DNA from: a virus | Taxonomy: Duplodnaviria; Heunggongvirae; Uroviricota; Caudoviricetes | Virus record (IMG/VR): IMGVR_UViG_3300046311_000202 | DNA: 64,000 nt | Strand: one strand, 5' to 3' | In this document: piece by piece, positions 1 to 64,000 of the stretch | How positions within the stretch are numbered: position 1 is the stretch's first letter | Layout: every line of letters begins with the position of its first letter | Notes under the pieces: generated by a model | The model's input: the letters and a program-made list of their open reading frames with translations, nothing else | Databases searched by the model: none | What the model was told of the DNA's origin: nothing | Program-made: the position numbers and the translations under genes

Positions 1-1799
1 CTTTTGGTGCACAAAATTACCAAAGTCAGTTTCTACCACAACCTACTCAAAAACCAAGTGCTACAAGTAAACCAGCCCCAAAAGTAGTTAGAAAGCCTTC
101 TAAATATGAGTCTTTATTTGAGACAGATAACTCAAAAAAGCTAGATACTAGAGATTTAGTGATGCCTAAGTTCAATGGAATAAGAGAAGGCTCAGGGAAT
201 ACTTCACAATTAATACTAAATCAACAACAAGAACAAAATAAAAAACTAGTTAAAGAAGCTTTTAAAAAAGAAGAAGAATCAAAAGCAGCTAAAGAGCTAA
301 ACGATTTCAGAAAAGAAGTCTCTTCAAAAGCTATACTAGAAGACACTATAGAAAATAATGAAGTATCTTTGGATATGAATAACTATAGAACAGAAAAAGA
401 TGTAATAAAGCTTCAAAAGATGCTTACTGATAAAGGTTATAACTTAAACCCACAAGGTAAATTTACAAACAACGGTATAGACGGTAAGTTAGGTAAAGTT
501 ACAAGAGAAGCAATGATAAAGTATAACCAACACAACAGTGAGCCAGGTTATGCTAGTATAAAAGAAGGAACTGGATTTATAGGAAATTGTCAAGAAGGGC
601 AATGTTCTGAATACATGCAAAATGAGATCTTCAGAAATGTACAACCTAATCTTAAAAGAGAGGACTGGAACAAAAAAACAGGACTCTACGGTAATGCATG
701 GGATATTGGAGGCAATATTGTAAAAGCAGGGGGTAGTAAAGTAGAACCAAAAGCGGTAAAGGCAGGAGATGTAGTAACGATGTTTACCGGTGGTAGAAGT
801 GATTATCAAGGAGAGGCTAATGCTGCAGGAACTGGAACTACACACACAGGATTGATAGACAAAGTTAACCCAGATGGAAGCTACTACATACTACACAACG
901 TACATGATAAGAATAGATGGACAGGAGAGTTTGAAGGAAGAGAGTACAGAGATTTAGTAAAAGATGGAAAGATAGTTTCAGGAGGGCTTAAAAGAGGCTT
1001 TGAAGTTAGAAATGCATTTAGGCCAGATTATAAAGAGGTACAGTTAGGGGAAAAGAAAATCTTAAGAAATGATTTAAACTTAACTATTGATCCTAAAAAG
1101 TCTAGCTTACTATCATCTAAAGAATATGATAATAACTTTACTTCAGCAAATGCTAAGACTAAGTTAGAAAAGAACTTTATAAAGCCTTTGAATGACACTA
1201 GAAACAAAAGCGTAATAGCTAAAGTTTTTAGTCTTGGAGATGATGAATACCAATCACTAGCTAAAGTTACATTAGGTATACTAGGTCAAGAAACAAGTTT
1301 TGGAACAAATGCTAAATACACTACAGGTACAAAACAACTTGGTGCAGGATTAGCAAAGCTTGTAGGATATAAGCCAGATGAAGTATCAAAAGGTGCAGGT
1401 AGACTTAAGTATGAGACTAATTTTGGAGCAGATGATCTTACAGAGTTGGGTATTACACAAGACAACTTTGATGACGAAGATAAAGCACCATTAACCACTA
1501 TGTATAAGTTAGCAACAGACTACAAGGGGTTTTTGAAAAAAGGTTATAATAAAAAAGATGCAATGTATAGAGCTATAACAGTTTACAATGTTTCTTTAAA
1601 CCATATATCACAAGGTAAAAAAGTGGAAGACTGGGCAAAGAACTATGATGTAGACTATACAAACAAAGTATTAAACTACTCAAGCATGTTCGATGTAAAA
1701 TCCGGTAAAAAATCTTATAAGACAGCAACCGATGAATTACTTCTTCATCCAAATGTATACAAGTGGAGAGGAAAACTAAAAAAAGAAAATAAATTATAA
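1..1799 (+). CDS. Virion-associated peptidoglycan hydrolase, 5'-partial. Has a PG-binding-like domain, a CHAP-like Cys/His domain and an SLT/lysozyme-like domain.
   Basis: The reading frame is open from nt 3 to the listed GTG at 159, with no stop, so the gene starts upstream of the window. GYNLNPQGKFTNNGIDGKLGKVTREAMIKYNQ resembles a peptidoglycan-binding repeat. GQCSEY followed by TGTTHTGLI and YILHNVHD fits the CHAP Cys...His pattern. LGILGQETSFG fits the lytic-transglycosylase catalytic Glu motif. It sits in the late operon. Confidence 0.6.
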   Translation, partial: FGAQNYQSQFLPQPTQKPSATSKPAPKVVRKPSKYESLFETDNSKKLDTRDLVMPKFNGIREGSGNTSQLILNQQQEQNKKLVKEAFKKEEESKAAKELNDFRKEVSSKAILEDTIENNEVSLDMNNYRTEKDVIKLQKMLTDKGYNLNPQGKFTNNGIDGKLGKVTREAMIKYNQHNSEPGYASIKEGTGFIGNCQEGQCSEYMQNEIFRNVQPNLKREDWNKKTGLYGNAWDIGGNIVKAGGSKVEPKAVKAGDVVTMFTGGRSDYQGEANAAGTGTTHTGLIDKVNPDGSYYILHNVHDKNRWTGEFEGREYRDLVKDGKIVSGGLKRGFEVRNAFRPDYKEVQLGEKKILRNDLNLTIDPKKSSLLSSKEYDNNFTSANAKTKLEKNFIKPLNDTRNKSVIAKVFSLGDDEYQSLAKVTLGILGQETSFGTNAKYTTGTKQLGAGLAKLVGYKPDEVSKGAGRLKYETNFGADDLTELGITQDNFDDEDKAPLTTMYKLATDYKGFLKKGYNKKDAMYRAITVYNVSLNHISQGKKVEDWAKNYDVDYTNKVLNYSSMFDVKSGKKSYKTATDELLLHPNVYKWRGKLKKENKL

Positions 1800-1805
1800 A
1801 ATACT

Positions 1806-4800
1806 ATGAGAAAGTACAAAAAAATGTCTAAGCTTATAAACAATACAGGATATACACCAGGAGCCGCTTCTGAAAGCAATCCTATTAACTATATACCTAG
1901 TGAAGACATAACAATGAGAGATACACCATATCCATTGTATGGTCAACCTTTAGACCAATTTGGAAATGCAATTGCTCCACCAACTTACATGGAGCCAGGG
2001 CAAGAGTACAAATTTGGAGGGGCAAGCTATGTAGCTGAGGTACCTGTATATAAAGATGGCGGACAAAAAAGTGCTTGGATAAGTGATAAAATAGCTGTGC
2101 TTATGGGAGAGGGTAGACCTCAAAAACAAGCTATAGCAATAGCCTACTCTATGTGGGAACAAAAGCATGAAATGGGAGGGACACAACTTCCTATGATGCA
2201 AGATGGGAATGAGTACTTCTCAAACAACCAAGTAGGGTTTGTAGAAGGTTTTGGAAACCCAGGTTACCAAGCACCACAAAAACAACCTACATTTAATTTT
2301 ACACCAAAACAATTTCCAACAAGTATAGACTTTAACACAAAAGTAGATTCTAGTAAATATGGTTTAGGACAATCTCCAAACTATGTTAATCCACTATCTA
2401 CAGAGTCACTTACGGCAGGTAAAGACTGGGCAGCAAAAAACCCATTACCGGCAGGTGTTAAACAACCTATGGCAACTAGTATAGGATTTGAACCAATGTC
2501 AGCTACAGAGCTTTCAAAAGGAGTTCAAAATGCTCAAGTGACGGATGATGGAGGAGCTGCAGCAAGAAAAACAGCAACAACTGGTATTACTCAATTCTAT
2601 AACCCTTACGGAGATGTAGGAATGGGAGATGCCTTGGCATTTAGTGGAGAGCAGTTTGCAAAAGGTAATACAGGACTTGGTATAGTAGGTGCTGCATCTG
2701 GTGTACTTCAAGGTGCAAAAGCTTTCTTATCAGGTATGGGTGCTCAAAAGAGACAAAACCAAGTTATGAAAACTTATGCCGAAGAGCAAAGAAAAGGCAT
2801 GACAGGAGAAGGCCGAGAAGTTGCAATGGAATACGGTGGTTATTATCAAAATGGTGGTATGGATAAGTCTAATTATGAAGACGAAATCAATGCAGAAATG
2901 GACAATAGCTATCCAGAAGTAGCAGCACAAAACAATCCAGTTTTTGCAAATCAAAATACGGAAGCCCCAGTAGTAGCAGAAGAGAAAGCAAGTTCAAACT
3001 TTGATGCAAATTCTGCAAGAGATAACTGGGTACAAAAAACAGGATTACCTTGGTCAGAGGCTAAAAGACTAGGTTATACAGACGGAACAGCAAAAGATAA
3101 CATAAAACTTTTATCAGAGCTTAAAGACCCTAGGTTTAAAGCAGAAAACTTAAGAAAGGCACCAGTTACAAGAAAGGCAGTAAATACCACTAAGCAGGAA
3201 GTTACTGTTGATAAAACTGCACCAAAAGCACCGGCAGTAGTTAACAAAAAGAAAAGCAACTATGTAGATCCATATAAAGGGATGTACGAAGATGAAGAAG
3301 GAGATATTAGAAATGCTAAAGGAGTTATGGTTGGTTTAGATGGACAGCCATTAAACTGGTTTGAAAGAAACTTCTCAGACCAAGGTGTTATACCACCTAT
3401 GGATAAGAATGGTAGAAGAATGGCAAAACCTGGTTATGGTGCATCTACTGAAGATTGGAATGCATGGCATAATGCTAGATATGAAAACAAAAAAGCACAA
3501 GAAGCTCAAGAGCTTAGAGCAGCACAACTAAAAAGAAAACAGATAGAGGATACTTGGGGAACACCTAAGTATGGCCAATTCCAACTTTTCCAAGAAGGGG
3601 GTGTACAATCTCCAATGGAAGAAGGACAAGAAGGTGCTATGAGTAATCCTCAGGAAGAGCAAGGAGAGGTTCCACAACAAGCAGGTGGTGATCAAATGCA
3701 AGCTATAGCACAAGAAGTTGCAGGAATGTTACAACAAGGAGCAGACCCACAAGAAGTACTTCAACAATTAGTACAAGCAGGTATTCCAGAGGACCAAGCT
3801 ATGCAAATCATACAAATGGTTATGGAGCAAATGCAAGGAAGTCAGCCACAAGCAACACCACAATTAGGTAGAGGCGGAGAGATGATGAAACGTGCTGATG
3901 GAAGCTACTCCAAGAGAGGCCTTTGGGATAACATTAGAGATAATGCAGGTTCTGGAAGAAAGCCAACTAAGGAGATGTTAGATCAAGAAGCTAAAATAAA
4001 AGCTAATAAAAAAGAAATGGGCGGTTATATGTATGCCGAAGGAGGTATAAACAACCCAGGCTTCAAAGCTTTGCCTGAACATGTACAGGACAAAATTATG
4101 TCTAACATGTATCAAGAGGGTGGATCACAAGAAGCCGGTTCTATGGAAGAGGTAATGAGTCAAGTAGGGGAAATGTTAAACCAAGGGGCTGACCCTCAAG
4201 AAGTTTTACAGATGCTTGTAGATTCAGGAATACCAGAACAAGAAGCTATTCAGATAATAGAAGCTGTAATGCAACAATCTGAACAAGCTCCACAAATGAG
4301 AGACGGTGGAATACCACAAAGGTATAAAACTATGGGCTTCAATAAAGTAGGGGCTAAAAAACAATCAACTCGACCAGGAAAAAAATGGATGGTCTTAGCT
4401 AAAAAAGGAGACCAGTATAAAGTAGTACACGGTGGAGATGATAGCATGAAGGATTTCTCTCAACATGGATCAGAAGATAGAAAAGAAAACTTCTGGAACA
4501 GAATGGGTGGAAGAGACTCAGCTAAAGCTAACGATCCTTTCAGTCCATTATACTGGCATAAGAAGTTTGGTACTTGGCAAGAAGGCGGAGAAATGATGGA
4601 TGAACAAGTAGAGGGAGAAAATGAAGGTGCGGAAGGAGAAACTCCAAACCAAGAAGGTATAGAAAGCCAAGTTGAACAAGCTTTAAAACAAGGAGCTGAC
4701 CCACAAGAAATCTTACAACAACTTGTACAAATGGGTATGCCAGAACAAGAGGCAATACAAATGATACAAGAGATCATGCAAGAAATTCAAAATGGGGAAA

Positions 4801-4937
4801 CAGGCCAAGAAGCTCCAGAACAAGAGCAGCCAATGATGAAAGATGGTGGTGAATACTTAGAAGCCTTAAAAGGTAAAAAGATAAAAAACTACACTTATAA
4901 TAAAAACACAGGAAACTATGATGTCGAAATCGAATAA
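1806..4937 (+). CDS. Gln/Glu/Gly-rich virion protein, putative internal or ejection protein, with three tandem repeats of about 41 aa
   Basis: A 1043-aa ORF with biased composition. The motif QGADPQEVLQQLVQ(A/M/S)G(I/M)PE(D/Q)(Q/E)A(M/I)QII(Q/E) occurs three times, each after a QEGG/GGEMM motif. Confidence 0.55.
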   Translation: MRKYKKMSKLINNTGYTPGAASESNPINYIPSEDITMRDTPYPLYGQPLDQFGNAIAPPTYMEPGQEYKFGGASYVAEVPVYKDGGQKSAWISDKIAVLMGEGRPQKQAIAIAYSMWEQKHEMGGTQLPMMQDGNEYFSNNQVGFVEGFGNPGYQAPQKQPTFNFTPKQFPTSIDFNTKVDSSKYGLGQSPNYVNPLSTESLTAGKDWAAKNPLPAGVKQPMATSIGFEPMSATELSKGVQNAQVTDDGGAAARKTATTGITQFYNPYGDVGMGDALAFSGEQFAKGNTGLGIVGAASGVLQGAKAFLSGMGAQKRQNQVMKTYAEEQRKGMTGEGREVAMEYGGYYQNGGMDKSNYEDEINAEMDNSYPEVAAQNNPVFANQNTEAPVVAEEKASSNFDANSARDNWVQKTGLPWSEAKRLGYTDGTAKDNIKLLSELKDPRFKAENLRKAPVTRKAVNTTKQEVTVDKTAPKAPAVVNKKKSNYVDPYKGMYEDEEGDIRNAKGVMVGLDGQPLNWFERNFSDQGVIPPMDKNGRRMAKPGYGASTEDWNAWHNARYENKKAQEAQELRAAQLKRKQIEDTWGTPKYGQFQLFQEGGVQSPMEEGQEGAMSNPQEEQGEVPQQAGGDQMQAIAQEVAGMLQQGADPQEVLQQLVQAGIPEDQAMQIIQMVMEQMQGSQPQATPQLGRGGEMMKRADGSYSKRGLWDNIRDNAGSGRKPTKEMLDQEAKIKANKKEMGGYMYAEGGINNPGFKALPEHVQDKIMSNMYQEGGSQEAGSMEEVMSQVGEMLNQGADPQEVLQMLVDSGIPEQEAIQIIEAVMQQSEQAPQMRDGGIPQRYKTMGFNKVGAKKQSTRPGKKWMVLAKKGDQYKVVHGGDDSMKDFSQHGSEDRKENFWNRMGGRDSAKANDPFSPLYWHKKFGTWQEGGEMMDEQVEGENEGAEGETPNQEGIESQVEQALKQGADPQEILQQLVQMGMPEQEAIQMIQEIMQEIQNGETGQEAPEQEQPMMKDGGEYLEALKGKKIKNYTYNKNTGNYDVEIE
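3707..3829 (+). repeat. Repeat unit 1 of the Q-rich protein (AQEVAGMLQQGADPQEVLQQLVQAGIPEDQAMQIIQMVMEQ)
   Basis: The nucleotide and protein repeat recurs at about 4150-4272 and 4664-4786. Confidence 0.7.
4150..4272 (+). repeat. Repeat unit 2 (MSQVGEMLNQGADPQEVLQMLVDSGIPEQEAIQIIEAVMQQ)
   Basis: Read directly from the translation and the DNA. Confidence 0.7.
4664..4786 (+). repeat. Repeat unit 3 (ESQVEQALKQGADPQEILQQLVQMGMPEQEAIQMIQEIMQE)
   Basis: Read directly from the translation and the DNA. Confidence 0.7.
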
Positions 4938-6891
4938 AATATCAATACCTAAAGAGATTTTTGAAAACATTTTCTTTGCAGAAGGCGGTGAAAAAAAGGA
5001 TTTGTTCAAGGCACTTACTGGAGAATACCAGTTTGCCTTGAGCGAAAAAAATCCTATAGGAGAACCAAATGCAGAGATAGAAGGTGGAGAATACCTTTTT
5101 GACTCTCAAGGGATAAGAAAGGCAGAAGGTAAGACCCATGAAAAAGGGGGTATGCCAGTTAAGCTAGAAGACGGTACAAAGATTCTTAGTGACCACCTTA
5201 AAATAGGTGCAGAGATTGCTAAAAAAGTAAACAAAGATTTAGGTATTCCAGCTAGAGCTACAGATACCTATGCAAAAGTATTAGATAGATACAACAGTAC
5301 ATCAGGATTAGACAGAGCAAATGCTAAGCTTGAAGACTTGATGGGTATGATGAAAGATCAAAAAACAAGAGTTAAAGATAAAAAAACCTCTAACTTGAAT
5401 GTTGATTATATATCAAAGCAGTTGTATAGTGAGAATCAAAAGAAGAAACCTATGGAAAAAGAAAGGGAGAAACTTTTTGATATCATTTTTCAAATACAAG
5501 AAGAGAGCAAAAGAAAAGCTGAAGCCCCAGAATACAAAATGGAAGAGGGTGGAATAGTTTCTATAGCAAATAAATACGGTATAAGCGAAGAAAGAGCAGC
5601 AGAGTTGCTAGGTTTACCAAAATACCAAAATGGAGACTATGTAAAAGGGGATCTTAACCTTGATGGAGTAGTAGATGAAAAAGACAAGTACTATGACAGA
5701 TACAAAGATCTTTATAACCAAAATAAAGAACTTATTGTAAACTCATCAGGTAGACAAGACTTTACTAAGGCACCAAGAACTGTAAATACACTACCTTATA
5801 CTCCAAGAGAGGTAAGTACAAACCCTATCTGGAAAGGTACTAATTATACGAAAGCTTGGCAACCATTAGTTAGAACTAGTATGTCTGATCCAGACAAAGC
5901 GGCCAAGATTGATAAGTGGTTAACTGAAAACAAAGATAGCTACTCTCCTAATATACAAGCTCAATTAAAAGGTTTGACTGGCGAGGCTAGAATGAAAAGA
6001 ATAGAGCAGTTAGCAACGGATGAAAAACCAGGACCTTTTCATAATGCTTTATTACAAGCAATGGTAGCAGTTAATGAAGAAGAAACTCCTAAAGAGACAC
6101 CAGTTGAAGAAACTCCTAAAGAGGGGCCAGCAAAACTTGATTTAAACAAGGAGAATGAAATGGCTATTCTAGGATTACCTCAGAGGATTTACCAAACACC
6201 TACATTACAGCCATCATTAAAGGTAGCAACTAGGTTAAATAGAATAGAGCCTAACTACATATCTCCAACACAAAGTATAATGGAGACAGATAGAGCAGTA
6301 GTATCAGCAAATCAGAACATGGCAGGTATGTCAGATGCACAGAGAGCAGCAGCTAATATAGGTCTTATAGCAAACCAAGGTTCAGCAAATAACAAAGCTA
6401 TAGTAGAGGCAAACAGGTTCAACAACCAAGCACAAAATACAGCAGATATCTATAACGCCAAGATTGGAGATACAGAACAGCTATACGAAAATCAGAATGC
6501 GTTAAACTACGAAGCTAGAACACTTAAAGGATTAGCTAATTATGAAAATGATTGGCAGAACCTTAGAAACACAAGGTTTAATGATCAATTAAATAATTTT
6601 AAGACAACGGAGATGTACAATTATAACAACGCTGCAAATCCACAAATACAGTTTAGAGGAGTTAACCGAGGATATGATGTAAACTATGATCCAGATTTTG
6701 GCAAAGTACATAAGCCAGAAACAGATAACTTAACTAAACCGTTTAGCTTAAGCGATGTAAGTGATGAAGTTATTGGACAAGAGTACATAAATAGAGCAGC
6801 TAAAATAGAAGCTGATAAAAAAGAAGCTGAGAAAAAAGCTAAAGAAACCAAACCTGCAAAAAAATTCGGAGGTAGGTTCAAAAAAAAATAA
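4918..6891 (+). CDS. Structural or virion protein, function unknown. Lys/Glu-rich with a TPKETPVEETPKE mini-repeat.
   Basis: A 657-aa ORF in the late operon. Its start overlaps the upstream gene by 20 nt. Confidence 0.5.
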   Translation: MMSKSNKISIPKEIFENIFFAEGGEKKDLFKALTGEYQFALSEKNPIGEPNAEIEGGEYLFDSQGIRKAEGKTHEKGGMPVKLEDGTKILSDHLKIGAEIAKKVNKDLGIPARATDTYAKVLDRYNSTSGLDRANAKLEDLMGMMKDQKTRVKDKKTSNLNVDYISKQLYSENQKKKPMEKEREKLFDIIFQIQEESKRKAEAPEYKMEEGGIVSIANKYGISEERAAELLGLPKYQNGDYVKGDLNLDGVVDEKDKYYDRYKDLYNQNKELIVNSSGRQDFTKAPRTVNTLPYTPREVSTNPIWKGTNYTKAWQPLVRTSMSDPDKAAKIDKWLTENKDSYSPNIQAQLKGLTGEARMKRIEQLATDEKPGPFHNALLQAMVAVNEEETPKETPVEETPKEGPAKLDLNKENEMAILGLPQRIYQTPTLQPSLKVATRLNRIEPNYISPTQSIMETDRAVVSANQNMAGMSDAQRAAANIGLIANQGSANNKAIVEANRFNNQAQNTADIYNAKIGDTEQLYENQNALNYEARTLKGLANYENDWQNLRNTRFNDQLNNFKTTEMYNYNNAANPQIQFRGVNRGYDVNYDPDFGKVHKPETDNLTKPFSLSDVSDEVIGQEYINRAAKIEADKKEAEKKAKETKPAKKFGGRFKKK

Positions 6892-6900
6892 TTTAATTAA

Positions 6901-6932
6901 TTTGCACAAAACAAATAAAAGTTGTACTTTTG
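6901..6932 (+). promoter_or_regulatory. Bacteroidota-type promoter: -33 TTTG at 6901-6904 and -7 TActTTTG at 6925-6932, 20-nt spacer
   Basis: Matches TTTG-N20-TAnnTTTG, 21 nt upstream of the ATG at 6953. The same architecture recurs at 15502 and 20425. Confidence 0.6.
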
Positions 6933-6952
6933 CATAAATTATAAAGATAAAA

Positions 6953-9808
6953 ATGGCAAACGCATATTCAACACCTATAAATTACGGACAAACTATTCCT
7001 ACAACTGACTTAGCTCAGTATGCAGGTGCCATACAGCGTGGTATGCAGCAAAAGTTTGATATAAACTTGGCTAAAATAGATGACCTTATTTCAAAAGTAG
7101 CCACTGTGCCTTTAGCAAGAGATAAAGATAAGAAGTACCTTGGGGAAAAACTCCAAGGTTTACTTTCTATGGTAGATGCTAACTCAAAAGTAGACTTATC
7201 AGATAATGTAGTAGCTAGACAAATATCATCTTATGTGGCTTCAGCTATTGACTCAAATGTTAGAGAGCAATTAGCTAATTCACAAAAGATATCATCTTAC
7301 CAACAAACAGCAGCACAAAGAAAAAAAGACAAACCTGAGTTGTATAATGATGCAAACTATGCCTATGGTTTAGATAAATCAGGCTATGCAGCATATATGA
7401 AGGGGGATACAGACAGTCTTGGAAGCATGCAGTATATTGACTATCATGATATTGACACTAACCTTAATAAGAAGTTAGAGAGTTTTGCAAAAGAAAGAGG
7501 CTTTGAGAAAGTTATGGACTCTAGTGTAGAAGGCGGTTACATATACAAAACTGTAAAAGGTAAAGAGCTAACACAAGATGAAGTAAGTAATTTTTTCAAC
7601 ACTACAGTAGCATCAGATCCAAAATTGAAACAGCAGTTTATGATAAATGCTCATTATAATTACAGAGGATTATCAGACGATGCTATCATAAAAGACTATA
7701 AAGAAAAAGCAGATCCTATTTTTAAAGAGTTTGATACAAAAATTGGCGATATAGAAGGTAGACTTAAGAATGTAAATCCGGATGATAAAGCTACAGCAGA
7801 TTACTTGCATAGACAAAAATCTGAATTGCAAAAGCAAAAAGATGATTTTAACTCTCAGCTAGATCCTAAAAATTTCAATAGGGACTCTTTCTTATATAGC
7901 CAGTACACAAATAGTCTTAAGAGTTCTTATATGAAGACTTATGCTTATTCAGCAGTTACTGACATAAAGTATGATGACTTTTTATTAGATATAGCAAAAG
8001 CAAAAGGTGAACTATCTGCAGATGGAACCCCTACAGGAACAGGTACAGATGCTTCAGGATTACCTGGAGGAACATTATTCCAGAGGGATATGGTAGCTAC
8101 AAATAAAGATGAGCAACCAGACTACATGACAGATTTTAATAGCCAAAGAACAGGTTCTTGGAAAGAACTACAAGGTGTTATAAAATCACAACTTATAAAA
8201 GACGGAAAAGGCACAACAGCTACAGACATAACAAATTACTATTTAGGATTAAAGAAAGCCTCAAAAGAGGGTATAGACCTAAATGCACAAGGCTATAACT
8301 CAGAGCTACTTTCTGCTTATGGAAAAGTTGAAAATTTAAATAAAACAGCTTACCAACTAACAAAAGTAGCTAAGGAAAATTACGGTAAATCAACAAATGA
8401 TATCTTAACAGGATTGTTTGGAGGTAAATCAAAAGACCTTTCTGTTGAAGGATTAGCAACTACAGCACCAGTAACAGCAGGATTACTTAAGAAATATAAA
8501 AGTGCATCTCAAATACCTAAAAAAGAAAAAGCTATAGCTTTATATGAAATAGCTAAGAACATTAAGGAAAATGTGCTTGATGAAGATAAAGATAAAGCAA
8601 ATATGGACTTCTATCTTCAGGCATTAAAAAGAGAGAATAACATATCAGACAAAGAGCTAGAAAAAGTAAAACCTAAAGATACAGGTAGCGGATGGTCAGG
8701 TTTAGGTAACATGATAGTAGGTGCAGGACAAACTCTTTGGAACAGTACTGTAGCACCAGCATTATCAACATTGTCAAATTTTACAGACGCAACTGGGGAA
8801 GACTATATGAAAGCTGTAGAGGAAGATGATGCAGGTAGATCAAGAGGTGTAGATAAAGCAGCTTCTGGAGCTAAACAGTTTTGGGGGTCATTATCTAGAT
8901 CTTTTACACAAGATGCAGATTTATCAGAAATTGAATCTGGGGATATAAAGCTTGGAAAGTATCAAGGTGTTACAGATTTAATAACAGACACTAAAGCTAG
9001 TGTAAGTTCTAGATTTGAACAAATACTTGCAAAAGGTAAAGCTAACCTACAAAAAGAATCTTCTATTGTACTTAGCCCAGCTAATAAGAGAGACAAACCT
9101 TACTTAGATGCAATAAACTCAGCAATCGTAGCACAAGGGGGAACTCCAGTACAAGATGGTTTTGTAAATATAAAATCTATAAAAGATGGAATTGCTACAA
9201 TAAGCTATACTTCAGAGGATATGGTAGAAACAAAGTCAGGGGGTACAAAGAAACAAAATGTACCAGGAGTAGAAATACAAGTGCCTGTAAATAACTTACC
9301 ACAGAATTTAATAAAGAACTTACAAACCTCTTTATCAGATTGGACTTATTCTGCTAGTAACCCTACTAAAATGGAAGTATCAATGGCTTACTCTCCACCT
9401 AGTAACTTAGAGTCTAGATATGAATTAGCACAAAAGTATGTACAGAATAATAGTGCATACATGTCACCAGAAGAAATAAAGAATATACAAATGACAGGCT
9501 TTTCTGCGATAAAAACAAAAGAAGAGTTGCAAAAAGAAGCCGATAAAAAATTACCTAGAGAGTACGCCTCAGATTTCAGCAGTAAATACCTAAACAGTAA
9601 ATACTCAGTTAAGTGGGAAAGACCAGAAGGTGGTGGAGGTTTTGTAGGGTACTTAGTAAAAGACGGTACAAAAGTAGAACAAGTTCCACCATTAGGTACA
9701 GATTATAATCCTCATGTGTATAGTTTATATACTATGAAAGTAATTAATCAATATTTAGAAAACCAAATTACAGAGTATAGAAGAAACGCTATGTACTCAA
9801 ATAATTAA
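6953..9808 (+). CDS. Large structural protein of 951 aa, function unknown
   Basis: A long ORF preceded by the promoter above. Contains low-complexity GTPTGTGTDASGLPGG. No catalytic motif recognised. Confidence 0.5.
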   Translation: MANAYSTPINYGQTIPTTDLAQYAGAIQRGMQQKFDINLAKIDDLISKVATVPLARDKDKKYLGEKLQGLLSMVDANSKVDLSDNVVARQISSYVASAIDSNVREQLANSQKISSYQQTAAQRKKDKPELYNDANYAYGLDKSGYAAYMKGDTDSLGSMQYIDYHDIDTNLNKKLESFAKERGFEKVMDSSVEGGYIYKTVKGKELTQDEVSNFFNTTVASDPKLKQQFMINAHYNYRGLSDDAIIKDYKEKADPIFKEFDTKIGDIEGRLKNVNPDDKATADYLHRQKSELQKQKDDFNSQLDPKNFNRDSFLYSQYTNSLKSSYMKTYAYSAVTDIKYDDFLLDIAKAKGELSADGTPTGTGTDASGLPGGTLFQRDMVATNKDEQPDYMTDFNSQRTGSWKELQGVIKSQLIKDGKGTTATDITNYYLGLKKASKEGIDLNAQGYNSELLSAYGKVENLNKTAYQLTKVAKENYGKSTNDILTGLFGGKSKDLSVEGLATTAPVTAGLLKKYKSASQIPKKEKAIALYEIAKNIKENVLDEDKDKANMDFYLQALKRENNISDKELEKVKPKDTGSGWSGLGNMIVGAGQTLWNSTVAPALSTLSNFTDATGEDYMKAVEEDDAGRSRGVDKAASGAKQFWGSLSRSFTQDADLSEIESGDIKLGKYQGVTDLITDTKASVSSRFEQILAKGKANLQKESSIVLSPANKRDKPYLDAINSAIVAQGGTPVQDGFVNIKSIKDGIATISYTSEDMVETKSGGTKKQNVPGVEIQVPVNNLPQNLIKNLQTSLSDWTYSASNPTKMEVSMAYSPPSNLESRYELAQKYVQNNSAYMSPEEIKNIQMTGFSAIKTKEELQKEADKKLPREYASDFSSKYLNSKYSVKWERPEGGGGFVGYLVKDGTKVEQVPPLGTDYNPHVYSLYTMKVINQYLENQITEYRRNAMYSNN

Positions 9809-9817
9809 AAAATTGCT

Positions 9818-12800
9818 ATGCAAGAAGATAAATTATTAGATTTTAAAAACCAAGAGATTGGCTTTTTAGTAGAGGATATAAGAGATAAGAATAGAGAAAA
9901 AGCATTATCAGTAGTAGCACCTATTGATGATGCTTTAGCTAATCTTGGAGCAATGGGCAAGTTGCCAAAACAAGCTCCAGGAACTTCTTTAGATTCTATG
10001 ATAGCCTCTGCTACAAACAAACCAAAAATGGTAGACTACTCAAACGTAAAGTATGAGGATGTTTATAGTAAATATAGTGATGGGACTTTTACTCCGAGAT
10101 ACGACCAGTACTCTACAGTAAACCTTGATCAGGAAGAGGTTGCAGCAAGCAGACAATCTTCTGGGGATATTTGGGCAAATGCATTACCTAAATTTACAGG
10201 TAAGCTATTGACAAATACTATAGGCCAATTAGGTGGAATCTTCTATGGCATAGGAGCAGCAGTTAATACAGGTAGTATGCAGTCTATATATGACAACTCC
10301 TTTATGGATGCAGTCAATGACGCAAATACCTTTATGGATAACAAGCTTCCAACATATAAATCAAAAGCAGACAGAGAAGCAACAGGATTAGATTATTTGA
10401 CTAAGCAAACAACTTGGGCAGATGATTTCTTGAATGGTACAGCCTTTTTTGGAGGAGCTATATTATCTGAGGCTGCTATAGAGTGGGCTACAGGTGGTGC
10501 GGCATCAAGTACAGCATTAGCTAGATGGGGAGCTAAGTTAGAACAACTACCAGGATTTGCTAAGACTTTGAATGCAGCTAGAAAGGCTTCTAACCCTGCA
10601 TCTAAAGCTTTTGCAACAGGTAAATTATCCACAGGACTAGCTACAAATTTAGGTAAGACAGGTGAATTACTTCATACAATAAGATTTACAGCAACAAGTG
10701 CCGGATACGAATCTGCATTTGAGGCTAATGCTTATATGAAAGAATCTGAAGCTAATTACTACAATTCTTTCCAAGAAGCTAATGGTAGAATGCCTACAGC
10801 AGAAGAAGAAATGGATTTCAGAAGAAACCTAAAGACATCTGCTGATGGATTATTTGGCTTCAATATGGCGATAGTTGGATCATCTAACTTAGCTATAATG
10901 GGAAAATGGTTTGACGTAAAAAGCCCCCTAACAGCACCAAGCAAATGGGCCAACTCTAAATTATTTGGGGTAGGTTACAAAAAAGTAGGTGATGAAGTAG
11001 TAGAGATAACAGGTAACAAACTTCAAAAAGCTTTAGGTAAAAGCTACGGCTTTGCTAAACCTATGTTTGTTGAAGGTGTCTGGGAAGAGGGTATGCAATC
11101 TGTTGGTACTAATACTGCCAGTAATTGGGTACAAGCTAAATACGATCCAAAATATACAAAAAATACATATGACTTAGTAGACTCTTTTTCAGACGGACTT
11201 GCCGAAACTTACGGTACAGCAGAAGGTTGGAAAGAGATACAAATGGGTATGCTTATTGGTTTATTAGGTGGAGCTGCAGGTAACAAGTACAGCACTGGGA
11301 AATTTAACCCAGAGTACTCACAAGCAGTAGCTAAAAATAAACTTACTGTAGATACCATGAATGCCTATTCTGGTAAAAGAGTTGCTGAAACTATGGCTTA
11401 TGCAAACCGTGTACAAAGTGCAAACGAGGCATCAGAACAAGCACAAGCAGCAGGAGATTTTACAGGGTCAGAATTAGCAAGACAATCAGCAGCTTTAGCT
11501 CAATTAAACTTTGCATACAACCTTGACTACATGGATGATGCAATGGAGAATACTATAACATCTATCAGAAACATAGATAATCAGTCTTTGATGACTGAGT
11601 ATGGTGTAGATGAGAAATCTGCAGAAGACATGAAAGCAAAAATGATCGAGGAGTACAAAGGTACTGCAGAATCATACAAAAAGAATAGAGACTTTGCTGA
11701 GTACTTCATAGGTAATAAATTATCTTCAGAAGAAAAAGCATTGTTACAAAAACATGATGTAAACTCTTTAAAAGAAGCTTTAGCTTACGAGCTTACATTA
11801 GGTGAAAAAGCAGATAAATTTTCTAAAGATATCTTACAAGCTATCAAAGAAAAAGTTGGTACAACAGTGGCAGGGCAAGAGGTTTCTGATGCTATGACTA
11901 TAGATGATGTACTGACTAAAGCCGGAAAACAAACAAAAAAAGAAGGTGAAAGAAAAGTATCTGAAATAACAAAGCTTAAAGCAAAAGTTACAGCCTTAGA
12001 AGAAGAGTACAAAAAAGTACAAAACACTTTTTATAACTCAGTTTCAGAAGAAGAGAAAAAGACATTGCTAGGAAAACTAGACAGCATAACTTCTCAAAAG
12101 CAAGAGGCAGAAACTAAAAGAGCTGAATTAGCAAAAGAATACGAAGCATTGTTTACTGCTGCTAAAATGAAAAACCCTTTCAGTAAGGACGGATCTAGTA
12201 TTGTTATAACAGCAGCAAAACTTGATGTTTTAAGAGAACAAGCAGGAAATGTTAAATCAATAATTTCAGAATACCAAAAAGCTAACCCACAAGAGTCAGC
12301 TCAGTTAGAGAAGTTAGTTGAAGAGTATGGTAGATCATTGGATGCATTCCAAAAGTATGCAGATTTAGCTAGACAAATAACTGACCCTAGCTTAGGGTTA
12401 AGAGGTAAAAGAAACTTTATTTCTGAGATAAAAAGAGACAAGTCTCCTAATGAAGTGACTGTTGAAATGCTTGAGACACTTTCTGGACGTATGGCACAAG
12501 CTACAGAGCAAGTAACTCAAGCCACAATAGAGGGTAATGAAAGAGTAAAATCGGCAGTAGAAGAAGCAGAAGCTAAGAAAAAAGGAGCTACTATAGATAA
12601 ACCTACAGCAGAACAAAAGCTAAACAAAAAGCAGAAAGAGATTGATAAAGTAAACGAAGAGTATAACTCTGAACCAATAGGTTCAAAAGCTATAACAGAT
12701 ACTATATCAAAACTAGCAGAGGATAACTACCTATTTACACATGTTACAAGTGAGCAAGAAGCTAAGAACATATTAGCTAATGGGTTTACTGTAAGTTTAG

Positions 12801-15484
12801 GTAAAGGTATCTCTAGCACTCTTACACAGTTAGGCTTAGATGGTGCAATGGCCCAAATAGACAGCCTTATAAATGGGGAGATAGTACACAGAGATCTAAA
12901 TAATGATAGTGTAGCTATTGTAGCTGTGCCTAAGTCGGCTATTGATGCCACAGAAGGTAACACTATTTCAGATAAATTTGAAAATTGGTTAGTAGAAAAT
13001 AATCACATAAACGAAAAAGGTGATCTAGCTATACCTAAGGAATTAAATGCCGGGTATCTTAGTGAGAGAAGCAAATTTGTATTAAGCAATACAGAAGCTT
13101 CAGAAAAAGAAAAACAAGCTAAATTAGAGGCTATTGAGAAAAAGTATGAGCCTAAATCCAAAGAAGAGACAGTAGCTAAGCTTAGAGCTCAAGAGAAAAA
13201 AGAATTAGCAGAAGCTATCCCTAACATAAACGATTACAAAGTAAACGGGAAAGTAGACAAGGATAAGATAACTAATGCAGAAGATAAGGCTAAGTTTGAA
13301 GAGATCTATGCTAAATACGACAAGCTTATTACCCCTTTATTGGAGGAAGCTAAAAAGCCAGAAGTACAACAAGCAAAGAAATCAATAAGACAGACTGTTA
13401 CAGACATGATCAAAAACAGTCCATATCTTTTAGAATACTATGGGCAAGATGCTGTTCCACAAACACCAACTTCTGATGAAATTGAAGAGTTTTATGAACT
13501 AGCAGCTAAAGCTATAGATGATCCTAAGATTGATACTGATCTTATTGCATTTAAGAACCCTTACAACTCTAAGAGATTTACTCCAACAACAAGACCATCT
13601 TTAACTAAGGCAGAGGTAATAAGATTACAAGAGCTTAATAATAAAATGGCAGATTGGCAATTATTAGAGGGAGTAGCAAATGACTCAGGGATATCTATAA
13701 AAGATATGTTGTTACAAGATATAGCAACTAATCAATTCGTAGAGCCTAAGATAAACAGTGAGCTTACAGAAACAGAGCTTATAAACATATCTGAAAGAGA
13801 GCCAAAAGAAACTGACGAAGGAGAGGGAATAAGAAATGAAGAGGTATTACAGGTATATCAAAACGTAGTTATAAAAAGAAACAAGTTTGGCACCACAATA
13901 TCTCACTTAACACTTCCAGGATTGATTTCAAGAATGGATGTAGCTGATACCGTAGCTTATGTAGAAACAGAGGTTGTAGACAAAAAGGTAAAAACTGTAC
14001 CTAATACAGCCAAAGATATCTCAGTTGCACAAGTAGCTGCTAACGTTAAGCCAGGGGCTAATTTTGTTGTAACATTTAAAGACGGAGCAACAGCTACAAT
14101 AATTGTAGATAGAAGTGGAAGCTTAGTTATAAAGAAAGAGTCAGAAGTAAACAAAGTACTAGAAGAATCTGGTATGAGCTATATAGAGAACTCTTTTACA
14201 AAAGACTCAGGTTTCTCTCCGGTATACAGTAATGACACTGGTGAGATGATGCTTACAGATTTTAAAGACTCTAGCGAATACTCTCCTATGGAACTTTACA
14301 ATATGGTTCCAGGAGATACAGTGACTTTCACACTTGATTTAACTAATGACTACAATCAAAAGATAATTCAAGATTATATGGATGCTGTACAAGAGTTTTC
14401 AGATAAAGGCGGATTACCAGAAGTTGATGGAAAGATATCTCCAGAACTACTTAAGATAGAAAAAGACCTAGCTGATCAATTAAAGATCAATGTAACGGAC
14501 ATCAAAGGTAGAAAACTTGGAGACTTGAAGGCTAACTATGACACAAACAATAGTCCAGAGTTTTTATTACTTAGAGAAGAAGCTTTAAATATTGTTAAGA
14601 GTAAAGGTGCAGGTACCATAGTAGATATAGATTTACAACTATCAAAAGAGAGTTTTGTAAAACATGTTTTCTTAGGTATGCCTAACTTTAACATAGAAGA
14701 AGGAGCTATAAAATACTTTGAAATATCACCTAAAGCTGTTGTTGACTACGGATACGTACAGGATGGTAAAGTGGTACTAAAAGGCAACACTAAGAATGTA
14801 AGACAAGACTATGTGAAAAACTCGCTTAAGAAAGAAGGTTTGCCAGTAGTTGTGTTCAGTCAAGGTAAGTATCTTGTTGCTTTCCCTATGCAGTTGAAAG
14901 AAACGGCATCAAATATGGGGGATGTAGCAGCCGACAATTTAGCATCAGCTAAAAATTTAGGAGTTGGAGTGTTAGAGTTTAACAAGACTTTAGCAGAAAA
15001 TGGATTATCACCAGCTACATACAATTTGTATTACTTAAGTGGAGACAACCAAAGCTTATCAGATATGAATGGAAAAGCTTCTGAAAGTTTACTCAAAGCC
15101 ATAGATGACCTAAACAAGGTAAAACAAACAGTAGATGTATCTACATGGATGTTACCAGAGCATAGCAAAGAGAACTTAGTAAATGAGGCATCTTTAGCTA
15201 TAGACATTGAAAATAACCCCCTATCTTCACCTAAGCCAATAATAAACTTAGATAGAATGGTAGATTTTACTAGAGATTGGTACTCTGAGTTACAAGCTAC
15301 AGGGTCACTATCAGATGAAAAAGCTGCTGAAATAGCTAATAAGATCTTAAACAGAGAACCTATTACAGTTAAAGAGAACGAAGCATCTGATCATCCATTA
15401 GTACAAGAGTATATTGATGAGCAGTTAAGCCTAAATCAAGATCAGCAATCTGATATAGATGACGCTAAGAACGAAGAATGTTAA
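9818..15484 (+). CDS. Giant virion protein of 1888 aa, putative tail or ejected cargo protein
   Basis: A 5.7-kb uninterrupted ORF with long coiled-coil-like K/E-rich stretches. No recognisable enzymatic motif by eye. Confidence 0.5.
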   Translation: MQEDKLLDFKNQEIGFLVEDIRDKNREKALSVVAPIDDALANLGAMGKLPKQAPGTSLDSMIASATNKPKMVDYSNVKYEDVYSKYSDGTFTPRYDQYSTVNLDQEEVAASRQSSGDIWANALPKFTGKLLTNTIGQLGGIFYGIGAAVNTGSMQSIYDNSFMDAVNDANTFMDNKLPTYKSKADREATGLDYLTKQTTWADDFLNGTAFFGGAILSEAAIEWATGGAASSTALARWGAKLEQLPGFAKTLNAARKASNPASKAFATGKLSTGLATNLGKTGELLHTIRFTATSAGYESAFEANAYMKESEANYYNSFQEANGRMPTAEEEMDFRRNLKTSADGLFGFNMAIVGSSNLAIMGKWFDVKSPLTAPSKWANSKLFGVGYKKVGDEVVEITGNKLQKALGKSYGFAKPMFVEGVWEEGMQSVGTNTASNWVQAKYDPKYTKNTYDLVDSFSDGLAETYGTAEGWKEIQMGMLIGLLGGAAGNKYSTGKFNPEYSQAVAKNKLTVDTMNAYSGKRVAETMAYANRVQSANEASEQAQAAGDFTGSELARQSAALAQLNFAYNLDYMDDAMENTITSIRNIDNQSLMTEYGVDEKSAEDMKAKMIEEYKGTAESYKKNRDFAEYFIGNKLSSEEKALLQKHDVNSLKEALAYELTLGEKADKFSKDILQAIKEKVGTTVAGQEVSDAMTIDDVLTKAGKQTKKEGERKVSEITKLKAKVTALEEEYKKVQNTFYNSVSEEEKKTLLGKLDSITSQKQEAETKRAELAKEYEALFTAAKMKNPFSKDGSSIVITAAKLDVLREQAGNVKSIISEYQKANPQESAQLEKLVEEYGRSLDAFQKYADLARQITDPSLGLRGKRNFISEIKRDKSPNEVTVEMLETLSGRMAQATEQVTQATIEGNERVKSAVEEAEAKKKGATIDKPTAEQKLNKKQKEIDKVNEEYNSEPIGSKAITDTISKLAEDNYLFTHVTSEQEAKNILANGFTVSLGKGISSTLTQLGLDGAMAQIDSLINGEIVHRDLNNDSVAIVAVPKSAIDATEGNTISDKFENWLVENNHINEKGDLAIPKELNAGYLSERSKFVLSNTEASEKEKQAKLEAIEKKYEPKSKEETVAKLRAQEKKELAEAIPNINDYKVNGKVDKDKITNAEDKAKFEEIYAKYDKLITPLLEEAKKPEVQQAKKSIRQTVTDMIKNSPYLLEYYGQDAVPQTPTSDEIEEFYELAAKAIDDPKIDTDLIAFKNPYNSKRFTPTTRPSLTKAEVIRLQELNNKMADWQLLEGVANDSGISIKDMLLQDIATNQFVEPKINSELTETELINISEREPKETDEGEGIRNEEVLQVYQNVVIKRNKFGTTISHLTLPGLISRMDVADTVAYVETEVVDKKVKTVPNTAKDISVAQVAANVKPGANFVVTFKDGATATIIVDRSGSLVIKKESEVNKVLEESGMSYIENSFTKDSGFSPVYSNDTGEMMLTDFKDSSEYSPMELYNMVPGDTVTFTLDLTNDYNQKIIQDYMDAVQEFSDKGGLPEVDGKISPELLKIEKDLADQLKINVTDIKGRKLGDLKANYDTNNSPEFLLLREEALNIVKSKGAGTIVDIDLQLSKESFVKHVFLGMPNFNIEEGAIKYFEISPKAVVDYGYVQDGKVVLKGNTKNVRQDYVKNSLKKEGLPVVVFSQGKYLVAFPMQLKETASNMGDVAADNLASAKNLGVGVLEFNKTLAENGLSPATYNLYYLSGDNQSLSDMNGKASESLLKAIDDLNKVKQTVDVSTWMLPEHSKENLVNEASLAIDIENNPLSSPKPIINLDRMVDFTRDWYSELQATGSLSDEKAAEIANKILNREPITVKENEASDHPLVQEYIDEQLSLNQDQQSDIDDAKNEEC

Positions 15485-15501
15485 TAAAAAAAGTTAACAA
15501 A

Positions 15502-15533
15502 TTTGGTTTTTACAAAAAAAAGTACTAATTTTG
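15502..15533 (+). promoter_or_regulatory. Promoter: TTTG at 15502-15505, 20-nt spacer, TAatTTTG at 15526-15533
   Basis: Same architecture as the promoter at 6901. The ORF-track TTG start at 15531 lies inside the -7 box. Confidence 0.6.
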
Positions 15534-15554
15534 CATAAAAATAAACTAAGAAGA

Positions 15555-18500
15555 ATGAGCTTAAAGTGTAGAATTTATAAAGATGAAAATGGGGAGATTG
15601 ATTTTGTTGAAACTGCCAATGGTAGTAGAAGTAAATTATTTGATACATTAGTAGATATAACAGGCGGTAATAAAAACACCGCCTTAAATCTTTATGCCTT
15701 GACAGAAGTTGAGGATTTTAAAGACATTGCAGCGGCCAAAGTAAACTCTATTAAGAATAGAGTAAAAGGTTTAGCAAAAAAAGACAGTTTATCTAATAGT
15801 GTTATAGCTCAATATAATAAACTAGAAGACGGATCCACTCCAAAAGACATTACAGCTAATATAATAGAGAAACTATCTAACACAGGTTTATCTAATAGTG
15901 TTGCAATGCTTAACGGGGCACAAATTGCAAGCAAACTAAGAGAGTTTGGTAGAGAGAATGTATCAGAGAATACTGCAGGGTTTGTACACAAAGGAAATGT
16001 GTATTTAAACTCAGATATTATGGACTTAGATACACCTATCCATGAGTTTGGCCATATCTATTTAGACTGGTTAAAAACTAATAAGCCTGAACTTTACGAG
16101 GCAGGGGCAGCTTTAGTAATTAAGAATAAACAAGAGGCTAAGTCTTATGTAAACTATGTTAAACAAAATCAACCTAATCTAGTAGAGGGTACTGAGGAGT
16201 TTAACAATGAGGTGCTTTCACAAGTTATAGGGGACCAAGGAGCAAAGCTTATCAACTCTAAAGTTAGAGGTAGCTTAAAACAATGGTTAAACGATTTATT
16301 TGAGGCTATCAAAAATGTACTAGGGCTTTCAGACTATACAGCTAAACAGATTTCTTCTATGACATTAGGAGAGTTTGGTAAAGCTGCTGCTACAGACCTA
16401 TTAACAAAGAAGTTTGAAGGAAGCAGAGACTTTACAGACTCAGACAGCATTATGCTATCTGTACTTTCTGACTATAGAGACAATACTAGATTTAAGTTCT
16501 CAGATCTTATTTATCCAGACGTTGTTTTTAAAGATGTATCTAGCAAAGCAGAAACAAAAGTAGCAGTAGATTTCTACAAAAAGATTGTTAGTAAATTCAA
16601 CAAAACTTTCGACAGAGATTTAAAACTAACCTCATCGAATACAGCAGAAGACTTCACAGTAACAGTTGAGTATGAAACAGGGCTTAAACCAAAGTACTTT
16701 GCATACCCAACAGCGACTATGGGAGAGCATGCTACAGTGGATAACATAGACAAAAATGTACCTTTAACAAGTCTTAGACATGAATTGATACATGAGATGC
16801 TTGTTAAGAATATTACAGATAAGTTTGAAAGAATAAACAACCTTGATAATAGTGCTAACATAGTATCTATAGAGGAGGTACAAAGAAATAGAGCATACAA
16901 CTACACATTAGAAGATGTGTTCTTTGAAAGAGTTGTAGAGAATGTAGAGAGAAACCCGGACAACAAAGATACTTTTGAAGTTTCTACTTTTGGTACAGAC
17001 ATCATAAACAGAGTTAAGAAAGAATTAGAAGGGGCTGAGATCACAAAAGACAATGTGATAAGCACTTTAGAAGAACTTTTTGATGGAAGTAACCCATGGT
17101 TAAAGTCTACAGTACTTGATATTTTTGAGAATAAAGTAGACTATTCTGTAGAGGACCTTTCTCAACTAAACGAAGAAGTAGGAATAATGTTCAAACAAAG
17201 GTTTGATCTTTCTAGAGATATCTTTAGTAAAGAACTACAAAGTAAAATATTTGACTTTGCTACTTTTTTCAACGAAGAGTATTCAGGGGTTCTTACTAGA
17301 TTGAATAAAATAGAAAAAAGAAATAAACTTACTAGGGTAGTTCCTGGTAATACATTATTTGTAGAGAGTTTGCCGGCTGCTACAACTATAGCAAATGCTT
17401 ACAAGAGGGATATGGGGATACCTTTATCAGAGACTCGTAAGATAGAAATGCTAGACATAGACAACAGCAAAAAAATAGCTCAAGAATTTGAGAGCATGGT
17501 AGACGAAAGAGGTAACCTAAGCTCTGAAACAAAAGAGGCTTACGATGCTTTAATAACAGAAACTTTAGCACAGTATGAAAAGATACTAGACTATGGTTAT
17601 GTTATGGAGATCAATAATGATGAGCCCTATTCAAGTTCTAAAGAGATGATAGAAGACCTACGTGATAACAAACGTATGAAAGTATTTTCTACAGAGTCAG
17701 GATTTGGAGTAGGGGGAATAACAGCTGCTGAAAAAGCAAGTGACCCTAGACTTGAAACTACAAAGTTTACAGATGTAAATGGATACCCTTTATTATTTAA
17801 TGACGTATTCAGATTTGTACATGACTTTTTTGGACACGCTAAATTAGGAAATGGATTTGGTGCGATAGGTGAAGAGAATGCTTGGAATGTACATTACGAG
17901 ATGTACTCTCCAAAAGCTAAGAGAGCGATGACAACTGAGACAAGAGGTCAAAATTCTTGGGTTAATTTCTCAGGAGTTAATGATGAAGCTTTTGCTCTTA
18001 GAGATCAAGCTAGAAAGCTTAGAAAAGAGGGTAAATTGGAAGAAGCAAATGCTATCACTAGTCAAGTATACGATATGATGAAGTTTGCAGATCAAAAGCT
18101 AGGTCTTATGCCTATGTGGGTATCAAAAGCAAACTACACATCTCTAGAAGATAGAAGATCAATAGAAGTTGATGGAAGCAAGATATTCTTCAGAAACCAA
18201 ATCAACCCTATAACAGGGGAAGCTACAGGTAAAGTAGAGATGGAGTTGATAGAGACACCAGTAGAGCTAAGAGGCCAAGGTAAAGCAAGAGAGACGTTCA
18301 AAACAGCTTTAAGATATACAGACTCTTTAGGAAAAGATACAGTCTTAACAATAGCAAGTAGAGATAAATTTACTACAGATGCCGGACTAGAGAGATTCTA
18401 TTCATCATTAGGTTACTCTAAGACATCGGACTTTGAAATGGAGAGAAAGGCTAAGCCAGTTCTTCCTGCAAGCTATGATGATAATGGAGAGCCTGGAGTT

Positions 18501-20381
18501 AAGGATTTGATGGAGTACATAAACTCTACTAGCACATCTGAAAAGTTATCAATAGAAGATCAAATTGTTTCAAGAAATGTAGCATTATCTATGGGGGCAA
18601 AATCTTCTGATGAACTTATTTCAAACCTAGAGAAAGCTATACTAAAAAATGGAATGTTTGTTTTTGATAAAGGATCTCTTCAAAAAAGTGGAGTGTTTAA
18701 TAAGTATGAAGCTACTAAAATAGCAAACTCATTGCCTTTACAAAGAAGCATAAAAAATGCATTTTTACAATTAAAAAATACAGAGCCTTTTACACTAGAG
18801 TACGATGAAAATTTTATCACTACTATAGGTTCACAACTTAATATTTTTGGTAAGCAGGAAGCTATGAACCCGTTTGTAGCAGAAGCAGAATTAGCTACAG
18901 ATATTGCAGGAATTAGCGAGGAAGAAGTTGCAGATTACTTACTACCAGAACTTGGAGAGAAGTACTTAAGCAACCCAAAATTCAAAGAGGCTGTAAACAA
19001 TATAGCTCTGAATAACAAGCTTACAAATGTAAAGGTAGTAAAAGACGGATTGCTAGAGGACAAAACAGTAGAAATAGAAGAGACTATAGCTAACACATTA
19101 ATAGACACTGAGAACCAGGAATTAGCCGAAAATATAAGGTTTATAAATGAGGATATTTCAGAAGAAGTTTGGGACGAAAATCCAAACCTAGTTGTAAGAG
19201 TCTTGGAGGCTATAAAGAAAGATGCTATTAATAGTGGTATAGACTTAAAGGATATTTCAACCAGAGTTCTTAGCAATAGTAGAGAGGACATTTTATATTT
19301 ATTAGAAACTGTTGAAAACCTATTACAAGATGGTTTAACAGAACCTAACGTAAGAGAGTTCTCAGTAGCTTATAAAAAGTTCTTTGAGTTAGATACTATA
19401 GAGACCCAAGTAATAAAGACAGACAGTGAATTTGATGTAGTAGTTGAGGCGAATATGTCTGAGTACGAATTATTCAAAAACTTTGGTTTAGTTAAAAAGC
19501 AGGGGGATATCTACAGACAGACAGAAGAGCAATCACTAGAAGATCTATACGAAGCAATTCTTGAATATCCAGAGGTAATACCATCAGATATCACAACAGT
19601 AGAAGATCTGAAATCTTTTGTAGAAAAAGATATTACAAACTTAGAAGTTTCTGACTATGAAGTAGATCCAGATATGTTAGCTAAGATGTACTTATACAAA
19701 AGGTATTTTGGATTCCCTATTAAAGCTAGGGAGATACAGGTTTCTACAGAAGGCTTAAACAAAGTTACATCTAGCCCTGAGTACTTAGTTACAGAATTTG
19801 TAAAAGAGTTCAACAAGTGGGTCCTAGAGACAGAGAATAAGTACTTCAAGGTAACAGAAAAAGGTATAGAGTTAACAGAAAAAGACCCTTTATCAAAAGA
19901 GGAGGCTATCTTAACTGTACCAGAAGAGTTCTTGAAAGATCTCTCAGAGTATGATGCATTATCAAAAAACCTTAATTTAGGTATAGAGTCAAAAGAACTA
20001 GTTTTTGAAGACTACGATAGTCAATCACAACAAAGAGACTTCTTTGCTAATAACCCAAGCCTTGCTAAAAAGTTATCAGGAGATTACTTATACATAGAAG
20101 ACGGTGTACTAGCTGCTAAGAATGAAACTGAGACTTTTGTAAGAACACCACAGGGGGTTTTTGAAATGATATACGAAGCAGGGAACGTTAAGTTTTACAA
20201 CAAACTGCCATCTATGGATGCAAATTTTAAATTGATCGGTTTAGAAAAACCTTTATCGGATGTCAATTTTAATAAGTATCAGTATCTAGAGAATTCACCA
20301 AGTGAGTTTAAGGTGGCTAAAAACTACTATACTAAACAAGAGTTGAAACAAATAGACGATGAATATTTCAACTGTCAATAA
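15555..20381 (+). CDS. Giant virion protein of about 1609 aa from the ATG at 15555, with three zincin-like metallopeptidase motifs (HEFGH, HELIH, HDFFGH). Putative polyvalent or ejected effector protein.
   Basis: HEFGHIY is at nt 16041-16055, HELIHEM at 16779-16799 and HDFFGH at 17820-17837. HExxH is the zincin zinc-binding signature. The first in-frame ATG after the promoter is at 15555, and the track start at 15531 is a TTG. Confidence 0.5.
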   Translation: MSLKCRIYKDENGEIDFVETANGSRSKLFDTLVDITGGNKNTALNLYALTEVEDFKDIAAAKVNSIKNRVKGLAKKDSLSNSVIAQYNKLEDGSTPKDITANIIEKLSNTGLSNSVAMLNGAQIASKLREFGRENVSENTAGFVHKGNVYLNSDIMDLDTPIHEFGHIYLDWLKTNKPELYEAGAALVIKNKQEAKSYVNYVKQNQPNLVEGTEEFNNEVLSQVIGDQGAKLINSKVRGSLKQWLNDLFEAIKNVLGLSDYTAKQISSMTLGEFGKAAATDLLTKKFEGSRDFTDSDSIMLSVLSDYRDNTRFKFSDLIYPDVVFKDVSSKAETKVAVDFYKKIVSKFNKTFDRDLKLTSSNTAEDFTVTVEYETGLKPKYFAYPTATMGEHATVDNIDKNVPLTSLRHELIHEMLVKNITDKFERINNLDNSANIVSIEEVQRNRAYNYTLEDVFFERVVENVERNPDNKDTFEVSTFGTDIINRVKKELEGAEITKDNVISTLEELFDGSNPWLKSTVLDIFENKVDYSVEDLSQLNEEVGIMFKQRFDLSRDIFSKELQSKIFDFATFFNEEYSGVLTRLNKIEKRNKLTRVVPGNTLFVESLPAATTIANAYKRDMGIPLSETRKIEMLDIDNSKKIAQEFESMVDERGNLSSETKEAYDALITETLAQYEKILDYGYVMEINNDEPYSSSKEMIEDLRDNKRMKVFSTESGFGVGGITAAEKASDPRLETTKFTDVNGYPLLFNDVFRFVHDFFGHAKLGNGFGAIGEENAWNVHYEMYSPKAKRAMTTETRGQNSWVNFSGVNDEAFALRDQARKLRKEGKLEEANAITSQVYDMMKFADQKLGLMPMWVSKANYTSLEDRRSIEVDGSKIFFRNQINPITGEATGKVEMELIETPVELRGQGKARETFKTALRYTDSLGKDTVLTIASRDKFTTDAGLERFYSSLGYSKTSDFEMERKAKPVLPASYDDNGEPGVKDLMEYINSTSTSEKLSIEDQIVSRNVALSMGAKSSDELISNLEKAILKNGMFVFDKGSLQKSGVFNKYEATKIANSLPLQRSIKNAFLQLKNTEPFTLEYDENFITTIGSQLNIFGKQEAMNPFVAEAELATDIAGISEEEVADYLLPELGEKYLSNPKFKEAVNNIALNNKLTNVKVVKDGLLEDKTVEIEETIANTLIDTENQELAENIRFINEDISEEVWDENPNLVVRVLEAIKKDAINSGIDLKDISTRVLSNSREDILYLLETVENLLQDGLTEPNVREFSVAYKKFFELDTIETQVIKTDSEFDVVVEANMSEYELFKNFGLVKKQGDIYRQTEEQSLEDLYEAILEYPEVIPSDITTVEDLKSFVEKDITNLEVSDYEVDPDMLAKMYLYKRYFGFPIKAREIQVSTEGLNKVTSSPEYLVTEFVKEFNKWVLETENKYFKVTEKGIELTEKDPLSKEEAILTVPEEFLKDLSEYDALSKNLNLGIESKELVFEDYDSQSQQRDFFANNPSLAKKLSGDYLYIEDGVLAAKNETETFVRTPQGVFEMIYEAGNVKFYNKLPSMDANFKLIGLEKPLSDVNFNKYQYLENSPSEFKVAKNYYTKQELKQIDDEYFNCQ

Positions 20382-20387
20382 TAAGAA

Positions 20388-20419
20388 AAGGCTGCTGAAA
20401 AGTAGCCTTAACTTTTTTA
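20388..20419 (+). terminator. Rho-independent terminator: AAGGCTGCT-gaaa-AGTAGCCTT followed by a T6 run
   Basis: Stem-loop and T-run immediately after the stop at 20381, followed by the next promoter. Confidence 0.55.
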
Positions 20420-20424
20420 ATGTA

Positions 20425-20456
20425 TTTGGATATCACAAATAAAAACCTTAATTTTG
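20425..20456 (+). promoter_or_regulatory. Promoter: TTTG at 20425-20428, 20-nt spacer, TAatTTTG at 20449-20456
   Basis: Third copy of the same promoter architecture, 20 nt upstream of the ATG at 20476. Confidence 0.6.
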
Positions 20457-20475
20457 CATTATAATAATAAAAAAT

Positions 20476-23400
20476 ATGAGCTGTACGATTAAATATAATG
20501 AGAATGGTAGTATAAAAAACGTTCTTGACCTAGAAGGTAACGAAAGTAGACTATTCAAGCAGATAGCTAGACTACCACATGTTGGAGGTTTAGAAGAAGC
20601 TTTGTCTATTTTTAAGAATGTTTATTCAGAAAAAATAAATGAGCAAAATCCTATCTCTTTCTTATCAGATAAAGGAGCCAAATTAGAGTCTTTCAAAGAG
20701 GCTTTAGCTGACTCTTCCGGAGGAAATATAGAAATAGGTATAGATACAGATGCAGGTTTCAAAACCTTATTATCTGTGTCATCTAACACAAACCCAGCAA
20801 CTTACGAAGGGTTCATAAACAACTTGATAAAAAGCGATATTTTATCAGATGAAAAGATTATTGAAGACGGGCTGACTTACCACAAGGCAGCAGGTAACCA
20901 TGCACCGTTACAAATAGCGAATGAGCAGATTATAAAAGAGGAGGCCAAAACCAATCTAAATAGAAAAAACTTTAAGATCTATAAAGACGGTAGAATTGAA
21001 CTTATCAACAAGAAGAATACCATAGAAGTAAATGGTAAAGACATGCCTGTTGAAGAGTTGAGAACTATGTCTTTGAGAGAGTTAGAAAAATCTATGAGTA
21101 AAGAGGATGCTTTGGAGCTGATTATCAACAATGCAGTCTCTGAGGCACTACCTTCTGGAGTAAGTTCAGAAACTATGACAGCTACAGAAGAAGCTCTTAA
21201 ACTTAACTTATTGGATTTACTAAACGGTATGGGAGTTAAAGTAACTTCTATCGCTAGCTACGTTAGTAACTACAACACAAGAAACGGTGTAGATCCATCG
21301 GCCAGAGCCCTTTTAGATGTAGCTGAACAAGTTATAGCTTTTAAGGACGGTCTTATTTCTATAGACTCTCTTACAGAAGAGACTTCACACTTTATTGTAG
21401 AGACTTGGGATGATGCAGAAATTGAAAACTTACTAAGAAATATACACAAAACTAGTTCTTATGTAGAGTTCTCTCAATCATACAGAGAGTTATACACAAG
21501 AGAAAATCCAGGTATGTCTGCTGAACAAGTAGAGAACTTGGTTAGAAGAGAGCTATTAGGTAAGGAATTAGCAAAAGCTATACAAGAAAGATTTAATACA
21601 GAGGGTAAAACAGAAACCCAAAAAAGCATAGTAGGAAGACTTTTTGAATTATTAAGAAAGTTTTTTGACTCAGTGGTTGCAAACGATACATTCTATTCAG
21701 ACTTAGAGGCATTAACATTGAAAGTGGAGGACTTGCTGTTAACAAAGGATGTGAATAAGTATTTGAACTTAGATAAAGCTAAGACTAAGACTTTTAGAAT
21801 GTATCAGCAACAAGCTAGTGGTAATGTAGTTATAGATACCAAAAATGCTATTGTTAAGAAATTAGTAAAGTCTTTATTAGAACAAGAAAAAAGTCTTAGA
21901 AAAGCAGGTAGAGGATCTAGTGCAGGTATTCAAATGTTAAATGAGACTCTAGAAAAAGCTATTACAAAAAGCTCAATACTAGACCTTGTAGCCTTGGCAA
22001 AAAGACAAGCAGACTACGTTTCAACGGCTATCGAAACTTCAAAAAAGAGAGGGGAAACTTTATCAAATGAAGAAGGTATAGTACTTAAAGGTTTGACAGA
22101 ACAAATTGTACCTATTTTATCTAGGTTATCAGCTTTAGCTAAAGAGGATACAGATTTGGCAGACATCTTAACAGACATTGAAGCAGTAAGCACAAAAGTT
22201 TTAGCTGTAACCGGAGCCGCTAAGAATGTACAGAATGATGTACTTGATAGAATTATAGACCGTTTAATGGTTAGACATAGATTAGACGAAGATGTAAGGG
22301 ATAAATTAAAAGATGCAGTACTTGTTGCTACAAGAGATACACAAATGTTGTATGCTGTTTTTGGTCAAATTACCCACGCACACGATCCATTACTAAACAT
22401 ATTAGGTAGTGTTATTGCTGATATGACACTTGATGCAGAACACAGTTATTTAAAAAGAGCTAAGGAGTTTCAAGCAAAAATACGTGAGCTTGGTTTTACA
22501 GAGTCTGACTTGCCTAAACTTATGGACAAAGATGGTTACATCCTGAGTGCATACGATTTTACAGCTTTTGAAGAGGATGTATTGAACTTAAAACTAGAGG
22601 CTTATAAAAAGTATTCTGGTACAACTATGTCTGATGAGGCTATTAAGAAAGGTATAAAAGAATACAACTTACCAAAAATTGAAGATGAAGATGCAGAAAA
22701 AGCTTATACAAAAGAAGTTAATGATGCAGTTAATTCTAAGATAGAAAGAAGCTTTACTGAGGAATACTACCAAGGAAGAGAAGATAAATACAATAGATTA
22801 GGTATAAGTGAGGCTACAAAAACACACCTTAAATTATTGTCTGTAGACTTAGGTAGCCTTATGTCTAGAGTAAAGAATGAAAAAGGATTACCTAGATATA
22901 CAGCTCAAAATAAATATGAGTTAGATGCAATAAACTTGAAAAGAAAGGCCTTAAAGTCTTTACATGATAGTTTGGGGGATCTAAAAACTGGTATAAGACC
23001 GGTAGACTCACCATCAAGTACTTCAATAGAAGTGAATGGATCATATTTTGAACTTAGACCTAATGCAAACGAAGAGTCTAGAATAGCTTTTGAACTAAAC
23101 AAATTAGATCAAGCGTTCTTAGCTGAGAAGCAAGAAGAGGCACGACAAGCAGGAGGCCAAAAAATAGATGTAGAGAAACTTGCACCTAAATTTTTGGAAG
23201 AGTTAAACAGAATTGAAAAAGAAGAGGGAAGAGAAGCAGCAGTAGAATTCTTTACATTGAATTCAAGCATAGGTTTTTCTAACGACTTCTGGAACAACTT
23301 TGATAACTCTGAAAGTATGATGACTTTCTTAGACTCATACAGTCAAAGACCAGATGCAGAAGAAGTTTGGTCTGATAAAATAAAAGCATACAAAGAGTTT

Positions 23401-26190
23401 CTAGATAACAGAAAAGCTATATTAAAGCAATACCAAGACTCTAGAAACTATACTAACACTATGGCTGAAGAGATGTCTGATCAACAAAGAGCCAAGGTTA
23501 TTGAGTTGTCAGAAGACATAGACAGAATATCTTCAGAGCTTTACACAATATTCAAGAATAATGTAGAGCAGGATTCAGAAAGAACGGTAATAGCAGAGTC
23601 TACACCAAACCAAGCTTACTATCAAGCTCTAGAAGATGGTAGAATTACAAAGCCAGAGGCTAAGTATGAGTTTGCATTGAAAAACATGACTGTAGACAAC
23701 ATTAAGAAAGCTAGACAATTTGCAGATGCTTTAGATGATGCAGTTAGAGGAAGAAGGGTATCTGAGAGTCATAGAAACTTAATACTAAGAACAGTAGGTA
23801 TTAATGACCTATCTGAGTTGAATGAAGATGACATAATAACAGCAAAATTAAAGTATGCAGAGTCTAAATTGGCACCTTACTATAAGTCTTTTGCACCTCT
23901 TGGATTAGAGAGCTTTTACAACTCTTTGAAAAATGGTACACAAGATGTCTCTACTTTAGTTAAACAACTAAATGAAAGAACAGACATAAAAGTAAGTAAC
24001 AATTTTTCTTACTACGAGATGGGGGAGATTAAATTCAAAAACCCTAACTATAAAGAAGATTTCGAGGGTGGTTCTAAGCAACCAAAACTTGATCAATATC
24101 TTAACAAAGAGTTTGTAAGATTGTTCAACCCTATCCTAGATAGCAATAACAATCCTATCTTAGATAGCAATGGTAAAATACAAGCTACTAGCAACCAGAA
24201 ATTATTTGCTTTGTACGATGAGTACATAGAGTTTCAAAAAGAGAGTTTAAGATCTTACGGTGAATTAGGGACACACAATTTATACCTAGCTCCACAAGTA
24301 TCGAAAACTAGTCTTGAAAAAACTAACGATTTGCTGAAAGGTAAAAAAGGTACGATAAAAGAATGGTGGAGAGATATTGTTAGATTTAGAGTAGACGAAC
24401 AAGCCTTTGGAGAGGAGTTGGATGGGGAAGCATTAGCAAAGACTGCTGATATGAGAATCGTACCAAAGTACTTCTTAAAGAAACTAGAAGAGCCTACAGA
24501 TGTATCTACGGATCTTTTTTACAGTTCTATGTTACTAGCTCAACAATCACAATTATATAAGGCTAGAAAAGAGAGATACTCTGAGTTTGCTACCCTTAAT
24601 GATTTAGCTTTAAACAGAGCTTATCCTGAAGGTAAAGCAGCTACATCTACAAATACTTACAAGATGTTTCAATCTTACTACGACCATAATTTATTTGGGG
24701 TAAAAGAAAAGAGAAACTGGCGAGTAAATGTACCAGTACTAGGACAGATAGATGTAACAAAAGTTGTGAATGTATTACACGGATGGATCCGAAATAACTC
24801 TTTGGCATTGAACTTTGTTGTACCAGTTACTTCATGGGCTACAGCTGAAGCCTCTCTTCTTATAGAGAAGTATGTAGGACAGTACGTAGATAAAAATTCA
24901 GTTAGCTTAGCAGGGAAAGAGTTTTTAAAAATATCTTACCCGGCCATAAAAGAGAACTTAGAGATTGATTCTAAATCAAGGCTTTCTATGTTGGGAGAAC
25001 ACTTCAACATATTTGAACTGAGCAATAGATTTGAAAACTCTATGTATGCAAAAGCACCAAGAGTACTTGCAAAATCCATGTATATTTTACATACCGCAGG
25101 TAACTTTGTGCCACTATCAAAAGCAATGTTGTCACAGTTATATGGTCACAGAGTATATGAGGGAGGATTAGCAGATTTCAAACAGTTTGAAAAGTTGTAC
25201 AAAAGGTCTAACCCATCTGCTACTATAAAGGATGTAAAAAATCAATGGGAGCTTCTTGCTGATAAATCTTTTTATAACTACTTAATAACAGATGAGGCTT
25301 CAGTGTCTTATGATTATGACAGATTAGCAGAAGATATGAATAGAGTTAACGATGACAAGTTCAAAGAAGACTTTAGAAACATGGAGTTAGGAGTAGCTAA
25401 TAAACTTAAGAAAGTTGTAGAGAGAATAGATGGTATGATTACCAACGAAGAAAGAACGAGTATGCAAAGAGACGTTCTTGGAAGATTTGCAATGACACAT
25501 AAAGGTTGGTTAGCAATTTCTGCAGCAAACAGGTTTAAAAGAAGACACTTAAATCTACAGACAGGACAAATGGAAGAGGGTACTTACTACTCTTTATATA
25601 ATTTTGTTGTAGAGAACTTCAACAACGGTTTGAAAAAAGGTGGTATGAAAGCCGCTTTAGCTGAGTTAAAGGATCAGTACGTTAATGGAGACGAAGTACA
25701 AAGAGAAAATATTAGAAGAATCCTTGTTGACTTTAACTTCCTTACATTATTGTTCTTGCTAACATTAGGGTTAGGGCACTGGGCAGATGATGAAGAAGAT
25801 ATGTGGGCAGCTCAATTCTCAGCTTATATGTTAGAGAGGGTTACCACAGAGACATCTTCTACTCAACTAGGTGTTTTTGGAGAGTTTTATGCTTCTGTAA
25901 AAGAACCTCTAGTAGGGGTTCAAAAGTTAGAGAACTTATTTAAGGTTACTCAAGCATTTGATACAGACGTAGTAAAAAGTGGTAGATTTTCAGGGATGAC
26001 AAATCAACAAGTTTATTTCTTAAAGAATGTTGTTGGAGCAAAACCTACATTTGATATCTGGAACGCAGGTAATTTGAACTCTTTGAGAGAGACATACGAT
26101 TACTTTAATAAAGATGAAGCTCTTATACCAGTGGCTTACCTTATAGATGAAGATGATCTTAAGCCAGGTGGATGGGCAGCAGAATATTAA
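20476..26190 (+). CDS. Giant virion protein of 1904 aa. Putative tail or ejected cargo protein with a predicted TM segment near the C-terminus (ILVDFNFLTLLFLLTLGLGHW).
   Basis: A 5.7-kb ORF and the last gene of the plus-strand block. Has a hydrophobic helix near residue 1760. Confidence 0.5.
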   Translation: MSCTIKYNENGSIKNVLDLEGNESRLFKQIARLPHVGGLEEALSIFKNVYSEKINEQNPISFLSDKGAKLESFKEALADSSGGNIEIGIDTDAGFKTLLSVSSNTNPATYEGFINNLIKSDILSDEKIIEDGLTYHKAAGNHAPLQIANEQIIKEEAKTNLNRKNFKIYKDGRIELINKKNTIEVNGKDMPVEELRTMSLRELEKSMSKEDALELIINNAVSEALPSGVSSETMTATEEALKLNLLDLLNGMGVKVTSIASYVSNYNTRNGVDPSARALLDVAEQVIAFKDGLISIDSLTEETSHFIVETWDDAEIENLLRNIHKTSSYVEFSQSYRELYTRENPGMSAEQVENLVRRELLGKELAKAIQERFNTEGKTETQKSIVGRLFELLRKFFDSVVANDTFYSDLEALTLKVEDLLLTKDVNKYLNLDKAKTKTFRMYQQQASGNVVIDTKNAIVKKLVKSLLEQEKSLRKAGRGSSAGIQMLNETLEKAITKSSILDLVALAKRQADYVSTAIETSKKRGETLSNEEGIVLKGLTEQIVPILSRLSALAKEDTDLADILTDIEAVSTKVLAVTGAAKNVQNDVLDRIIDRLMVRHRLDEDVRDKLKDAVLVATRDTQMLYAVFGQITHAHDPLLNILGSVIADMTLDAEHSYLKRAKEFQAKIRELGFTESDLPKLMDKDGYILSAYDFTAFEEDVLNLKLEAYKKYSGTTMSDEAIKKGIKEYNLPKIEDEDAEKAYTKEVNDAVNSKIERSFTEEYYQGREDKYNRLGISEATKTHLKLLSVDLGSLMSRVKNEKGLPRYTAQNKYELDAINLKRKALKSLHDSLGDLKTGIRPVDSPSSTSIEVNGSYFELRPNANEESRIAFELNKLDQAFLAEKQEEARQAGGQKIDVEKLAPKFLEELNRIEKEEGREAAVEFFTLNSSIGFSNDFWNNFDNSESMMTFLDSYSQRPDAEEVWSDKIKAYKEFLDNRKAILKQYQDSRNYTNTMAEEMSDQQRAKVIELSEDIDRISSELYTIFKNNVEQDSERTVIAESTPNQAYYQALEDGRITKPEAKYEFALKNMTVDNIKKARQFADALDDAVRGRRVSESHRNLILRTVGINDLSELNEDDIITAKLKYAESKLAPYYKSFAPLGLESFYNSLKNGTQDVSTLVKQLNERTDIKVSNNFSYYEMGEIKFKNPNYKEDFEGGSKQPKLDQYLNKEFVRLFNPILDSNNNPILDSNGKIQATSNQKLFALYDEYIEFQKESLRSYGELGTHNLYLAPQVSKTSLEKTNDLLKGKKGTIKEWWRDIVRFRVDEQAFGEELDGEALAKTADMRIVPKYFLKKLEEPTDVSTDLFYSSMLLAQQSQLYKARKERYSEFATLNDLALNRAYPEGKAATSTNTYKMFQSYYDHNLFGVKEKRNWRVNVPVLGQIDVTKVVNVLHGWIRNNSLALNFVVPVTSWATAEASLLIEKYVGQYVDKNSVSLAGKEFLKISYPAIKENLEIDSKSRLSMLGEHFNIFELSNRFENSMYAKAPRVLAKSMYILHTAGNFVPLSKAMLSQLYGHRVYEGGLADFKQFEKLYKRSNPSATIKDVKNQWELLADKSFYNYLITDEASVSYDYDRLAEDMNRVNDDKFKEDFRNMELGVANKLKKVVERIDGMITNEERTSMQRDVLGRFAMTHKGWLAISAANRFKRRHLNLQTGQMEEGTYYSLYNFVVENFNNGLKKGGMKAALAELKDQYVNGDEVQRENIRRILVDFNFLTLLFLLTLGLGHWADDEEDMWAAQFSAYMLERVTTETSSTQLGVFGEFYASVKEPLVGVQKLENLFKVTQAFDTDVVKSGRFSGMTNQQVYFLKNVVGAKPTFDIWNAGNLNSLRETYDYFNKDEALIPVAYLIDEDDLKPGGWAAEY

Positions 26191-26195
26191 GCATT

Positions 26196-26236
26196 AAAAA
26201 ACCCTACTAGATTAATTTCTGGTAGGGTTTGTTTTT
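26196..26236. terminator. Bidirectional rho-independent terminator at the point where transcription converges
   Basis: AAACCCTAC(TAGA) / (TCTG)GTAGGGTTT inverted repeat, flanked by an A5 run upstream and GTTTTT downstream. It lies between the plus gene ending at 26190 and the minus gene ending at 26245. Confidence 0.65.
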
Positions 26237-26244
26237 ACAATAAA

Positions 26245-27483
26245 CTAAAATAAATGTGTTAGTCTGGCAATCTGGCCATGCAATGGGTGATGAATGTAAC
26301 CTTCAATCGCCTTAGGGGCATGTTGATATTGGTTTCTGTGATGCCATGAATCTGTCCCTGAAGGACTTCTTAAAGCCTCTACACATACGCTCATATAATC
26401 TTTACTGATCTTGTGATGAAAGTGGTGGATATAAATATATCTATGTTTACAAGAACCCCAATCCGGACTTTCGTGAGCCATAGTTAATGGAAGATTATCC
26501 ATTTTACCACCATCTCCATGCGTTGTACCGATTAAGTTAGATCCGTATCTATAATACTTTCTGTGAGCGATAGAACAATCAAAAGTAATATTCTTACAGT
26601 CTTTGAAGTAAGTTTGGATAACATCAGCCAAAAAGAACCCATGAGTATAATCATGGTTACTAGGGTTGAATACAAAATGTACATCTGCAACTTTAATAAG
26701 CCTAGTCAAGATCTCAATATAAAGTTCTTTTGCAATTAAAAAGTTGGTATACCACATACCATCAGTATCTTGATCAGTACCTGAAGTAGTGGTTCTCTTA
26801 GGTGTGTCAATATGCAAAATATCATTACCTCCAACAAACAAAATCTTATCAATCCTAAAACCCTTGGCTTTATTAAGAAGACCTTCAACACCTTCACGAA
26901 CTCTTTGTACTGCAATCTGGTTATCATAATCTTCCCCTGTTTCAAAGCTTGTAGCTAATTTTCCAATATGAACATCTGCAGGATCTATTACAAATAAATG
27001 CTCATCATCTAATTTTACATCATCTGTATCAACTCTACGTATTGTTTTAGGTTTGTTAGGAATATTTGCGATATCCTCTAATAATTTTTTGTGGAATGCT
27101 TCTGCATACCCTCCATCAACTTGGTTAGATGCTATATTATAATAGGCACCTTTACCAGTATGAGTTACTAACTTATAAGTACGCACATCTTCAAAAGGAA
27201 TACCGTAGAAACTACAGTACTCTTTTATGTTCATTATTGTGCCATCAGGCTTCAAGGCAGAAAGAGAAGATACTTTTTCATACTGATTTGTTTCTGTGTC
27301 TGTATTGTTCTCTAAGTCATCGTCCTCTGGAGCACGCTCAGATTTTAATATGTACGAGTTTGCTTTTTTACGAAAGCTCTCATCATATATAATACCCACT
27401 TCTTCACAATAAGCTTTTGCAGCTAATGTTTTACTTTGTTCTTGCTCGTAAAGCTCTTGTAATCTTTTTTTGTTAATTTCCAT
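26245..27483 (-). CDS. Calcineurin-like metallophosphoesterase, SbcD/Mre11-like nuclease candidate
   Basis: Contains the DPADVHIG, GGNDILH and NPSNHDY motifs, matching DxH...GDxxD...GNH(D/E). Has an N-terminal coiled-coil region. Confidence 0.55.
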   Translation of the reverse strand: MEINKKRLQELYEQEQSKTLAAKAYCEEVGIIYDESFRKKANSYILKSERAPEDDDLENNTDTETNQYEKVSSLSALKPDGTIMNIKEYCSFYGIPFEDVRTYKLVTHTGKGAYYNIASNQVDGGYAEAFHKKLLEDIANIPNKPKTIRRVDTDDVKLDDEHLFVIDPADVHIGKLATSFETGEDYDNQIAVQRVREGVEGLLNKAKGFRIDKILFVGGNDILHIDTPKRTTTSGTDQDTDGMWYTNFLIAKELYIEILTRLIKVADVHFVFNPSNHDYTHGFFLADVIQTYFKDCKNITFDCSIAHRKYYRYGSNLIGTTHGDGGKMDNLPLTMAHESPDWGSCKHRYIYIHHFHHKISKDYMSVCVEALRSPSGTDSWHHRNQYQHAPKAIEGYIHHPLHGQIARLTHLF

Positions 27484-27516
27484 TCTTTTTAATTTCTGTT
27501 ATACTTATTCTTTTTA

Positions 27517-27524
27517 CAAAATTA
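27517..27524 (-). promoter_or_regulatory. Minus-strand -7 box (TAATTTTG on the minus strand)
   Basis: CAAAATTA on the plus strand, 34 nt upstream of the start at 27483. Confidence 0.4.
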
Positions 27525-27632
27525 CTACTAATATTTGGTTTTTCCAAACAAATTAAATTTATTGGCACCGAATTACATAAAAGGGCATACTTCTTTTTGT
27601 ATGTTAAATAATCTTTTCTATAAAAATCTTTC

Positions 27633-28532
27633 TTATTCATTTTTTAAATATAGTGGGCTTTGCATACCCTTTATTAACATCTCTTTAGCAGTCATTTTAT
27701 AACCTCTTGTGTTTTTTTGCAGGTAATTATTATCTTCAATCAGAGAGAATAATAAATCTTCTGCCTCTTCTTGTGACATATAACCACTTGCAACGTAACC
27801 TCCTGCACATAATGCTGTAGATCTTACGATATAGTGTCCAGAGTCCACAATCTTTTCCATTGATCTAGTAAGAATAGTTCTGACAGTGTTTCTATCTTTT
27901 TCACTAACATTGTCTAAAACTTCTATCTCACCAACATGTGGTTTGAACTCGTCAATCTTTAATCCTCTTTTGGTCCAAGTCTCAGCATTATCTCTGTAAA
28001 GGAGATCTGGATCTATTGAAAGGAACAAAGGTAAAATACAGTTTTGTGTAGAGGGGTCAAAACCTTCATACTTTTCTAAGTAGTAACCCATACCATAGAA
28101 GTAACTCTTAAATTCATCTGTAGTCTTACAGACAGGGATCTTAACAATAAACTTACATCCTTTTTTACTAGGAGACAAATAAGCTGCTATAATACTAGGT
28201 ACAGCATCAAATAAAAACTGTTTGAAAGCAGGGGCATCTTGTAACTTATCAAAGTCAAGAACCATAAGTCCTGTAAACCCTGTAATGTTATCATATTTTC
28301 TCCCGGCTCCATTTGTTTTTACACATGGTGTAAAGTAGTATAGTTTAGACTTAAGTTTGTCTTTTAACTCCATATTACCTGCTGCCGAAGCATCTGATAT
28401 CTGAGAGAATATGCCACTAATACTAGGACTAGGGGATTTATTTGCTCTCAAAAACTGCTCAAAAGTAACAGTACCTAGGGGCTCAGGTATCTTAACATCT
28501 GCAGGATAGTAAAAAAAGGATATATCGTTCAT
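27633..28532 (-). CDS. Primase-like protein, archaeo-eukaryotic primase or VirE-N/BT4734-like domain
   Basis: Has the hhhDhD motif LMVLDFD typical of the AEP superfamily, and sits in the replication module. The assignment rests on this motif only. Confidence 0.4.
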   Translation of the reverse strand: MNDISFFYYPADVKIPEPLGTVTFEQFLRANKSPSPSISGIFSQISDASAAGNMELKDKLKSKLYYFTPCVKTNGAGRKYDNITGFTGLMVLDFDKLQDAPAFKQFLFDAVPSIIAAYLSPSKKGCKFIVKIPVCKTTDEFKSYFYGMGYYLEKYEGFDPSTQNCILPLFLSIDPDLLYRDNAETWTKRGLKIDEFKPHVGEIEVLDNVSEKDRNTVRTILTRSMEKIVDSGHYIVRSTALCAGGYVASGYMSQEEAEDLLFSLIEDNNYLQKNTRGYKMTAKEMLIKGMQSPLYLKNE

Positions 28533-28536
28533 TATT

Positions 28537-28989
28537 TTATTTATTTCTTATGTTTCTTACCTTATGGTAATAACTATTTTTATTTGTAAGTGATAAATAT
28601 TTTATCTCACCATCTTCATCTAAATCATCACTCCGTACTGCTTCAACTTCAACCCATTTATCAGTCATATAATAGTTAGCTTCTAGCAATACTCTTCTCT
28701 CAGGGGTATACAACCATTTTACATAGTTCCATTCATCATTATCAAACTCCCAACCTGCCTTACCGTGCTCATCTTGGTACTCTTGTATTTCTCTAGCTGT
28801 ACGGTGCTTAAAATTATCATTAAGCAATGGCTCAAGCCTTACAAGCTCTTCACAAACAGATCCAACTACATAAGTAGCTCTACCTAATGCGTATCTAAAG
28901 GCACAAGCTAGTAAAATTTCATGATTAAGCGATACTGAGGGTACGATTTCTACGTACTTTCTACCTACTTTTTTATATGATACTTCCAT
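28537..28989 (-). CDS. Hypothetical protein of 150 aa
   Basis: ORF packed into the minus-strand operon. Confidence 0.5.
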   Translation of the reverse strand: MEVSYKKVGRKYVEIVPSVSLNHEILLACAFRYALGRATYVVGSVCEELVRLEPLLNDNFKHRTAREIQEYQDEHGKAGWEFDNDEWNYVKWLYTPERRVLLEANYYMTDKWVEVEAVRSDDLDEDGEIKYLSLTNKNSYYHKVRNIRNK

Positions 28990-29386
28990 AACTTTTAAGT
29001 TCTTTACGATATTGAATTTCTTTTCTGATCAAGGTTAGGTGTGAATTCTCTGTACCCTCTGGGTAGTAGTCTAAAACAGCTTGTAGCCACTCATCATTCA
29101 TGTCACACAGTTTGGTCCAAGTCAAAGGCTCTTTACCATCTACACCACGACCACCTCTAGAAGCATATCTACGAACAAACTTAAAGTCATCAGTATCAAA
29201 AACTGTAAAGGTATCAACCTTTGCTAGATCCTTGCCTCCAAATCTTATGTAAGCGTTACCTCCATCAATCATTGTCTCATTAGGACAACTACATGTTTTG
29301 TAATCATGTCTATGTTGACTTACTAAAACCTCTCCACATTCTAGACAAGTGGCTTGGCTATGAACTATTGTTTTACTATTCTCCAT
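28973..29386 (-). CDS. Hypothetical Zn-binding protein (CLECGEV...CSCP)
   Basis: Has a CxxC...CxC arrangement. Confidence 0.45.
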   Translation of the reverse strand: MENSKTIVHSQATCLECGEVLVSQHRHDYKTCSCPNETMIDGGNAYIRFGGKDLAKVDTFTVFDTDDFKFVRRYASRGGRGVDGKEPLTWTKLCDMNDEWLQAVLDYYPEGTENSHLTLIRKEIQYRKELKSYGSII

Positions 29387-29675
29387 ATCTTACATCTAGT
29401 TCTTCGTTATAAATTTTCATAAACTCCTCTTTCTTACCAAACCAGTTATTTTCTTCTAGTAAGTCGTACCATCTATCAAAAGTACGATATGCTAGCTTTA
29501 GATCTTCCGTATATGTTTCTGGGTATTGGCAATTAATATTATAGAGGTCACAGTTTTTAGGACTACAACACCCAGACTCCCCACATCCGGAACATACTGG
29601 ACAATAAGGGCTGTAATTCTCATTTTCTTCTTCCTCTAGCATGTAGCTTTGGATTAACGATTCTTCTTCTGTCAT
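29376..29675 (-). CDS. Hypothetical Cys-rich small protein (CPVCSGCGESGCC)
   Basis: Small ORF with a cysteine cluster. Confidence 0.45.
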   Translation of the reverse strand: MTEEESLIQSYMLEEEENENYSPYCPVCSGCGESGCCSPKNCDLYNINCQYPETYTEDLKLAYRTFDRWYDLLEENNWFGKKEEFMKIYNEELDVRYGE

Positions 29676-29676
29676 C

Positions 29677-29934
29677 TTAGATAATTTTATAAAGTTTATA
29701 CTCTGAATTTTTGGTTTTGAAATGAACCATAGTTTCTGTTTTTTCGATTACTTTTTTAACCTCTGTTGTTTGCCAAGTAAAGAAAGCGTTAAAAGGACTC
29801 ATCAATAAACTCCTACCTCTTCTAGGATTTTTGTAATGTTTTTTAAACTTACCTTGCTCATCAAATTCAAGCCACTTGATATCTTTGGACTCTTTCATAA
29901 GCCCATCTTCTTGCCTAGTTAATCTATAATACAT
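29677..29934 (-). CDS. Hypothetical protein of 85 aa
   Basis: Small ORF within the operon. Confidence 0.4.
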   Translation of the reverse strand: MYYRLTRQEDGLMKESKDIKWLEFDEQGKFKKHYKNPRRGRSLLMSPFNAFFTWQTTEVKKVIEKTETMVHFKTKNSEYKLYKII

Positions 29935-30211
29935 CTTTCTTAAATTTAGGACTGCAACCCATCAATATTGTGTTACGAATCATACGTTGTTTTAATTTAG
30001 TAATCCTACGACCTTTCAAATGACTATCCAATATCTTTTCAAAGTTAGACTCTTCAATCTCATAGTCCATAAAAGCAATATACTTTCTACCACTACTATC
30101 TATAGGAGCCTCTTCTACCAACTTATTAAAATCTGCACTTGGGGTAGACTCTTTATAAAGGCCTATATAAATATCCCAAATTATTTTCTCCTCTTTTTTT
30201 GTGGCTAACAT
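29924..30211 (-). CDS. Hypothetical protein of 95 aa
   Basis: Small ORF within the operon. Confidence 0.4.
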   Translation of the reverse strand: MLATKKEEKIIWDIYIGLYKESTPSADFNKLVEEAPIDSSGRKYIAFMDYEIEESNFEKILDSHLKGRRITKLKQRMIRNTILMGCSPKFKKDVL

Positions 30212-30441
30212 TACCCTTCAATTTTTTCAAGAACTTCTGTATGTATATCATCCATCTGAAAATCTTGAAGTAAATTAATAATAGAAACACCTTCTACAAA
30301 TACATCATATATCTCAAACTCTGATGCACTTCCTGGGTAACCACCCATATCTGAATCATACATAACCTGAGGTTCCCCAGGATAATAAGTACCTTCAACT
30401 TCCATGTCTATACCTAAGTATATAATTTTTTCTGTTGTCAT
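30211..30441 (-). CDS. Hypothetical acidic protein of 76 aa
   Basis: Preceded by a -7 box at 30468-30475. Confidence 0.45.
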   Translation of the reverse strand: MTTEKIIYLGIDMEVEGTYYPGEPQVMYDSDMGGYPGSASEFEIYDVFVEGVSIINLLQDFQMDDIHTEVLEKIEG

Positions 30442-30502
30442 AATCTTTATGTTTTAAATTTCTTCTGCAAAGTTAAGTATAATTTTATTACCGTGCAAGA
30501 AA

Positions 30503-31054
30503 TTATTCAATTATTTTTATCTTGGCCCCAATTTTAACATGTTCATAAAGCTCATCCATCTCAGAATTACTAACAGCTATACATCCAGCCGTCCAATCTA
30601 TATACCTATGGAACATTCCAAATTTATACCATTTTTTCATCAAACCGTGTATCTTTATATCTCCACCGGCAGACTTATTATTAGCCGAGGCATTACTTAA
30701 GTCTTGTTCGTTAGGGTAAGATATGCCTAAATTTTTATAAGCTACACTATGAGGGTTCTTATCATTTATATAATAAACTCCCTCAGGTGTTTTCCCATCA
30801 CCTTGAAACTCTTTTTTACCATTTGGTCTAAATCCAAGAGCTACCTTATACTTTTTTAGTAACTCACCATCTTGATAAACATACATAGATCTTTTAGACT
30901 TATCTACCTCTATGTAGTCAATAACTGCATTTTTATCTAAGGGCTTATCAAAAAAGAAAAACCCACTAAATAAAAACAATCCTAAAAACACTATTAAACT
31001 CTTCATATTAATGTACTGCTGCATAAGACTCCCCTGTTTGGATATCAATCTCAA
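30503..31054 (-). CDS. L,D-transpeptidase with a YkuD-like catalytic domain and an N-terminal membrane anchor
   Basis: IHGLMKK...HRYIDWTAGCIAVSN matches the YkuD His...(S/T)xGC(I/V) catalytic signature. The N-terminus has a hydrophobic helix, LIVFLGLFLFSGFFFF. Confidence 0.6.
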   Translation of the reverse strand: MRLISKQGSLMQQYINMKSLIVFLGLFLFSGFFFFDKPLDKNAVIDYIEVDKSKRSMYVYQDGELLKKYKVALGFRPNGKKEFQGDGKTPEGVYYINDKNPHSVAYKNLGISYPNEQDLSNASANNKSAGGDIKIHGLMKKWYKFGMFHRYIDWTAGCIAVSNSEMDELYEHVKIGAKIKIIE

Positions 31055-32951
31055 TTTCTACAGGAAAGTTGTATTGTTTATTTACTCTATTTATAGACTG
31101 TTTAAGAGCCTCAATTGTTGAATCTATGTCTTCGTTCTTAACTCTTAATAAAACCTCGTCATGGGCTTGAAAAATGGGTCTAACACCACGTTTAATCATT
31201 TCATACACATAACCATCAAAGACTCTAACACCTGCTGACTGATTACAAGCAGAAAATCTATCTTTTTCAGAGGCTAAAAAGTAGTAAAAGTTTGTAATAG
31301 GGTTCCAAATCCAAGTTTTACCATCTACAACTATTACCTCTCTGTCTTCTGCATATTTCTTAACAGACCAGTTACGACCCCAATACCCATCGTATAAAAT
31401 CTTAGCATCTTTTGTAGTAAGACCAGTAGACTCTTTAAGCTTAGGTACTCCACAACCATAAGTTAAAGCATAGTTACCTGTTTTAGAAGTTGCTCTTTTT
31501 TTACTTACTTTTTCAAATTGCTCAGACAACTCTTCATCTTTATAAACCTTGAATATCTCAGGTAAGTCTTCTCTCTTTTTATCTTTTGTTTTATACCAAC
31601 GAAAGAAGTCAGACTCTTCTTGTGAGATAATACCACTTCTAACACCTAGATCCAAGTGGGCATCCCAACCCGGCCTGTTCATATCTTCAACATATCCAGG
31701 ATCATAAGGATAAATAGAAATCTGTTTCATCTTGTCTTCCAAACTACTAACATCCGAACCAATAAGCACAGAACCTTTAGGAGCTATGATTACACTACGG
31801 ATAAATTCTCCATAAGGGGCTGTCGGCTTTGGTAAATTAACAAACGGTTTGGCATGTTTCAACCTCAAAGTCTTAGTAAAACCGTGAGCATAAGCTACTG
31901 CATAACCATTCTCATCAGCTCTTTCTAAGAAGCCCTTCAAGTAACCTGCTCTGTGTGTTACTACAGATAAACCATCTAAGTGCTCAATAGCCGGCTCCTT
32001 TGCACCTAAAGCTAATACACTCTTACATAACATCTTTTCTTTATCTCTAACTTGTGGCACTTTACCATTTCTACCGTCTTCAAACAATAAAGGTTTCCAA
32101 CCAAGGCCCATCAACCAATCTTTTACTTGTGTAGGACTTCCGGCATTAGGTTCTTCATAACCTGTAATCATGGTAACCTCACCATCATAATCTTCTCTGA
32201 TACCATTTTGTTCTAAGATCTCAAACCATCTAGCTCCGGCAACACTAAGACTACCATCTTTTTTATAACAAACCTTAGGCTTTGTCAAAGACTTCTTGAT
32301 AGGTATTTTTGGCATAGCAGCTTCTAATAAAGCTTTCTTTTCATTCTCAATACCTTGTAGATAGTCTAAGTTTTTTTGACATTGTTCTACATCAATCAAT
32401 ATTTTATCTTCCTCTTGTATCTTAAGGCATGTTAGCTTAAAATTAAGGTAGCTGATAATTCTTACTATATCTCTAGGATCTTGGTAGATCTTTTTAAGAT
32501 AGTTGTATTGTTTAACCCAAAGGTTAGTATTAATCTTAACATCTTCTTCTACCCTGTTTCTGTATTCTTCTATAGAAAGGTTTTCCCAGTTGTCGATCTT
32601 CGGTTTAGGTACACCGAACTCTTCTCCCCAAGAAGCTAAACCATGGTCTCTTTGGCCTCTTTCTGGGTACAAGTACCAAGACAATCCTAAAGAGTCTATT
32701 ACACTAGCTGTAACTTTTATACCAAGTATCTTTTCATACAAGGGTACATCAAACCTAACTATGTTATGGCAGACCAATGTGTTGTCAGGGTTAGTCAAGA
32801 TATTACGCATATCCTCATAGTCAACAGTAGATTTAACTTTCCACTTACCAGACTTATCCATCCAACTTATTCCCATACACCAGATCTTTGTAGACTGATC
32901 TACAAGTCCATCTGACTCTGCATCTATTACGTATATCTTATCTAAATTCAT
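31008..32951 (-). CDS. DNA polymerase, family A, with an N-terminal 3'-5' exonuclease domain
   Basis: Exo I is VIDAESDG. Motif A is DVSSLEDK. Motif B is RATSKTGNYALTYG. Motif C is HDEV. Confidence 0.85.
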   Translation of the reverse strand: MNLDKIYVIDAESDGLVDQSTKIWCMGISWMDKSGKWKVKSTVDYEDMRNILTNPDNTLVCHNIVRFDVPLYEKILGIKVTASVIDSLGLSWYLYPERGQRDHGLASWGEEFGVPKPKIDNWENLSIEEYRNRVEEDVKINTNLWVKQYNYLKKIYQDPRDIVRIISYLNFKLTCLKIQEEDKILIDVEQCQKNLDYLQGIENEKKALLEAAMPKIPIKKSLTKPKVCYKKDGSLSVAGARWFEILEQNGIREDYDGEVTMITGYEEPNAGSPTQVKDWLMGLGWKPLLFEDGRNGKVPQVRDKEKMLCKSVLALGAKEPAIEHLDGLSVVTHRAGYLKGFLERADENGYAVAYAHGFTKTLRLKHAKPFVNLPKPTAPYGEFIRSVIIAPKGSVLIGSDVSSLEDKMKQISIYPYDPGYVEDMNRPGWDAHLDLGVRSGIISQEESDFFRWYKTKDKKREDLPEIFKVYKDEELSEQFEKVSKKRATSKTGNYALTYGCGVPKLKESTGLTTKDAKILYDGYWGRNWSVKKYAEDREVIVVDGKTWIWNPITNFYYFLASEKDRFSACNQSAGVRVFDGYVYEMIKRGVRPIFQAHDEVLLRVKNEDIDSTIEALKQSINRVNKQYNFPVEIEIDIQTGESYAAVH

Positions 32952-32952
32952 A

Positions 32953-33441
32953 TTATTTTGTTATTTTTGCTAATTCCTCTTCGTATGCGTAGTGAGCATC
33001 TAGCTCTGTAGTAAACCTTCCTAAATACTTAACTCTTCCACAAATAGAAATACGTGACACCCACTTACGTGAAGCTTTATTCCAATAAACACCTGTGTAC
33101 TTACTTGTAGAAGGTAAGTGTTTTTTATTAGCATTTTCTCTAAATGATATTACCTCTAAATTTACCGATCTATTATCAAGTCTATCAAAATTAATATGGT
33201 TTACAACTGTAATACGACCATTTGGTACATGCCCTAAAAAAGCACTTGCTACTAAGATATGAACACTATAACTCTTCATTTTTTTATCATTCCATAAGTT
33301 AACAATTAAGTACTTATTTGAGCTAAGACTTTGTTTCATTATCTTAACCTTACCAAACCTAAGACTTCTAACTCTACCTAAATCTGAGACTTCATAAAAA
33401 CCCTCATAATCTTTTACTGGCAACCAATTTTCTACTATCAT
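32953..33441 (-). mobile_element. Free-standing HNH homing endonuclease with NUMOD4, HNH and C-terminal AP2 domains
   Basis: WLPVKDYEGFYEVSDLGRVRS is a NUMOD4 signature. There is an HNH region with conserved His/Asn. YTGVYWNKASRKWVSRI...GRF is an AP2 domain. It lies immediately downstream of polA. Confidence 0.7.
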
Positions 33442-33809
33442 TACTTACAAAATATTTTTAATGTTTTACCACCATCTTGGTATTGTACTTCAACATCTTT
33501 AGCGTTGTAGTTGGTATAAGCTCTTCCATTGTGTGGCTCAGAATGTTGTATTACTTCAACTCTTGTTACTTCTTCTTTCTCTCTATCAGCATAGGCTATC
33601 ATTTCATTCAATAACCCAGAGTCTAAACTATTAACTATCATATCTAGATTTTTCTTATCTGATATCATTGTAGCCATCTTAAAACCTCTCATATAACCTT
33701 CACGAAAATCCTTTTGTCTTTGCTTCTCGTTCATAGCAGATATAAACTTACTTTCTCGCCAAGAATTTTTCCAATCCTCTAACTCTTCGTTTATGTTTGT
33801 GTACTCCAT
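33441..33809 (-). CDS. Hypothetical protein of 122 aa
   Basis: ORF. Confidence 0.45.
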   Translation of the reverse strand: MEYTNINEELEDWKNSWRESKFISAMNEKQRQKDFREGYMRGFKMATMISDKKNLDMIVNSLDSGLLNEMIAYADREKEEVTRVEVIQHSEPHNGRAYTNYNAKDVEVQYQDGGKTLKIFCK

Positions 33810-34078
33810 TACTTCTTACCTTTATTTATTTTGTGAATATTCAGTTTTCTGTTTAAGGATAGTGTTATCTTAGAGTAAACATCTGTAGGTCTAACTAAAG
33901 TCTTTTCAACTCCATCAGACTTAGGATACATTTCTGTAAAATCTTTTCTAAAACAATTAAACACCCCTTTTACTTTAGACTCTTCTTCTTCTATAGAATC
34001 AAAGTCTATAAACTCGTAGGCACTACTTCTATTTGCCATTATTTCTTCTTTTGGTATAACCCTGCATTCATGTCTCAT
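33809..34078 (-). CDS. Hypothetical protein of 89 aa
   Basis: ORF with a -7 box 25 nt upstream at 34103-34110. Confidence 0.45.
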   Translation of the reverse strand: MRHECRVIPKEEIMANRSSAYEFIDFDSIEEEESKVKGVFNCFRKDFTEMYPKSDGVEKTLVRPTDVYSKITLSLNRKLNIHKINKGKK

Positions 34079-34155
34079 AATAATTTGTTTTTAATTTCTA
34101 TGCAAAGATACGAACAACATTTTAATCTCACAAGCTTTTTGTAAAATATTTTTAA

Positions 34156-34227
34156 ATGTTCATTAAAATTGTTTGTTCATTGTGACTGAACGTTCACGTT
34201 TGCGTGAACAGTGTAAAAAAGTGAACA
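34156..34227. repeat. Cluster of six GTTCA(C)/(G)TGAAC half-sites forming nested palindromes
   Basis: GTTCA at 34156 and 34176, TGAAC at 34187, GTTCAC at 34193, GTGAAC at 34204 and 34221. Includes the perfect palindrome ACGTTCACG-tttg-CGTGAACAG. Confidence 0.6.
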
Positions 34228-34228
34228 T

Positions 34229-34258
34229 AAAAAAACCCAACTAAATTAATAGCTGGGT
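34229..34258 (-). terminator. Rho-independent terminator after the helicase gene (minus strand)
   Basis: ACCCAGC...GTTGGGT hairpin followed by T7 when read on the minus strand. Confidence 0.5.
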
Positions 34259-34264
34259 GTAATT

Positions 34265-35428
34265 TTAAAATGGTGCATCTTCATCATCTTCTCCGAAGTC
34301 TACTGCTGCTGGGCTACTAAACGTTTCACCAAAGGCATCAGCAAGTGTAGCTAAAGGTGGTGGAGGTAAAGGCTTCTCAACAACATAAGGCTCTTCCTTT
34401 TTAAACATAGGCACTTCTATTGTTTTAGGAGAAGACATATCTTTGTGTCTGTTCTTTCTTATATTTTCAACATCCGGTATGTTTAACTCTTCTGCATAAA
34501 TATCTAGGTACATACCATCGGCCTCTCTACATTTTAATAAGTGTACATAGTTTACACCAAAAGGTTCTAAAGAAACTCTACCTTTCAAATCCTCTTCTAA
34601 AAAGAACTTCTGTAAGTTTGGATATCTTTCCGGATCCACTTTACTGTACTCCTTGATACCAAGTCTGGTAGGGTTAGTCATAACAGCTACAAAGTCTGCA
34701 ACTTGGAAAGTAAACTGAGAGTAATACAAATCTGAAGGTTGAGGTTGAGCCATGATATCTTTATCTTTAGCTCTTTTAATCATCTCAGAGTTTGTTTGGG
34801 ACAGCAATATAAAAATTACATTCTCATACTCCATCTTTAAGTCATTCACTCTCTCGATAAACTTCTCAATAATAGTATTTCTACTTTCTCCCGAATCACC
34901 AGAAATCAATGCCAAGTGATCGACAGTAATAACAACAGAGTCTTTGTCTTTATTCAATTCTAAGAACTCTTTACAGCCCTCATAAAACTTGTTTGGTGTG
35001 GTAGGTACTTGTGAAATGCTAACTCTATCATCTTGCAAAGAGTCAAAATAAGCTTTAGCTTGAACTTTCTCTTCTTCTGTAAACTCTTGTAACAAGATCT
35101 CTTTCTTAGACTTAGATTTAATATTCTTGGCCATACCACGAAGAACTAAACTAAGAACTCTCATCTCAAGGGATATGTTAAGTACTGCAAAATTGTCAGA
35201 GGTAGGGTTTATTTCTTTATTCAAGATGTTATCTACCATCTTAGCCAAAGTATAACTCTTACCAATACCTGAACCTGCTGAAAATACAATTACTGAACCA
35301 TTAACTACAGGGAACACATCATCAAAATAAGGTAGTCCTGTTTTTATAATACCTTTGTTACCAATTTGGTATTGCTTAATCTCTTGAAAAGCTTTTTTAG
35401 TAAGGTCTCTAAATTTTTGTATTTGCAT
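34265..35428 (-). CDS. Replicative DNA helicase, DnaB/T7 gp4 helicase-domain family
   Basis: Walker A is SAGSGIGKS. Walker B is VVITVDHL. H3 is LSQTN. Has an acidic C-terminal tail, DFGEDDEDAPF. Confidence 0.65.
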   Translation of the reverse strand: MQIQKFRDLTKKAFQEIKQYQIGNKGIIKTGLPYFDDVFPVVNGSVIVFSAGSGIGKSYTLAKMVDNILNKEINPTSDNFAVLNISLEMRVLSLVLRGMAKNIKSKSKKEILLQEFTEEEKVQAKAYFDSLQDDRVSISQVPTTPNKFYEGCKEFLELNKDKDSVVITVDHLALISGDSGESRNTIIEKFIERVNDLKMEYENVIFILLSQTNSEMIKRAKDKDIMAQPQPSDLYYSQFTFQVADFVAVMTNPTRLGIKEYSKVDPERYPNLQKFFLEEDLKGRVSLEPFGVNYVHLLKCREADGMYLDIYAEELNIPDVENIRKNRHKDMSSPKTIEVPMFKKEEPYVVEKPLPPPPLATLADAFGETFSSPAAVDFGEDDEDAPF

Positions 35429-35429
35429 T

Positions 35430-36017
35430 TTATTCTAAGGTTTTAAATTTATTATCAAACATTGTTTGGTGCTTCAAGTAGTACTTGTATAATCTAGACT
35501 CTTCAATATCAAACCTAGTGGTGTACATATTGGCAGGTTTAAAAAATAGATACTCTAATACTTTTGACCACTCAAACTGACTAGTATCATTCATAAAGAC
35601 TTTACAAAGGAAAGCTAACTTATTTCTATCAATGCCAGAGTTAGCTCTAAACAATGCTATATACAACTTTGTTTTCTTTCTATTTCCTATCTCTTTATTC
35701 TCAGACTTATAAACAGACTCTAACCAAGTATACAGTTTTAAATCATCTTCATTTATCATAGGTATTTGCAGCTCTTCTAAGAAAGCATTACCTTTAGGGG
35801 TTAACCTAACACGATTCTGAATAGTATCGCTTTTGTTCTTTGCCTTTACTAAAGAGACATACTCTAAAGACTGATATCTATCTAAAGTAGATAGGGTCAT
35901 AGTCTCTGTGATAATCTCCCACAAACTTTCTGTTTTGTTTTGAGAAATAAGTTGTAAGTTTACAACATCTGTAGGGGAAAACCCCTGCTTCTTTGCGATT
36001 TCAAAGTTTATATACAT
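35430..36017 (-). CDS. Hypothetical protein of 195 aa
   Basis: ORF. A small 33-aa TM ORF at about 36020-36120 and a -7 box at 36125-36132 lie upstream. Confidence 0.5.
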   Translation of the reverse strand: MYINFEIAKKQGFSPTDVVNLQLISQNKTESLWEIITETMTLSTLDRYQSLEYVSLVKAKNKSDTIQNRVRLTPKGNAFLEELQIPMINEDDLKLYTWLESVYKSENKEIGNRKKTKLYIALFRANSGIDRNKLAFLCKVFMNDTSQFEWSKVLEYLFFKPANMYTTRFDIEESRLYKYYLKHQTMFDNKFKTLE

Positions 36018-36167
36018 GCTAAAAAATATTTTTAATTAACCAAATTAGCCCTACTATTTCTGCTGACAGAATAAATAGGTACCAAATAACAACTGCCCAA
36101 AATCTAAATCTTTCTTTCATTGTGCAAAGATACAACTTACTTCTCAATTAACCTAATTAAATCTTAT

Positions 36168-36590
36168 TTATTTTCCTGTACTACCAAAACCACCCTCTCC
36201 ACGGTCAGTTGATGAAAGTTCTTGAACCTCATTAAACGTTATTTGTGGATAAGGTACAATTATAATTTGTCCAACTCTCTCACCAATTTCATACACCATA
36301 CCTTCTTCAGGGTAACGAAACTTAAACATAATAGAACCTCTATAACCAGAGTCAATAACCCCAACAGAGTTAGACAATATTAGTGATGTTTTTGATACCG
36401 AGCTTCTAGGAAAGACTAAACCAACATAACCCTCTGGAATTTCCATAGCAATACCTGTGTCATAGGTAACCATTGAGTTATCCTCGCTCCACTCTTCACT
36501 GATACATGTTAGATCCATTCCGGCATCTCCAGGCTTCCCATAAGTAGGAATTACTGCCTTTTCTGATAATCTTTTTATATTTACTTGCAT
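36168..36590 (-). CDS. dut: dUTP diphosphatase
   Basis: Has the GDAGMDL, SGYRGSIM and RGEGGFGSTG dUTPase motifs. Confidence 0.85.
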   Translation of the reverse strand: MQVNIKRLSEKAVIPTYGKPGDAGMDLTCISEEWSEDNSMVTYDTGIAMEIPEGYVGLVFPRSSVSKTSLILSNSVGVIDSGYRGSIMFKFRYPEEGMVYEIGERVGQIIIVPYPQITFNEVQELSSTDRGEGGFGSTGK

Positions 36591-36958
36591 ACAAATTTTT
36601 TGTTTATTATTTTATAAATTTTGTCCCATGATGGAAGCTCCTCTACACCTTTGTCGTCAATATACATATCTGCTGAGATCTTACGACAATCAGCTTTGTA
36701 GTACTCTATTAAATGTGGAAAATTACAATTAACATAGTGGTAGGGAATGTCATTATCTTTTAGCCAATGCATTGCATCGGACAAAGGGTGACCTTCTCTA
36801 CATGTATTAATCACAATACCAAACCCATCATTATACAACTTTGTAATAGCTTCTTTGGCTCCTTTTCTCATAGGGCCAAGCTTTGGGTAATCACTCATAC
36901 ATATAGTTAGATCGAAATCTATAGCTAATATGTGCTGCGGTTCAAATCTTGGATTCAT
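36581..36958 (-). CDS. HAD-superfamily phosphatase, possibly a 5'-deoxynucleotidase
   Basis: ILAIDFDLTIC is a DxDxT motif I, and YIDDKG matches motif IV. The assignment is motif-based only. Confidence 0.4.
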   Translation of the reverse strand: MNPRFEPQHILAIDFDLTICMSDYPKLGPMRKGAKEAITKLYNDGFGIVINTCREGHPLSDAMHWLKDNDIPYHYVNCNFPHLIEYYKADCRKISADMYIDDKGVEELPSWDKIYKIINKKFVCK

Positions 36959-37674
36959 AGTATACCTTCTTTTATTAAAATTATTTGTACCTTTTCTGCT
37001 AGGTCTTTGATAGTACCATCGTTTACAATTTCATAATTAACCACATAGTCATCAAGAGCTATTTCTGAGGGGTGAAAATCTGTATTGATTGCTCTTGTAC
37101 CATTATCTCTTACTACTCTAATAGTAATACCCCCTCTTTTAGCAACAGCTTCTAATTCATTAGGGAATCTCATGTCTGTAATAACCCAACTAGGATACTT
37201 ACCATCATAAGTCTCTAAATCAAAAGAGTCTGCACTTCTAACTTTAAGAGGTTTATAATCAGCAAATAAAGCATTCACCCATACATTTGTATGTAAGCCA
37301 TCACGCATTGCTTCTGTCCCAAGTTTTTGAAGAAACTCTCTATAAGTCATAGGTACAACAACAGGCTTTGAGTCAACCCAGTCTTCTCCTATCAACTCAT
37401 AATCCCATTCAGAGCTCATATTAGTTTTCTTAAACTCTTGGTCTTCAAACTTTTCTACAGGCACTCCTGCTAATAAGGAACCCATTGCCTTTAGTTTACC
37501 TGCAAACTTCTTAGTCTCAAAACCAGATTGCTCTTCTAACCACCAATTGTGATCCTCAGAAGAAGCTATGTCTTCTAATGTTATACTTCCAACATTATTA
37601 CATAAAAGATACTGTATAATTTTACCAACTGTATCTTTACCACTACCCATCTTACCGTTTATTCCTATAATCAT
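36955..37674 (-). CDS. Deoxynucleoside monophosphate kinase, T4 gp1-like
   Basis: N-terminal MIIGINGKMGSGKDTVGKII resembles T4 gp1 (GVKRSGKDTTADFI) and forms a P-loop. Confidence 0.5.
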   Translation of the reverse strand: MIIGINGKMGSGKDTVGKIIQYLLCNNVGSITLEDIASSEDHNWWLEEQSGFETKKFAGKLKAMGSLLAGVPVEKFEDQEFKKTNMSSEWDYELIGEDWVDSKPVVVPMTYREFLQKLGTEAMRDGLHTNVWVNALFADYKPLKVRSADSFDLETYDGKYPSWVITDMRFPNELEAVAKRGGITIRVVRDNGTRAINTDFHPSEIALDDYVVNYEIVNDGTIKDLAEKVQIILIKEGIL

Positions 37675-37961
37675 TATCCTAAAATTATGTCTCTTAAATG
37701 TTCATTTACATATCTGGTGCCATTTTTAAGGTCTTGCACCTTTGCAAAAAACTTGCCTTTCCTTTTTATAGATTGAAAATGTATTCTCTCACCTTCAACT
37801 GCTGATTCGTAGTCTTCTTCTGCTAATTTCATTTCTACTCTAGCAAAGGCATCTACATCGTCTCCTGATACAAAGTAAACTACATACCAATCATCGTCTT
37901 CTTTTCTTAGTGTTCCTACTGTCATAGCCACTTGTCTTTTAAAATTATATCCCAATAACAA
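37674..37961 (-). CDS. Hypothetical protein of 95 aa
   Basis: ORF. Confidence 0.4.
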   Translation of the reverse strand: MLLGYNFKRQVAMTVGTLRKEDDDWYVVYFVSGDDVDAFARVEMKLAEEDYESAVEGERIHFQSIKRKGKFFAKVQDLKNGTRYVNEHLRDIILG

Positions 37962-38566
37962 ATTTTCTTTTCTGTACCTTTATCATAGTGAGTTATCCAA
38001 ACACAAGGAAACTCTTTTCTAGCTTTGATAAGTCTATCTTTAGTTTTACCTTTTGTTTCTCTAGAATAGTATAACCAACACTCCCAATAGTGGTGCATCT
38101 CCGGAGCAATAAATGTAATAGCTATTTGATACCCAAAAAATACGAAGCTCCAAACAGGTGAGTTTTCAAATCTGTAATCATTACCTGTCCATTTAGTTTT
38201 CCAACCTAAAGGTACAAAATCAAAACCTACTTTTTTAGGTACAGGTTTTCTATATCTTAAGAAACTATTGTACCACTCTATAAAAGGTTTCCTAACATAC
38301 TTACTATCATTCACATACTCAACTGCTTTATCAACAGCATCTTGTGGAGTAAATTTTACCCATTTCCTAGGTAAAAAATAAGGTGTACCTACTGCTACCT
38401 TACCAAAATAGAATTTGATATTTGGTTTTTTAAAAGGTGAGAGGTAAACCTTAAGCCAATAAAATCTCTCTGCAAAAATTCTTAAACTATCTAACATACT
38501 CATATACTGTATTACTATTCCAATTACCACACTGCTCACATGTATCATGTGATGATTCTTCTGCAT
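37922..38566 (-). CDS. Hypothetical protein of 214 aa
   Basis: ORF. Confidence 0.45.
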   Translation of the reverse strand: MQKNHHMIHVSSVVIGIVIQYMSMLDSLRIFAERFYWLKVYLSPFKKPNIKFYFGKVAVGTPYFLPRKWVKFTPQDAVDKAVEYVNDSKYVRKPFIEWYNSFLRYRKPVPKKVGFDFVPLGWKTKWTGNDYRFENSPVWSFVFFGYQIAITFIAPEMHHYWECWLYYSRETKGKTKDRLIKARKEFPCVWITHYDKGTEKKICYWDIILKDKWL

Positions 38567-38780
38567 TTACCTCATACCTAGTATTATTGTTTACAGCCAT
38601 ATCTGCAATCTCTTTCCAATAATAGCTATTAATGTTATCTGAGTTTCTAAGTATCTCTAGCAATAAAGCCCCTCTTAGAGCTCTTTGCTCTTCCTTATCT
38701 GCAAACTCTTCATCACAAATATCTACACCATCTACTATAACGTAACTGCCAAAACAGTGCTCTCCTATTTCTATCTTCAT
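38487..38780 (-). CDS. Hypothetical protein of 97 aa
   Basis: ORF overlapping its neighbour in another frame. Confidence 0.35.
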   Translation of the reverse strand: MKIEIGEHCFGSYVIVDGVDICDEEFADKEEQRALRGALLLEILRNSDNINSYYWKEIADMAVNNNTRYEVNAEESSHDTCEQCGNWNSNTVYEYVR

Positions 38781-38783
38781 ATC

Positions 38784-39074
38784 TTATAGTAATTGCCTTT
38801 GGCCTGAAACTTCTATCAAGTAACTGTTTAGTACAATCTTTTTTAGTAAGATGCTTAGTTCTAGAGAATAAGAATAGTCCATCTCTTTTTTCGGCTTACT
38901 GTGATCAAAGATAAAACCATCTCCGGTATCTGTTATAGATAAGATCTCTTCACCTCTACAATGAGATGTCCAATGTGTACCTTGACTTCTAGATAATATG
39001 TGGGTTATCCCTGTGTCTGTTATTTTTTCTACATAATTATAATCATGTATACCTTCTACAAATATTGCTTCCAT
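38784..39074 (-). CDS. Hypothetical protein of 96 aa
   Basis: ORF. Confidence 0.4.
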   Translation of the reverse strand: MEAIFVEGIHDYNYVEKITDTGITHILSRSQGTHWTSHCRGEEILSITDTGDGFIFDHSKPKKEMDYSYSLELSILLKKIVLNSYLIEVSGQRQLL

Positions 39075-39075
39075 T

Positions 39076-39258
39076 TTATTCTATTTTTTTGTTTCTTTTT
39101 TCGTATTGTAGCTCTGATTGTAATAGGGCTATTTTTTGTTCTAACTCGTATATTCTCTGATTGTCAAAATGAGACTTACCCATTTTTGGCTGTTTGAGTG
39201 TAGCTAAATCTGACTTAAAATGATTTAACTTATCTCTTATTGTTTTGATGATATCCAT
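39076..39258 (-). CDS. Hypothetical coiled-coil protein of 60 aa
   Basis: ORF. Confidence 0.35.
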   Translation of the reverse strand: MDIIKTIRDKLNHFKSDLATLKQPKMGKSHFDNQRIYELEQKIALLQSELQYEKRNKKIE

Positions 39259-39752
39259 TGTTCAAATTTGTTTTTAAATTTTGTCTCTTCTTGCACTTCG
39301 GGTAATAAAAGCCTCATCCTAGCCTTAGCAGATGCCCAAGCATTTGGGAACTCATCTTCTAACTTTTCAAACTCATGGCTATATAATAATTGGTCAAACC
39401 TAGTATGCTCATCTAATGTTAAATATACACAGTTTGTTAATTTGGCCTGTACACTTGGATGCCTAGCCTTATCAAAAAGGTGACAGCAATTTGCTCTAGT
39501 CGGAAAAAGTATACTTACACCACTATGCTCAGAGCTTCTACAATTAGCTATATGGTATTCAAAATAAGTATCTCGTATTGCAGATTGCGATTTGCGGTAC
39601 TCCTTGTTTTTTGCAGTTTGTTTTACAGCTATTAGTTTTCTTTTTATACCACTAGAAGCTGCGATAGCACAACCTCGGCATCTCTTTTTTGAGAACCAAG
39701 GTTGATCATCTCTACCACATTCAATGCATACCTTATTTTTCGCCTTTATCAT
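39237..39752 (-). CDS. Zn-finger protein, possible Rap/NinG-like or HNH-like nuclease
   Basis: N-terminal CIECG...CRGC (Cx2C-x11-Cx2C) is followed by a CCHLF...LTLDEH region. Weak resemblance only. Confidence 0.3.
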   Translation of the reverse strand: MIKAKNKVCIECGRDDQPWFSKKRCRGCAIAASSGIKRKLIAVKQTAKNKEYRKSQSAIRDTYFEYHIANCRSSEHSGVSILFPTRANCCHLFDKARHPSVQAKLTNCVYLTLDEHTRFDQLLYSHEFEKLEDEFPNAWASAKARMRLLLPEVQEETKFKNKFEQWISSKQ

Positions 39753-39957
39753 TCTTAGGCTTTCTTTTTCTATAAGGTCTTTTTTTCTTAGGTGCTGGTT
39801 TTTCTTCTTCCAAAAAAACTGGTTTTTCCTCTTCGGTGTTATTTAAAACAGGTACATCTTTAACCCAAAACTTAGGGCTAATCAAGCTGTATATAAATAA
39901 ACCAAACAATAGTCCTGTGATTGACCATCCAACTACTTCCATAATAATTTTGCCCAT
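39733..39957 (-). CDS. Small membrane protein with a Lys-rich C-terminus
   Basis: TM helix SITGLLFGLFIYSLI followed by KKKRPYRKRKPK. Confidence 0.4.
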   Translation of the reverse strand: MGKIIMEVVGWSITGLLFGLFIYSLISPKFWVKDVPVLNNTEEEKPVFLEEEKPAPKKKRPYRKRKPKNDKGEK

Positions 39958-39978
39958 TTACAGTTGGCTCTTCTGATT

Positions 39979-40257
39979 TTAAAACTTAATAATGATTGAT
40001 AATAAAAATACCATAAGGCATACAAATAAGAATACAGCAAACCTGTTTTCTAAAACTGTAGTCCCTTTTAGTTCATTCTCTTCTTCTAAGAGATCTCTTA
40101 GTACAGATGCTTTCCTGATATCAGTAAAGTAAAACCCATCTTCTCCGTGATAATGTGTGTCTGCGACTACATCAAAGACTTTAAATAGCTCTTCTACAGC
40201 ATATAACTCTAAGTCTGGATGCCGTGAAACAATAAACTCTCTTGTTACTATATTCAT
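39979..40257 (-). CDS. Hypothetical protein with a C-terminal TM segment
   Basis: ORF with a -7 box at 40277-40284. Confidence 0.4.
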   Translation of the reverse strand: MNIVTREFIVSRHPDLELYAVEELFKVFDVVADTHYHGEDGFYFTDIRKASVLRDLLEEENELKGTTVLENRFAVFLFVCLMVFLLSIIIKF

Positions 40258-40329
40258 AATTATAATATTTACTCTGCAAAGGTAAGCATAATTATAATAC
40301 CATGCAAACTTTTTTTAAATTATTTTTAT

Positions 40330-41400
40330 TTAATTTGATAAAGGGGCTTTAATAGTAGGGTGCGATTGATAGTTTTCAATCTTAAAAAAATCAGGTCTAA
40401 ACCTGTCTATCTTTTCACTAAATGATATATCTCCTACCAACTTTGCATCTGTTAGGTAATGGTATTCGTCTAGGTAAACAAGGCTTGGTAATTCAAACCC
40501 CTCTCTTCCAATTTGTTCTTTAGCTTGTTCAATATGATTTGAATACAAATGTACATCTCCAAGATTACCAATTAATTGGTCTGGGATCATATCTACTTCA
40601 TTTGCTATAATCTCTAATAGTAAACCATAAGAAGCAATGTTAAACGGTAACCCTAAAAATGTGTCTACTGAACGTTGGTTCCACATTAAAGAGATTGCTC
40701 TGGTTGGGATAGTATGCTCGTATTGGTTAAAATTAGAACCATCTATAGCTTCATATTTTTTAATATACAAATCAATTCTTTGTTCAAAACTCAACTTTCT
40801 TGTATAAACTTGAAACCCATAATGACAAGGTGGTAGAACCATTTGGTTCAATTCCCCAACATTCCAAGCATTGACCATTAATCGTCTTGAGTCTGGATTT
40901 ATTTTAAGGTCATTGATTAGGTTTTGGATTTGGTCTACTTCTACTTCACCTTCTTTATAACCCCATTCCAATATATCTTTTTGTTTCCACTTTCTCCATT
41001 GCTTACCATAAATTGGACCTAAATCACCCCACTTCTTAGCAAACTTATCATCGTTCTTTATCTTATCAATAAAATCAGTCATTGATAAAATCTTTTCAGG
41101 TTCATTACCAATCATTAATAATAGATAATTTTTATAAGCATCTCCATTCCAAATGTTACACCCATTATCAACCAAGTACTTAATATTTGTATCCCCACGT
41201 AAGAACCAAAGTAGCTCAGTTACAATTGTTTTCCAAGGCATTTTCTTAGTTGTAAGCAGAGGAAATCCCTCTGACATATTATGTCGTATTTGTCTTCCGA
41301 ATACTGAAATGGTTCCTGTACCTGTCCTGTCTTCTTTAACTACACCATTATCAATAATGTCTTGTAGTAATTCTGTATACTGTTTGTCTAACTTATTCAT
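40330..41400 (-). CDS. thyA: Thymidylate synthase of the ThyA family, with an insertion of about 30 aa
   Basis: Has DRTGTGT, ELLWFLRGDTN, DLGPIYGKQWR, NPDSRR, AWNVGEL..LPPCHYGFQ (the catalytic Cys), QRSVDTFLGLPFNIASY (Asn at the dUMP-specificity position) and GDVHLYSNH. Confidence 0.85.
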   Translation of the reverse strand: MNKLDKQYTELLQDIIDNGVVKEDRTGTGTISVFGRQIRHNMSEGFPLLTTKKMPWKTIVTELLWFLRGDTNIKYLVDNGCNIWNGDAYKNYLLLMIGNEPEKILSMTDFIDKIKNDDKFAKKWGDLGPIYGKQWRKWKQKDILEWGYKEGEVEVDQIQNLINDLKINPDSRRLMVNAWNVGELNQMVLPPCHYGFQVYTRKLSFEQRIDLYIKKYEAIDGSNFNQYEHTIPTRAISLMWNQRSVDTFLGLPFNIASYGLLLEIIANEVDMIPDQLIGNLGDVHLYSNHIEQAKEQIGREGFELPSLVYLDEYHYLTDAKLVGDISFSEKIDRFRPDFFKIENYQSHPTIKAPLSN

Positions 41401-41401
41401 C

Positions 41402-42100
41402 TTATTTTTCCCAATGATTATTATATTCTTCCCACCAAAATGTTAAGTCTTCTGTCTCGTTATCATAGTACTCACCAACAAAATCTGACTTAAATATTGA
41501 TCCAGAGTTTTCGTATAGTGCTAGTGTCTCTATCTTATTTACTATACCCATAGTATTTTTTAGATAGTCTATCATAAACTTATAGTTGGAGCCTCTTATA
41601 ACTCCGGCTTCCACCAACAGTATGTTTTTGTTATCTAGTTTGTATCGGTAAAGATCAAACAAAGCTTTTAACTCTACTAAATACCCATCGTCCCATGTTT
41701 GGTCTGGGTAAGGCACATCTACACTAAAACCATCGCAAATCTCTCCATCATGGGTCAAAGCGTGTCTTAGTATTTGACCAACTATACAAGAGTAGTCACC
41801 AGAAACTGATACAATTACTGTGTTACTTGCGTTAATACCTCTTTGCAAAAGTTGTCTACTAAGTTCGTAGATCAATATTGTCTCTTGCTTCTGGCTCACT
41901 TCAAAATTTTCTCTTTTCATCTTGTTTATTATTAACTCTTCTTCTTTGAACCACTCAAAGCTATCTGTATCTCCTATCTTAACTGCTATTGGATAATCTA
42001 TAGGCTCTAATTCTTGGTCGACTACCACTAACTTAAATTGGTTTAGATGTTCATAACTAGAGCCCTCTTTTACTTTAACCTCTGTTCCTTTTTCTATCAT
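41402..42100 (-). CDS. Hypothetical protein, possible phosphoribosyltransferase-like fold (NILLVEAGVIRGSN)
   Basis: Weak similarity to the PRPP-binding motif. Low confidence. Confidence 0.25.
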   Translation of the reverse strand: MIEKGTEVKVKEGSSYEHLNQFKLVVVDQELEPIDYPIAVKIGDTDSFEWFKEEELIINKMKRENFEVSQKQETILIYELSRQLLQRGINASNTVIVSVSGDYSCIVGQILRHALTHDGEICDGFSVDVPYPDQTWDDGYLVELKALFDLYRYKLDNKNILLVEAGVIRGSNYKFMIDYLKNTMGIVNKIETLALYENSGSIFKSDFVGEYYDNETEDLTFWWEEYNNHWEK

Positions 42101-42609
42101 AACTTGTTTATTAAAACTGAATATTCTACCGGTGTATAATTTACTACTTCACAAGATACATTTATATACCTAGGATCTAATATTTTAAATTTTGGATCTT
42201 CATAAATATCTAATACACTATTCTCATGAACATGCCCATGGATATTGTAGCTGTATCTATAATCTAGTTGGCTAGGATGTATAGGACAATGTGTCAATAT
42301 AGAATTCCCTTTGTAATCAATCATTCCGGCAACTTTATTTACATACTTAAGAAGCTCTCTAGCGTGCTGAGGCTCATCATGGTTACCAAGAACAACTGTC
42401 TTTTCCCCTTTCAGTTCTAGAAGTAGAGGATAGTCTCTGACTTTCTCCATAGTTACATCTCCAAGGATATAAACTAAATCCCTCTTGCTTATAACAGAGT
42501 TCCAGCACTTAATGATATGATTATTCATATCATCTGCACAGGTAAACCCCCTCTTTATAGCCATATTCTGGTGACCTAGATGTAGGTCTGATATAAAAAA
42601 TGTACTCAT
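42097..42609 (-). CDS. Calcineurin-like phosphoesterase or protein phosphatase
   Basis: Has DLHLGH, ILGDV, GNHDE and HGHVH motifs. Confidence 0.6.
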   Translation of the reverse strand: MSTFFISDLHLGHQNMAIKRGFTCADDMNNHIIKCWNSVISKRDLVYILGDVTMEKVRDYPLLLELKGEKTVVLGNHDEPQHARELLKYVNKVAGMIDYKGNSILTHCPIHPSQLDYRYSYNIHGHVHENSVLDIYEDPKFKILDPRYINVSCEVVNYTPVEYSVLINKL

Positions 42610-42806
42610 AACTTATTTCTTTGTTTAAATTCTTCGTCTAAGCACTGGTCTGGGCTATACACTTTGTTACACTTTCCACAAATGTGTGCCTCTCCGTCCT
42701 CAGTCCATTTATTTATGTACTCTCCCTCTTTTATATAAGGCTCGCATGTTTTACAATCGCATGCATTTTTAGTCCCACAGTGTGGGCAATGAAAGGCTCC
42801 CATCAT
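42606..42806 (-). CDS. Zn-ribbon protein (CPHCG...CDCKTC...CGKC)
   Basis: Has a Cys4 or Cys6 pattern. Confidence 0.45.
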   Translation of the reverse strand: MMGAFHCPHCGTKNACDCKTCEPYIKEGEYINKWTEDGEAHICGKCNKVYSPDQCLDEEFKQRNKL

Positions 42807-42973
42807 ATCTTATTTTTTTTAAATTGTTCTAATTCTATTTTATAAGCTTCTATAAGCTTACCGTTCTTAACAATAGTATCAGATAATAAACTCGGGTAGG
42901 TATTAGCTGTTGTTCTAACATCGTTTTTTAAATAGTCAATTAATATAGATATCTCTTTATCTCTTTCCATATC

Positions 42974-43183
42974 TTATTTGTTTTTAAGTGTTTCTTTGTC
43001 TATGTAATCAAGGACTTCCTTTATTGAAATTGCAACCTCATACTCTTCATCTTGTATTGCCTCTTGCTCTAACTCTAGGATATCCTCTTTTGATATTTCC
43101 CTTTTTTTATAGTGCTCAAGTAAAGTCTTAGTATTCTCTTTTACTGCACTTAAGGTTTTTAATTTCAATGTAAACTCTGCCAT
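42974..43183 (-). CDS. Hypothetical protein of 69 aa
   Basis: ORF. A further 55-aa ORF lies at about 42803-42970. Confidence 0.4.
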   Translation of the reverse strand: MAEFTLKLKTLSAVKENTKTLLEHYKKREISKEDILELEQEAIQDEEYEVAISIKEVLDYIDKETLKNK

Positions 43184-43186
43184 ATC

Positions 43187-43795
43187 TTACTTGTTATTTA
43201 TTTCTAATGAATTTGGGTAATATAATAATGTTGGGTTCTTCTTCTGAATGTCGATGTTTGGGAAAAGCTTGCTAAACGTTAGTGCATCAAACCTCTCAGT
43301 AATAAGATGATTCCCATTTTTAGTTGGAATTATAGAAATAATCTTGTCCCCAAAGGGTTTACAATTATGCTCTAAATGGGCTAACATTAAGGGGCTAATT
43401 ACCTTTTCATCAATATCAATAATCCACCTTTTCTCTTGTGTCTTAATCTGTCCTACAACTGAATCAAACAACCCTTTCTGATTATTATTTCCGTTTTGTA
43501 TACGTTGTGCTAGTGCAACCATCATATTCAGAGATACATCAAAATGGTTCTGCTTCTGTACGTGAATATAAGCCCGTGCTTTAAACATCTCACACAGTTG
43601 GACTATCTCATCATATCTTCTATCTAAGTGCTCTAGGCTCTCAATACAGTATGTTTTAATAGTACGCACTGATTGGTGGTTATCTCTTTCTCCTTCTGGC
43701 TGATCTTTCTTACGTTTAAAAACGTACAGCATGTAAAAGTCCCCCTTCTCTGAGAAGTTTAACAGAGGTTTTATTAGTTCTAAATTATTTATCAT
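43187..43795 (-). CDS. Hypothetical protein of 202 aa
   Basis: ORF. No domain recognised. Confidence 0.45.
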   Translation of the reverse strand: MINNLELIKPLLNFSEKGDFYMLYVFKRKKDQPEGERDNHQSVRTIKTYCIESLEHLDRRYDEIVQLCEMFKARAYIHVQKQNHFDVSLNMMVALAQRIQNGNNNQKGLFDSVVGQIKTQEKRWIIDIDEKVISPLMLAHLEHNCKPFGDKIISIIPTKNGNHLITERFDALTFSKLFPNIDIQKKNPTLLYYPNSLEINNK

Positions 43796-43800
43796 TTCTT

Positions 43801-44076
43801 CTAAGTTGTTCTAATTATTCTTCTTGCTTCGGCATCCGACTTACTTGCTCTTATTCTTTGTATCACTTCTGAGTTACCTATTTGTTCTTGTTGCCATTTA
43901 GCACCAAATTCTATGCAATCTAAAAAACTTAAACTTTCTTGTTTATATTTTTTTTCAATCCATTTTACAGCAGCTTCTTCAAGTGTTTCTTGTTTAAAAG
44001 ATTCTATTGCCTTATCAAGTTGGTCTATATTATTGTTTATAAACTCTACGTGTTGTTTAGGTTCTTCTTGTTTCAT
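43801..44076 (-). CDS. Hypothetical protein of 91 aa
   Basis: ORF. Confidence 0.4.
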   Translation of the reverse strand: MKQEEPKQHVEFINNNIDQLDKAIESFKQETLEEAAVKWIEKKYKQESLSFLDCIEFGAKWQQEQIGNSEVIQRIRASKSDAEARRIIRTT

Positions 44077-44079
44077 ACT

Positions 44080-44694
44080 TTACTTTAATAAAAATTTAAC
44101 AGGGTATTGGTAGTTACCCCCATGGTACTCCTTCATAACTTGTTCCCAATTACCGTACTTGTTGTATAGGTAGTTCAAGTAGGTTATCATAATGTCTACT
44201 TGTTTTTCTTCGTTAAATCTACCTCTTTTGCTAGTACCCTTTAACTTACACATCTCATTCCAAGTACCCTCTAAGAATTGGAATTGGCCTTTAGCTGTAG
44301 AGTGATCGTTCTTTGCATCTACATCAAACCTGCTCTCTTTATAAGATACCCACCAAACAAGTGTTGCAGGTATTTTAGCCTCTTCTATTTTATCTCTGTA
44401 CTTCAAAGACAGTCTTTTAAAGGTAGCATACTGATCTGCTGTAAGGCTAAAACCTATGTTACTCTTAAGATCTTCCACATAAGTTTCTTCTCTTAGGGGT
44501 GCCTTTATTAAAGCAATCCTTTTTTCTTTCTGCTTCACAACCTTCTCTAGGTGTTCTTTTTCTGTCACTAACTTCATAGCTGAAATAAGTGTGCCTCCAA
44601 GGGCTAATAGAAGTACAGTAGTTATCACTTTGTACTTTAATAGTTTGTAAGTTCTTTCAAAAAGTAAACTCTCATTGTTAAATTTGTATACCAT
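44080..44694 (-). CDS. Membrane-anchored lytic transglycosylase with an SLT domain, endolysin-like
   Basis: Has an N-terminal TM segment. WWVSYKESRFD (catalytic Glu-Ser) and AKGQFQF are SLT signatures. Confidence 0.55.
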   Translation of the reverse strand: MVYKFNNESLLFERTYKLLKYKVITTVLLLALGGTLISAMKLVTEKEHLEKVVKQKEKRIALIKAPLREETYVEDLKSNIGFSLTADQYATFKRLSLKYRDKIEEAKIPATLVWWVSYKESRFDVDAKNDHSTAKGQFQFLEGTWNEMCKLKGTSKRGRFNEEKQVDIMITYLNYLYNKYGNWEQVMKEYHGGNYQYPVKFLLK

Positions 44695-44710
44695 AATATT
44701 GTCTTTTTAA

Positions 44711-44989
44711 TTACACTAAATCTCCTTCTTTAATACTAAAATCATCACAGTAACCCTTACATAACTTAGACGGTCTCCAACCACAAGGAAATACTGTTTT
44801 TATTTGCTCTTGTCTGGTAAACAACTTTACTTCCTCGTTCTCAGGATCAACAGTGCCGGTAAGTTTATTAATAACACTAGGGCAGTTTTTACAAGGTACT
44901 TTATGTATCTCTTTATACCTGTTTGGGTACTTAAGTTCAACCTCTCTGTGGCTATCTAAACTTTTTTGTATTTTAGTTTTTAAATCCAT
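44711..44989 (-). CDS. Hypothetical Cys-containing protein of 92 aa
   Basis: ORF with a -7 box at 45016-45023. Confidence 0.4.
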   Translation of the reverse strand: MDLKTKIQKSLDSHREVELKYPNRYKEIHKVPCKNCPSVINKLTGTVDPENEEVKLFTRQEQIKTVFPCGWRPSKLCKGYCDDFSIKEGDLV

Positions 44990-45073
44990 AAGTTTAATGT
45001 TTTAATTCTACTATGCAAAATTACGTATAATATTTAACATGTGCAAGAAAAAGTTAAACTTTTTTTAACTCCA

Positions 45074-45108
45074 TAAAAAAACCCTCTATTTCTAGAGGGT
45101 CAAAAACA
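45074..45108 (-). terminator. Rho-independent terminator after nrdA (CCCTCTA-tttc-TAGAGGG, with a T-run on the minus strand)
   Basis: Perfect 7-bp hairpin flanked by A-runs on the plus strand. Confidence 0.6.
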
Positions 45109-45128
45109 AAAAAATAATAGAAAATTAA

Positions 45129-46775
45129 TTAGCCTTCACAGCTAGAACACTCCATAAGGTTTCTACTAACCTCTTGTGCCATATTAACACTTCTTTGGTA
45201 GTATAAAGTTTTAATTCCTAGGTTCCATGCTTCAAAAAACAAAGCATTCACATCTTTCAAAGATGTCTCAGGGTGTATCATTAAATTCAATGACTGACCT
45301 TGATCTATAAACTTCTGTCTCTGAGCAGCTTGTTGAACTATCTCTAGTTGGCTGATCTCTCCAAAAGTCTTGAATACAAACTTTTCTTTTTCGTCTAAGA
45401 TATCTAAGTGTTGTACAGAACCTCCTTTTAAAAGGATGCTGTTCCAAACCTCTGGTGTATCTTGATCTTTATCTTTTAATAACTTTTTTAAGTAAGGGTT
45501 TCTGTAAACAAACTTACCTTTGGCCAAATCTTTAATGAAATAGTTTGATTGTAATGGCTCAATACTAGGGCTAACTTGTCCTAGAATAAAAGAAGAACTA
45601 GTCGTAGGGGCAATTGCCAATCTAGTAGTAAATCTTTGTCCATAACCTTTTAACATTTCTGGCTCCCCAAACATAGTAGCCAACTGCATACTAGCAATTA
45701 AACTCTTATCATTGATAGTTCTGAAAATTTCAGCATTCAACATCTTAGCCTCTAGGCCCTCAAAAGGGATAAGCTTAGATTGTAATAAACTGTGCCATCC
45801 AAGAACTCCAATACCAATACTTCTGTGTTCTTTGGCGAACAATAAAGCTTTCTCCATAAAAGGGATACCGTCTGCTTTCTGAATGAACTCAGAGTAAACT
45901 GCATCTAAGAAATAAGCTAAAGTCTCTACTGCATCAGTCTCAACAATCTCGTCCCAATGTAACAAGTTAATAGAAGATAAACAACAAACAAAAGATTTGT
46001 GTTCATCTGTGTATTCTAAGATCTCTGTACACATCTGAGAGTGATTGATCTCCATACCTTTATCCTTATAAACTTTTGGCTTGTTATTGTTAACATTACC
46101 ACTAAAGAATATGTAAGGGAACCCTGACTCAGCTCTTTTTTGGTGGATCTTAGCTAAGATCTTTCTCTTGTCTTTATCTCCGGCCTCTGCTGACTCCATC
46201 CATTCATCTGGAATACAAACTCCTAGAGCAATGTTTTGGATAATATGACCTTCGTTTCTACATTGTAAGAACTCCTCGATATCTGGGTGATCCACAGGAA
46301 GATAAGCTGCAAAGTAACCTCTACGTGCTTGTCCTTGTGTAATAACATCTGTTGTAGTTTGGAAAGGTAGTAAAAAGCTAACTGCTCCATTAGATACACC
46401 ATTGTTCTTAATAGGGGCACCTCTACCTCTTAGCTTACCAAAGTATCCGGCAGTACCTCCACCCATCTTTGTTAAAGCACCAATCTCTGCTGTTGCTCTT
46501 AAAATATCCATGGTATCATCTTGAATGTCTATACCATAACATGAGATAGGTAAACCTCTATCTAAACCAAAGTTCATCCAAACCGGTGTAGCCAAAGAGT
46601 AGAAACCTCTACCCATATAGTCATAGAATTTGTCTGAAAATCCTTCAATACCTAGGATATTCTCTGCCGTATCAGCTATCTCTCTAATACGATCTTCGGG
46701 GGTAACACCCTCTAATAAATAATCTTTCTCTAGAAAAGTTCTTGAATCTTTGTTTAACCAACTAAAATCTCCCAT
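45129..46775 (-). CDS. nrdA: Ribonucleoside-diphosphate reductase alpha subunit, class I, short form without the ATP cone
   Basis: Has SQMCTEI (NxCxE) and FVCCLSSINL (CxxGSxNL-like) active-site motifs and a C-terminal CSSCEG Cys pair. Confidence 0.75.
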   Translation of the reverse strand: MGDFSWLNKDSRTFLEKDYLLEGVTPEDRIREIADTAENILGIEGFSDKFYDYMGRGFYSLATPVWMNFGLDRGLPISCYGIDIQDDTMDILRATAEIGALTKMGGGTAGYFGKLRGRGAPIKNNGVSNGAVSFLLPFQTTTDVITQGQARRGYFAAYLPVDHPDIEEFLQCRNEGHIIQNIALGVCIPDEWMESAEAGDKDKRKILAKIHQKRAESGFPYIFFSGNVNNNKPKVYKDKGMEINHSQMCTEILEYTDEHKSFVCCLSSINLLHWDEIVETDAVETLAYFLDAVYSEFIQKADGIPFMEKALLFAKEHRSIGIGVLGWHSLLQSKLIPFEGLEAKMLNAEIFRTINDKSLIASMQLATMFGEPEMLKGYGQRFTTRLAIAPTTSSSFILGQVSPSIEPLQSNYFIKDLAKGKFVYRNPYLKKLLKDKDQDTPEVWNSILLKGGSVQHLDILDEKEKFVFKTFGEISQLEIVQQAAQRQKFIDQGQSLNLMIHPETSLKDVNALFFEAWNLGIKTLYYQRSVNMAQEVSRNLMECSSCEG

Positions 46776-46776
46776 C

Positions 46777-47754
46777 TTAAAATAAATCGTCTTCGTTATA
46801 TGTTTTCATTTTCTTACTGTAATCAATAGGCTTCTTGTGAAAGAAGTCTGTCAAGGCACTTGCGTAAACCTCTTCTTCCATCCATAGTGTCTGCTCTTTA
46901 ATATCAGAGTCTACTGTGAAAGCCGGTTCCATTCCAATCTTTTGTAAAGCATCGTTTAATCTTATTTGAACGTAACCTTTTAATATTCTTGCTGATAAGA
47001 AATCATTTTCGTAACCCTCTAGGATCCAATCAATCAAATCTGACTCAGCTTTGTATGCCTCTAGAACTTCGCTTTGTATTTTTTGTATGAACTCTTCATC
47101 AAATAACTCTGGATGCTCTGCTCTAATTTGGTTTAATAATGCAATACCACCTTCTGCGTGTAAATTCTCTTCTTTTGAAGTGTATTGAACAACATTTGCT
47201 ACATCTTTCAAAACTCCTCTAAATCTGTTAAACCCTAGGATAGTGTAGAACTGTGAAAATAAAGCTGTGTACTCAGTAAACAAAGTGAATAGTACTAAAG
47301 AATAACAAATATTTTTGTGGTCATTCTTATAGATCTTGTTGATGTACTTAGTTAAATAAGCTACTCTACCTACAATTACCGGCTCTGTAAAAAGATCTTC
47401 AAACTGCTCTTCTAATCCTAGCTTAGACAAAATCTCCGCATAAGCTTTTGAGTGTACTACTTCTACTCCGCCAAACACTGCCCCCATGTCTGCTATCTCT
47501 GGCTTAGGTAACAGTTTACCTATACTCGACCAATAAGACTTAACTGCAACCTCTACTTGTGAGGTAAGTAGTATGGCTCTTTTAACTACTCCTTGTTCTT
47601 CCTCTGTTAACTTTGTCTTGTAGTCTTGAATGTCATTCAAGAAGTTAAACTCATTGTGTGTCCAATGACTAGACCACATTGCATTGATAAGTGGGTCTGT
47701 AATTCCGCTGTACTCAAACGGCTTGTAATTCTTTCTTTCTGTGAAGATACTCAT
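46777..47754 (-). CDS. nrdB: Ribonucleotide reductase beta subunit
   Basis: Ferritin-like E...H motifs (EVVHSKAY and EENLHAEGG). Located next to nrdA, with a -7 box at 47835-47842. Confidence 0.75.
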   Translation of the reverse strand: MSIFTERKNYKPFEYSGITDPLINAMWSSHWTHNEFNFLNDIQDYKTKLTEEEQGVVKRAILLTSQVEVAVKSYWSSIGKLLPKPEIADMGAVFGGVEVVHSKAYAEILSKLGLEEQFEDLFTEPVIVGRVAYLTKYINKIYKNDHKNICYSLVLFTLFTEYTALFSQFYTILGFNRFRGVLKDVANVVQYTSKEENLHAEGGIALLNQIRAEHPELFDEEFIQKIQSEVLEAYKAESDLIDWILEGYENDFLSARILKGYVQIRLNDALQKIGMEPAFTVDSDIKEQTLWMEEEVYASALTDFFHKKPIDYSKKMKTYNEDDLF

Positions 47755-47908
47755 TTTGATTTTTTTGTTTTTATTAATTATTAAAGGTAAAAAAAAGTAC
47801 CCCCTAATTAAAAGAGATACTTATTATTGAGGTGCAAAGATAATAAATTAATTCTGTAAAACAAAATTAGTTAAATCTTTTTTTCAATAAAATTTTTTTA
47901 ACTTTAGT

Positions 47909-47935
47909 AAAAGAGGAAGGAATCGAACCTTCGAT
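47909..47935 (-). ncRNA. tRNA 3' fragment: T-arm GAAGGTTCGATTCCTTC plus acceptor 3' strand, with no matching 5' half found
   Basis: Canonical T-arm read on the minus strand. No D arm, anticodon arm or acceptor 5' strand at the expected distance. Confidence 0.3.
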
Positions 47936-48110
47936 GTTAACTACATACTTAATCACTTACCATGCTTTACCTAGTATATTGGGCAGTAATATTAAGTCAT
48001 CATTAATCCCACTCACAGTTCAGGGGCGACCTTATCTGCTACTCTTCCATTTGATGTCTTTCCATCAGTCAACATTGTGAAATTCTGGGGCACGTTGCTC
48101 ATAACCATTG

Positions 48111-48213
48111 TTGTCAGGACAGGTCTCGAACCTGTATGAGATGGTCAAAGCTCTCGCTGCATCTTACGGGGAGTTTTGAGGACTCCTGCGTCTACCAATT
48201 CCGCCACCTGACA
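48111..48213 (-). tRNA. Type-II tRNA of 103 nt with a long variable arm. The anticodon loop CCUCAAA parses to anticodon UCA, which would be opal-suppressor or Sec-like. It has a Leu-like D-arm and A73.
   Basis: Acceptor TGTCAGG/CCTGACA pairs 7 of 7. D-arm GGCGGAATTGGTAGACGC. Anticodon stem GGAGT/ACTCC. T-arm ACAGGTTCGAGACCTGT. The variable arm is 34 nt and forms AGATG...CATCT. Confidence 0.5.
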
Positions 48214-48360
48214 ATTTTGATAGTCTTTCCTATCAGTCACTCGTTAGATTTTGCTCTCTGGACTATATGAGTTAGCCCCGTTAACCGTAAGCATTTCGGC
48301 CCGTCTGCAACTTAACATAAACCTGTGACGAGTATTCCTTATCGTTTATGCCTTGCTAAG

Positions 48361-48434
48361 TGGACCAAGTATGACTCGAACATACGACCTTTGCATTATG
48401 AGTGCACTGCTCTAACCAACTGAGCTATAAGTCC
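48361..48434 (-). tRNA. tRNA-Met (anticodon CAU), elongator or Ile2-like
   Basis: Acceptor GGACTTA/TTGGTCC pairs 6 of 7. D-arm GCTC-AGTTGGTTA-GAGC. Anticodon loop CTCATAA. T-arm GTATG-TTCGAGT-CATAC. No CCA encoded. Confidence 0.75.
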
Positions 48435-48437
48435 AAT

Positions 48438-48459
48438 TTAGGGGATTTCGCTCCCCTAA
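48438..48459. other. Perfect 8-bp hairpin TTAGGGGA-tttcgc-TCCCCTAA, 4 nt from the tRNA-Met 5' end
   Basis: Read directly. A similar hairpin (TGATAG...CTATCA, 48217-48238) abuts the 5' end of the type-II tRNA. Confidence 0.5.
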
Positions 48460-48730
48460 GGCGTGTTAGGCTGCAAATCTTTTTTGCACCCCACCAAGTG
48501 TGTAAACGTTGTCGTTTAGTTTTGAAATTAATTCTCCCTATTACCTACTTATTGCCAATCAATACCTGTCACCCCCATGACACCGGCTGTTTAAGGCACA
48601 ACCGATAAAGCCTAGGTCTCTGATTTCTCAGCGACTCCACCACCTTGTTTATAGTTCAAGGAAACTTTTGTGGAGGTGGGGGCATCGAAGCCCCGTCTTG
48701 TTCAATTTCAATAATATATCAACAAATCAT

Positions 48731-48891
48731 TTCGTGATTGAGACAGGGATCGAACCTGTAAATGTGAGAGTTCAACAGGCAATATCCTCTCTCACAGCAG
48801 TTGTGTACAAACTTCTTTGCCCTCCTTGCGTTTACCAAGACATTAGCTATCGGTAAAACCCTTAGCTAGTGCCATATTCCGCCACTCAATC
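48731..48891 (-). ncRNA. tRNA-like element. A canonical T-arm and acceptor 3' strand at 48731-48760 pair 7 of 7 with a tRNA-5'-half-like sequence 160 nt away, at 48865-48891.
   Basis: ACAGGTTCGATCCCTGT-CTCAATC-A. GATTGAG-T-GGCGGAATATGG resembles the 5' end of the type-II tRNA. The intervening region forms stems. Could not be resolved by hand. Confidence 0.25.
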
Positions 48892-48976
48892 ATTTCCCCC
48901 ATGTGGGGGCACTTGTCAAGGTCCGAGGTAGCGTGCTCAAGTCAACTGACTGAGCCTCGAATCTTAAATACTTTTA

Positions 48977-49789
48977 TTAGTTAACTGCTTTTACAAAAGG
49001 TAACGAGCCTCCAGAGTATGTGTTTGGCAATCTACCGTTCCACTTTTTAATAGCTTGCTCTTGCAATAGCTGAGGTGTAATACCACCACTTCTAATTTTA
49101 TTTTGCTCTGCTTTTAGTAACTCTAACTCATTTTTCTTCTTTTGCTCTGCGATCTCTTGATCTAAAACTGAAATGTTTGTGTTTACTTCATTACGGCTAT
49201 CAATCTTAGCTTTTACTTTGCTAGAGAAGTCAAGGTTTAAGCTGAAACTAATTAATTCTAAACCTGCTTTTTCAAACTCTTTTGTTACTATATTTTGAAC
49301 ATACTGCTCAAATCTTAGTGAACCTCCATTAGCCATTAATTGTTCTGTTGTATAACTTCTTGATGCTTCTTTTATAATATCGTAGATCCTTGGCTCCAAT
49401 ACGTTATCTTGTAAGGCACTCATAAAGTCATCTCCTGATCCTAATCTTGAATTTTGAAATACTACATCTACAACTTTACTTTGAATTACTTTATAAGAGT
49501 ACAAAGGCTTAGACGTAAAGGCTGTGTTATCAGCGGCTTTTACTTGTAATGTTCTGTCTCTACCCTCATCGTCAGTGAATTGTCCACGTTGTTCCCATGC
49601 CGGCACTTGAAATAACTCAGTCCCAGGAGAAATTGTAGATACTCTACCTTGCTGTTTAGAATAGTCATCCTTGCCATTCTTACCATAATTTTCCATCAAT
49701 ACTCCATAATAGTTTGGAGCAACTCTCTCGCAAGAGGTAATACCCATTGCTAATACTAATCCTAAAAACAATACTAAAACTTTCTTCAT
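48977..49789 (-). CDS. Lipoprotein with an SPFH/band-7-like region and a C-terminal coiled coil
   Basis: Signal peptide with lipobox (LAMGITSC). Central region resembles prohibitin/stomatin-like domains. K/E-rich coiled coil at the C-terminus. Confidence 0.5.
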   Translation of the reverse strand: MKKVLVLFLGLVLAMGITSCERVAPNYYGVLMENYGKNGKDDYSKQQGRVSTISPGTELFQVPAWEQRGQFTDDEGRDRTLQVKAADNTAFTSKPLYSYKVIQSKVVDVVFQNSRLGSGDDFMSALQDNVLEPRIYDIIKEASRSYTTEQLMANGGSLRFEQYVQNIVTKEFEKAGLELISFSLNLDFSSKVKAKIDSRNEVNTNISVLDQEIAEQKKKNELELLKAEQNKIRSGGITPQLLQEQAIKKWNGRLPNTYSGGSLPFVKAVN

Positions 49790-49791
49790 CT

Positions 49792-49947
49792 TTACTTTAA
49801 TTTTTTATTAATTTGATTTGCTGAAATTATTAAACCTAACACACCAACTGCAATTCCAGCCCAAGCATTGATGTGATTAAAAATCCAAAATGTCCCGAAT
49901 AACCATCCGAAAACTAGGAGAATTACTCCTGCTACTTTATTTACCAT
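49792..49947 (-). CDS. Small membrane protein of about 51 aa with two TM segments
   Basis: Translation MVNKVAGVILLVFGWLFGTFWIFNHINAWAGIAVGVLGLIISANQINKKLK. Its stop is immediately before the lipoprotein start. Confidence 0.4.
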   Translation of the reverse strand: MVNKVAGVILLVFGWLFGTFWIFNHINAWAGIAVGVLGLIISANQINKKLK

Positions 49948-50057
49948 ACTTTTAATTTATTAAAATAACACATCCATCAAGATTGGGATAACTTTATGGT
50001 GCTCCACCTCATCCATATATTTATAGGGAGCCCTACGAGTAATTACCATACTCAACA

Positions 50058-50098
50058 AACATAACACCTCTTGATAGTGTTGTAACTCTGTTATGTTT
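50058..50098. other. Long hairpin: AAACATAACA(C)...22 nt...(G)TGTTATGTTT
   Basis: 10-bp perfect inverted repeat with inner AACAC/GTGTT pairing. Lies between the -7 box at 50213-50220 and the small ORF start at 49947, on the minus strand. Confidence 0.5.
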
Positions 50099-50247
50099 TA
50101 AATCAATAGCGGGATTAGTGCCCAAGTCGCAAAGCTCACAGGCTTATACATATCCTATCTATACTTATCAGTCAATTACTTGTTTGTCTTTCTATGTGTT
50201 ATTATTTCTTCTGCAAAGATACAACCTATATTTTAATCTTGCAAGTA

Positions 50248-50943
50248 TTATCCAAAATATTTTTTATAAATTTTATGGTACTCCTCAATTTTCTTTGCAG
50301 TCTTATCAAAAGATTTTAAGAAAGCCTCTGCTCTTTTCTTAGAATAAGGTGTAGGAATACGCTCAATATCTCCGGTTAACCTTAACGGATACTTTTCTTG
50401 ACCATTACCTTTCCTATCTAATAAAATAACCCCCGAATATGCAATATGCTCTCCCTCTAATTCTCTTTGATAAGCATACAAAGTTGTCTGTTGGTACTCA
50501 TCTCCTCCGTAGAAAGCTTTCTTAGTCTTAATGGCACCGGTTTTTAAATCATCAATCACAAGATTACCCTCAACATCTAGATATTCCCTATCTATAAACC
50601 CTTGGATAACATAAGAACCTCTGTCTACTACGATCTCAACCTCATACAAGGCATTTGCAGGCCTTTCTATGCTACGGATAGTATCTACATCAAAGTCAGA
50701 AAGATCGGATGTCTCAGTGTTTGTTTCAAACAATACACCACATTTACCTCCGTACTCTGTAAAGATGTTACCTTCGCCTCGGATACCTAAAAAATAATTA
50801 GCAAAAAACTCTCCCTTGTATGCTTCTTCGTTAAAGGAATTGTATGCTGAATAACTTAGTTTTGGTTTCCCAACATGTTGGGGGTATTTACCCCCCTCAT
50901 TCTCATAGACTTTTGGTAAGTCTAGCATTTTTACTTCTGCCAT
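50248..50943 (-). CDS. PD-(D/E)xK nuclease, RecB/Cas4-like
   Basis: GFIDREY (motif II) and VIDDLKTG (the hhhDxKTG motif III). Confidence 0.5.
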   Translation of the reverse strand: MAEVKMLDLPKVYENEGGKYPQHVGKPKLSYSAYNSFNEEAYKGEFFANYFLGIRGEGNIFTEYGGKCGVLFETNTETSDLSDFDVDTIRSIERPANALYEVEIVVDRGSYVIQGFIDREYLDVEGNLVIDDLKTGAIKTKKAFYGGDEYQQTTLYAYQRELEGEHIAYSGVILLDRKGNGQEKYPLRLTGDIERIPTPYSKKRAEAFLKSFDKTAKKIEEYHKIYKKYFG

Positions 50944-52022
50944 TATATTTTATTTAAAAGTTCTGTGATCTCTGCTTTCTTTACTTCTTGTTGTAGAGGG
51001 TTGTCTGACTTGAACATCTCTGTGTTGATATACAAATTAACTAAGATATCTTCTACAATAGTTCTATCTTTTTTAGTTAACTTTTTCTTCTTCAACAAAT
51101 CTGTAAGTTCTTGCTTAGTCTCAGGGAGAATCTCTGTTGCATTAACTAACTTGTGTAGTATAGGCAACTTCTCAAATAAGATATCTTCCGGCTCCCTTGT
51201 GTCAACCTCTTCTACTTTAGTGTCTACTGCCTTAGCAATAGTGTTTTTCTTAGGAACTAACTTTACTTCTTCTTTTGGTGCAGTGCTTTCTTTTACAGCA
51301 GTTACCTCATCAAACTGAAATACTCTCTCTCCCTTGATCCTACGAACTACATTGAATGTAGCAATAGTATCTAGTGTACAATACTTAGCAATTCTTTCTA
51401 CTTCTCCTCTGTAATAAGCATTACCTACTTCATCTCCAACTAAGTCTACTTTACTAATTGGGATATTTAAAGCAGTACACAATGCTTGTAAAGAGCTTCC
51501 GGCACCAGAGCCACCCATCTTCCAAATGTCTGCATTGGTACACATGTTTCTGCTTTCCCAAGGTTTTTGGTGTGCTGTGTCTAACAATACCGGTATTTGA
51601 ATGCCGTTGATTACAAATCTCTTGCATAAGAAAGGGTAATCAAAGTACTTAGCAGCATGCCCTAGTAATCTGTAGTTTTTACCATCTGCACCATCTGACA
51701 TTCTCTGCAAGAAGTTTCTAAGGTCTGTAAGCAAAGCTGCTTCGTCTTCTCCGTAAAACTCTTTGTACTTAGCTTTGTCGTCCCCGATCATAAATACAAG
51801 ACTGACTGCACAAACTTTACTGAACTCTGCATATAAAGATGCCATCTTTTCCCAAGAGTCTGCTAACTCCTCGAAGAAAGGTACTTCTCCTGCTTGTTTG
51901 TTCTTGTACTCCCATGCTGATTGCCATTCCGGAGATAAGTCTTCATACTTCTCTACGATACGTACTGTTTCAATGTCGATACCTACAAAATGTTTAGTAG
52001 GAATGTCTCTTAATAGTTTCAT
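50943..52022 (-). CDS. DEDDy-type 3'-5' exonuclease, DnaQ/PolB-exo-like
   Basis: Exo I is VGIDIETV, Exo II is YFDYPFL and Exo III is YCTLDTIAT. A -7 box lies at 52049-52056. Confidence 0.55.
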   Translation of the reverse strand: MKLLRDIPTKHFVGIDIETVRIVEKYEDLSPEWQSAWEYKNKQAGEVPFFEELADSWEKMASLYAEFSKVCAVSLVFMIGDDKAKYKEFYGEDEAALLTDLRNFLQRMSDGADGKNYRLLGHAAKYFDYPFLCKRFVINGIQIPVLLDTAHQKPWESRNMCTNADIWKMGGSGAGSSLQALCTALNIPISKVDLVGDEVGNAYYRGEVERIAKYCTLDTIATFNVVRRIKGERVFQFDEVTAVKESTAPKEEVKLVPKKNTIAKAVDTKVEEVDTREPEDILFEKLPILHKLVNATEILPETKQELTDLLKKKKLTKKDRTIVEDILVNLYINTEMFKSDNPLQQEVKKAEITELLNKI

Positions 52023-52097
52023 ATATTTTCTGTTTTTTAAATTGTCTGCAAATTTACAAAATGTTTTTTAATACTGCAAGCTTTTTTTAATATTTTT

Positions 52098-52478
52098 TTA
52101 AGGTATAAATTGTAAAGATTTATCTTTGCTGAAAACAAACCTTACTCCGTACTGATCCTCATCAAAAAGTTGAACTCTTACAAGGAACTTAGTATCTCTT
52201 TCTTTGTACAAAGCCGTTGAATATGTCATTCCCCCCTCTGTTGCACCTCTCTCTACACTACTTATCAAATCAAAGTACATAACTGATCCTTTGTGTAAGT
52301 ACACTTTTATAGAGGAAGTGTTTGCATAGTTATAGAAAATAGTATTCTCTCCATTGTCTCTAGTAACTTCTCCTTTGTTAATAAGCACTAACTCTGAGTA
52401 CTTCTCTCTAAATTGCTGTTGTGAATAACCTGTTGTTATTGTAAAAATCAACAATATAATAAATAATAACTTCTTCAC
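52098..52478 (-). CDS. Secreted protein of 126 aa with a signal peptide
   Basis: Signal sequence MKKLLFIILLIFTITTGYSQQ. Confidence 0.45.
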   Translation of the reverse strand: MKKLLFIILLIFTITTGYSQQQFREKYSELVLINKGEVTRDNGENTIFYNYANTSSIKVYLHKGSVMYFDLISSVERGATEGGMTYSTALYKERDTKFLVRVQLFDEDQYGVRFVFSKDKSLQFIP

Positions 52479-52480
52479 CT

Positions 52481-52669
52481 TTATAGTATTTCGTATTTAA
52501 AATCACTTGTTTCTCCTATTGAGTCTCCTACTTCATCATTATGGAGGGTAAGCCTTGTACTCTCTTTATCTTCGAGTAGTGAGATAAACCACTCGTACTC
52601 TTCTTTGTCAGCATGACTATACCACATGTCATCTTCTATCTCTATTATTGCCTCTAATTTTATTCTCAT
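52481..52669 (-). CDS. Hypothetical acidic protein of 62 aa
   Basis: ORF. Confidence 0.35.
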   Translation of the reverse strand: MRIKLEAIIEIEDDMWYSHADKEEYEWFISLLEDKESTRLTLHNDEVGDSIGETSDFKYEIL

Positions 52670-52838
52670 AGCCTATTCTTTATAAAATTAAAGTTAATAG
52701 TTTGTACAAGCCTAAACCAAAAGTCATCCCTGCTACGAAATAACTAGGTGCTGGGTTGTTTCCGTTTTCTTTTTGTTTTTTTGCCCCATATAGGTTTACT
52801 CCCATCAAAGTAAATTGTAATAACACTGATCCCATAGC

Positions 52839-53153
52839 TTATTTAATTAAATCAATATAAGTTGGTGCCGGAGCAAGTTCTAAAGTAAACTCATCATACT
52901 CATCGTAAGGTTTACCAATTGTTAAATGATAATCATCAGGCTCGCCATAAATCTCTTCAAGAGAAGATAGTAATTCTTTTGTTGTCATATACTCTCCGTT
53001 ATCTTCAAGCTCTTCTGTTCTGCATACCCACGAAAAGCGTGTGTCTAAGTTAATATCAGCATCTACTAATTGTAGAGACTCTTCTAGTGGTAAGAAATCT
53101 AATTTCTCATCCAACATTTTCTGTGCAAATTTTTGCTTTAATTTTTCTTGCAT
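52839..53153 (-). CDS. Hypothetical acidic protein of 104 aa
   Basis: ORF. Confidence 0.4.
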   Translation of the reverse strand: MQEKLKQKFAQKMLDEKLDFLPLEESLQLVDADINLDTRFSWVCRTEELEDNGEYMTTKELLSSLEEIYGEPDDYHLTIGKPYDEYDEFTLELAPAPTYIDLIK

Positions 53154-53156
53154 AAT

Positions 53157-53387
53157 TTATACTACTTTCATTAATTTAATATATTGTACATCTTTCTTAC
53201 CTAATAATTTACCTATCGCTTGCCCTAGCCAATTGTTCTTGACTAGCACTATGGCATAGTTTGTATTTATTTTTTCTACTTGCTCCTCTGTAAGGAACCC
53301 CTCCCTAGCTAAAGCCTTTACGATAGCCTCTTTAGCATTATTGTAGTTCTCTAAATCTTGTGTCAACTCTAAATCTTGTGTTGTCAT
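53157..53387 (-). CDS. Hypothetical protein of 76 aa
   Basis: ORF. Confidence 0.4.
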   Translation of the reverse strand: MTTQDLELTQDLENYNNAKEAIVKALAREGFLTEEQVEKINTNYAIVLVKNNWLGQAIGKLLGKKDVQYIKLMKVV

Positions 53388-53399
53388 TTTTCTTAACTT

Positions 53400-53612
53400 T
53401 TATATTTGTTTTATTTTAACTACATAAGAATTAAAGCCGCTTGCTATGAATGTTTTCTCTGACATAGATAGTACATTAATTTCATAAAGATCCTCTTTGG
53501 CAAATTTATTTTCTTCAAAGTGCTTTAAATCTTCCTCTGTAATTTTTTCAGTTCCAGAACCATCTCTTCTTATTCTAGAAATAAATTCTAATTCGTGGGG
53601 GTACTTTTTCAT
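53400..53612 (-). CDS. Hypothetical protein of 70 aa
   Basis: ORF. Confidence 0.4.
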   Translation of the reverse strand: MKKYPHELEFISRIRRDGSGTEKITEEDLKHFEENKFAKEDLYEINVLSMSEKTFIASGFNSYVVKIKQI

Positions 53613-53615
53613 ACC

Positions 53616-54191
53616 TTATTTGTTTTTAAGTTTATACCCATTTGGTGCTATATTAGATTTGAATGTATCTACTTGTTTCCATACAGGTTTTGATGTTGTC
53701 TTGTACTTTATTTTATTTTGTAATCCTAACTCGCACAACTCCCAATCGTAGGCTTTTATAATCTCTTTGTTTAAGAGGATATCCAATACCTTACCTGCTC
53801 CTTGCCATGATAAAAAATATGCGTAGCAGCTTATCTGTGTTCCTAAATTGAATACATCAAAGGTTGTAAAATCTATATTAGTTAGATCAAAATCATAATC
53901 GCTTAATTCTATGTCATCCTCTAATACTAGCATGTTACACTTAGTACTATACGATAGATGAAGTAAAGCTAAGTGGGAGACAAACGTAGCCATAACGGCT
54001 TTCTGATCTATGTCCCAGTCGTAATAGTCTACCTTACTGAACAAACTTTCTTCCATGTCTTTTGTGACTTCCCTAGGCTTAACTGCATTAAAAAAAGTAT
54101 AATTCAACCCTAGGGAATCCATTACCTCTTTTGTATGCTGTCTTCTATCCTTGTCCTTTTGTAAAGATAGTACTTGTATTTCATATTCCAT
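53616..54191 (-). CDS. Glycosyltransferase family 25-like protein, short paralog
   Basis: N-terminal YEIQVLSLQKDKDRRQHTKEV and ATFVSHLALL (GCALSH-like) and LVLEDDIELSD (ILEDD motif) are characteristic of GT25 Lic2B/LgtB-type transferases. Confidence 0.5.
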   Translation of the reverse strand: MEYEIQVLSLQKDKDRRQHTKEVMDSLGLNYTFFNAVKPREVTKDMEESLFSKVDYYDWDIDQKAVMATFVSHLALLHLSYSTKCNMLVLEDDIELSDYDFDLTNIDFTTFDVFNLGTQISCYAYFLSWQGAGKVLDILLNKEIIKAYDWELCELGLQNKIKYKTTSKPVWKQVDTFKSNIAPNGYKLKNK

Positions 54192-54196
54192 AAATC

Positions 54197-55012
54197 TTAT
54201 CTAATTTTTTCAAATTGCCAACCATTAACTATACTTGTATTGTGTATAACCTTCTTAGGGTAGTACTTCATTTTAATAAAGTTCTCAGGTATTCTAACAA
54301 TAGAACTCGTTACTTCATCCCACTCAGAAAAGGTATTACTTATAGTTAACTCTTCGCTTAGTGTTGGTACCCTATCTTCATTTTTAAACTGCTTGAATAT
54401 AGACTTAGTTAAACAGACTTGATTAAAAGGCATTATCTCTAATTGTACATCTGCTGCATACTTAATCTTAGATGTGTTTTTATAGAGCCACTTTGCACTT
54501 TGTCTTGTAAGTAAATAAGAGTGTGCGGCATACTGCTGAGGGAAATGTGGAACCGGCTCTGCTATATTACTTGTCAACATTCTACTAGTAGCTATATCAT
54601 CTGCGTACTTTCCATACCAACAAATACCCCAATCTAAATTGTCTAGCTCTGCTCTTATTTCTTCAAAGTTGTATTTTTTAATATTGTCTGTGATAAACAC
54701 ATCATCCTCTAAAAATAAGCCTACTTCCTCCTTTGAATCTAAAAAATGTTTCCAAGCCTTTCTGTGAGATAATGCACAACATAATACTCCTAGTGTTATA
54801 TAACCTGCCGGATCAAAAAACTTATCTGATAGATGTTTATCTATAAAGTCTAAGTCATTTTCATAATCTACATGGTCATAAGCCTCCACTATATTAATAC
54901 CACAATCTAGCTGTTCCTCTAGTAACTTTACTCGCTCTCTTCTTTTAGTTAACCTAGCTAAAGACACTACATATATTGAATCTGCTCCTACTTGTTTCCT
55001 AAAATTATTCAC
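54197..55012 (-). CDS. Glycosyltransferase family 25 (LPS or LOS glycosyltransferase-like)
   Basis: SIYVVSLARLTKRRERV, GVLCCALSHRKAWKHF and GLFLEDDVFI match the conserved GT25 blocks. Confidence 0.65.
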   Translation of the reverse strand: MNNFRKQVGADSIYVVSLARLTKRRERVKLLEEQLDCGINIVEAYDHVDYENDLDFIDKHLSDKFFDPAGYITLGVLCCALSHRKAWKHFLDSKEEVGLFLEDDVFITDNIKKYNFEEIRAELDNLDWGICWYGKYADDIATSRMLTSNIAEPVPHFPQQYAAHSYLLTRQSAKWLYKNTSKIKYAADVQLEIMPFNQVCLTKSIFKQFKNEDRVPTLSEELTISNTFSEWDEVTSSIVRIPENFIKMKYYPKKVIHNTSIVNGWQFEKIR

Positions 55013-55214
55013 TCCACCTTTTTTATAGTTTATTTACTCCTCTGTGTATCCATTTTCTTCAGTCCAGTTTTTTGCCCACTCTATCATATAGTCTAAACCG
55101 TAAACCTCCTCAGCTTCAAAATTTGCTGTGATATAATCTATTGAGTCTTCTAGTAATGAAGAGGGTACTACTCCCGATATAAAATCTTTGTCTTGTTGTA
55201 CTGATGTTCTCATA

Positions 55215-55709
55215 CTAACTGATTGTTGAATGTCTCTCTTTTGCTAAGACAGATATTGATTGATAAATACTTCTTTGTACATCTTGATAATTCTGATAAG
55301 ATAAATCTACTAGGTAGAAGAACCTCTTTAACTGCTCTATCAAAGTGATACGCTCAATATAATAAGGATGTGAGTACACAACTTTCTCTGCTGCTGATTG
55401 TGATATCTTTTCTTCGCTATGCTTTATAAGATACTCAATAGCCTCACTCTTGATACGCTTTCTCTGTGCCTCCAAGAACTCAAAGTTCTCACGGAAACAT
55501 CTAATCTTACTATAATATCCGGCTAGGTAAACTAGGTACCCATTGAATCTTCTCTTTAGGTCTTCAAGTGCATCTAGGCTTTCTGTACCCCTAACATACT
55601 CTCGCACCATTTCATCCATAACCCCTAGAGTTTTCTTAGTCTCTAGGTAATCTTTCTCACTAAACTTTACTAGATCCGATACTTTAAGTATACTATTTGC
55701 TACTGACAT
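55215..55709 (-). CDS. Hypothetical protein of 164 aa
   Basis: ORF. A 59-aa acidic ORF follows at about 55016-55213. Confidence 0.45.
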   Translation of the reverse strand: MSVANSILKVSDLVKFSEKDYLETKKTLGVMDEMVREYVRGTESLDALEDLKRRFNGYLVYLAGYYSKIRCFRENFEFLEAQRKRIKSEAIEYLIKHSEEKISQSAAEKVVYSHPYYIERITLIEQLKRFFYLVDLSYQNYQDVQRSIYQSISVLAKERHSTIS

Positions 55710-56055
55710 CTCCTATTGTGTTGTTAATTCTTGTTAATAAATCTAATTCGTTACTGAAGATACCCTCTATCTTGGCCCTTCTTCTCATTGCTGTCTCTTC
55801 CTTGATAAGGTCTTTTATCTTATCCAAGACTTTTTCTCTCATCCTCCTTGCCACGAAGAAAGTGTGGTTAGATAATTGCAAACCATTGCCATCTACTAGT
55901 AAGAAGTACTGCAAGGACTCTATTGAGATAAGGTAGTCCATATTCTCAGGGTTAATCTCGATAAGGCAGTCTTCTCTTGAAAGCATGCTTTTTACTACAC
56001 TTACTAGATTTTCTTCTTGCTCAGTAAGTACGAGTTTTGTTTTAAAAATGCTCAT
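55693..56055 (-). CDS. Hypothetical protein of 120 aa
   Basis: ORF with a -7 box at 56084-56091. Confidence 0.45.
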   Translation of the reverse strand: MSIFKTKLVLTEQEENLVSVVKSMLSREDCLIEINPENMDYLISIESLQYFLLVDGNGLQLSNHTFFVARRMREKVLDKIKDLIKEETAMRRRAKIEGIFSNELDLLTRINNTIGDVSSK

Positions 56056-56267
56056 AATCTATTTGTTTTGATTTATATGTGCAAAGATAATACTAATTTA
56101 TTAACCCCACAACATTTTCTTGATTTATTTTTCTTCGTCTACCACTATTACCAAATAAGGTACATCTTCAAGGTACTCTATTGTACCTAGTTTCTCTATC
56201 TTTTTTGCTTGTTCAACCCCCTTTGTTTTGGCGATAAACTGCAAAGTCTGCTCCATATAGATTACTT

Positions 56268-56507
56268 TCATCTATCCTCTGAATCTTTTATGGTGTATCT
56301 ACTACGGATCTCTATCTCTTCTCCCAAGTGCGTTTTAAAAACTATTCCATCATCTGTGATTGTATAGGCATCTGTCTTCCAAGATGCAAAGTCAGTTTCT
56401 ATTGTATATCTCCCCTTAGGTAAAAGGTAAATCTCGTAAGCAATCCAAATGATTGTAATAACTACTAAAAGTAGTATAAGCTGTAATTTTGACTCTCCTA
56501 TTGACAT
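56268..56507 (-). CDS. Small membrane protein of 79 aa
   Basis: Hydrophobic N-terminal helix. Confidence 0.4.
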   Translation of the reverse strand: MSIGESKLQLILLLVVITIIWIAYEIYLLPKGRYTIETDFASWKTDAYTITDDGIVFKTHLGEEIEIRSRYTIKDSEDR

Positions 56508-56969
56508 ATTATTTGTTTTTTTAAATTAAGTTCGTCTCTCCGAACTGCCACCCATATTGTTATTTATGCTTATATGAAAAACTTATCCTAAAGTAAAGCA
56601 TAGGGATACGACCATAACAACGGCCTACGTTATAGGGTTTATAAAGATTATATTTCTACATTAGGACTCAAATGTATCTTTATTCACACAAACTATTTTG
56701 AAGTTTGTGAGTACGAATATGCAAAAATTATTAACGATATTACTATTAAAGGCATAGTGTTATTTTTTTATTTTGTTTAACGTATATATTGACAATGCTA
56801 GGAATAAAAACCATACTATCATATTACTTAACCTTTCTCTTTGTGTACTTTCTTTTAGCCTTCTCCTCCTCTATCTTGAACTTCAGTACTATTGTGTTTG
56901 GGTTTAGAAACATGTTGAACCCTGTGTTAAGGGTAATCTCTATTTCTACCACGTTTGAATTATTTGCCA

Positions 56970-57191
56970 TTATACTTTAAATTTTATAGTTTTTACTAAA
57001 TCTTTGTAATTGTTGTACTCATCAATATAGTACTTATCTTCTACTGAAGTGAAGACCCAATTTCTATCTTCTTTACTGTCTATCTCTACTAGACTTTTTA
57101 CAATCTCTTCTGCTAGTTCTGGGCTGCATCTGGAGTCATCTTTAAGTAAGTCCTCTACTTCTCTTAAAGATATAATAATAGTACTACTCAA
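56970..57191 (-). CDS. Hypothetical acidic protein of 73 aa
   Basis: ORF. A 48-aa ORF follows at about 56824-56970. Confidence 0.4.
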   Translation of the reverse strand: MSSTIIISLREVEDLLKDDSRCSPELAEEIVKSLVEIDSKEDRNWVFTSVEDKYYIDEYNNYKDLVKTIKFKV

Positions 57192-57408
57192 ACTCTGAAA
57201 CTTTTAAGTCATACAAAAAGTCCCACCAAAAATCGTATCTTGCATTGAAGTAATCTTGTGCCTCTTCTGTGTAAGAGGTTCCATCCTCAAGGTCTGATAC
57301 AATACCATTGGGAAACATATTTCTTCCCCCAACATCTCCGTAAGAAGATATTAAATCTTTATCAGCTAATTCTGATGCTACTTCTACTATGTTTATTCTT
57401 ATATCCAT
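57184..57408 (-). CDS. Hypothetical acidic protein of 74 aa
   Basis: ORF with a -7 box at 57432-57439. Confidence 0.4.
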   Translation of the reverse strand: MDIRINIVEVASELADKDLISSYGDVGGRNMFPNGIVSDLEDGTSYTEEAQDYFNARYDFWWDFLYDLKVSEFE

Positions 57409-57638
57409 TTGTTATCTTGTTAAATTCTACGCAAAGATATTACTTAATTTTTAATTGTGCAAACTTTTTTTAACTTATTTTAAATTAAAATCTGCTAACA
57501 TTCTATTTTTCTCCCCATAAGAGTACCCAACCCCTAGTTCTGCTACTAGGGATTTGGCTTTATCTCTTGTTAAACCTCTCTTAATAACCTTACCAAAAGT
57601 GTTGGTCTTAATATTAAACTCAAAGACAATATAGTTCA

Positions 57639-57869
57639 TTAAAATTCTATTGCATCAACTCTCTCTTCCCTCAAATTCTCTAATAATTTAATGTCTTCAT
57701 AAAAAACATTGCCTTGGTTGTACTGAGATAATTGTACTATACAAATATCTATTTCATATTGTTCAGTACTATCCTCTACTGATTTCATAACACTACCTAC
57801 CTCTGCTGATATAGCCAACATAGCTAAAGGAGTTATTCTAGGGTGTAGTTCTACTATATATTTTGCCAT
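57639..57869 (-). CDS. Hypothetical protein of 76 aa
   Basis: ORF. Confidence 0.4.
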   Translation of the reverse strand: MAKYIVELHPRITPLAMLAISAEVGSVMKSVEDSTEQYEIDICIVQLSQYNQGNVFYEDIKLLENLREERVDAIEF

Positions 57870-57873
57870 AATA

Positions 57874-58116
57874 CTATTTTTCGGGATGAATAAACTCTAC
57901 ATGAATACTATCGCTAGTAATCTTTTTAATAACCATAGTGTCCCCCACTTTACGCCATTGAATTTCATCGGGTAGCTTTACGTTTGAGTGATTGTTAAGG
58001 TCAGGTCTGAATATAAAAAATATTGTTCCTGTAAAACTTAATACTAGTGCAAACTTTAGCACTACGCTAATTCTGTCACTATACTTGTCGTGAAAATTCT
58101 TGATTGCTTTTAACAT
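57874..58116 (-). CDS. Small membrane protein of 80 aa
   Basis: TM helix. Confidence 0.4.
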   Translation of the reverse strand: MLKAIKNFHDKYSDRISVVLKFALVLSFTGTIFFIFRPDLNNHSNVKLPDEIQWRKVGDTMVIKKITSDSIHVEFIHPEK

Positions 58117-58134
58117 AGTTCTGTTTATTAATAT

Positions 58135-58506
58135 TTATTTTTTATAAATTTGTCTTCCGGTTCCGTCTGCACTGCTCTGCCACTCATCGTAGTCTAGTTC
58201 TACTTCCGGATATCTCATTGAGTAATCATACATAAAATCCAATGCTTGTTTCTTTGTATCAAATGTGGCAATGGTCTCTGTACCCTCTTCTTCATCACTT
58301 CTGTACACTTCAAACCAAGTTACAAGCCAATGCGAAGGCTCTTTGTCTTCCTCATCTGATGCTATTGCAATATTATTTAATATTGTACCTAAATCCTCAA
58401 ACCCCTCGATAGATGTGCTTAAAACATTCTGTGGTAAAGTCTCTAGTACTCTAGCAACATCTTGTCTAATAAATGCTAATCTCTGTTCTGCCGTTATATT
58501 TGCCAT
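58135..58506 (-). CDS. Hypothetical acidic protein of 123 aa
   Basis: Highly acidic ORF. Confidence 0.45.
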   Translation of the reverse strand: MANITAEQRLAFIRQDVARVLETLPQNVLSTSIEGFEDLGTILNNIAIASDEEDKEPSHWLVTWFEVYRSDEEEGTETIATFDTKKQALDFMYDYSMRYPEVELDYDEWQSSADGTGRQIYKK

Positions 58507-58507
58507 G

Positions 58508-58765
58508 TTATTCTTCTATAAATTGTCCAATTAAAAAATTCCCATTTTTAAAGCTAGGTTCATACTCTTTGTGGTCTGCTGTCATATCATCTAACTCATA
58601 GAAAGTGCTATAAGATGCTAGACCTAGTTCATTGCATACACATATTACGGGGGTTTCATCTCCCCTCAACGGATGCTCAACAAATACAATCTCTTGCCCT
58701 AAAGAATTAGTCATTCTGCCATACTCTGTTGGGTTATGTGCCATTAATTTTTCGTAATTTAACAT
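58508..58765 (-). CDS. Hypothetical protein of 85 aa
   Basis: ORF. Confidence 0.4.
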   Translation of the reverse strand: MLNYEKLMAHNPTEYGRMTNSLGQEIVFVEHPLRGDETPVICVCNELGLASYSTFYELDDMTADHKEYEPSFKNGNFLIGQFIEE

Positions 58766-58768
58766 AGC

Positions 58769-59188
58769 TTAGTTTTTTATAAGTAAAGTTTGTACATCAA
58801 TACTCTCTCTGTTATACTTCAAGTTCTTCATCCCGAGCAACCTTTCGTTAACTCGTTGGACTACAATTTTTCTATCAATATCTAACTCTTCGTAGTTATT
58901 GTATAAGTTTTTTGGCAACCCTCTGAAACTATCCGAGAAATCTGTTATGTTAAAATCCCTCTCAACACACTCTGCCGTAAGTTCTTCGTACCTCTCTTGT
59001 AGGTATCCTAACTTGTCGTAGAAAAATTTAACATGCCCAGTACCTAAAGTAAAACTGCTAGGTATATTTTTAACAACGGCTTTCCCCGACTTGATAGCGT
59101 TTGGAATTCTTAACAACTCTATACGCTCTTTAATTAAGTGGGCATCGCAAAGTTCAATCGCTCTAACCCCAACAGATATTCTAGTCAT
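58769..59188 (-). CDS. Hypothetical protein of 139 aa
   Basis: ORF with a -7 box at 59225-59232. Confidence 0.45.
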   Translation of the reverse strand: MTRISVGVRAIELCDAHLIKERIELLRIPNAIKSGKAVVKNIPSSFTLGTGHVKFFYDKLGYLQERYEELTAECVERDFNITDFSDSFRGLPKNLYNNYEELDIDRKIVVQRVNERLLGMKNLKYNRESIDVQTLLIKN

Positions 59189-59275
59189 AACTTATTTGTT
59201 TTTATGTGTTACTATTAACTTGTACAAAGATAACTATTATTTTGTAACTACCAAAACTTTTTTTTAATTATTTTT

Positions 59276-59791
59276 TTACCCTATTAGTTCTACCTCACTT
59301 GGTTCAAACTCTTGGTCTTCATCAAACATATCGGAATTATCTAATATGTGAGCCGGAATATATCCACATTCCTCAAATAGCATCTGTACATCAATACTAA
59401 AGCTACCTCTTTTTTCTAAACCTTTCATAACTCTAACCCCTAAAGCTTTCGCATCATCGCTATCCGAGAATAACCACTCTAAAAAGTCTCCTCTGTTAAC
59501 TCTAGGTTTCAAGTCTTCTCTGTCAATAACCTCCCCATTATACAAAACGTATTCTAGTTCGTCATCATCCTCTGTATCCCATTCTGTCCAATAGTTATCA
59601 CTATCACTAAAAGAGAAACCGAACTCGTCTTGGTCTTCAGCAGTCATTTCTTTCCACTCTTCGGGGGTATAGTGTTGCTCTAGGCATTCATCTGAACAAT
59701 AGTATTCAGCACCACCTCCTACTACATATCCGTTATTCATACCTCCACCACAACAAGTGCATTTTCTAGCAAATAATTCTAAATTTCCCAT
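59276..59791 (-). CDS. Very acidic protein of 171 aa with an N-terminal Cys cluster. DNA-mimic-type anti-restriction candidate.
   Basis: CTCCGGG...CSDEC followed by long D/E-rich stretches (FSFSDSDNYWTEWDTEDDDELE, DMFDEDQEFEPSEVE). Confidence 0.35.
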   Translation of the reverse strand: MGNLELFARKCTCCGGGMNNGYVVGGGAEYYCSDECLEQHYTPEEWKEMTAEDQDEFGFSFSDSDNYWTEWDTEDDDELEYVLYNGEVIDREDLKPRVNRGDFLEWLFSDSDDAKALGVRVMKGLEKRGSFSIDVQMLFEECGYIPAHILDNSDMFDEDQEFEPSEVELIG

Positions 59792-59793
59792 TC

Positions 59794-60066
59794 TTACTTT
59801 AGTATTGACATTACGTTACAAAAAAAATCTTCTTCTACAAAATATGTACCCTCGTAGTGAGCGATAACATTCTCCATTGGTATTTCATCGGGAAAAACAA
59901 TATCCCCTAGTACTTCTTCGTCTGTATCTAGTAGTTGATAGTAATAGCTATCTCTTAACTCTTCTAGTTCATCTATACTTAATTCGTGTACTGATTTCAT
60001 AGCTAATTGCTTTGGTTTAATATTATAAAATTTTCTAGTGTCTCTTCCCAATCTCTCTCTGTCCAA
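59794..60066 (-). CDS. Hypothetical acidic protein of 90 aa
   Basis: ORF. Confidence 0.4.
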   Translation of the reverse strand: MDRERLGRDTRKFYNIKPKQLAMKSVHELSIDELEELRDSYYYQLLDTDEEVLGDIVFPDEIPMENVIAHYEGTYFVEEDFFCNVMSILK

Positions 60067-60224
60067 TCTGTTCTGTAATGCTCTGAATACCTCTCAATAA
60101 ACTTTTCTGCCAATTCAATAGCCTTGTCTATCTTTGAGAAGAAACTGCCGTTAACATAAAACTCTAACAAATCATAATACATAATGTACGATGATACAAC
60201 TGCTACTTCATTACTCGAACTCAT
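60003..60224 (-). CDS. Hypothetical protein of 73 aa
   Basis: ORF. Confidence 0.35.
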   Translation of the reverse strand: MSSSNEVAVVSSYIMYYDLLEFYVNGSFFSKIDKAIELAEKFIERYSEHYRTDWTERDWEETLENFIILNQSN

Positions 60225-60534
60225 ACCCTACCTCTGTTATATACATTGTACTCCCATCAAAACCCTCTCTACGCATAGGCAACATGTAGATATCAAAGTA
60301 TCCGTATTGGTCTTCACGCTCTAGGTTGAACATCAAATTGTAATCTGTCGGTAAGTCCTCCTCACTATCAAAATCATCATTGTCTATTCTGTCTTGGGTG
60401 TTGTTCTCTAAAACTATCGGCTCTTGGAAAAAGTCGGATAACTTTTTGTTTAAAACCTCTTCGCTAAATCTTCGGTTAACTAGGTTCTCTAAAAACTCTA
60501 TTACCTCTGCTTGTCTCTCTGTATAATTACGCAT
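60211..60534 (-). CDS. Hypothetical acidic protein of 107 aa
   Basis: ORF. Confidence 0.4.
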   Translation of the reverse strand: MRNYTERQAEVIEFLENLVNRRFSEEVLNKKLSDFFQEPIVLENNTQDRIDNDDFDSEEDLPTDYNLMFNLEREDQYGYFDIYMLPMRREGFDGSTMYITEVGYEFE

Positions 60535-60919
60535 AACTTTCTGTATAAAATTTAACTCCTCCTTTAAAATTAGGCTCTACCTCTTGTGGCATATTGCCGT
60601 AGTGTGTTTCTTCCCAAGTTAGTGGTCTATTACCACCTACTTCTGCTCTTACTACATAGTGTAGGGAATACCAACGATTATCATACTCTTTTGATTCTGC
60701 TACAAGTTCTTGGAAAAACTCTAGGATGATACCCTTGAAAATCTTTTTTGAACTATACCCAAAATCTGTTCCTCCCTCCCAATAGTTGTCTTTGGTTCTT
60801 TTTAGGTGGGCATAATAAAACATACCTCTACGGCTCTGTGCTTGTACGGTTAACGTATCTGCATCGTGCTTAATAATATCAATCTGATATAAGCTATAAA
60901 CTCCTCTTTTCATAAACAA
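60527..60919 (-). CDS. Hypothetical protein of 130 aa
   Basis: ORF. Confidence 0.45.
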   Translation of the reverse strand: MFMKRGVYSLYQIDIIKHDADTLTVQAQSRRGMFYYAHLKRTKDNYWEGGTDFGYSSKKIFKGIILEFFQELVAESKEYDNRWYSLHYVVRAEVGGNRPLTWEETHYGNMPQEVEPNFKGGVKFYTESYA

Positions 60920-60978
60920 TAGGTTTTAAATTCTCCGTAAAGGTAATGTTTTTATTTTAATCTACAAAACTTTTTTTG

Positions 60979-61338
60979 CTAAAATTCACAATCCATACTG
61001 CAATATCCTTGCTCTTTTACACAATCTCGTATCTGAATACCTAGACCTAAATCTGCGTAGTCTGATAATTCTTCGGTAGTGATATTATTCTCTTTGAGCA
61101 TAGGTTCATTGTAGCTGTTGTGGTTCTCAAAGAATTTATCAATAACATCTTTTTTAGCACCTAGCTTTTCTTCAATAGCTTTTATCTCTTGCTCTATCTC
61201 CTCTAGGTTCTCTTCCTCGAAGTAATAAGTTATGTAAGCAGGTTCTTGTTCTACTCCACCAAACCTACTTGGGGCATTACTTGCTTGTAAACCAAACCAA
61301 AATTTTCCCTCGATGTCTCCACTATAATATCTTCCCAT
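60979..61338 (-). CDS. Hypothetical acidic protein of 119 aa
   Basis: ORF. Confidence 0.45.
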   Translation of the reverse strand: MGRYYSGDIEGKFWFGLQASNAPSRFGGVEQEPAYITYYFEEENLEEIEQEIKAIEEKLGAKKDVIDKFFENHNSYNEPMLKENNITTEELSDYADLGLGIQIRDCVKEQGYCSMDCEF

Positions 61339-61347
61339 AATTTCTAA

Positions 61348-62037
61348 TTATTTAATGATTACTTTAATACAAGTTTTTACTCCGTTAATAGTTCTTACCT
61401 CTTGGTTTAGGTATGCTTTTTCTACCTCTTTTTTATCGTAGTGTTTAGTTACCTCTTCGGTATTATCTTCAAAAACTAAAGTATAGTCTTTTAGGTTTAT
61501 AATTCTTTTTGTTACTAGTGTCTCCAAAATGTTTACATAATCATTATCTTCAAACACTTTAAAAATAGATTCAAAAGTTTCTGTCTCTCCCACTTTATCA
61601 CAATATACTTCTACCATTTCGGGATAGTAAGTTGGGTAATCTTCTCCGTATATAGTTTCAAGGTTGTCTGCATCTCTCCACCAATCTCTCAAGTAAGAGT
61701 AGTTAAAGTATACTTTGTCTTCTCCAAACCCTACATAAAACCCAAAGTCTCCTATATGCTTATCTTCGTGGTTGTGCGTGATAGGAGATACTAAATCGCT
61801 ATACTCTTTTAAGAAAGCTTTTAGTATACTATGGTCTGCTAAACACTTTTGTCTTTGCTCTTCAACTACTTGATTATTTCTTTCAACTAACTCGTTCAAG
61901 GCTCTTCTGTTCTCTTTACCTACTAGAATTGCGTTATCAATATCAAATAGTAAAGGGGCATTTTTTTCAATAAGTGCTAATTCTTTTTCTCTTTGTTTTA
62001 ATTCTTGTGCTTTCGTTAACTTTTTCATAATAATCAA
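61348..62037 (-). CDS. Hypothetical protein of 229 aa
   Basis: ORF with a -7 box at 62093-62100. Confidence 0.45.
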   Translation of the reverse strand: MIIMKKLTKAQELKQREKELALIEKNAPLLFDIDNAILVGKENRRALNELVERNNQVVEEQRQKCLADHSILKAFLKEYSDLVSPITHNHEDKHIGDFGFYVGFGEDKVYFNYSYLRDWWRDADNLETIYGEDYPTYYPEMVEVYCDKVGETETFESIFKVFEDNDYVNILETLVTKRIINLKDYTLVFEDNTEEVTKHYDKKEVEKAYLNQEVRTINGVKTCIKVIIK

Positions 62038-62167
62038 TTTTTAATGTTTGCCTACTATTGTATAGGGTTTCGGCTATCCCTCTTTTGTTTGACAAATGTA
62101 CGATTAAGTTTCTAATCTACCAAACTTTTTTTAATTTATTTTTGCCTCTATAAAAAAGCTAAATATT

Positions 62168-62656
62168 TTATACCTTAATAGTCCTAAATCTTGTATACTC
62201 TTTATTGATGTCTCCGTTGTTCAACTGCTCGATGAATTCATCAAAGTCCTCCCAAACTAAACCGCATCTCTCTGCCTCGTCCATAAACCTTTCATCTGAA
62301 CAATTTTCATAATCAAAGTCTTCGGGTATATCATCTATCTCTATACCATATATCCTAAAAGGTCTCTTGTTGTACTCTTGGATAAACTCTACTACTGCCT
62401 TGTATAAAGAATTTATATTTGTCTCTAGCAAAGCATCGTTCAATTTAAAGTTAAGGTCATCATTGGTAGTAGCATCTTGCTTATTAAAACATTCAACTAC
62501 TGCTTTCATTAACCAATTCCAATCTGTATTAAAGGATAAATACACTAAAGGTTCCTCTCCCTCCTTGTACCAATAACTTGTTGTAGGGTAATCGGGATGT
62601 GGTTGTGTATATCCTAAAAATTCTGCTATTAATCTGTTGTTTTCTGCTTTGTTCAT
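62168..62656 (-). CDS. Hypothetical acidic protein of 162 aa
   Basis: ORF. Confidence 0.45.
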   Translation of the reverse strand: MNKAENNRLIAEFLGYTQPHPDYPTTSYWYKEGEEPLVYLSFNTDWNWLMKAVVECFNKQDATTNDDLNFKLNDALLETNINSLYKAVVEFIQEYNKRPFRIYGIEIDDIPEDFDYENCSDERFMDEAERCGLVWEDFDEFIEQLNNGDINKEYTRFRTIKV

Positions 62657-62658
62657 AA

Positions 62659-62928
62659 CTATTGTTTTAAATAATTTTGTATTGCTAGTTCGTATATGTC
62701 TACTAGGGATTCAGAATACCTTTGTTGTGCTAGTCCTAGTATCTCTTCTTCTCTAGGCTCTGTACCAAAAACAAGCAGTTCTTCTCGGATATCATTGTAA
62801 ACACTATCTGCACCTGTATCTACTTCTCCCTCTAGTAACTTCAATAAGTCCTCGTTGTGTAGAATTTCATCACTAGATGAATAGTTAGGGTAATACTGCT
62901 CTACAAAATTCCAAATTGCTTGTGCCAT
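62659..62928 (-). CDS. Hypothetical acidic protein of 89 aa
   Basis: ORF with a -7 box at 62952-62959. Confidence 0.4.
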   Translation of the reverse strand: MAQAIWNFVEQYYPNYSSSDEILHNEDLLKLLEGEVDTGADSVYNDIREELLVFGTEPREEEILGLAQQRYSESLVDIYELAIQNYLKQ

Positions 62929-63030
62929 AATTTCTAGTTTTTAATGTTAATCAAAGGTAAGTAATAGTTTTTAATTGTGCAAGGAAAAAGTGTTAAAATT
63001 TTCGGGCATCATAAAAAAACTGCAAGGTTA

Positions 63031-63333
63031 TTATAAAACCTCTAATTCCATTTGTGAATTATACTCCTCTGTAATTAATAGTACCTCCTCTAGTACATCA
63101 TTAGTTAGTTCTGAATACATCATTGTATAATCTACTAGACTATCACTTGAATAACTACTACCACTATATATGGATACATCAATACAATCTAGGGATAGAT
63201 ACTCTATAAGGGCAACTAGACCACCTAGTTCTCCAACTACTATACTTGATTCTGTTTGTACCTCTGTAACGTTAAACCCTCCCCACTTGGATAGGATACT
63301 TAGCACTCTAGCTATTTTTTGTTGTCTAGTCAT
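63031..63333 (-). CDS. Hypothetical protein of 100 aa
   Basis: ORF with a -7 box at 63393-63400. Confidence 0.4.
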   Translation of the reverse strand: MTRQQKIARVLSILSKWGGFNVTEVQTESSIVVGELGGLVALIEYLSLDCIDVSIYSGSSYSSDSLVDYTMMYSELTNDVLEEVLLITEEYNSQMELEVL

Positions 63334-63532
63334 CTTTTTATCTTTTTTACTATATATTAATTGCCCGTAACATTATTGTTGTTTTGAAACTGCAAAGTAG
63401 GGTTAAATCATGGTGGGGGGCTATCCACCCCTCTATAAACACACACATTCTTTGAATTATTCTCAATAAATCCCCCATTTCATTATTAATTCTTTATCTC
63501 CCCCCCGAGCCGAGATGCGAATAATGCAATAA

Positions 63533-63730
63533 CTATTCAAAAACGATAGCTAGGTCTCTCTCTGCCATTTCATTTGCCAACCTCTCCCTCTCTTTCCCCC
63601 CTAACTTCTCTCTACTTGGTATGGCTTTCCACGTTATTTCTATCCCTAGTATTGTTACCCTAGTTTGTCCCCCTAGTACTGCACCTATGTATTGGTCTTT
63701 ATACTTCTGTGGTATGGTTGTCTTCTTCAT
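63533..63730 (-). CDS. Hypothetical protein of 65 aa
   Basis: ORF in the C-tract-rich region. Confidence is lower because the composition is biased. Confidence 0.3.
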   Translation of the reverse strand: MKKTTIPQKYKDQYIGAVLGGQTRVTILGIEITWKAIPSREKLGGKERERLANEMAERDLAIVFE

Positions 63731-63733
63731 TTG

Positions 63734-63952
63734 TTATGATACTAGGTTGATTAAACATTGTTTTGTTAGTCTTATTTGTCCTCTGTAATCTTCTATTACT
63801 ATCCAATCCTTCCCCTCTCTCTCGGGTATATCTGTTAGGGCATCTGTTTCTTCTTTGCTCCCCCCCTTGAATACTTCCTCTATACTATGTATGATACATC
63901 CTATGTTTAGGAATTCTATCTTGCCTATGATTATTGTTCTTGTGTATTCCAT
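63734..63952 (-). CDS. Hypothetical protein of 72 aa
   Basis: ORF in the C-tract-rich region. Confidence 0.3.
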   Translation of the reverse strand: MEYTRTIIIGKIEFLNIGCIIHSIEEVFKGGSKEETDALTDIPEREGKDWIVIEDYRGQIRLTKQCLINLVS

Positions 63953-64000
63953 TGCTGTTTTTTTATTGTGGCTTTTTAGGGGGAGAATTAACCCCCCCCC

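Follow-up and report, generated by a model that had tools for sequence, protein, structure and literature searches.

A probable polyvalent virion protein of a marine phage with predicted zincin-type, HDxxGH and acetyltransferase modules

Three histidine motifs in one open reading frame

In a 64,000-nucleotide stretch of tailed-phage DNA (the window), one open reading frame encodes a giant protein with three short histidine motifs, HEFGH, HELIH and HDFFGH. The original prediction suggested that they may be copies of one metallopeptidase module in an ejected effector, which raises the questions of whether the motifs are real, what the domains around them are, what such a protein does for the phage and whether a single module gave rise to all three.

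With an ATG start, the open reading frame encodes 1608 aa plus a stop codon, and an alternative TTG start at 15531 would give 1616 aa. The ATG is favoured because most homologues begin at the same Met, that of 'MSLKC'. Counted from this Met, HEFGH lies at residues 163-167, HELIH at 409-413 and HDFFGH at 756-761. The residue numbers given originally (171, 417 and 764) are 8 too high for the ATG start and match the TTG start instead; the spacings, put at about 250-350 residues, measure 246 and 347. The protein is divided here into a leader and modules A, B, C, G and D as follows.

15555..20381, + strand: whole open reading frame, 1608 aa, probable polyvalent virion protein, second in a row of three giant virion proteins
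15555..15794, + strand: N-terminal leader, aa 1-80, 'MSLKCRIY...SKLF...AL.LY', from homologue comparison
15837..16439, + strand: module A, aa 95-295, predicted gluzincin metallopeptidase of the N4-vRNAP MPTase type
16452..17339, + strand: module B, aa 300-595, probable second zincin-like module unrelated to A (alignment, AF2 model, hhalign)
17352..18140, + strand: module C, aa 600-862, putative metal-site domain
18150..18452, + strand: module G, aa 866-966, minimal GNAT acetyltransferase
18492..20378, + strand: module D, aa 980-1608 (~630 aa), conserved C-terminal virion module

All three motifs are genuine and lie well outside what chance would give. With His at 0.6% of the residues, ~0.017 motifs of the forms H[ED]xxH and H[ED]xxxH together would be expected, and three or more such motifs were obtained in 0 of 200,000 shuffles of the protein. 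Only nine His are present (145, 163, 167, 392, 409, 413, 756, 761 and 780), all inside modules A, B and C, and eight of the nine are invariant in homologues. Conservation of the His/Glu positions, on which the original prediction had been staked, holds in all three modules, the motif residues being invariant in the aligned rows.

Predicted metal-site modules and the acetyltransferase module

Neither the family libraries nor PDB sequence searches recognised modules A, B or C. Pfam and NCBIfam searches with the whole protein, each module and homologous segments gave nothing meaningful, and PDB sequence and profile searches with modules A, B and C gave nothing significant. The comparison of the P1 DdrB MPTase with modules A, B and C was likewise not significant. 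The matches of Foldseek against viral models were all to giant proteins of other phages and superposed poorly, and the PHROGs search matched the protein only to a family of 'unknown function', over module C. Alignments of homologues and an AF2 model covering aa 90-600 (modules A and B; pLDDT 86.9) show the following motifs in A and B.

16041..16055, + strand: HEFGH, aa 163-167, predicted active-site helix of module A (alignment, AF2 model)
16206..16235, + strand: NEVLSQVIGD, aa 218-227, later helix of module A with E219 as candidate third zinc ligand (alignment, AF2 model, N4 alignment)
16728-16730, + strand: H392 of module B, also invariant (alignment)
16779..16796, + strand: HELIHE, aa 409-414, predicted helix behind the beta-sheet of module B (alignment, AF2 model)
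16908..16940, + strand: LEDVFFERVVE, aa 452-462, helix of module B with invariant E453, E458 and E462 as candidate third ligands

In the model, modules A and B are alike in having a helix, a beta-sheet, an HExxH helix and a later helix with a conserved Glu. Module A is predicted to consist of a backing helix (97-108), a small sheet (strands 115-119, 142-145 and 148-152), a helix behind it (159-176) bearing H163-E164-x-x-H167, and a downstream helix (214-234) that includes E219. All 72 ungapped rows have H163, E164 and H167, and all 74 have E219, so that the conserved downstream ligand sought for the original prediction has a candidate. Moreover, module A is detectably similar to an established zincin: it aligns with N4 gp50 around the only HExxH of that protein (probability 84%, E 8e-6, 126 columns; probability 45% in a local rerun with a smaller alignment), with HEFGH placed onto HELVH and NEVLAQ onto NEFMAW, in which the Glu corresponding to E219 is matched. 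The exact identity of HEFGH to the anthrax lethal factor pentapeptide had been pointed out at the outset, and the likeness to lethal factor is one of fold and motif only; the lethal factor family (MEROPS M34, Pfam ATLF) gave no Pfam match to module A at E up to 10, nor to any of 32 homologous segments. Module A is thus best described as a gluzincin of the N4-vRNAP MPTase or lethal-factor-like kind (H163, E164, H167, E219), which would be expected to bind zinc and to be proteolytic.

Module B is probably a second, independent zincin-like module. Its model comprises a helix (331-352), strands (357-362, 367-372, 381-383 and 393-395), the HELIH helix past the sheet (406-416) and a downstream Glu helix (452-465). 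H392, H409, E410, H413 and E414 are found in 22 of 22 rows. Module B also occurs as stand-alone proteins of ~304 aa. It was not matched by the N4 MPTase, and with the clostridial neurotoxins (MEROPS M27), to which HELIH had been compared, no sequence or fold match was found beyond the pentapeptide. Taken together, the protein is predicted to hold at least one zinc protease and probably a second.

Module C is of another kind. The substitution of Asp for Glu in the third motif was observed correctly in the original prediction, and the idea that this motif is a degenerate HExxH was rejected: HDxxGH is the invariant signature of a separate and very large family (~5,500 clusters at 50% identity), for which there is no Pfam model. 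Its two motifs in the protein are the following.

17820..17837, + strand: HDFFGH, aa 756-761, invariant HDxxGH motif (alignment)
17868..17894, + strand: GEENAWNVH, aa 772-780, next helix (alignment)

H756, D757, G760, H761 and E773 are present in 82 of 82 rows, position 774 is Glu in 79 of the 82 and Asp in 3, and H780 is present in 80 of 82. Across 267 family members HDxxGH was found in 268 of 268 occurrences, never with Glu, and the signature can be written HDxxGH…GEExA…H. Module C is found in polyvalent proteins and also in solo phage proteins of 230-450 aa, and the giant proteins that bear it also carry ART-PolyVal, InPase, ddrB-ParB, MuF, Acb1, Zeta toxin and PLA2 domains. The deposited annotation of C-bearing proteins as lysins with a beta/gamma crystallin motif was set aside; it stems from BLAST similarity to Bbp10 of Bordetella phage BPP-1 and is uninformative on the function of module C.

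In place of the catalytic Glu of the zincin motifs HExxH and HExxxH, module C has Asp, and there is a real, if less than even, chance that this domain is no peptidase but a metal-dependent hydrolase or transferase with a small-molecule or nucleotide-derived substrate. The invariance of this Asp argues for such a role, as do an additional invariant motif, ETRGQNSW(V)N, typical of substrate binding, and the co-occurrence with nucleotide- or NAD-related domains (ART, InPase, Acb1). In addition, a solo module C gene adjoins genes for an NAD-binding Rossmann protein and a DUF3293 protein in one bacterial contig (a literature search on DUF3293 found nothing), and profile comparisons of module C with modules A and B and with the N4 and P1 MPTases were all negative; its PDB fold matches were masked by GNAT matches. 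However, its predicted topology, a long helix, beta-strands, the HDxxGH helix and then the EE helix 11-12 residues downstream, fits a gluzincin. The motifs HExxGH and EExxAE of M49 dipeptidyl-peptidase III resemble those of module C, which also counts against a non-peptidase. HEXXXH variants of the MPTase are, moreover, known in polyvalent proteins (PMC5512222).

Module G has a GNAT fold together with the acetyl-CoA pyrophosphate-binding loop R/Q-x-x-G-x-G/A, found here at one position.

18270-18287, + strand: RGQGKA, acetyl-CoA loop motif of module G

Virion setting and proposed function

To place the protein in the phage, its genomic setting and homologues were analyzed. It is encoded in a run of seven same-strand open reading frames, five of which, on both sides of it, match PHROGs; four of these five are annotated 'virion structural protein'. 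The two adjacent ones are themselves giant.

9818..15484, + strand: upstream giant virion open reading frame, 1888 aa, its single Cys the last residue (codon 15479-15481)
20476..26190, + strand: downstream giant virion open reading frame, 1904 aa, phrog_37651 virion structural protein, with residue 3 as its single Cys (codon 20482-20484)

The locus and the virion-protein block of Cellulophaga phage phi17:2 are syntenic. At the corresponding position phi17:2 has gp038 (517 aa, 'virion structural protein'), which matches the protein only over the C-terminal ~520 aa of module D (aa 1089-1607). The phage is a distant relative of Cellulophaga phages phi17:2 and phi4:1 (Lightbulbvirus). The motif DxDxD of crAss-type vRNAPs is absent from the protein and from both giant neighbours; a single chance match to it lies in the open reading frame 6953-9808.

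BLAST of the protein against 84 homologues showed that the leader and modules A, B, C, G and D recombine independently. The leader (~75-80 aa) is kept at the N-terminus of homologues regardless of the modules behind it, and it resembles the N-terminus of the next giant open reading frame (20476). Module A is the most constant cargo, present in 73 of the 84 homologues and twice in some. Other domains carried by homologues include ART-PolyVal (PF18760), LPD23 (PF18838), LPD38 (PF18857), ParB and RadC, and solo versions of the modules adjoin portal and head genes.

These features are those of the polyvalent proteins of phages and conjugative elements described by Iyer, Burroughs, Anand, de Souza and Aravind in 2017 (PMC5512222), in which the zincin-like MPTase is the commonest domain; ~36% of polyvalent proteins have 1-5 copies of it, and ~8% of those have more than one (PMC5512222). 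The protein combines several disparate predicted activities in one polypeptide (zincin-type A and B, metal-site C and GNAT G), its modules are shuffled with recognised polyvalent domains in homologues and in C-bearing proteins, and it is encoded among virion or late structural genes. It is therefore quite likely that a marine Flavobacteriia phage here encodes a virion protein of the polyvalent class, in which a frame of leader and module D holds an inserted cassette of the unrelated enzyme modules A, B, C and G. The synteny with phi17:2 and the domains of the homologues bear out the original idea of a polyvalent ejected effector, ejection itself being probable; for the suggested action on peptidoglycan peptides no support was found. 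By analogy with the phi17:2 and phi4:1 homologues of module D, whose deposited annotation is the basis for a virion location, the frame would bring the protein into the virion, from which it would exit with the DNA at infection. The metallopeptidase modules may then cleave their own polypeptide into working parts, or host proteins, and modules C and G may modify other host targets.

That the metallopeptidase modules act solely in trans, cleaving host proteins such as defence or translation factors and not their own polypeptide, is possible but somewhat doubtful. Such effectors are among the options listed by Iyer et al. (PMC5512222). The closest solved folds are toxins and effector proteases (anthrax LF, PPEP and CapP; the fold matches obtained for modules A and B also include ArdC), two different zincins per protein exceed the need of self-processing, and the solo module B proteins have nothing to process. 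However, action in cis and in trans cannot be told apart from the sequence, and the two roles are compatible.

It is unlikely that module A, and possibly B, serves mainly as a packaging or docking domain with a retained zincin fold, proteolysis being secondary or absent. In N4, encapsidation depends on the MPTase-containing region of the vRNAP, to which module A is homologous, and the vRNAP enters the virion uncleaved (PMC5512222), so that a protease role of the modules is not guaranteed; the constancy of module A among the cargo modules also fits a packaging domain. Nevertheless, H163, E164, H167 and E219 show no variation among 72-74 sequences with identities as low as ~30%, which would be needless in a purely structural domain and argues against a role in packaging only.

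A tandem duplication of one metallopeptidase module, which the original prediction had raised as a possibility and for which the roughly even spacing of three H-[ED]-x(2,3)-H motifs along one polypeptide would speak, is already contradicted and highly improbable: hhalign probabilities for A-B, A-C and B-C are 0.3-1.4%, the three modules are unlike in length, in secondary structure and in their accessory conserved residues, and each is present without the others in many proteins. The three motifs would instead represent three metal sites, each acquired separately.

Terminal cysteines and comparison with known systems

The protein has only two cysteines, one at each end.

15567..15569, + strand: Cys5, the N-terminal one of the two cysteines
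20373..20375, + strand: Cys1607, penultimate residue, invariant in the module D alignment

Together, the three giant proteins (~5,400 residues) contain four Cys, all within 5 residues of a terminus, against a Cys background of 1.2% in the other open reading frames of the window. The same pattern, with Cys at the C-terminus only in the first protein, at both ends in the middle protein(s) and at the N-terminus only in the last, was found in 17 of 17 related loci, including Cellulophaga phages phi17:2 and phi4:1, a human-gut phage and relatives down to 23% identity; one or two extra internal Cys occur in single proteins of 4 of the 17. Some relatives have four consecutive giant proteins, and their extra middle proteins also have Cys at both ends. 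A lipoprotein reading of the N-terminal Cys was rejected, as the Cys lies at residue 3-7 with no preceding signal peptide.

The terminal-only pattern across the 17 loci suggests a head-to-tail disulfide linkage. We tentatively propose, from this sequence pattern, that the three giant proteins (four in some relatives) might be joined in the virion into one chain of ~5,400 residues, in which the C-terminal Cys of 9818-15484 would pair with Cys5 and Cys1607 would pair with Cys3 of 20476-26190. Such a chain would leave by way of the tail, its proteins following one another in a set order, and would come apart in the reducing cytoplasm of the host; there the zincin modules would complete its dismantling. 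When the literature was searched for ejection or cargo proteins linked through terminal Cys or disulfides, the sole result was the inter-subunit disulfides of the PhiCrAss001 tail and portal vertex. If true, the linkage would order and tether ejection proteins in a manner not described before, and it is directly testable on the cultured Cellulophaga phages.

The protein offers a clean, well-modelled case of how phages assemble polyvalent injected proteins from a fixed frame and a swappable enzyme cassette. It also defines three metal-site domain families (A, B and C), none covered by family libraries; module C is among the commonest unannotated domains of polyvalent proteins and a good candidate for biochemical characterisation. 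The AcrVA5-like acetyltransferase, if it entered the host together with the DNA, would provide an anti-defence enzyme before phage gene expression. Its resemblance to AcrVA5 (PDB 6iuf), an anti-CRISPR enzyme that acetylates Cas12a, is one of fold only, at 18% identity and without a sequence-level match, and AcrVA5 is a solo early protein, whereas module G is one domain of a virion protein.

Among phages with related loci, gp039-gp038-gp036 of phi17:2 and phi4:1 have the same gene order as the three giant open reading frames and an identical terminal-cysteine pattern, the ends being '...GFMC' in gp039, 'MASCAR...' and '...KELKCN' in gp038 and 'MSCK...' in gp036. Their gp036 and 20476 share 29.5% identity over the full length, and phi17:2 gp038 is 23% identical to the matching part of module D. 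Unlike the present protein, gp038 lacks any enzyme cassette. The MPTase region of N4 gp50 (aa ~2130-2448) and module A both belong to giant proteins packaged in the virion, presumably so in the present case; in contrast to the N4 vRNAP, the protein has no RNA polymerase module, and the identity of module A to the N4 region is only ~21%.

In design the protein is of a kind already known, fitting the class of Iyer et al. 2017. Like other polyvalent proteins it is giant, virion-associated and multidomain, with disparate enzymatic domains and a zincin-like MPTase hub, often multi-copy, plus a GNAT. Pfam models, including those that came out of Iyer et al. 2017, match none of modules A, B and C, and terminal-only cysteines, as in this protein and its neighbours, were not found described for polyvalent proteins in the literature searched. 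It differs further from the polyvalent proteins described in that its cassette is flanked by an unchanging leader at the N-terminus and an unchanging virion module at the C-terminus.

Modular organization of the 15555-20381 protein

With its start at ATG 15555 and its stop at 20381, the target ORF encodes a product of 1608 aa. An alternative in-frame start, TTG 15531, would lengthen the product by 8 residues and was chosen by gene callers for several homologues (N-terminus 'MHKNKLRRMSLK'), but conservation starts at the ATG (window 15531-15557), and ATG numbering was adopted because the same Met, in 'MSLKC', opens most homologues. The coordinates and '1609 aa' of the original prediction match the ATG, whereas its motif residues (171, 417 and 764) correspond to the TTG form. 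As a result of a search of 5.8 billion proteins, 84 relatives of 1,160-2,800 aa were found, and BLAST of the query against these divided the target into independently recombining blocks.

Blocks and motifs of the protein encoded at 15555-20381 (+ strand)
aa 1-80, leader
aa ~95-295, module A, putative gluzincin, HEFGH at aa 163-167
aa ~300-595, module B, zincin-like, HELIH at aa 409-413
aa ~600-862, module C, putative metal site, HDFFGH at aa 756-761
aa ~866-966, module G, AcrVA5-like mini-GNAT
aa 980-1608, module D, C-terminal virion module

Among the relatives, B is missing in some, C is missing in some and A is doubled in some, and in many of them ~1 kb of other material separates the leader from A. 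Solo proteins are also found for B (~304 aa) and C (230-450 aa). The leader, with the motif C-x-[IV]-[KR]...S-x-LF...AL-x-[IL]-[YF], is retained regardless of the downstream modules and may serve as a signal for docking, packaging or ejection. Over their N-terminal ~50-75 aa, the target and the downstream giant ORF 20476-26190 are also homologous (28% identity, E 5e-5), the homologous leaders lying at window 15555-15794 and 20476-20700 and, in the related locus L001, at 16862-17040.

Seven ORFs on one strand occupy window 159-26190; beyond them, the opposite strand carries a block for replication and nucleotide metabolism. PHROG matches were obtained for five of the seven, four to 'virion structural protein' families and one (ORF 9818-15484) to a family of unknown function; the sole PHROG match of the target, over module C, is to an unknown-function family. 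Among cultured phages, the closest relatives are phi17:2 and phi4:1 of Cellulophaga (Lightbulbvirus), whose gp036 is 29.5% identical to ORF 20476 over its full length. The phi17:2 protein syntenic with the target, gp038 (517 aa, annotated 'virion structural protein'), matches only target aa 1089-1607; the conserved frame therefore consists of the leader and module D, and everything between is added cargo.

Three distinct metal-site modules

The three motifs are confirmed and are not a product of chance: composition predicts ~0.017 of them, and three were never reached in 200,000 shuffles. Histidine accounts for 0.6% of the target residues, and all nine lie inside the three motif-bearing modules; eight of them are invariant in the homologue alignments. 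The motifs had been read as a triplicated or tandemly duplicated module. In profile-profile comparison, A, B and C proved dissimilar to one another (probabilities 0.3-1.4%), and this reading was therefore rejected; the modules are three separate acquisitions.

In the AlphaFold2 model of aa 90-600 (32-row alignment, mean pLDDT 86.9), A is predicted to comprise helix 97-108, three strands, helix 159-176 carrying HEFGH, and further helices including 214-234, and B to comprise helix 331-352, four strands, helix 406-416 carrying HELIHE, and helix 452-465. Both predicted topologies correspond to the zincin-like metallopeptidase core described by Iyer et al. 2017 (PMC5512222), in which a three-stranded sheet and an N-terminal helix are combined with an HEXXH helix and a Glu-bearing helix. 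Candidates for the third zinc ligand are also present downstream: E219 in A, found in 74/74 sequences in the context N-E-x-L-A-x-x-I-G-D, and the invariant E453, E458 and E462 on helix 452-465 of B. Fold matches included the LF catalytic domain, CapP, PepO/neprilysin and M32 carboxypeptidases, with modest scores not attributable to A or B individually.

Independent evidence is available for A, which can be aligned (probability 84%, E 8e-6, 126 columns) to the part of the phage N4 virion RNA polymerase, gp50, that Iyer et al. (PMC5512222) defined as MPTase, with HEFGH placed onto HELVH-2228 and NEVLAQ onto NEFMAW; when rerun locally on a thinner alignment, the comparison gave a probability of 45% and E 2e-4. 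A is thereby shown to be homologous to the N4 MPTase, and one module or more to have a predicted zincin fold. Profile comparison found no link between B and the N4 MPTase comparable to that of A, so the zincin-like assignment of B rests on its motif and predicted topology. Solo B (304 aa) is also found among small ORFs without Pfam match on phage-like contigs (L005 2036-2950; L006 1247-2161), so this zincin-like domain can act outside a polyprotein.

Module C (window 17352-18140; relatives P0090-P0359), for which no Pfam, NCBIfam or PDB counterpart was found, had been taken as a zincin-like copy with Asp in place of Glu. HDxxGH is constant in 268/268 occurrences, followed by G-E-E/D-x-A; the Asp defines the family and is not a decayed Glu. 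In the confident model of aa 595-985 (pLDDT 90.7), a long helix and several strands precede helix 748-762 (R753, H756-D-F-F-G-H761), helix 770-781 (G-E773-E774-N-A-W...H780) and helix 786-805 (invariant ETRGQNSW); the invariant motifs of the family are R-x-V-H-D-x-x-G-H, G-E-E-x-A and E-T-R-G-Q-N-S-W. The adjoining module G has a GNAT fold. An exhaustive profile search for C yielded 5,554 cluster representatives (50% identity), 4,102 of them below 1e-30, mostly within proteins of 1,000-4,000 aa, which also contain ART-PolyVal, InPase, ddrB-ParB, MuF, LPD38, Acb1, Zeta toxin and PLA2; solo copies adjoin portal and capsid genes. Few unannotated domains of giant phage proteins are as common as C. 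In two bacterial-looking loci (L007 8001-10468; L008 1248-3715), a solo C gene is followed by genes for an NAD-binding Rossmann protein (TrkA_N / AdoHcyase_NAD-like) and DUF3293, which may form an operon and hint at a small-molecule substrate.

Terminal cysteines of the giant virion proteins

The target contains exactly two cysteines, C5 and the penultimate C1607. The upstream (1888 aa) and downstream (1904 aa) giant proteins each contain one, whereas the three virion ORFs preceding them contain none and the mean Cys content of the window's ORFs on the other strand is 1.2%.

Cysteine codons of the three giant ORFs (window, + strand)
15479-15481, last residue of the upstream protein
15567-15569, C5 of the target
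20373-20375, C1607 of the target
20482-20484, residue 3 of the downstream protein

The pattern in phi17:2 is identical (gp039, last residue only; gp038, C4 and C516; gp036, C3 only). Nearly all full-length target homologues have exactly two cysteines, in the contexts M-S-L-x-C-R... and ...Y-F-x-C-Q, and C1607 is invariant in the module D alignment. In 17/17 related loci (L001, L013-L028), including a human-gut phage and relatives only 23% identical, the first protein carries a C-terminal Cys only, the middle protein(s) Cys at both ends and the last an N-terminal Cys only; single proteins in four loci (L015, L016 and L022 among them) have one or more additional internal Cys, and two loci have an extra middle protein with Cys at both ends. 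The middle and last proteins share homologous leaders. The simplest reading suggested by these sequences is that the giant virion proteins may be linked head-to-tail via their terminal cysteines; homotypic pairing or metal bridging is also possible.

One relative, L013 (6965-9934), has a further protein of 989 aa inserted in the proposed chain; it carries a ResIII helicase domain and has Cys at residue 4 and the last position, so the number of links varies between phages. In phage csAssE-Sib (L016 15217-21619), the ORF 20476 homologue is annotated as two overlapping CDSs (281 aa, 'MTSTC' start; 1885 aa, 'structural protein'), probably by a frameshift or annotation split, and a block of small genes lies between it and the chain member before it. 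The PhiCrAss001 virion has documented inter-subunit disulfides; a literature search found no account of linked cargo or ejection proteins. To a specialist, the surprising part would be the proposed terminal-cysteine chain, and cultured phages are available for testing it.

Comparison with polyvalent proteins

The target fits the polyvalent proteins of Iyer et al. 2017 (PMC5512222), giant virion-embedded fusions of disparate enzymes. The reading of the original prediction is partly supported: the modular build and virion-gene context are shown, and the tandem duplication is rejected. Giant polyvalent proteins are strongly depleted in Cys, with 0 Cys in 63/92 C-bearing proteins >1,500 aa (P0210-P0359; L002, L003, L004) and also in Gundel_1 gp74 (2482 aa), Pag-Yong1 (2772 aa) and OANV1 gp16 (2986 aa). 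The zincin-like MPTase is the commonest domain of the class, present in 1-5 copies in ~36% of polyvalent proteins and in more than one copy in ~8% of those, and has been proposed either to process the polyprotein into its functional units or to attack proteins of the host (PMC5512222). The target itself would be packaged in the virion and ejected from it, its invariant metal-site residues would bind zinc, and its putative proteolytic activity may be directed at its own polypeptide or at host proteins.

Follow-up and report, generated by a model that had tools for sequence, protein, structure and literature searches.

In the 64,000-nt stretch of Caudoviricetes virus DNA analyzed here (IMG/VR record IMGVR_UViG_3300046311_000202; hereafter the window), a 103-nt RNA gene on the minus strand folds like a type-II tRNA and carries UCA, which would read UGA, at the anticodon positions. 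The locus thus raises the question whether this gene, termed element D, encodes an opal-suppressor or selenocysteine tRNA, another kind of tRNA, or an RNA that does not primarily read codons.

Structure and detection of element D

Read on the minus strand from 48213 to 48111, element D has the sequence TGTCAGG-TG-GCGGAATTGGTAGACGC-A-GGAGT-CCTCAAA-ACTCC-[34 nt]-ACAGG-TTCGAGA-CCTGT-CCTGACA-A (Table 1). All parts of the fold in the original prediction, a minus-strand tRNA of 103 nt with 7/7 acceptor pairs, Leu-like D-arm, canonical T-arm and A73, were present, and the Rfam tRNA model (RF00005) matched element D with exactly the same boundaries and a score of 44.3 bits (gathering score 29; E = 7.9e-9 for the stretch searched). 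In this alignment the loop reads C32 C33 U34 C35 A36 A37 A38, in agreement with the predicted UCA at positions 34-36 and the unusual C33, and about 31 nt are inserted in the variable region. Element D has the components of a canonical cloverleaf, i.e., a 7-bp acceptor, a D-arm with G18G19, a 5-bp/7-nt anticodon arm and a 5-bp T stem, and its T-loop fits UUCRANN. The D-loop contains A14, A15, G18G19 and A20a, and the whole D-arm matches exactly that of a canonical tRNA-Leu(TAG) in the related locus L020 (1969-2043). T-arm hairpins of this kind occur only four times in the 64-kb window, all within the RNA cluster described below. CCA is not encoded in the gene, the trailer being CAA. The 34-nt variable region forms its own stem, as predicted: an AGAUG/CAUCU stem is followed by a 1x5 internal loop and an AGC-GAGA-GCU hairpin, whose GNRA tetraloop lies at 48152-48155. 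The loop sequence CAAA might form a pseudoknot with UUUG of the variable arm; neither sequence varies among the orthologs, for one of the two because the search pattern fixes it. The general description of element D as a cloverleaf RNA carried by a phage, with type-II tRNA ancestry, a D-arm of the Leu type and an unusually large variable arm, was thus borne out.

Table 1. Features of element D and the neighbouring RNA cluster (window coordinates)
Feature	Position	Strand	Description
Element D ("D-type" tRNA-like RNA)	48111..48213	-	103 nt
Element D acceptor, 5' strand	48207..48213	-	UGUCAGG; 7/7 Watson-Crick pairs with 48112-48118
Element D D-arm	48188..48204	-	GCGGAAUUGGUAGACGC; 3-bp stem plus G13.A22
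Element D anticodon-like hairpin	48170..48186	-	GGAGU-CCUCAAA-ACUCC; placed in the anticodon arm by tRNA-model alignment
Element D "anticodon" U34-C35-A36	48177..48179	-	tRNA covariance-model alignment
Element D variable arm	48136..48169	-	34 nt; RNAalifold prediction
Element D T-arm	48119..48135	-	ACAGG-UUCGAGA-CCUGU; read from sequence and tRNA model
Element D acceptor, 3' strand, with discriminator	48111..48118	-	CCUGACA plus A (48111)
Element A, tRNA-like RNA	48735..48891	-	157 nt; custom scan; acceptor GAUUGAG, T-stem as in element D
Permuted (two-piece) tmRNA gene	48466..48727	-	Rfam RF04321, 51.1 bits (threshold 47)
Canonical tRNA-Met (CAT)	48360..48434	-	ARAGORN; Rfam tRNA 64.9 bits
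Element E	47908..48048	-	141 nt; custom scan; acceptor-like stem, D-like stem, T-arm
Terminator-like hairpin with T-run	47795..47822	-	downstream of the RNA cluster; consensus scan only

When RF00005 was run over the 64-kb window or over 1.5-kb stretches, element D was not reported, as the speed filters removed the match; this loss in long Rfam runs is a caution for automated annotation. ARAGORN with default settings called neither element D in the window nor its orthologs in L075 and L170. The check by a standard tRNA finder that accompanied the original prediction therefore gave no confirmation from ARAGORN, while the Rfam tRNA model agreed with UCA. With introns allowed or with a lower threshold, ARAGORN parsed element D either as Met-CAT with a 10-nt intron or as Arg-CCG, which are mutually inconsistent, and these parses were rejected because covariation backs the predicted hairpin (see below). 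An intron-containing tRNA-Leu was also rejected, as ARAGORN gave no consistent intron model for element D or its family. An alternative fold of the kind that would have refuted the original prediction, a register shift placing the leucine anticodon CAA at 34-36, leaves the stem GAGUC/CUCCC unpaired, and pair 31-39 of the unshifted hairpin covaries. CAA does not fall at these positions in any register whose stem pairs, and a leucine anticodon (NAG or YAA) was not found in element D.

The RNA cluster surrounding element D

Element D is placed between other RNA genes, with no ORF adjoining. In element A, 44 nt are inserted in the D-loop and 63 nt replace the anticodon arm; the Rfam tRNA model skipped both regions and scored 24.5 bits, which is below threshold (E = 0.003). 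The acceptor of element A is also found in the relatives L004 (6840), L005 (3383) and L012 (5923). The permuted tmRNA is conserved in L001, L003 and L013 with 57-65 bits. Element E has a central region of about 85 nt, in which the version of the window and L001 differs from that of L003 and L013. RNAalifold predicted 26 pairs for four element E homologs, five of them compensatory, and the tRNA model gave no significant match to element E. The tRNA-Met gene is the only part of the cluster that matches deposited phages, and no match of element D was found in cultured phages or E. coli. Permissive Rfam searches of the cluster and of L075 (1880-3170) revealed no significant ribozyme or riboswitch. 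Pfam and PHROGs searches of the neighbouring genes in the window returned SPFH, PD-(D/E)XK, glycosyltransferases, SLT and ribonucleotide reductase, and neither a homing endonuclease nor a tRNA enzyme.

Conservation and covariation of element D

Orthologs of element D comprise 14 distinct sequences in differing genomic backgrounds, 12 of which were used for RNAalifold and covariation analysis; the 3' half of the variable arm is invariant by construction of the search pattern. RNAalifold returned the same cloverleaf with branched variable arm as the hand fold. Across the 12 orthologs 99.7% of the cells were paired, compared to 30-41% when the partners were slid, and three pairs changed in a compensatory manner: 1-72 (AU, UA, GU), 7-66 (GC, AU, GU) and 31-39 (CG in six, UA in five, UG in one). 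The covariation score was reached by none of 500 shuffles. Mean identity among the orthologs was 93%, whereas the 120-nt flanks showed 57-58%, close to the shuffled baseline of 56%. All orthologs retain a GNRA tetraloop in the variable arm (GAGA or GAAA), and the discriminator of the D-type sequences is A in 11 and G in 3 of 14. Element D is a real RNA gene that is under selection and has a conserved structure.

These data also bear on the idea that element D is a decaying duplicate of a phage tRNA-Leu with a drifted anticodon loop and variable arm. The lack of a default ARAGORN call, C33 together with a variable arm out of the usual range, the damaged 3' acceptor strand of the L229 ortholog and the loss of one G of G18G19 in each of the L226 and L232 orthologs would suit such a pseudogene. 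It is nevertheless highly improbable: the covariation already largely refutes it, the near-complete pairing and the contrast between the conserved gene and its random-like flanks argue against it, and so do the retained GNRA tetraloop, a loop invariant at 5/7 positions and the recurrence of the design in at least 196 distinct family members (see below).

The anticodon-like loop reads CC-N-CAAA in 13/14 orthologs and UC-N-CAAA in the remaining one, with five to six of the seven positions invariant. Position 34 is G in nine, C in three and U in two orthologs, yielding GCA, CCA and UCA, respectively, and U34 is limited to the window copy and L231. Position 34 is the sole freely varying base of the loop, and UCA is a minority state of it. 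C35 and A36 are invariant, and C33 is found in 14/14 orthologs. In elongator tRNAs U33 is almost invariant (PMC5041475), and A36-A37-A38 is a hallmark of tRNAs for U-starting codons, including those for Cys, Trp and Sec (PMC5699536). Element D departs from elongator tRNAs in the absence of U33 and in the lack of anticodon conservation across orthologs. The only exceptions to U33 cited are the eukaryotic initiator tRNA-Met (C33) and Candida tRNA-Ser(CAG) (G33) (PMC5041475). These tRNAs resemble element D in having a non-U33 loop and can still work on the ribosome (PMC5041475), but they are eukaryotic, of type I or Ser type and with fixed anticodons, and do not constitute evidence for decoding by D-type RNAs.

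Stop-codon recoding and suppressor function

The opal-suppressor or Sec-like character that the original prediction had raised was not supported, whereas its statement that no gene in the window needs recoding was confirmed. The 64-kb window has dense standard-code ORFs, including uninterrupted long structural ORFs of 546-1904 aa; it contained no in-frame TGA, and reading TGA as sense neither created nor fused any ORF. TGA accounted for 3/45 stops in the window and 8/103 in the closest relatives, among them L001, L003 and L013, in which BLAST detected no homolog of element D although they share the tmRNA and element E. Element D has no link to TGA recoding in this window, and its reading as an opal suppressor is poorly supported.

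An improbable variant of this reading is that element D is a genuine, probably weak suppressor, which would be charged by LeuRS, read UGA (and UGG) with UCA and insert leucine at some UGA stops, C33 attenuating decoding so that read-through stays tolerable. Besides UCA itself, as placed by the covariance model, the loop C-C-N-C-A-A-A favours this, since it departs from that of canonical UGN readers solely at position 33 (PMC5699536), as do the indifference of LeuRS to the anticodon (PMC9976931), the precedent of ambiguous decoding by the G33-containing Candida tRNA-Ser(CAG) (PMC5041475) and the occurrence of U34 also in L231, which differs at several other positions. Moreover, TGA is the rarest stop in the window (3/61), and behind each TGA an in-frame TAG follows after 0, 1 or 9 codons. 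However, two of the three TGA stops overlap the start of the next gene by 4 nt according to the ORF coordinates, and the frequency of TGA stops is not below that of close relatives, including those devoid of element D. In 12/14 orthologs the same RNA body carries G34 or C34, and decoding by these would bring its amino acid to Cys or Trp codons; in L075 the G34 copy lies beside a canonical tRNA-Cys(GCA) and a canonical tRNA-Trp(CCA). The strict conservation of C33, the intact standard-code ORFs and the fact that decoding is impossible for most members of the family described below also speak against a suppressor.

The suppressor tRNAs of recoded phages (crAss-like and other gut phages), as outlined in bioRxiv 10.1101/2021.08.26.457843, are likewise phage-encoded, located among tRNA genes and, like the window copy of element D only, carry UCA at 34-36. 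They differ from element D, which has no recoded genes, a variable anticodon and C33, and comes from freshwater rather than gut. The gut or crAss-like setting originally suggested does not apply: related contigs carry sample and bin names indicative of freshwater lakes, and Bacteroidota make up most of the few hits in bacterial bins. Selenocysteine tRNAs have a 13-bp acceptor/T helix (8/5 in bacteria), a 6-bp D stem with a 4-nt loop, and G73. Element D, with a 7/5 helix, a 3-bp D stem, a D-loop of about 11 nt and A73, was accordingly rejected as tRNA-Sec (selC). By the definition given in PMC5389517, allo-tRNAs have an 8/4 or 9/3 acceptor/T configuration, and this candidate was rejected on account of the 7/5 configuration. 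If the suppressor reading were taken at face value, the phage would be filed as a possible code-recoder, a filing that the comparative data oppose. Among the alternatives originally offered, "host-translation manipulator" is nearer to the evidence than "pre-recoding state", and "mis-parse" was wrong.

Element D belongs to a family of tRNA-like RNAs with exchangeable inserts

A generic scanner for cloverleaf folds initially revealed the scaffold of element D, in loci retrieved via a neighbouring protein gene. The family was defined by an acceptor AGUCAGG/CCUGACU or a paired variant of it, U8-G9, a Leu-type D-arm, free positions 26-48 and a T-arm ACAGG-UUCGANN-CCUGU. Element D has all of these features; its acceptor UGUCAGG/CCUGACA is a compensatory 1-72 variant of the consensus, whose 5' strand is AGUCAGG, and its D-arm type is the dominant one among the matches listed. 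A scan with the 3' half of the scaffold yielded at least 120 viral stretches; among 185,579 species representatives it matched 25 MAG contigs but not a single isolate genome. This absence from isolate genomes also led to rejection of the scaffold as an attP site or as a duplicate of the 3' end of a host tRNA. Among the matches listed, all family members come from viral contigs or from a small number of binned (MAG) contigs.

The family comprises at least 196 distinct members of 62-345 nt, with up to seven extracted copies per locus among the matches listed. They retain a 7-bp acceptor and a T-arm preceded by U, together with a Leu-type D-arm and, in most cases, A as discriminator. Among the matches listed, the discriminator is A in 177/193 members and all ten commonest contexts, covering 154/193 members, have the U before the T stem, both positions being free in the search pattern; all eight commonest 3-nt trailers (190/207 occurrences listed) start with C. 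In contrast to this constant part, the anticodon and variable region (positions 26-48) is usually replaced by hypervariable structured inserts, with at least 153 inserts in at least 133 clusters among the matches listed. In L111 and L163, tetraloop hairpins (GGGCUC-GAAA-GGGCC and CCCAUA-UUGG-UAUGGG, respectively) take the place of the anticodon arm, and only 6 of the 154 parsable members among the matches listed have a 5-bp/7-nt hairpin in the anticodon register. Between the inserts of L087 and L130, GTTGAA/TTCAAC changes in a compensatory manner to GAGCAA/TTGCTC with the loop unchanged. The mean folding z-score of the inserts is only -0.75.

The family is largely invisible to standard annotation. 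ARAGORN called 36/196 of the listed members, and the isotypes it gave were scattered; when introns were allowed or thresholds lowered, it assigned Leu to just 26/127 of those listed. At the Rfam gathering threshold, 16 related loci gave only tRNA, tmRNA, one GOLLD and one group I intron. Pfam and PHROGs searches of 10 ORFs adjoining arrays of family elements returned nothing informative, homing endonucleases and tRNA enzymes included, and no earlier description of the scaffold family was found in the literature searched.

The genomic arrangement of the family is relevant for a possible role in cis, in which the tRNA-shaped fold would serve as an RNase P/RNase Z cutting signal in a polycistronic transcript, possibly with protection of 3' ends, and the excised RNA would have no job of its own. 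RNase P and RNase Z require just the acceptor/T-arm/elbow part, which agrees with this possibility. Among the matches listed, 58/196 elements lie at most 50 nt from an ORF. In L219, L206, L165 and L182 family elements alternate with small same-strand ORFan genes at a spacing of 1-40 nt, and the neighbouring ORFs are unannotated genes of accessory type. Several copies with near-identical ends can be present per genome, such as seven extracted (eight pattern matches) in L086 and four in L075; under a cis reading, such repeated ends may also provide the homology by which phages shuffle small gene cassettes among themselves. We nevertheless consider a cis role unlikely. A73, A15-U48 and the Leu-type D-loop are conserved although a processing signal does not need them, and inserts change in a compensatory manner while loops are conserved. 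The D-type insert in particular is 93% conserved across unrelated flanks, including the GNRA tetraloop and the near-invariant hairpin loop, and in the window it is RNA genes, not an ORF, that flank element D.

Leucine identity and proposed function

The leucine identity set comprises A73, U8-A14, A15-U48, G18G19 and A20a, and an E. coli tRNA-Leu devoid of anticodon and variable arms is still charged (PMC9976931). With the Aquifex LeuRS, removal of the complete anticodon stem-loop cost only 2.5-fold in affinity, whereas orientation and maximal length of the variable arm had to be preserved (PMC2377443). The window copy of element D contains the complete identity set.

From these sequence features we consider it probable (roughly 0.6) that element D is a functional, tRNA-processed and presumably leucine-chargeable tRNA mimic that does not decode, rather than primarily a codon reader. 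It would be transcribed on the minus strand together with tRNA-Met, the tmRNA and elements A and E, be excised by RNase P and RNase Z and receive CCA as tRNAs do. In line with co-transcription with tRNAs, among the matches listed all canonical tRNAs within 1 kb (239/239) share the strand of the family element, and the nearest ORF does so for 161/196. Element D would then probably be leucylated, since the conserved parts are just those that bacterial LeuRS requires, while the enzyme disregards the anticodon arm and the variable arm. In trans, it may act as a tRNA mimic with no or very poor decoding, serving either to divert a tRNA-binding host factor (decoy or sink) or to carry a structured insert in stable form. 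The D-type insert would happen to keep an anticodon-like hairpin, with a loop like that of UGN readers in which the U-turn nucleotide is changed to C, and the U34 that creates "UCA" would be a variant at one unconstrained loop position. No target in trans or partner protein of element D was found, and the neighbouring ORFs lack informative annotation.

Several observations run counter to parts of this proposal. In the D-type, the anticodon arm is almost perfect: its 5-bp stem covaries, its loop has 7 nt, and C32 and A36-A37-A38 are in place. This is unexpected for a non-decoding RNA, and variation confined to position 34 (G, C and U, all within the UGN box) is also the pattern of wobble switching. 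With respect to leucylation, the LeuRS rules are those of E. coli and Aquifex, not those of the host, which is probably one of the Bacteroidota; the variable arm is oversized in relation to the Aquifex maximal-length rule, and 3/14 D-type sequences have G as discriminator.

Comparison with known RNAs

Element D shares with type-II tRNA-Leu of bacteria and phages the 7/5 acceptor/T configuration, the D-arm of the L020 tRNA-Leu(TAG) with A14, A15, G18G19 and A20a, the U before the T stem, A73 and an extra arm forming a stem. It differs by the absence of a Leu anticodon (NAG or NAA), by C33 instead of U33 and by its 34-nt branched variable arm, usual type-II variable arms being smaller, and the scaffold family replaces the anticodon and variable arms altogether.

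Like element D, species 1 and 2 of phage T4 (rnaC and rnaD) are small stable RNAs beside phage tRNA genes, whose function is not given in the T4 record, and close to the 3' end of rnaC (139 nt) lies a canonical T-arm hairpin (CCGGG-UUCGAAU-CCCGG). However, a 7-bp acceptor stem and a Leu-type D-arm were found in neither, and neither has sequence similarity to the element D family or forms a multi-copy scaffold. A precedent for a decoy mechanism is the CDS-less tmRNA of mycobacteriophage DS6A, a phage-encoded, non-decoding tRNA mimic consisting of the tRNA domain only, which is reported to inhibit the host tmRNA when expressed in E. coli (PMC11915505). In contrast to its tmRNA (alanine) character, element D combines U3-A70 in place of G3.U70 with a complete D-arm and a core of Leu type, and the Rfam matches to element D included no tmRNA family.

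In engineered tRNA scaffolds, which serve to express structured RNAs in bacteria, the acceptor, D and T parts are kept for processing and stability and the anticodon region is replaced by a cargo RNA. PMC7590224 presents a related design. The scaffold family follows the same design principle and would be a natural counterpart of these scaffolds; the engineered scaffolds are man-made, whereas the phage family is natural, present in many copies and built on a Leu-type core.

Implications for phage biology

More tentatively, freshwater phages, probably of Bacteroidota, may encode previously undescribed natural "tRNA scaffolds", i.e., leucine-chargeable cores that carry hypervariable structured RNA modules where the anticodon and variable arms would be and that act in trans as decoys or effectors. 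Their targets would be host factors that bind tRNA, such as defence nucleases or modifiers directed at tRNAs. The D-type would then mimic a UGN-reading loop with a U-turn disabled by C33, and its U34 form may add low-level UGA read-through.

Hundreds of phage RNA genes retain the part of tRNA-Leu needed by processing enzymes and LeuRS and exchange the remainder freely. The family offers a concrete test set with more than 130 differing inserts on one constant scaffold. Immunity that targets tRNAs, and phage tRNAs as counter-measures, are an active topic; if the proposal is true, tRNA mimics that do not decode but can probably be charged would add a novel kind of participant to tRNA-targeting immunity.

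RNA gene cluster and detection of element D

The window has a G+C content of 35%, and its ORFs, densely packed under the standard code, include genes for ribonucleotide reductase (RNR), thymidylate synthase and DNA polymerase as well as very long plus-strand ORFs (546–1904 aa), part of which are without known function. An ORF-free gap of 1.2 kb between the SPFH/Band-7 gene and the gene for the small RNR subunit carries five RNA genes, all on the minus strand: the 103-nt tRNA-shaped element D, a tRNA-Met, a tmRNA and two further tRNA-like RNAs, A and E (see table). Only four canonical T-arm hairpins were found in the whole 64 kb, those of A, tRNA-Met, D and E, and no ORF overlapping D on either strand exceeds 48 aa. 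A terminator-like hairpin is located downstream of the cluster; promoter-like matches were not enriched.

Coordinates of the features in the window and in the viral loci compared with it (L numbers)
Feature	Locus	Position	Strand	Remark
SPFH/Band-7 gene	window	48977-49789		
Element A	window	48735-48891	-	
Permuted tmRNA	window	48466-48727	-	RF04321, 51.1 bits
tRNA-Met	window	48360-48434	-	ARAGORN default
Element D	window	48111-48213	-	Rfam tRNA model, 44.3 bits
Element E	window	47908-48048	-	
Small RNR subunit gene	window	46777-47754		
ORF-poor region	window	56056-57873		1.8 kb
Permuted tmRNA	L001	5495-5755		
Permuted tmRNA	L003	5434-5699		
Permuted tmRNA	L013	5732-5994		
One-piece tmRNA	L004	5910-6237		
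One-piece tmRNA	L012	5445-5849		
One-piece tmRNA	L006	5429-5801		
One-piece tmRNA	L005	2449-2777		
Element E homolog	L001	6009-6150		
Element E homolog	L003	6396-6538		
Element E homolog	L013	about 6232-6389		
Scaffold element	L075	3062-3160		anticodon arm skipped by Rfam tRNA model via local end
tRNA-Lys(UUU)	L093	2845-2915		
tRNA-Lys(UUU)	L126	13031-13101		
Scaffold subfamily	L031	1908-1994		loop UCUAGAC
Scaffold subfamily	L092	5430-5515		loop UCUAGAC
Elements alternating with ORFans	L219	895-3042		
Elements alternating with ORFans	L206	3307-5394		
Elements alternating with ORFans	L165	370-1318		
Elements alternating with ORFans	L182	91-2845		
GOLLD RNA	L020	7493-7907		306 bits
Group I intron	L020	6239-6426		61 bits

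The type-II tRNA fold originally predicted for D was recovered from the sequence feature by feature and position by position. ARAGORN with default settings called only the tRNA-Met in the window, and D was not among the Rfam matches when 64 kb or 1.5 kb were searched. With a stretch of 136 nt, the Rfam tRNA model matched exactly D (threshold 29 bits; E = 7.9e-9), which shows that it was missed in the longer runs because of the speed filters of cmscan. The alignment contains the anticodon stem GGAGU/ACUCC, the loop C-C-U-C-A-A-A and a variable region longer by about 31 nt. The predicted placement of UCA as anticodon agrees with the Rfam alignment, whereas default ARAGORN made no call for D. Relaxed ARAGORN parses (Met-CAT with an intron; Arg-CCG) were mutually inconsistent and contradicted by the covariation described below, and were rejected. 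Elongated tRNA-like genes such as D are likely under-annotated.

Orthologs and covariation of element D

A pattern with the D-arm end and the hairpin stem fixed and the loop left free identified two viral contigs, L074 and L075, which are identical over the element and have the loop CCGCAAA. The family scan contributed L170 as the third ortholog, and 14 more loci were obtained in a single metagenome scan with its anchor in the variable arm, giving 14 distinct D sequences in total. No match to D was found in deposited genomes of phages or in those of E. coli. For 12 of the 14 sequences RNAalifold predicted the same cloverleaf, including the branched variable arm, and in this structure 99.7% of the cells pair, compared to 30–41% with slid partners. 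Double-sided changes that keep pairing were found at 1-72 (AU, UA, GU), 7-66 (GC, AU, GU) and 31-39 (CG, UA, UG), and the covariation score was reached in none of 500 shuffles. This covariation essentially excludes that D is a pseudogene. In the variable arm the tetraloop reads GAGA or GAAA, without exception of the GNRA type. Mean identity between carriers was 93%, a value somewhat inflated by the search pattern, which by construction leaves no variation in the variable-arm 3′ half and the first T-stem bases; the 120-nt flanks on either side were at the shuffled baseline.

Anticodon loop and recoding tests

Among the 14 sequences the D loop reads CCGCAAA (9), CCCCAAA (2), UCCCAAA (1) or CCUCAAA (2), the last being restricted to the window copy and the viral locus L231. 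C33, C35, A36, A37 and A38 are invariant and C32 nearly so, while G, C or U occupies position 34; as anticodons, these loops would place GCA, CCA and UCA (Cys, Trp and opal) on one body. A36-A37-A38 is typical of the loop of tRNAs for codons starting with U (PMC5699536), which the D loop matches apart from position 33. U33 is almost invariant in elongator tRNAs, the only exceptions being eukaryotic initiators (C33) and Candida tRNA-Ser(CAG) (G33) (PMC5041475), and it is replaced by C in all 14 D orthologs. The G34 copy of L075 is located in an array of 26 canonical tRNAs, among which Cys-GCA, Trp-CCA, Leu-TAA and Leu-TAG are already present. In a scaffold subfamily of L031 and L092, the hairpin in the anticodon register is weak and likewise has C instead of U at position 33, with a Leu-like UAG at positions 34–36.

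The original prediction had considered D a possible opal-suppressor or Sec-like tRNA, while stating that no gene in the window needs recoding. The latter was confirmed, as the window is covered by ORFs under the standard code, and none of the long ones on the plus strand is interrupted. Its stop codons are TAA (48), TAG (10) and TGA (3). The three TGA stops are followed by an in-frame TAG 0, 1 or 9 codons later, and two of them overlap the next gene start by 4 nt according to the ORF coordinates. The search of the 64 kb for ORFs intact only with TGA as sense codon found none: no gene emerged in any ORF-free gap, and no same-frame segments of ≥ 80 codons are split by a single TGA. The 1.8-kb ORF-poor region has no start-codon ORF of ≥ 80 aa, its longest stop-to-stop frames (77–85 codons) lie on the minus strand only, no Rfam family was found there at the gathering threshold, and read-through of TGA or TAG revealed no gene. 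With an automatic caller, the share of TGA stops was 3/45 in the window versus 8/103 in the closest relatives, a set including L001, L003 and L013, which carry tmRNA and element E but lack D according to BLAST. These tests indicate that the U34 copy left no trace in the available coding sequences. A weak opal suppressor would fit the strongly tRNA-like arm of D and the fact that LeuRS ignores anticodons, but is made quite improbable by the G34 and C34 variants, C33 throughout, the lack of D in the closest relatives and the missing coding signature in the window.

A family of RNAs on a common tRNA-Leu-like scaffold

We obtained 73 related viral loci via the SPFH gene and scanned them for pairs of acceptor and T-arm at any distance. 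Many elongated cloverleaf-like elements share one scaffold, with the acceptor AGUCAGG/CCUGACU, U8-G9, discriminator A, the D-arm GCGGAAU(U)GGUAGACGC and the T-arm ACAGG-UUCGANN-CCUGU; its D-arm is identical to that of the canonical tRNA-Leu(TAG) of L020. Members vary in all that lies between positions 26 and 48. A search for the scaffold 3′ half detected at least 120 viral stretches. With one genome per bacterial species, it matched only 25 MAG contigs, several of them short and most from Bacteroidota (Chitinophagia, Flavobacterium, Saprospirales/Saprospiraceae, Sediminibacterium), and no isolate genome. In total, at least 196 distinct members of 62–345 nt were extracted, up to seven per locus (L086, with eight pattern matches). 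A literature search revealed no description of the family, the nearest being generic "tRNA or tRNA-like" candidates in IMG/VR.

Among the extracted members, 153 inserts formed 133 similarity clusters, and small clusters showed compensatory changes and conserved loops. A 5-bp stem with a 7-nt loop in the anticodon register was present in 6 of 154 parsable members, none with a canonical loop; some members (L111, L163) have a tetraloop hairpin there. Several members besides D exceed the Rfam tRNA threshold, and ARAGORN with introns allowed assigned scattered isotypes. The frequencies of the acceptor 3′ strand, T stem and U8 are no evidence, being fixed by pattern or extraction, although the generic scanner had revealed the scaffold earlier without the 3′-half pattern. 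Features that are conserved although free of search pattern and extraction rules were the discriminator (A in 177/193), U before the T stem (all ten commonest contexts, 154/193), the predominantly Leu-type D-arms and the 3′ trailer, whose first base is C in each of the eight commonest 3-nt forms (190/207 occurrences). CCA is encoded in only seven cases. Of the canonical tRNAs located no more than 1 kb away, all 239 are on the same strand as the elements, as is the nearest ORF for 161 of 196.

In L093 and L126, an ordinary-looking 71-nt tRNA-Lys(UUU) has the AGUCAGG acceptor and the ACAGG/CCUGU T stem of the Leu-like scaffold, and therefore this module is common to different tRNA identities. 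At four loci (L219, L206, L165, L182) elements alternate with small same-strand ORFan genes at a spacing of 1–40 nt, resembling punctuation between gene cassettes; the intervening ORFs had neither a Pfam family nor a named PHROG function. In L020, a GOLLD RNA and a group I intron are found near tRNA genes.

Neighboring RNA genes of the window

The tmRNA of the window is a circularly permuted, two-piece form; read by eye, it has G3.U70 in the acceptor and the tag end ...KRFAA. Other relatives with the same SPFH neighbor carry a one-piece tmRNA, likewise in the region downstream of SPFH. Since these close relatives have the standard form at the same place, this suggests that the permutation occurred inside one phage lineage.

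Element A (157 nt) is tRNA-like, with the T stem of D, the T-loop UUCGAUC and a GAUUGAG acceptor that also occurs in L004, L005 and L012. It contains insertions of 44 nt within the D-loop and of 63 nt replacing the anticodon arm, and its Rfam tRNA score of 24.5 bits is below the threshold. In element E (141 nt), which the Rfam tRNA model did not recognize, the acceptor-like, D-like and T stems covary (five compensatory pairs in four sequences), while the central region is exchanged between relatives. Both A and E are built on the same design as the scaffold family.

Possible function of the scaffold family

The conserved parts of the scaffold (A73, U8-A14, A15-U48, G18G19, A20a) coincide with the requirements of bacterial LeuRS, and the variable parts with those that LeuRS does not require. 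The same tRNA core is recognized by RNase P, RNase Z and the CCA-adding enzyme. E. coli tRNA-Leu remains chargeable without its anticodon arm and its long variable arm, and the charging of this form is lost upon disruption of A73 or of D-T contacts (PMC9976931). Removing the complete anticodon stem-loop lowered the affinity of Aquifex LeuRS only 2.5-fold in a study that stresses how the variable arm is oriented and its maximal length (PMC2377443).

A purely cis-acting role, either as processing punctuation or as recombination blocks between ORFan cassettes, appears unlikely, as it leaves both the Leu-identity positions and the selection on the inserts unexplained. For a role in trans, the annotations of neighboring ORFs revealed no partner. 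Mycobacteriophage DS6A provides a precedent for decoys made from a phage tRNA domain: its CDS-less tmRNA is reported to inhibit the tmRNA of the host when expressed in E. coli (PMC11915505). T4 species 1 RNA is a partial analog: this stable RNA, for which the T4 record states no function, has a canonical T-arm and is encoded in a tRNA cluster.

D itself is a phage tRNA-like RNA, and we rate the scaffold family as the part worth follow-up. Its members are best read as tRNA-Leu-like RNAs that would be processed and probably leucylated as tRNA-Leu is, would not read codons, and may act in trans, either mimicking tRNAs or carrying structured modules.

Follow-up and report, generated by a model that had tools for sequence, protein, structure and literature searches.

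A pair of family-25 glycosyltransferase genes forms an accessory cassette in a hypervariable slot of a phage genome

Two adjacent genes in the Caudoviricetes record IMGVR_UViG_3300046311_000202, whose products are genuine and apparently active family-25 (GT25) glycosyltransferases, form an accessory cassette that occupies a hypervariable slot and is missing from close relatives of this marine phage. The whole stretch of DNA analysed, hereafter the window, comprises 64,000 nucleotides; the gene-content searches covered the window and ~17 kb of flanks, amounting to ~81 kb of the 126.7-kb genome. The larger gene, GT-L (54197..55012, minus strand), encodes a family-25 glycosyltransferase of 271 aa from a GTG start, and the smaller one, GT-S (53616..54191, minus strand), encodes a compact enzyme of 191 aa from an ATG start. 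The two lie on the same strand with a gap of 5 nt, and identical 271-aa and 191-aa products came from independent metagenome gene calls.

The original prediction that both adjacent genes belong to GT25 is borne out by profile, fold and residue comparisons. Pfam PF01755 (Glyco_transf_25) matched GT-L along the full profile (positions 3–197 of 199; E = 2.8e-17, 63.7 bits) and GT-S along the N-terminal half of the profile only (4–101 of 199; E = 8e-12, 45.9 bits). Both scores are above the gathering cut-off of 24 bits and far beyond chance, and the same domain was present in 69/69 retrieved GT-L and GT-S homologues. Both proteins also matched PHROG 2835, a 'glucosyltransferase' in the moron/auxiliary category (E = 1e-13 and 3e-6), and neither an NCBIfam search of the pair nor a PADLOC search gave a match. 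Three N-terminal sequence blocks had been predicted for both proteins. VxSLxxxxxRR (V15–R25 in GT-L, V7–R17 in GT-S) and LEDD (101–104 and 90–93, respectively) are indeed shared; (G/A)xxxSH is found in GT-S (A68...S72-H73) and not in GT-L, where the counterpart C78-C-A-L-S82-H83 has Cys in place of Gly/Ala at the first position.

We modelled both proteins with AF2 and compared the models with known folds. GT-L (pLDDT 90.9) is predicted to contain a full GT-A domain (residues ~12–208) followed by a ~60-aa C-terminal β-hairpin extension. GT-S (pLDDT 93.4) forms a compact, confident model with a canonical GT25 N-terminal half and a shortened, subfamily-specific C-terminal half that ends in an invariant SNIAPNGY, so that roughly a quarter of the typical GT25 domain is missing. 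Foldseek searches of the PDB placed the three solved GT25 structures at the top for both proteins (E = 3e-12 to 2e-7), with other GT-A families at E ≥ 7e-5. The best match of GT-L was the GT2 domain of COLGALT1 (E = 3e-12), along with Mimivirus R655 and bacterial GT25; those of GT-S were COLGALT1, a bacterial β-1,4-galactosyltransferase of GT25 and R655 (TM 0.68–0.73), and all its top matches in BFVD were viral GT25 proteins.

In COLGALT1, R354, S415 and E435/D437 are essential by mutagenesis, and R354, S415 and C412 contact UDP (PMC12003778, PMC11897130). R24, C79, S82 and E102/D104 of GT-L align with COLGALT1 R354, C412, S415 and E435/D437, and the E-D-D motifs of GT-L (E102-D103-D104) and GT-S (E91-D92-D93) both align to the COLGALT1 EDD; the UDP-contact equivalents in GT-S are R16 and S72, with Thr69 at the position of C412. 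R24, C79, S82, H83, E102, D103, D104, W128, H164 and Y166 are invariant across the GT-L family, as are S72, H73, E91, D92, D93 and D149 across the GT-S family, where R16 is nearly so. Judging from these alignments, both proteins keep an intact set of predicted Mn2+ (E-D-D) and UDP-contact residues. Of the acceptor-side catalytic residues of COLGALT1 (W495, D522 and D570), W495 corresponds to Ala in GT-L, and the sequence alignment stops before D522; D188 of GT-L (in YAAD) and D149 of GT-S (in AYDWE) are conserved and mutually aligned, their equivalence to D522 being one of spacing only. No transmembrane or obvious membrane-binding segment was found in either family. The window proteins are both acidic (pI 5.1 and 5.9), as are their families (GT-S median 5.1, 17/17 below 7; GT-L median 6.1), whereas 74 generic GT25 representatives have a median pI of 8.9 with 68% above 8.5, a contrast that could be partly compositional since the whole window proteome is also acidic (median pI 5.8).

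The two genes had been described as tandem paralogs and a duplicated pair, a description that does not hold. BLASTP detected no significant similarity between GT-L and GT-S, and the only comparison linking them was profile–profile alignment (96.9% probability, E = 1.7e-10, ~21% identity). By these measures they are distant cousins from two separately conserved GT25 subfamilies rather than recent duplicates. The suggested two-step activity agrees with the joint movement of the two genes; against an obligatory two-step action, most other phages carry members of only one subfamily or have the two kilobases apart, and GT-S occurs in many phages with no GT-L nearby.

The cassette lies in a slot (52481..55213, minus strand) that holds a 59-aa ORF, GT-L, GT-S and then ORFs of 70, 76, 104, 51 and 62 aa; none of the small ORFs matched Pfam. 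The gene of 164 aa that anchors the slot upstream (55215..55709, minus strand) has no Pfam or PADLOC match and is retained in relatives without the GT pair, with 93% amino acid identity in the syntenic relative L141 and 81% in another, L129. The downstream anchor (52098..52478, minus strand; 126 aa) is 49% and 42% identical in L141 and L129, respectively, and begins with a signal-peptide-like segment that reads MKKLLFIILLIFTITTGYSQ. The distance between the anchors is 2736 bp in the window; L141 has a stretch of 1205 bp there that carries unrelated ORFs, and L129 has 435 bp devoid of ORFs. The adjacent pair recurs at 66–68% identity in contig L093, which beyond the pair shares only two weak matches with the window. 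Because the same pair is present in the otherwise near-unrelated L093, and L129 has an empty slot and L141 a slot with other ORFs, the two genes constitute an accessory cassette. Base composition gave no signal of recent horizontal acquisition (GC 0.331 for the pair vs 0.341 ± 0.019 for the arm). An SPFH/Band-7 lipoprotein gene (48977–49789) is close to GT-S in three backbones; a functional tie between them was rejected, as 0/80 SPFH loci in IMG/VR had GT-L or GT-S within ±10 kb.

The known members of both subfamilies all come from marine viral metagenomes, where each subfamily is carried by several phage backbones. Searches of 50,697 GenBank phage records by tblastn revealed no close relative of either protein: the sole match of GT-L was a glycosyltransferase of Burkholderia phage AP3 (28% identity over 65% of GT-L; PHROG 2835), whose function is putative and whose phage is unrelated, and GT-S had none even at E ≤ 1. 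A megablast of the GT region against GenBank phages likewise gave no match. Among 185,579 bacterial and archaeal species genomes there was no close relative of GT-L, the best being 25–38% identical over partial length, and the GT-S subfamily accounted for only 11 representative clusters at E ≤ 1e-30 among 1.84 billion. In other backbones, NodU/Nol-type carbamoyltransferase genes lie within 0–1.6 kb of GT-S or GT-L relatives, and GT1-like, nucleotidyltransferase/mannose-P-isomerase and Methyltransf_24 genes are also nearby, which together make up a glycan-building toolkit; 9 of the 10 recurrent immediate neighbours tested had no Pfam domain. GT25 genes of marine phages and giant viruses (cyanomyovirus S-SCSM2R ORF303 and P-SSM2 gp275, annotated 'cell-wall synthesis and modification', and those of Synechococcus phage S-SKS1, uncultured Caudovirales and Mimiviridae) share the marine setting and are often multicopy, near carbamoyltransferase, 2OG-oxygenase and methyltransferase genes. 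In contrast, GT-L and GT-S belong to separate subfamilies with no tblastn relative in those isolates, and the window pair stands alone, outside any larger glycan-gene island.

Small ORFs and replication genes surround the GT genes on the minus-strand arm, and placement of the pair in the early region is plausible. Replication and nucleotide-metabolism genes of the same arm include a ThyA homologue, a dNMP kinase, a dUTPase/DCD and RNR, and a homologue of the anti-defence protein Tad6 is encoded just beyond the window. Matches to the Bacteroidota promoter motif (TTTG-N-TAnnTTTG) are positioned immediately before genes and correctly oriented, with 11 in the window against 4.0 ± 2.1 expected (0/100 shuffles reach 11). 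The nearest one upstream of the pair (57432..57463, minus strand) is a candidate start of the transcription unit containing both genes, and a sigma-70 promoter and terminator scan from 52 to 57.5 kb gave nothing above chance. The host is probably a member of the Bacteroidota, class Flavobacteriia, given that Cellulophaga and Flavobacterium phages are the nearest isolates and that the window is enriched in Bacteroidota-type promoters. The motif was rejected as a guide to the hosts of the other phages that carry GT genes, as Cellulophaga and Flavobacterium phage controls were not enriched, and protein comparison with control phages resolved no host for them either.

By extension from all characterised GT25 enzymes, GT-L and GT-S would be inverting UDP-hexose (Gal or Glc) transferases. 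Their donors would be host UDP-sugars, because no sugar-nucleotide genes were found in the ~81 kb of phage genome examined, which also contain no LPS genes. As the two genes travel together, the enzymes most likely act sequentially on one acceptor and build a short β-linked glycan, and the cassette would confer a conditional rather than an essential advantage. The acceptor is the weakest step of this explanation. We narrowly and tentatively favour a host cell-envelope glycoconjugate precursor, such as the LPS/LOS core or a lipid-linked O-glycan of the probable Flavobacteriia host; its modification may alter the surface of the infected cell, leading to superinfection exclusion or to less loss of progeny on cell debris. 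Characterised bacterial GT25 enzymes act on LPS/LOS glycans, Pfam describes the family as 'LPS biosynthesis protein', and the bacterial GT25 of solved structure is a β-1,4-galactosyltransferase. A hypervariable accessory slot in an early arm is a typical site of host-interaction genes, so the location fits a conditional function of this kind, and the toolkit near relatives and the probable Bacteroidota host also count in favour. The bacterial LPS/LOS enzymes (LgtB/Lic2A/LpsA; PDB 8xc8/8xlz/8xkd) share with the pair the Pfam family, a single GT-A domain of ~200–270 aa and the VxSL...RR, S-H and E-D-D blocks, and the best sequence-profile match of GT-S in the PDB is the bacterial β-1,4-galactosyltransferase (E = 1e-7). 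However, the identity is only 16–18%, and unlike these enzymes the pair is acidic and outside any LPS gene context, with the acceptor half of GT-S shortened and subfamily-specific. Enzymes working at an anionic membrane are expected to have a basic pI, as generic GT25 proteins do. Also counting against an envelope acceptor, no LPS, flippase or ligase genes are close to the pair, no close cellular homologue suggests capture from a host LPS locus, and the profile score of GT-L is far higher for COLGALT1 (78.8 bits) than for the bacterial β-1,4-galactosyltransferase (39 bits); the presence of the subfamilies in several backbones is unexpected for a strain-specific surface glycan. The role in host LPS/LOS or O-glycan modification is somewhat weakened by pI, context, homologue distribution and closeness to COLGALT1, and placement in the LgtB/Lic2-type LPS/LOS subgroup, as originally proposed, is not supported by the partial similarity of cellular relatives, the gene context or the COLGALT1 match.

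A protein acceptor is nearly as likely, since the GT25 enzymes nearest to GT-L are those of collagen type and both phage families consist of acidic, soluble proteins seen only in viruses; it is possible that the two enzymes glycosylate a phage (virion) or host protein in the cytoplasm. Precedents include COLGALT1, probably Mimivirus R655, virion glycosylation in chloroviruses and mycobacteriophages, and glycosylating effectors of bacteria. COLGALT1 GT2 is the best match of GT-L by profile (E = 4e-21) as well as by fold, the pair has in common with COLGALT1/GLT25D1 GT2 and R655 an unusual E-D-D Mn2+ motif and the UDP-contacting Arg and Ser (the Cys in GT-L only), and weaker fold matches include the PBCV-1 capsid glycosyltransferase A64R and Legionella LtpM. 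Fusions of GT25 to OGFOD2-like/2OG-Fe(II) oxygenase domains and to PLOD-type GT domains occur in viral contigs; genomes with GT-L or GT-S relatives also hold such fusions and P4H-like oxygenases, and in one case a GT-S-type domain is joined to a radical-SAM domain. Against a protein acceptor, the identity to COLGALT1 is ~20%, its structural GT1 domain is missing from the single-domain phage proteins, and its essential W495 is not kept in GT-L; no 2OG oxygenase or partner lysyl hydroxylase was found in the window and ~17 kb of flanks. A collagen-like acceptor encoded in the window was rejected, as no Gly-X-Y run of ≥5 occurs in any frame. The GT genes are also distant from the structural module, and no candidate acceptor gene was transferred along with the pair. 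The cassette is missing from close relatives whose core genes are nearly identical, which argues that no essential step of virion maturation needs it. A more specific and somewhat doubtful version is that GT-L and GT-S form a mobile, virus-restricted module of two enzymes whose acceptor is a macromolecule of the cytoplasm, neither DNA nor LPS but a phage or host protein, glycosylated independently of a hydroxylase. If true, this would be the first protein-directed GT25 system in a bacteriophage, serving host takeover, anti-defence or virion shielding, and GT-S, at ~190 aa, would rank as unusually small among functional GT-A enzymes.

Three further readings are less probable. An unlikely one is that the pair modifies another soluble acceptor (a small molecule, a nucleotide second messenger or RNA) for anti-defence or metabolic takeover: the proteins are acidic, soluble and virus-restricted, the genes occupy a variable early-arm slot in a genome that also has the Tad6 homologue, and relatives occur together with NodU-type carbamoyltransferases, a family in which the characterised members modify the sugars of small molecules. 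On the other hand, we know of no GT25 precedent for small-molecule, second-messenger or RNA acceptors, PADLOC gave no match, and the window contains no linked biosynthetic genes. Very unlikely is DNA hypermodification, in which the pair would add one or two sugars to hydroxymethylated pyrimidines and evade restriction, as do the T-even glycosyltransferases and the 5hmC glycosyltransferases of metaviromes; the original prediction had also ranked this lower. Like T4 α/β-GT and the JGT-like GT-A and GT-B enzymes acting on 5hmC, GT-L and GT-S are phage-encoded, possibly sequential and located in a replication/early region, here in an arm with genes for nucleotide metabolism. Phages are known to build di- or trisaccharides on 5hmC with glycosyltransferases that act in sequence, and GT-A enzymes encoded close to ThyS homologues have been flagged as candidate DNA glycosyltransferases (bioRxiv 10.1101/2023.12.21.572611). 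A long ThyA homologue recurs near GT-L or GT-S relatives in L004, L103 and L106/107, and ~45 kb of the genome lie outside the ~81 kb searched. However, the only TS homologue found is a canonical ThyA: it keeps all TS motifs (the catalytic Cys, the Asn of PFNIASY, PIYGKQW, DxHxYxNH and the C-terminal KAPxxx) and matches bona fide TS at E = 7e-73, so the idea that it is a dUMP/dCMP hydroxymethylase in disguise was rejected. Flavobacterium 'immuto' phages have an annotated TS with 59% identity to it and neither of the GTs, so the co-occurrence of TS and GTs points to a shared gene pool. Phage DNA glycosyltransferases need an adjacent generator of hydroxymethyl bases, and no 5mYOX/TET, C5-methyltransferase or hydroxymethylase was found in the ~81 kb examined; a cassette present or absent among close relatives would be useless without such a pathway. 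The GT-A enzymes proven to act on DNA are JGT/TarP-like, carry R...DDD...EDY/F motifs and are clustered with base-modifying enzymes (bioRxiv 10.1101/2023.12.21.572611). By comparison, the phage proteins are acidic and matched GT25 folds only, with neither T4 GT-B nor JGT/TarP-like enzymes among the top PDB and BFVD matches. The least probable reading is that only one protein is catalytic, GT-S (or GT-L) being a non-catalytic partner like the GT1 domain of COLGALT1, which combines structural and catalytic GT-A domains (PMC12003778), or that both are decaying passengers. GT-S has the truncated domain and half-profile match described above, carries Thr at the position of the essential COLGALT1 C412, and has a homologue in L106/L107 that is split into two ORFs. 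Nevertheless, its short length is kept in nearly all homologues (all 24 within 168–192 aa, 23/24 within 185–192) at 43–69% identity, and its E-D-D, S-H, candidate base Asp and C-terminal motif are invariant; this conserved length and these invariant motifs indicate purifying selection on an active site. The confident model of GT-S and its occurrence in many phages away from GT-L also argue against this reading.

Few auxiliary genes of marine phages are as common as those for glycosyltransferases, and GT25 members are routinely labelled "LPS biosynthesis". In the literature we found no report testing the acceptor of any phage GT25. The locus described here provides a clean minimal case, with two enzymes, no glycan island, and cassette-less relatives at a defined slot as controls. 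Should host LPS prove to be the acceptor, in line with the label, the finding would be an ordinary one; whichever it is, its identity would guide whether GT25 annotations in marine viruses are read as surface remodelling, protein glycosylation or something else. As a compact GT-A scaffold, GT-S would also hold some interest for enzymology.

The two adjacent genes form an accessory two-gene cassette encoding two intact family-25 glycosyltransferases (GT25) of distinct, virus-restricted subfamilies. GT-L (54197..55012, minus strand; 271 aa, GTG start) and GT-S (53616..54191, minus strand; 191 aa, ATG start) lie exactly where the original prediction placed them, and independent metagenome gene calls gave identical products. 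The GT-L stop is separated from the GT-S start by 5 nt on the same strand, the following ORF begins 3 nt past GT-S, and the pair is co-transcribed. Both proteins scored above the curated threshold of Pfam Glyco_transf_25 (GT-L, E 2.8e-17, full-length profile; GT-S, E 8e-12, N-terminal half only), which confirms the predicted GT25 membership, and both matched PHROG 2835 'glucosyltransferase'. The motifs quoted for the pair were found in both, except that the first position of (G/A)xxxSH in GT-L is Cys rather than Gly or Ala.

The alignment-based AlphaFold models of GT-L and GT-S reached pLDDT values of 90.9 and 93.4, and Foldseek comparison of each with the PDB placed on top the only three solved GT25 enzymes: the catalytic GT2 domain of human COLGALT1, Mimivirus R655 and a bacterial beta-1,4-galactosyltransferase. 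Among viral protein models, every top match of GT-S was a GT25 protein. Structure and mutagenesis of COLGALT1 have revealed an unusual E-D-D Mn2+ site (E435, D437), UDP contacts (R354, S415, C412) and acceptor-side residues (W495, D522, D570) (PMC12003778, PMC11897130). In our alignment, the metal and UDP positions are taken by R24, C79, S82 and E102/D104 in GT-L and by R16, S72 and E91/D93 in GT-S, all invariant or almost so within their own families, so the donor side is intact in both and the catalytic residues whose loss would have spoken against the assignment are in place. GT-S carries Thr where COLGALT1 has C412, and the counterpart of W495 in GT-L is Ala. The acceptor side is probably family-specific; a conserved Asp in each protein (GT-L D188, GT-S D149) is plausibly the D522 equivalent, by spacing alone. 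We found 45 GT-L homologues in marine metagenomes, the closest 42 at 35-66% identity, and 24 GT-S homologues at 43-69% identity; since almost all of the latter measure 185-192 aa, the short length of GT-S is a conserved trait and not a truncation.

The pair had been described as duplicated, which the comparisons refute. GT-L and GT-S showed no similarity by BLASTP, and profile-profile alignment joined them at 96.9% probability with about 21% identity; their family HMMs cross-scored poorly (24 and 0 bits against the other protein). Among PDB entries, the GT-L profile scored COLGALT1 (78.8 bits) above the bacterial enzyme (39 bits), whereas the GT-S profile preferred the bacterial enzyme and R655. 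Judged from sequence, they are truly but distantly homologous members of two GT25 subfamilies placed side by side.

All known members of both subfamilies come from sequences of uncultured marine viruses. In 50,697 GenBank phage records, GT-L had one match (28%, Burkholderia phage AP3) and GT-S had none even at E<=1. No close GT-L relative was present in 185,579 species genomes, where the best matches reached 38% along a stretch of about 100 aa, or 25-28% when the domain as a whole was compared, and a full HMM census of 1.84 billion representatives returned only 11 GT-S clusters at E<=1e-30. The subfamilies occur in at least three or four unrelated phage backbones. Among more than 100 related viral loci, the adjacent pair was found in two places, the window phage population and a single IMG/VR contig (L013/L093), whose GT genes overlap by 4 nt and are 66-68% identical to the window pair; outside the pair, the genes of this contig have only two weak similarities to the window. 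At other loci, a contig carries one subfamily by itself, members of both separated by kilobases, or two GT-L-type genes in tandem. At L106/L107 (9992-10557) the GT-S homologue is broken up over a pair of overlapping ORFs of 87 and 112 aa, which suggests that the gene is frameshifted or a pseudogene there. L004, a phage-like 65-kb contig (JGI 3300047393), carries a GT-L homologue, a second GT25 of 190 aa, a bacteriorhodopsin-family protein, ferritin, PAP2 phosphatase and a flavodoxin-like protein.

Close relatives of the window phage came from a scan that used the neighbouring SPFH lipoprotein as seed. Two syntenic contigs, L141 (128 kb) and L129 (131 kb), have core genes 72-94% identical to the window and keep the interval between a conserved 164-aa gene on one side and the 126-aa and exonuclease genes on the other, without the GTs. 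This slot measures 2736 bp in the window, 1205 bp in L141 with unrelated small ORFs, and 435 bp in L129 with no ORF. The 25 close relatives that carry an SPFH gene likewise have no GT25 gene within +/-10 kb, so the hypervariable slot holds the pair as an optional cassette. When L093 is considered as well, the unit that moves seems to comprise the two GT genes and nothing else, which is the best evidence that GT-L and GT-S work together, as we infer, in this phage. The SPFH/Band-7 protein itself (48977-49789, minus strand) has a lipoprotein signal peptide and lipobox LAMGITSC and is very common in viral contigs (247 IMG/VR relatives). Its gene is one of very few common to the window and the otherwise unrelated GT-bearing contigs L001 and L093; linkage to the GTs was tested and rejected.

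The window (GC about 34%) derives from a 126,746-bp contig, with very large virion proteins on the plus strand (1-26190) and replication and nucleotide-metabolism genes with many small ORFs on the minus strand (26245-64000). Of the isolated phages, Cellulophaga phi17:2 and phi4:1 come closest (29.5% amino acid identity along a virion protein of 1904 aa), ahead of crAss-like gut phages. The Bacteroidota promoter consensus TTTG-N17-23-TAnnTTTG has 11 matches in the window against 4.0 +/- 2.1 expected (2.7-fold; reached in 0/100 shuffles), almost all immediately upstream of genes and on both arms, for example at 6901-6932, 15502-15533 and 20425-20456 (plus) and at 40277-40308, 47835-47865, 57432-57463, 59225-59255 and 62093-62124 (minus). 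The match at 57432-57463 is the closest upstream of the GT pair. Enrichment was stronger in L129 and L141 (z 5.8) and absent from the Cellulophaga phi17:2 and Flavobacterium immuto control regions. With Cellulophaga phages as nearest isolates and this promoter enrichment, a marine Flavobacteriia host is a reasonable inference.

Several genes lie near or are fused to viral GT25 domains elsewhere. A NodU/Nol-type carbamoyltransferase (Carbam_trans_N plus C), absent from the window phage, lies 0-1.6 kb from GT-S or directly beside a GT-L-like gene in four different arrangements (L096/L101, L097/L108, L099, L106, L024); it shares ~30% identity with the 'Nol-like carbamoyltransferases' found in cyanomyoviruses and in Pelagibacter phage HTVC008M. 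Fusions join GT25 to an OGFOD2-like/2OG-Fe(II) oxygenase (453-478 aa; L001, L005-L007, L023, L024), a PLOD-type GT to GT25 (735-856 aa; L053, L078/L081) and a GT-S-type domain to radical-SAM (562 aa; P0111), and a ~445-aa family (L027-L038) adds an unannotated C-terminal domain to a GT-L-like domain.

GT-L and GT-S would use host UDP-hexose donors and would act sequentially on one shared acceptor. We tentatively put a host envelope glycan first, as in the original prediction, given the bacterial precedent for GT25, the accessory slot in the early arm, carbamoyltransferases 0-1.6 kb from GT-S/GT-L relatives in other backbones, GT1-like, nucleotidyltransferase/mannose-P-isomerase and Methyltransf_24 genes near such relatives, and comparable islands in HTVC008M and cyanophages. 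However, GT-L found no host-like homologues in the species genomes, LPS gene context is absent, and neither protein has a membrane-binding feature; median pI is 5.1 in the GT-S family (17/17 acidic) and 6.1 for GT-L versus 8.9 for 74 generic GT25 representatives, a contrast somewhat weakened because the phage proteome itself is acidic. A protein acceptor, only slightly less probable, would suit soluble, acidic, virus-restricted enzymes, the closeness of GT-L to collagen-type GT25, the 2OG-oxygenase and PLOD-GT fusions (the former sharing genomes with GT-L and GT-S relatives) and the radical-SAM fusion of one GT-S domain, but the window has no hydroxylase or collagen-like repeat, W495 is not conserved, the GT genes are distant from the structural module and the cassette is dispensable.

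Another soluble acceptor is improbable. Glycosylation of phage DNA in the manner of T4, raised by the 356-aa thymidylate-synthase (TS) homologue, dNMP kinase, dUTPase/DCD and RNR in the same arm, is very improbable, in line with its low initial ranking: the TS has every canonical motif (E 7e-73 vs bona fide TS) and is 59% identical to the enzyme of the Flavobacterium 'immuto' phages, in which both GTs are missing; the window plus ~17 kb of flanks yielded no 5mYOX/TET, C5-methyltransferase or other oxygenase; and proven DNA GT-A enzymes are JGT/TarP-like, cluster with base-modifying genes and are not among the structural matches of the two acidic proteins. That one partner is inactive seems least probable of all. 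Phage GT25 genes are a known but functionally uncharacterised kind, and the clean minimal architecture and natural GT-less relatives usable as controls raise the value of this locus.

Other features of the genome were also recorded. The unusually long TS (40330-41400, minus; motifs all intact) carries two insertions, one of ~35 aa past the catalytic-Cys strand and one close to the C-terminus. This long type is also that of the 'immuto' phages and recurs in several GT-bearing metagenomic phages, L004 among them (56-64% identity, up to 412 aa). Within 48360-48727 (minus), tRNA-Met (48360-48434) directly adjoins a match to the permuted, two-piece tmRNA RF04321 (48466-48727; 51.1 bits vs gathering score 47). 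This candidate, not called by ARAGORN, shows a T-arm/CCA acceptor piece and then a coding piece with a frame ending ...GCAGCC-UAA, the typical '...AA*' tag end. About 10 kb past window position 64000, L011/L012 encode a GroEL-type chaperonin, thioredoxin, a Tad6 (anti-Thoeris-type) homologue and a Kyano_Gp96 domain protein. An HNH/NUMOD4 homing-endonuclease gene directly precedes the family-A DNA polymerase gene (in 31008-33441, minus; 647 aa, with a PHROG 17 match limited to the C-terminal part of that profile), which with a separate 3'-5' exonuclease 18 kb away (DNA_pol_B_exo2; 50943-52022, minus) may represent a split polymerase arrangement. A T4 endonuclease V-type pyrimidine-dimer glycosylase (Pyr_excise; 58769-59188, minus) is encoded amid the small ORFs of the early arm and conserved at 76-88% in relatives.
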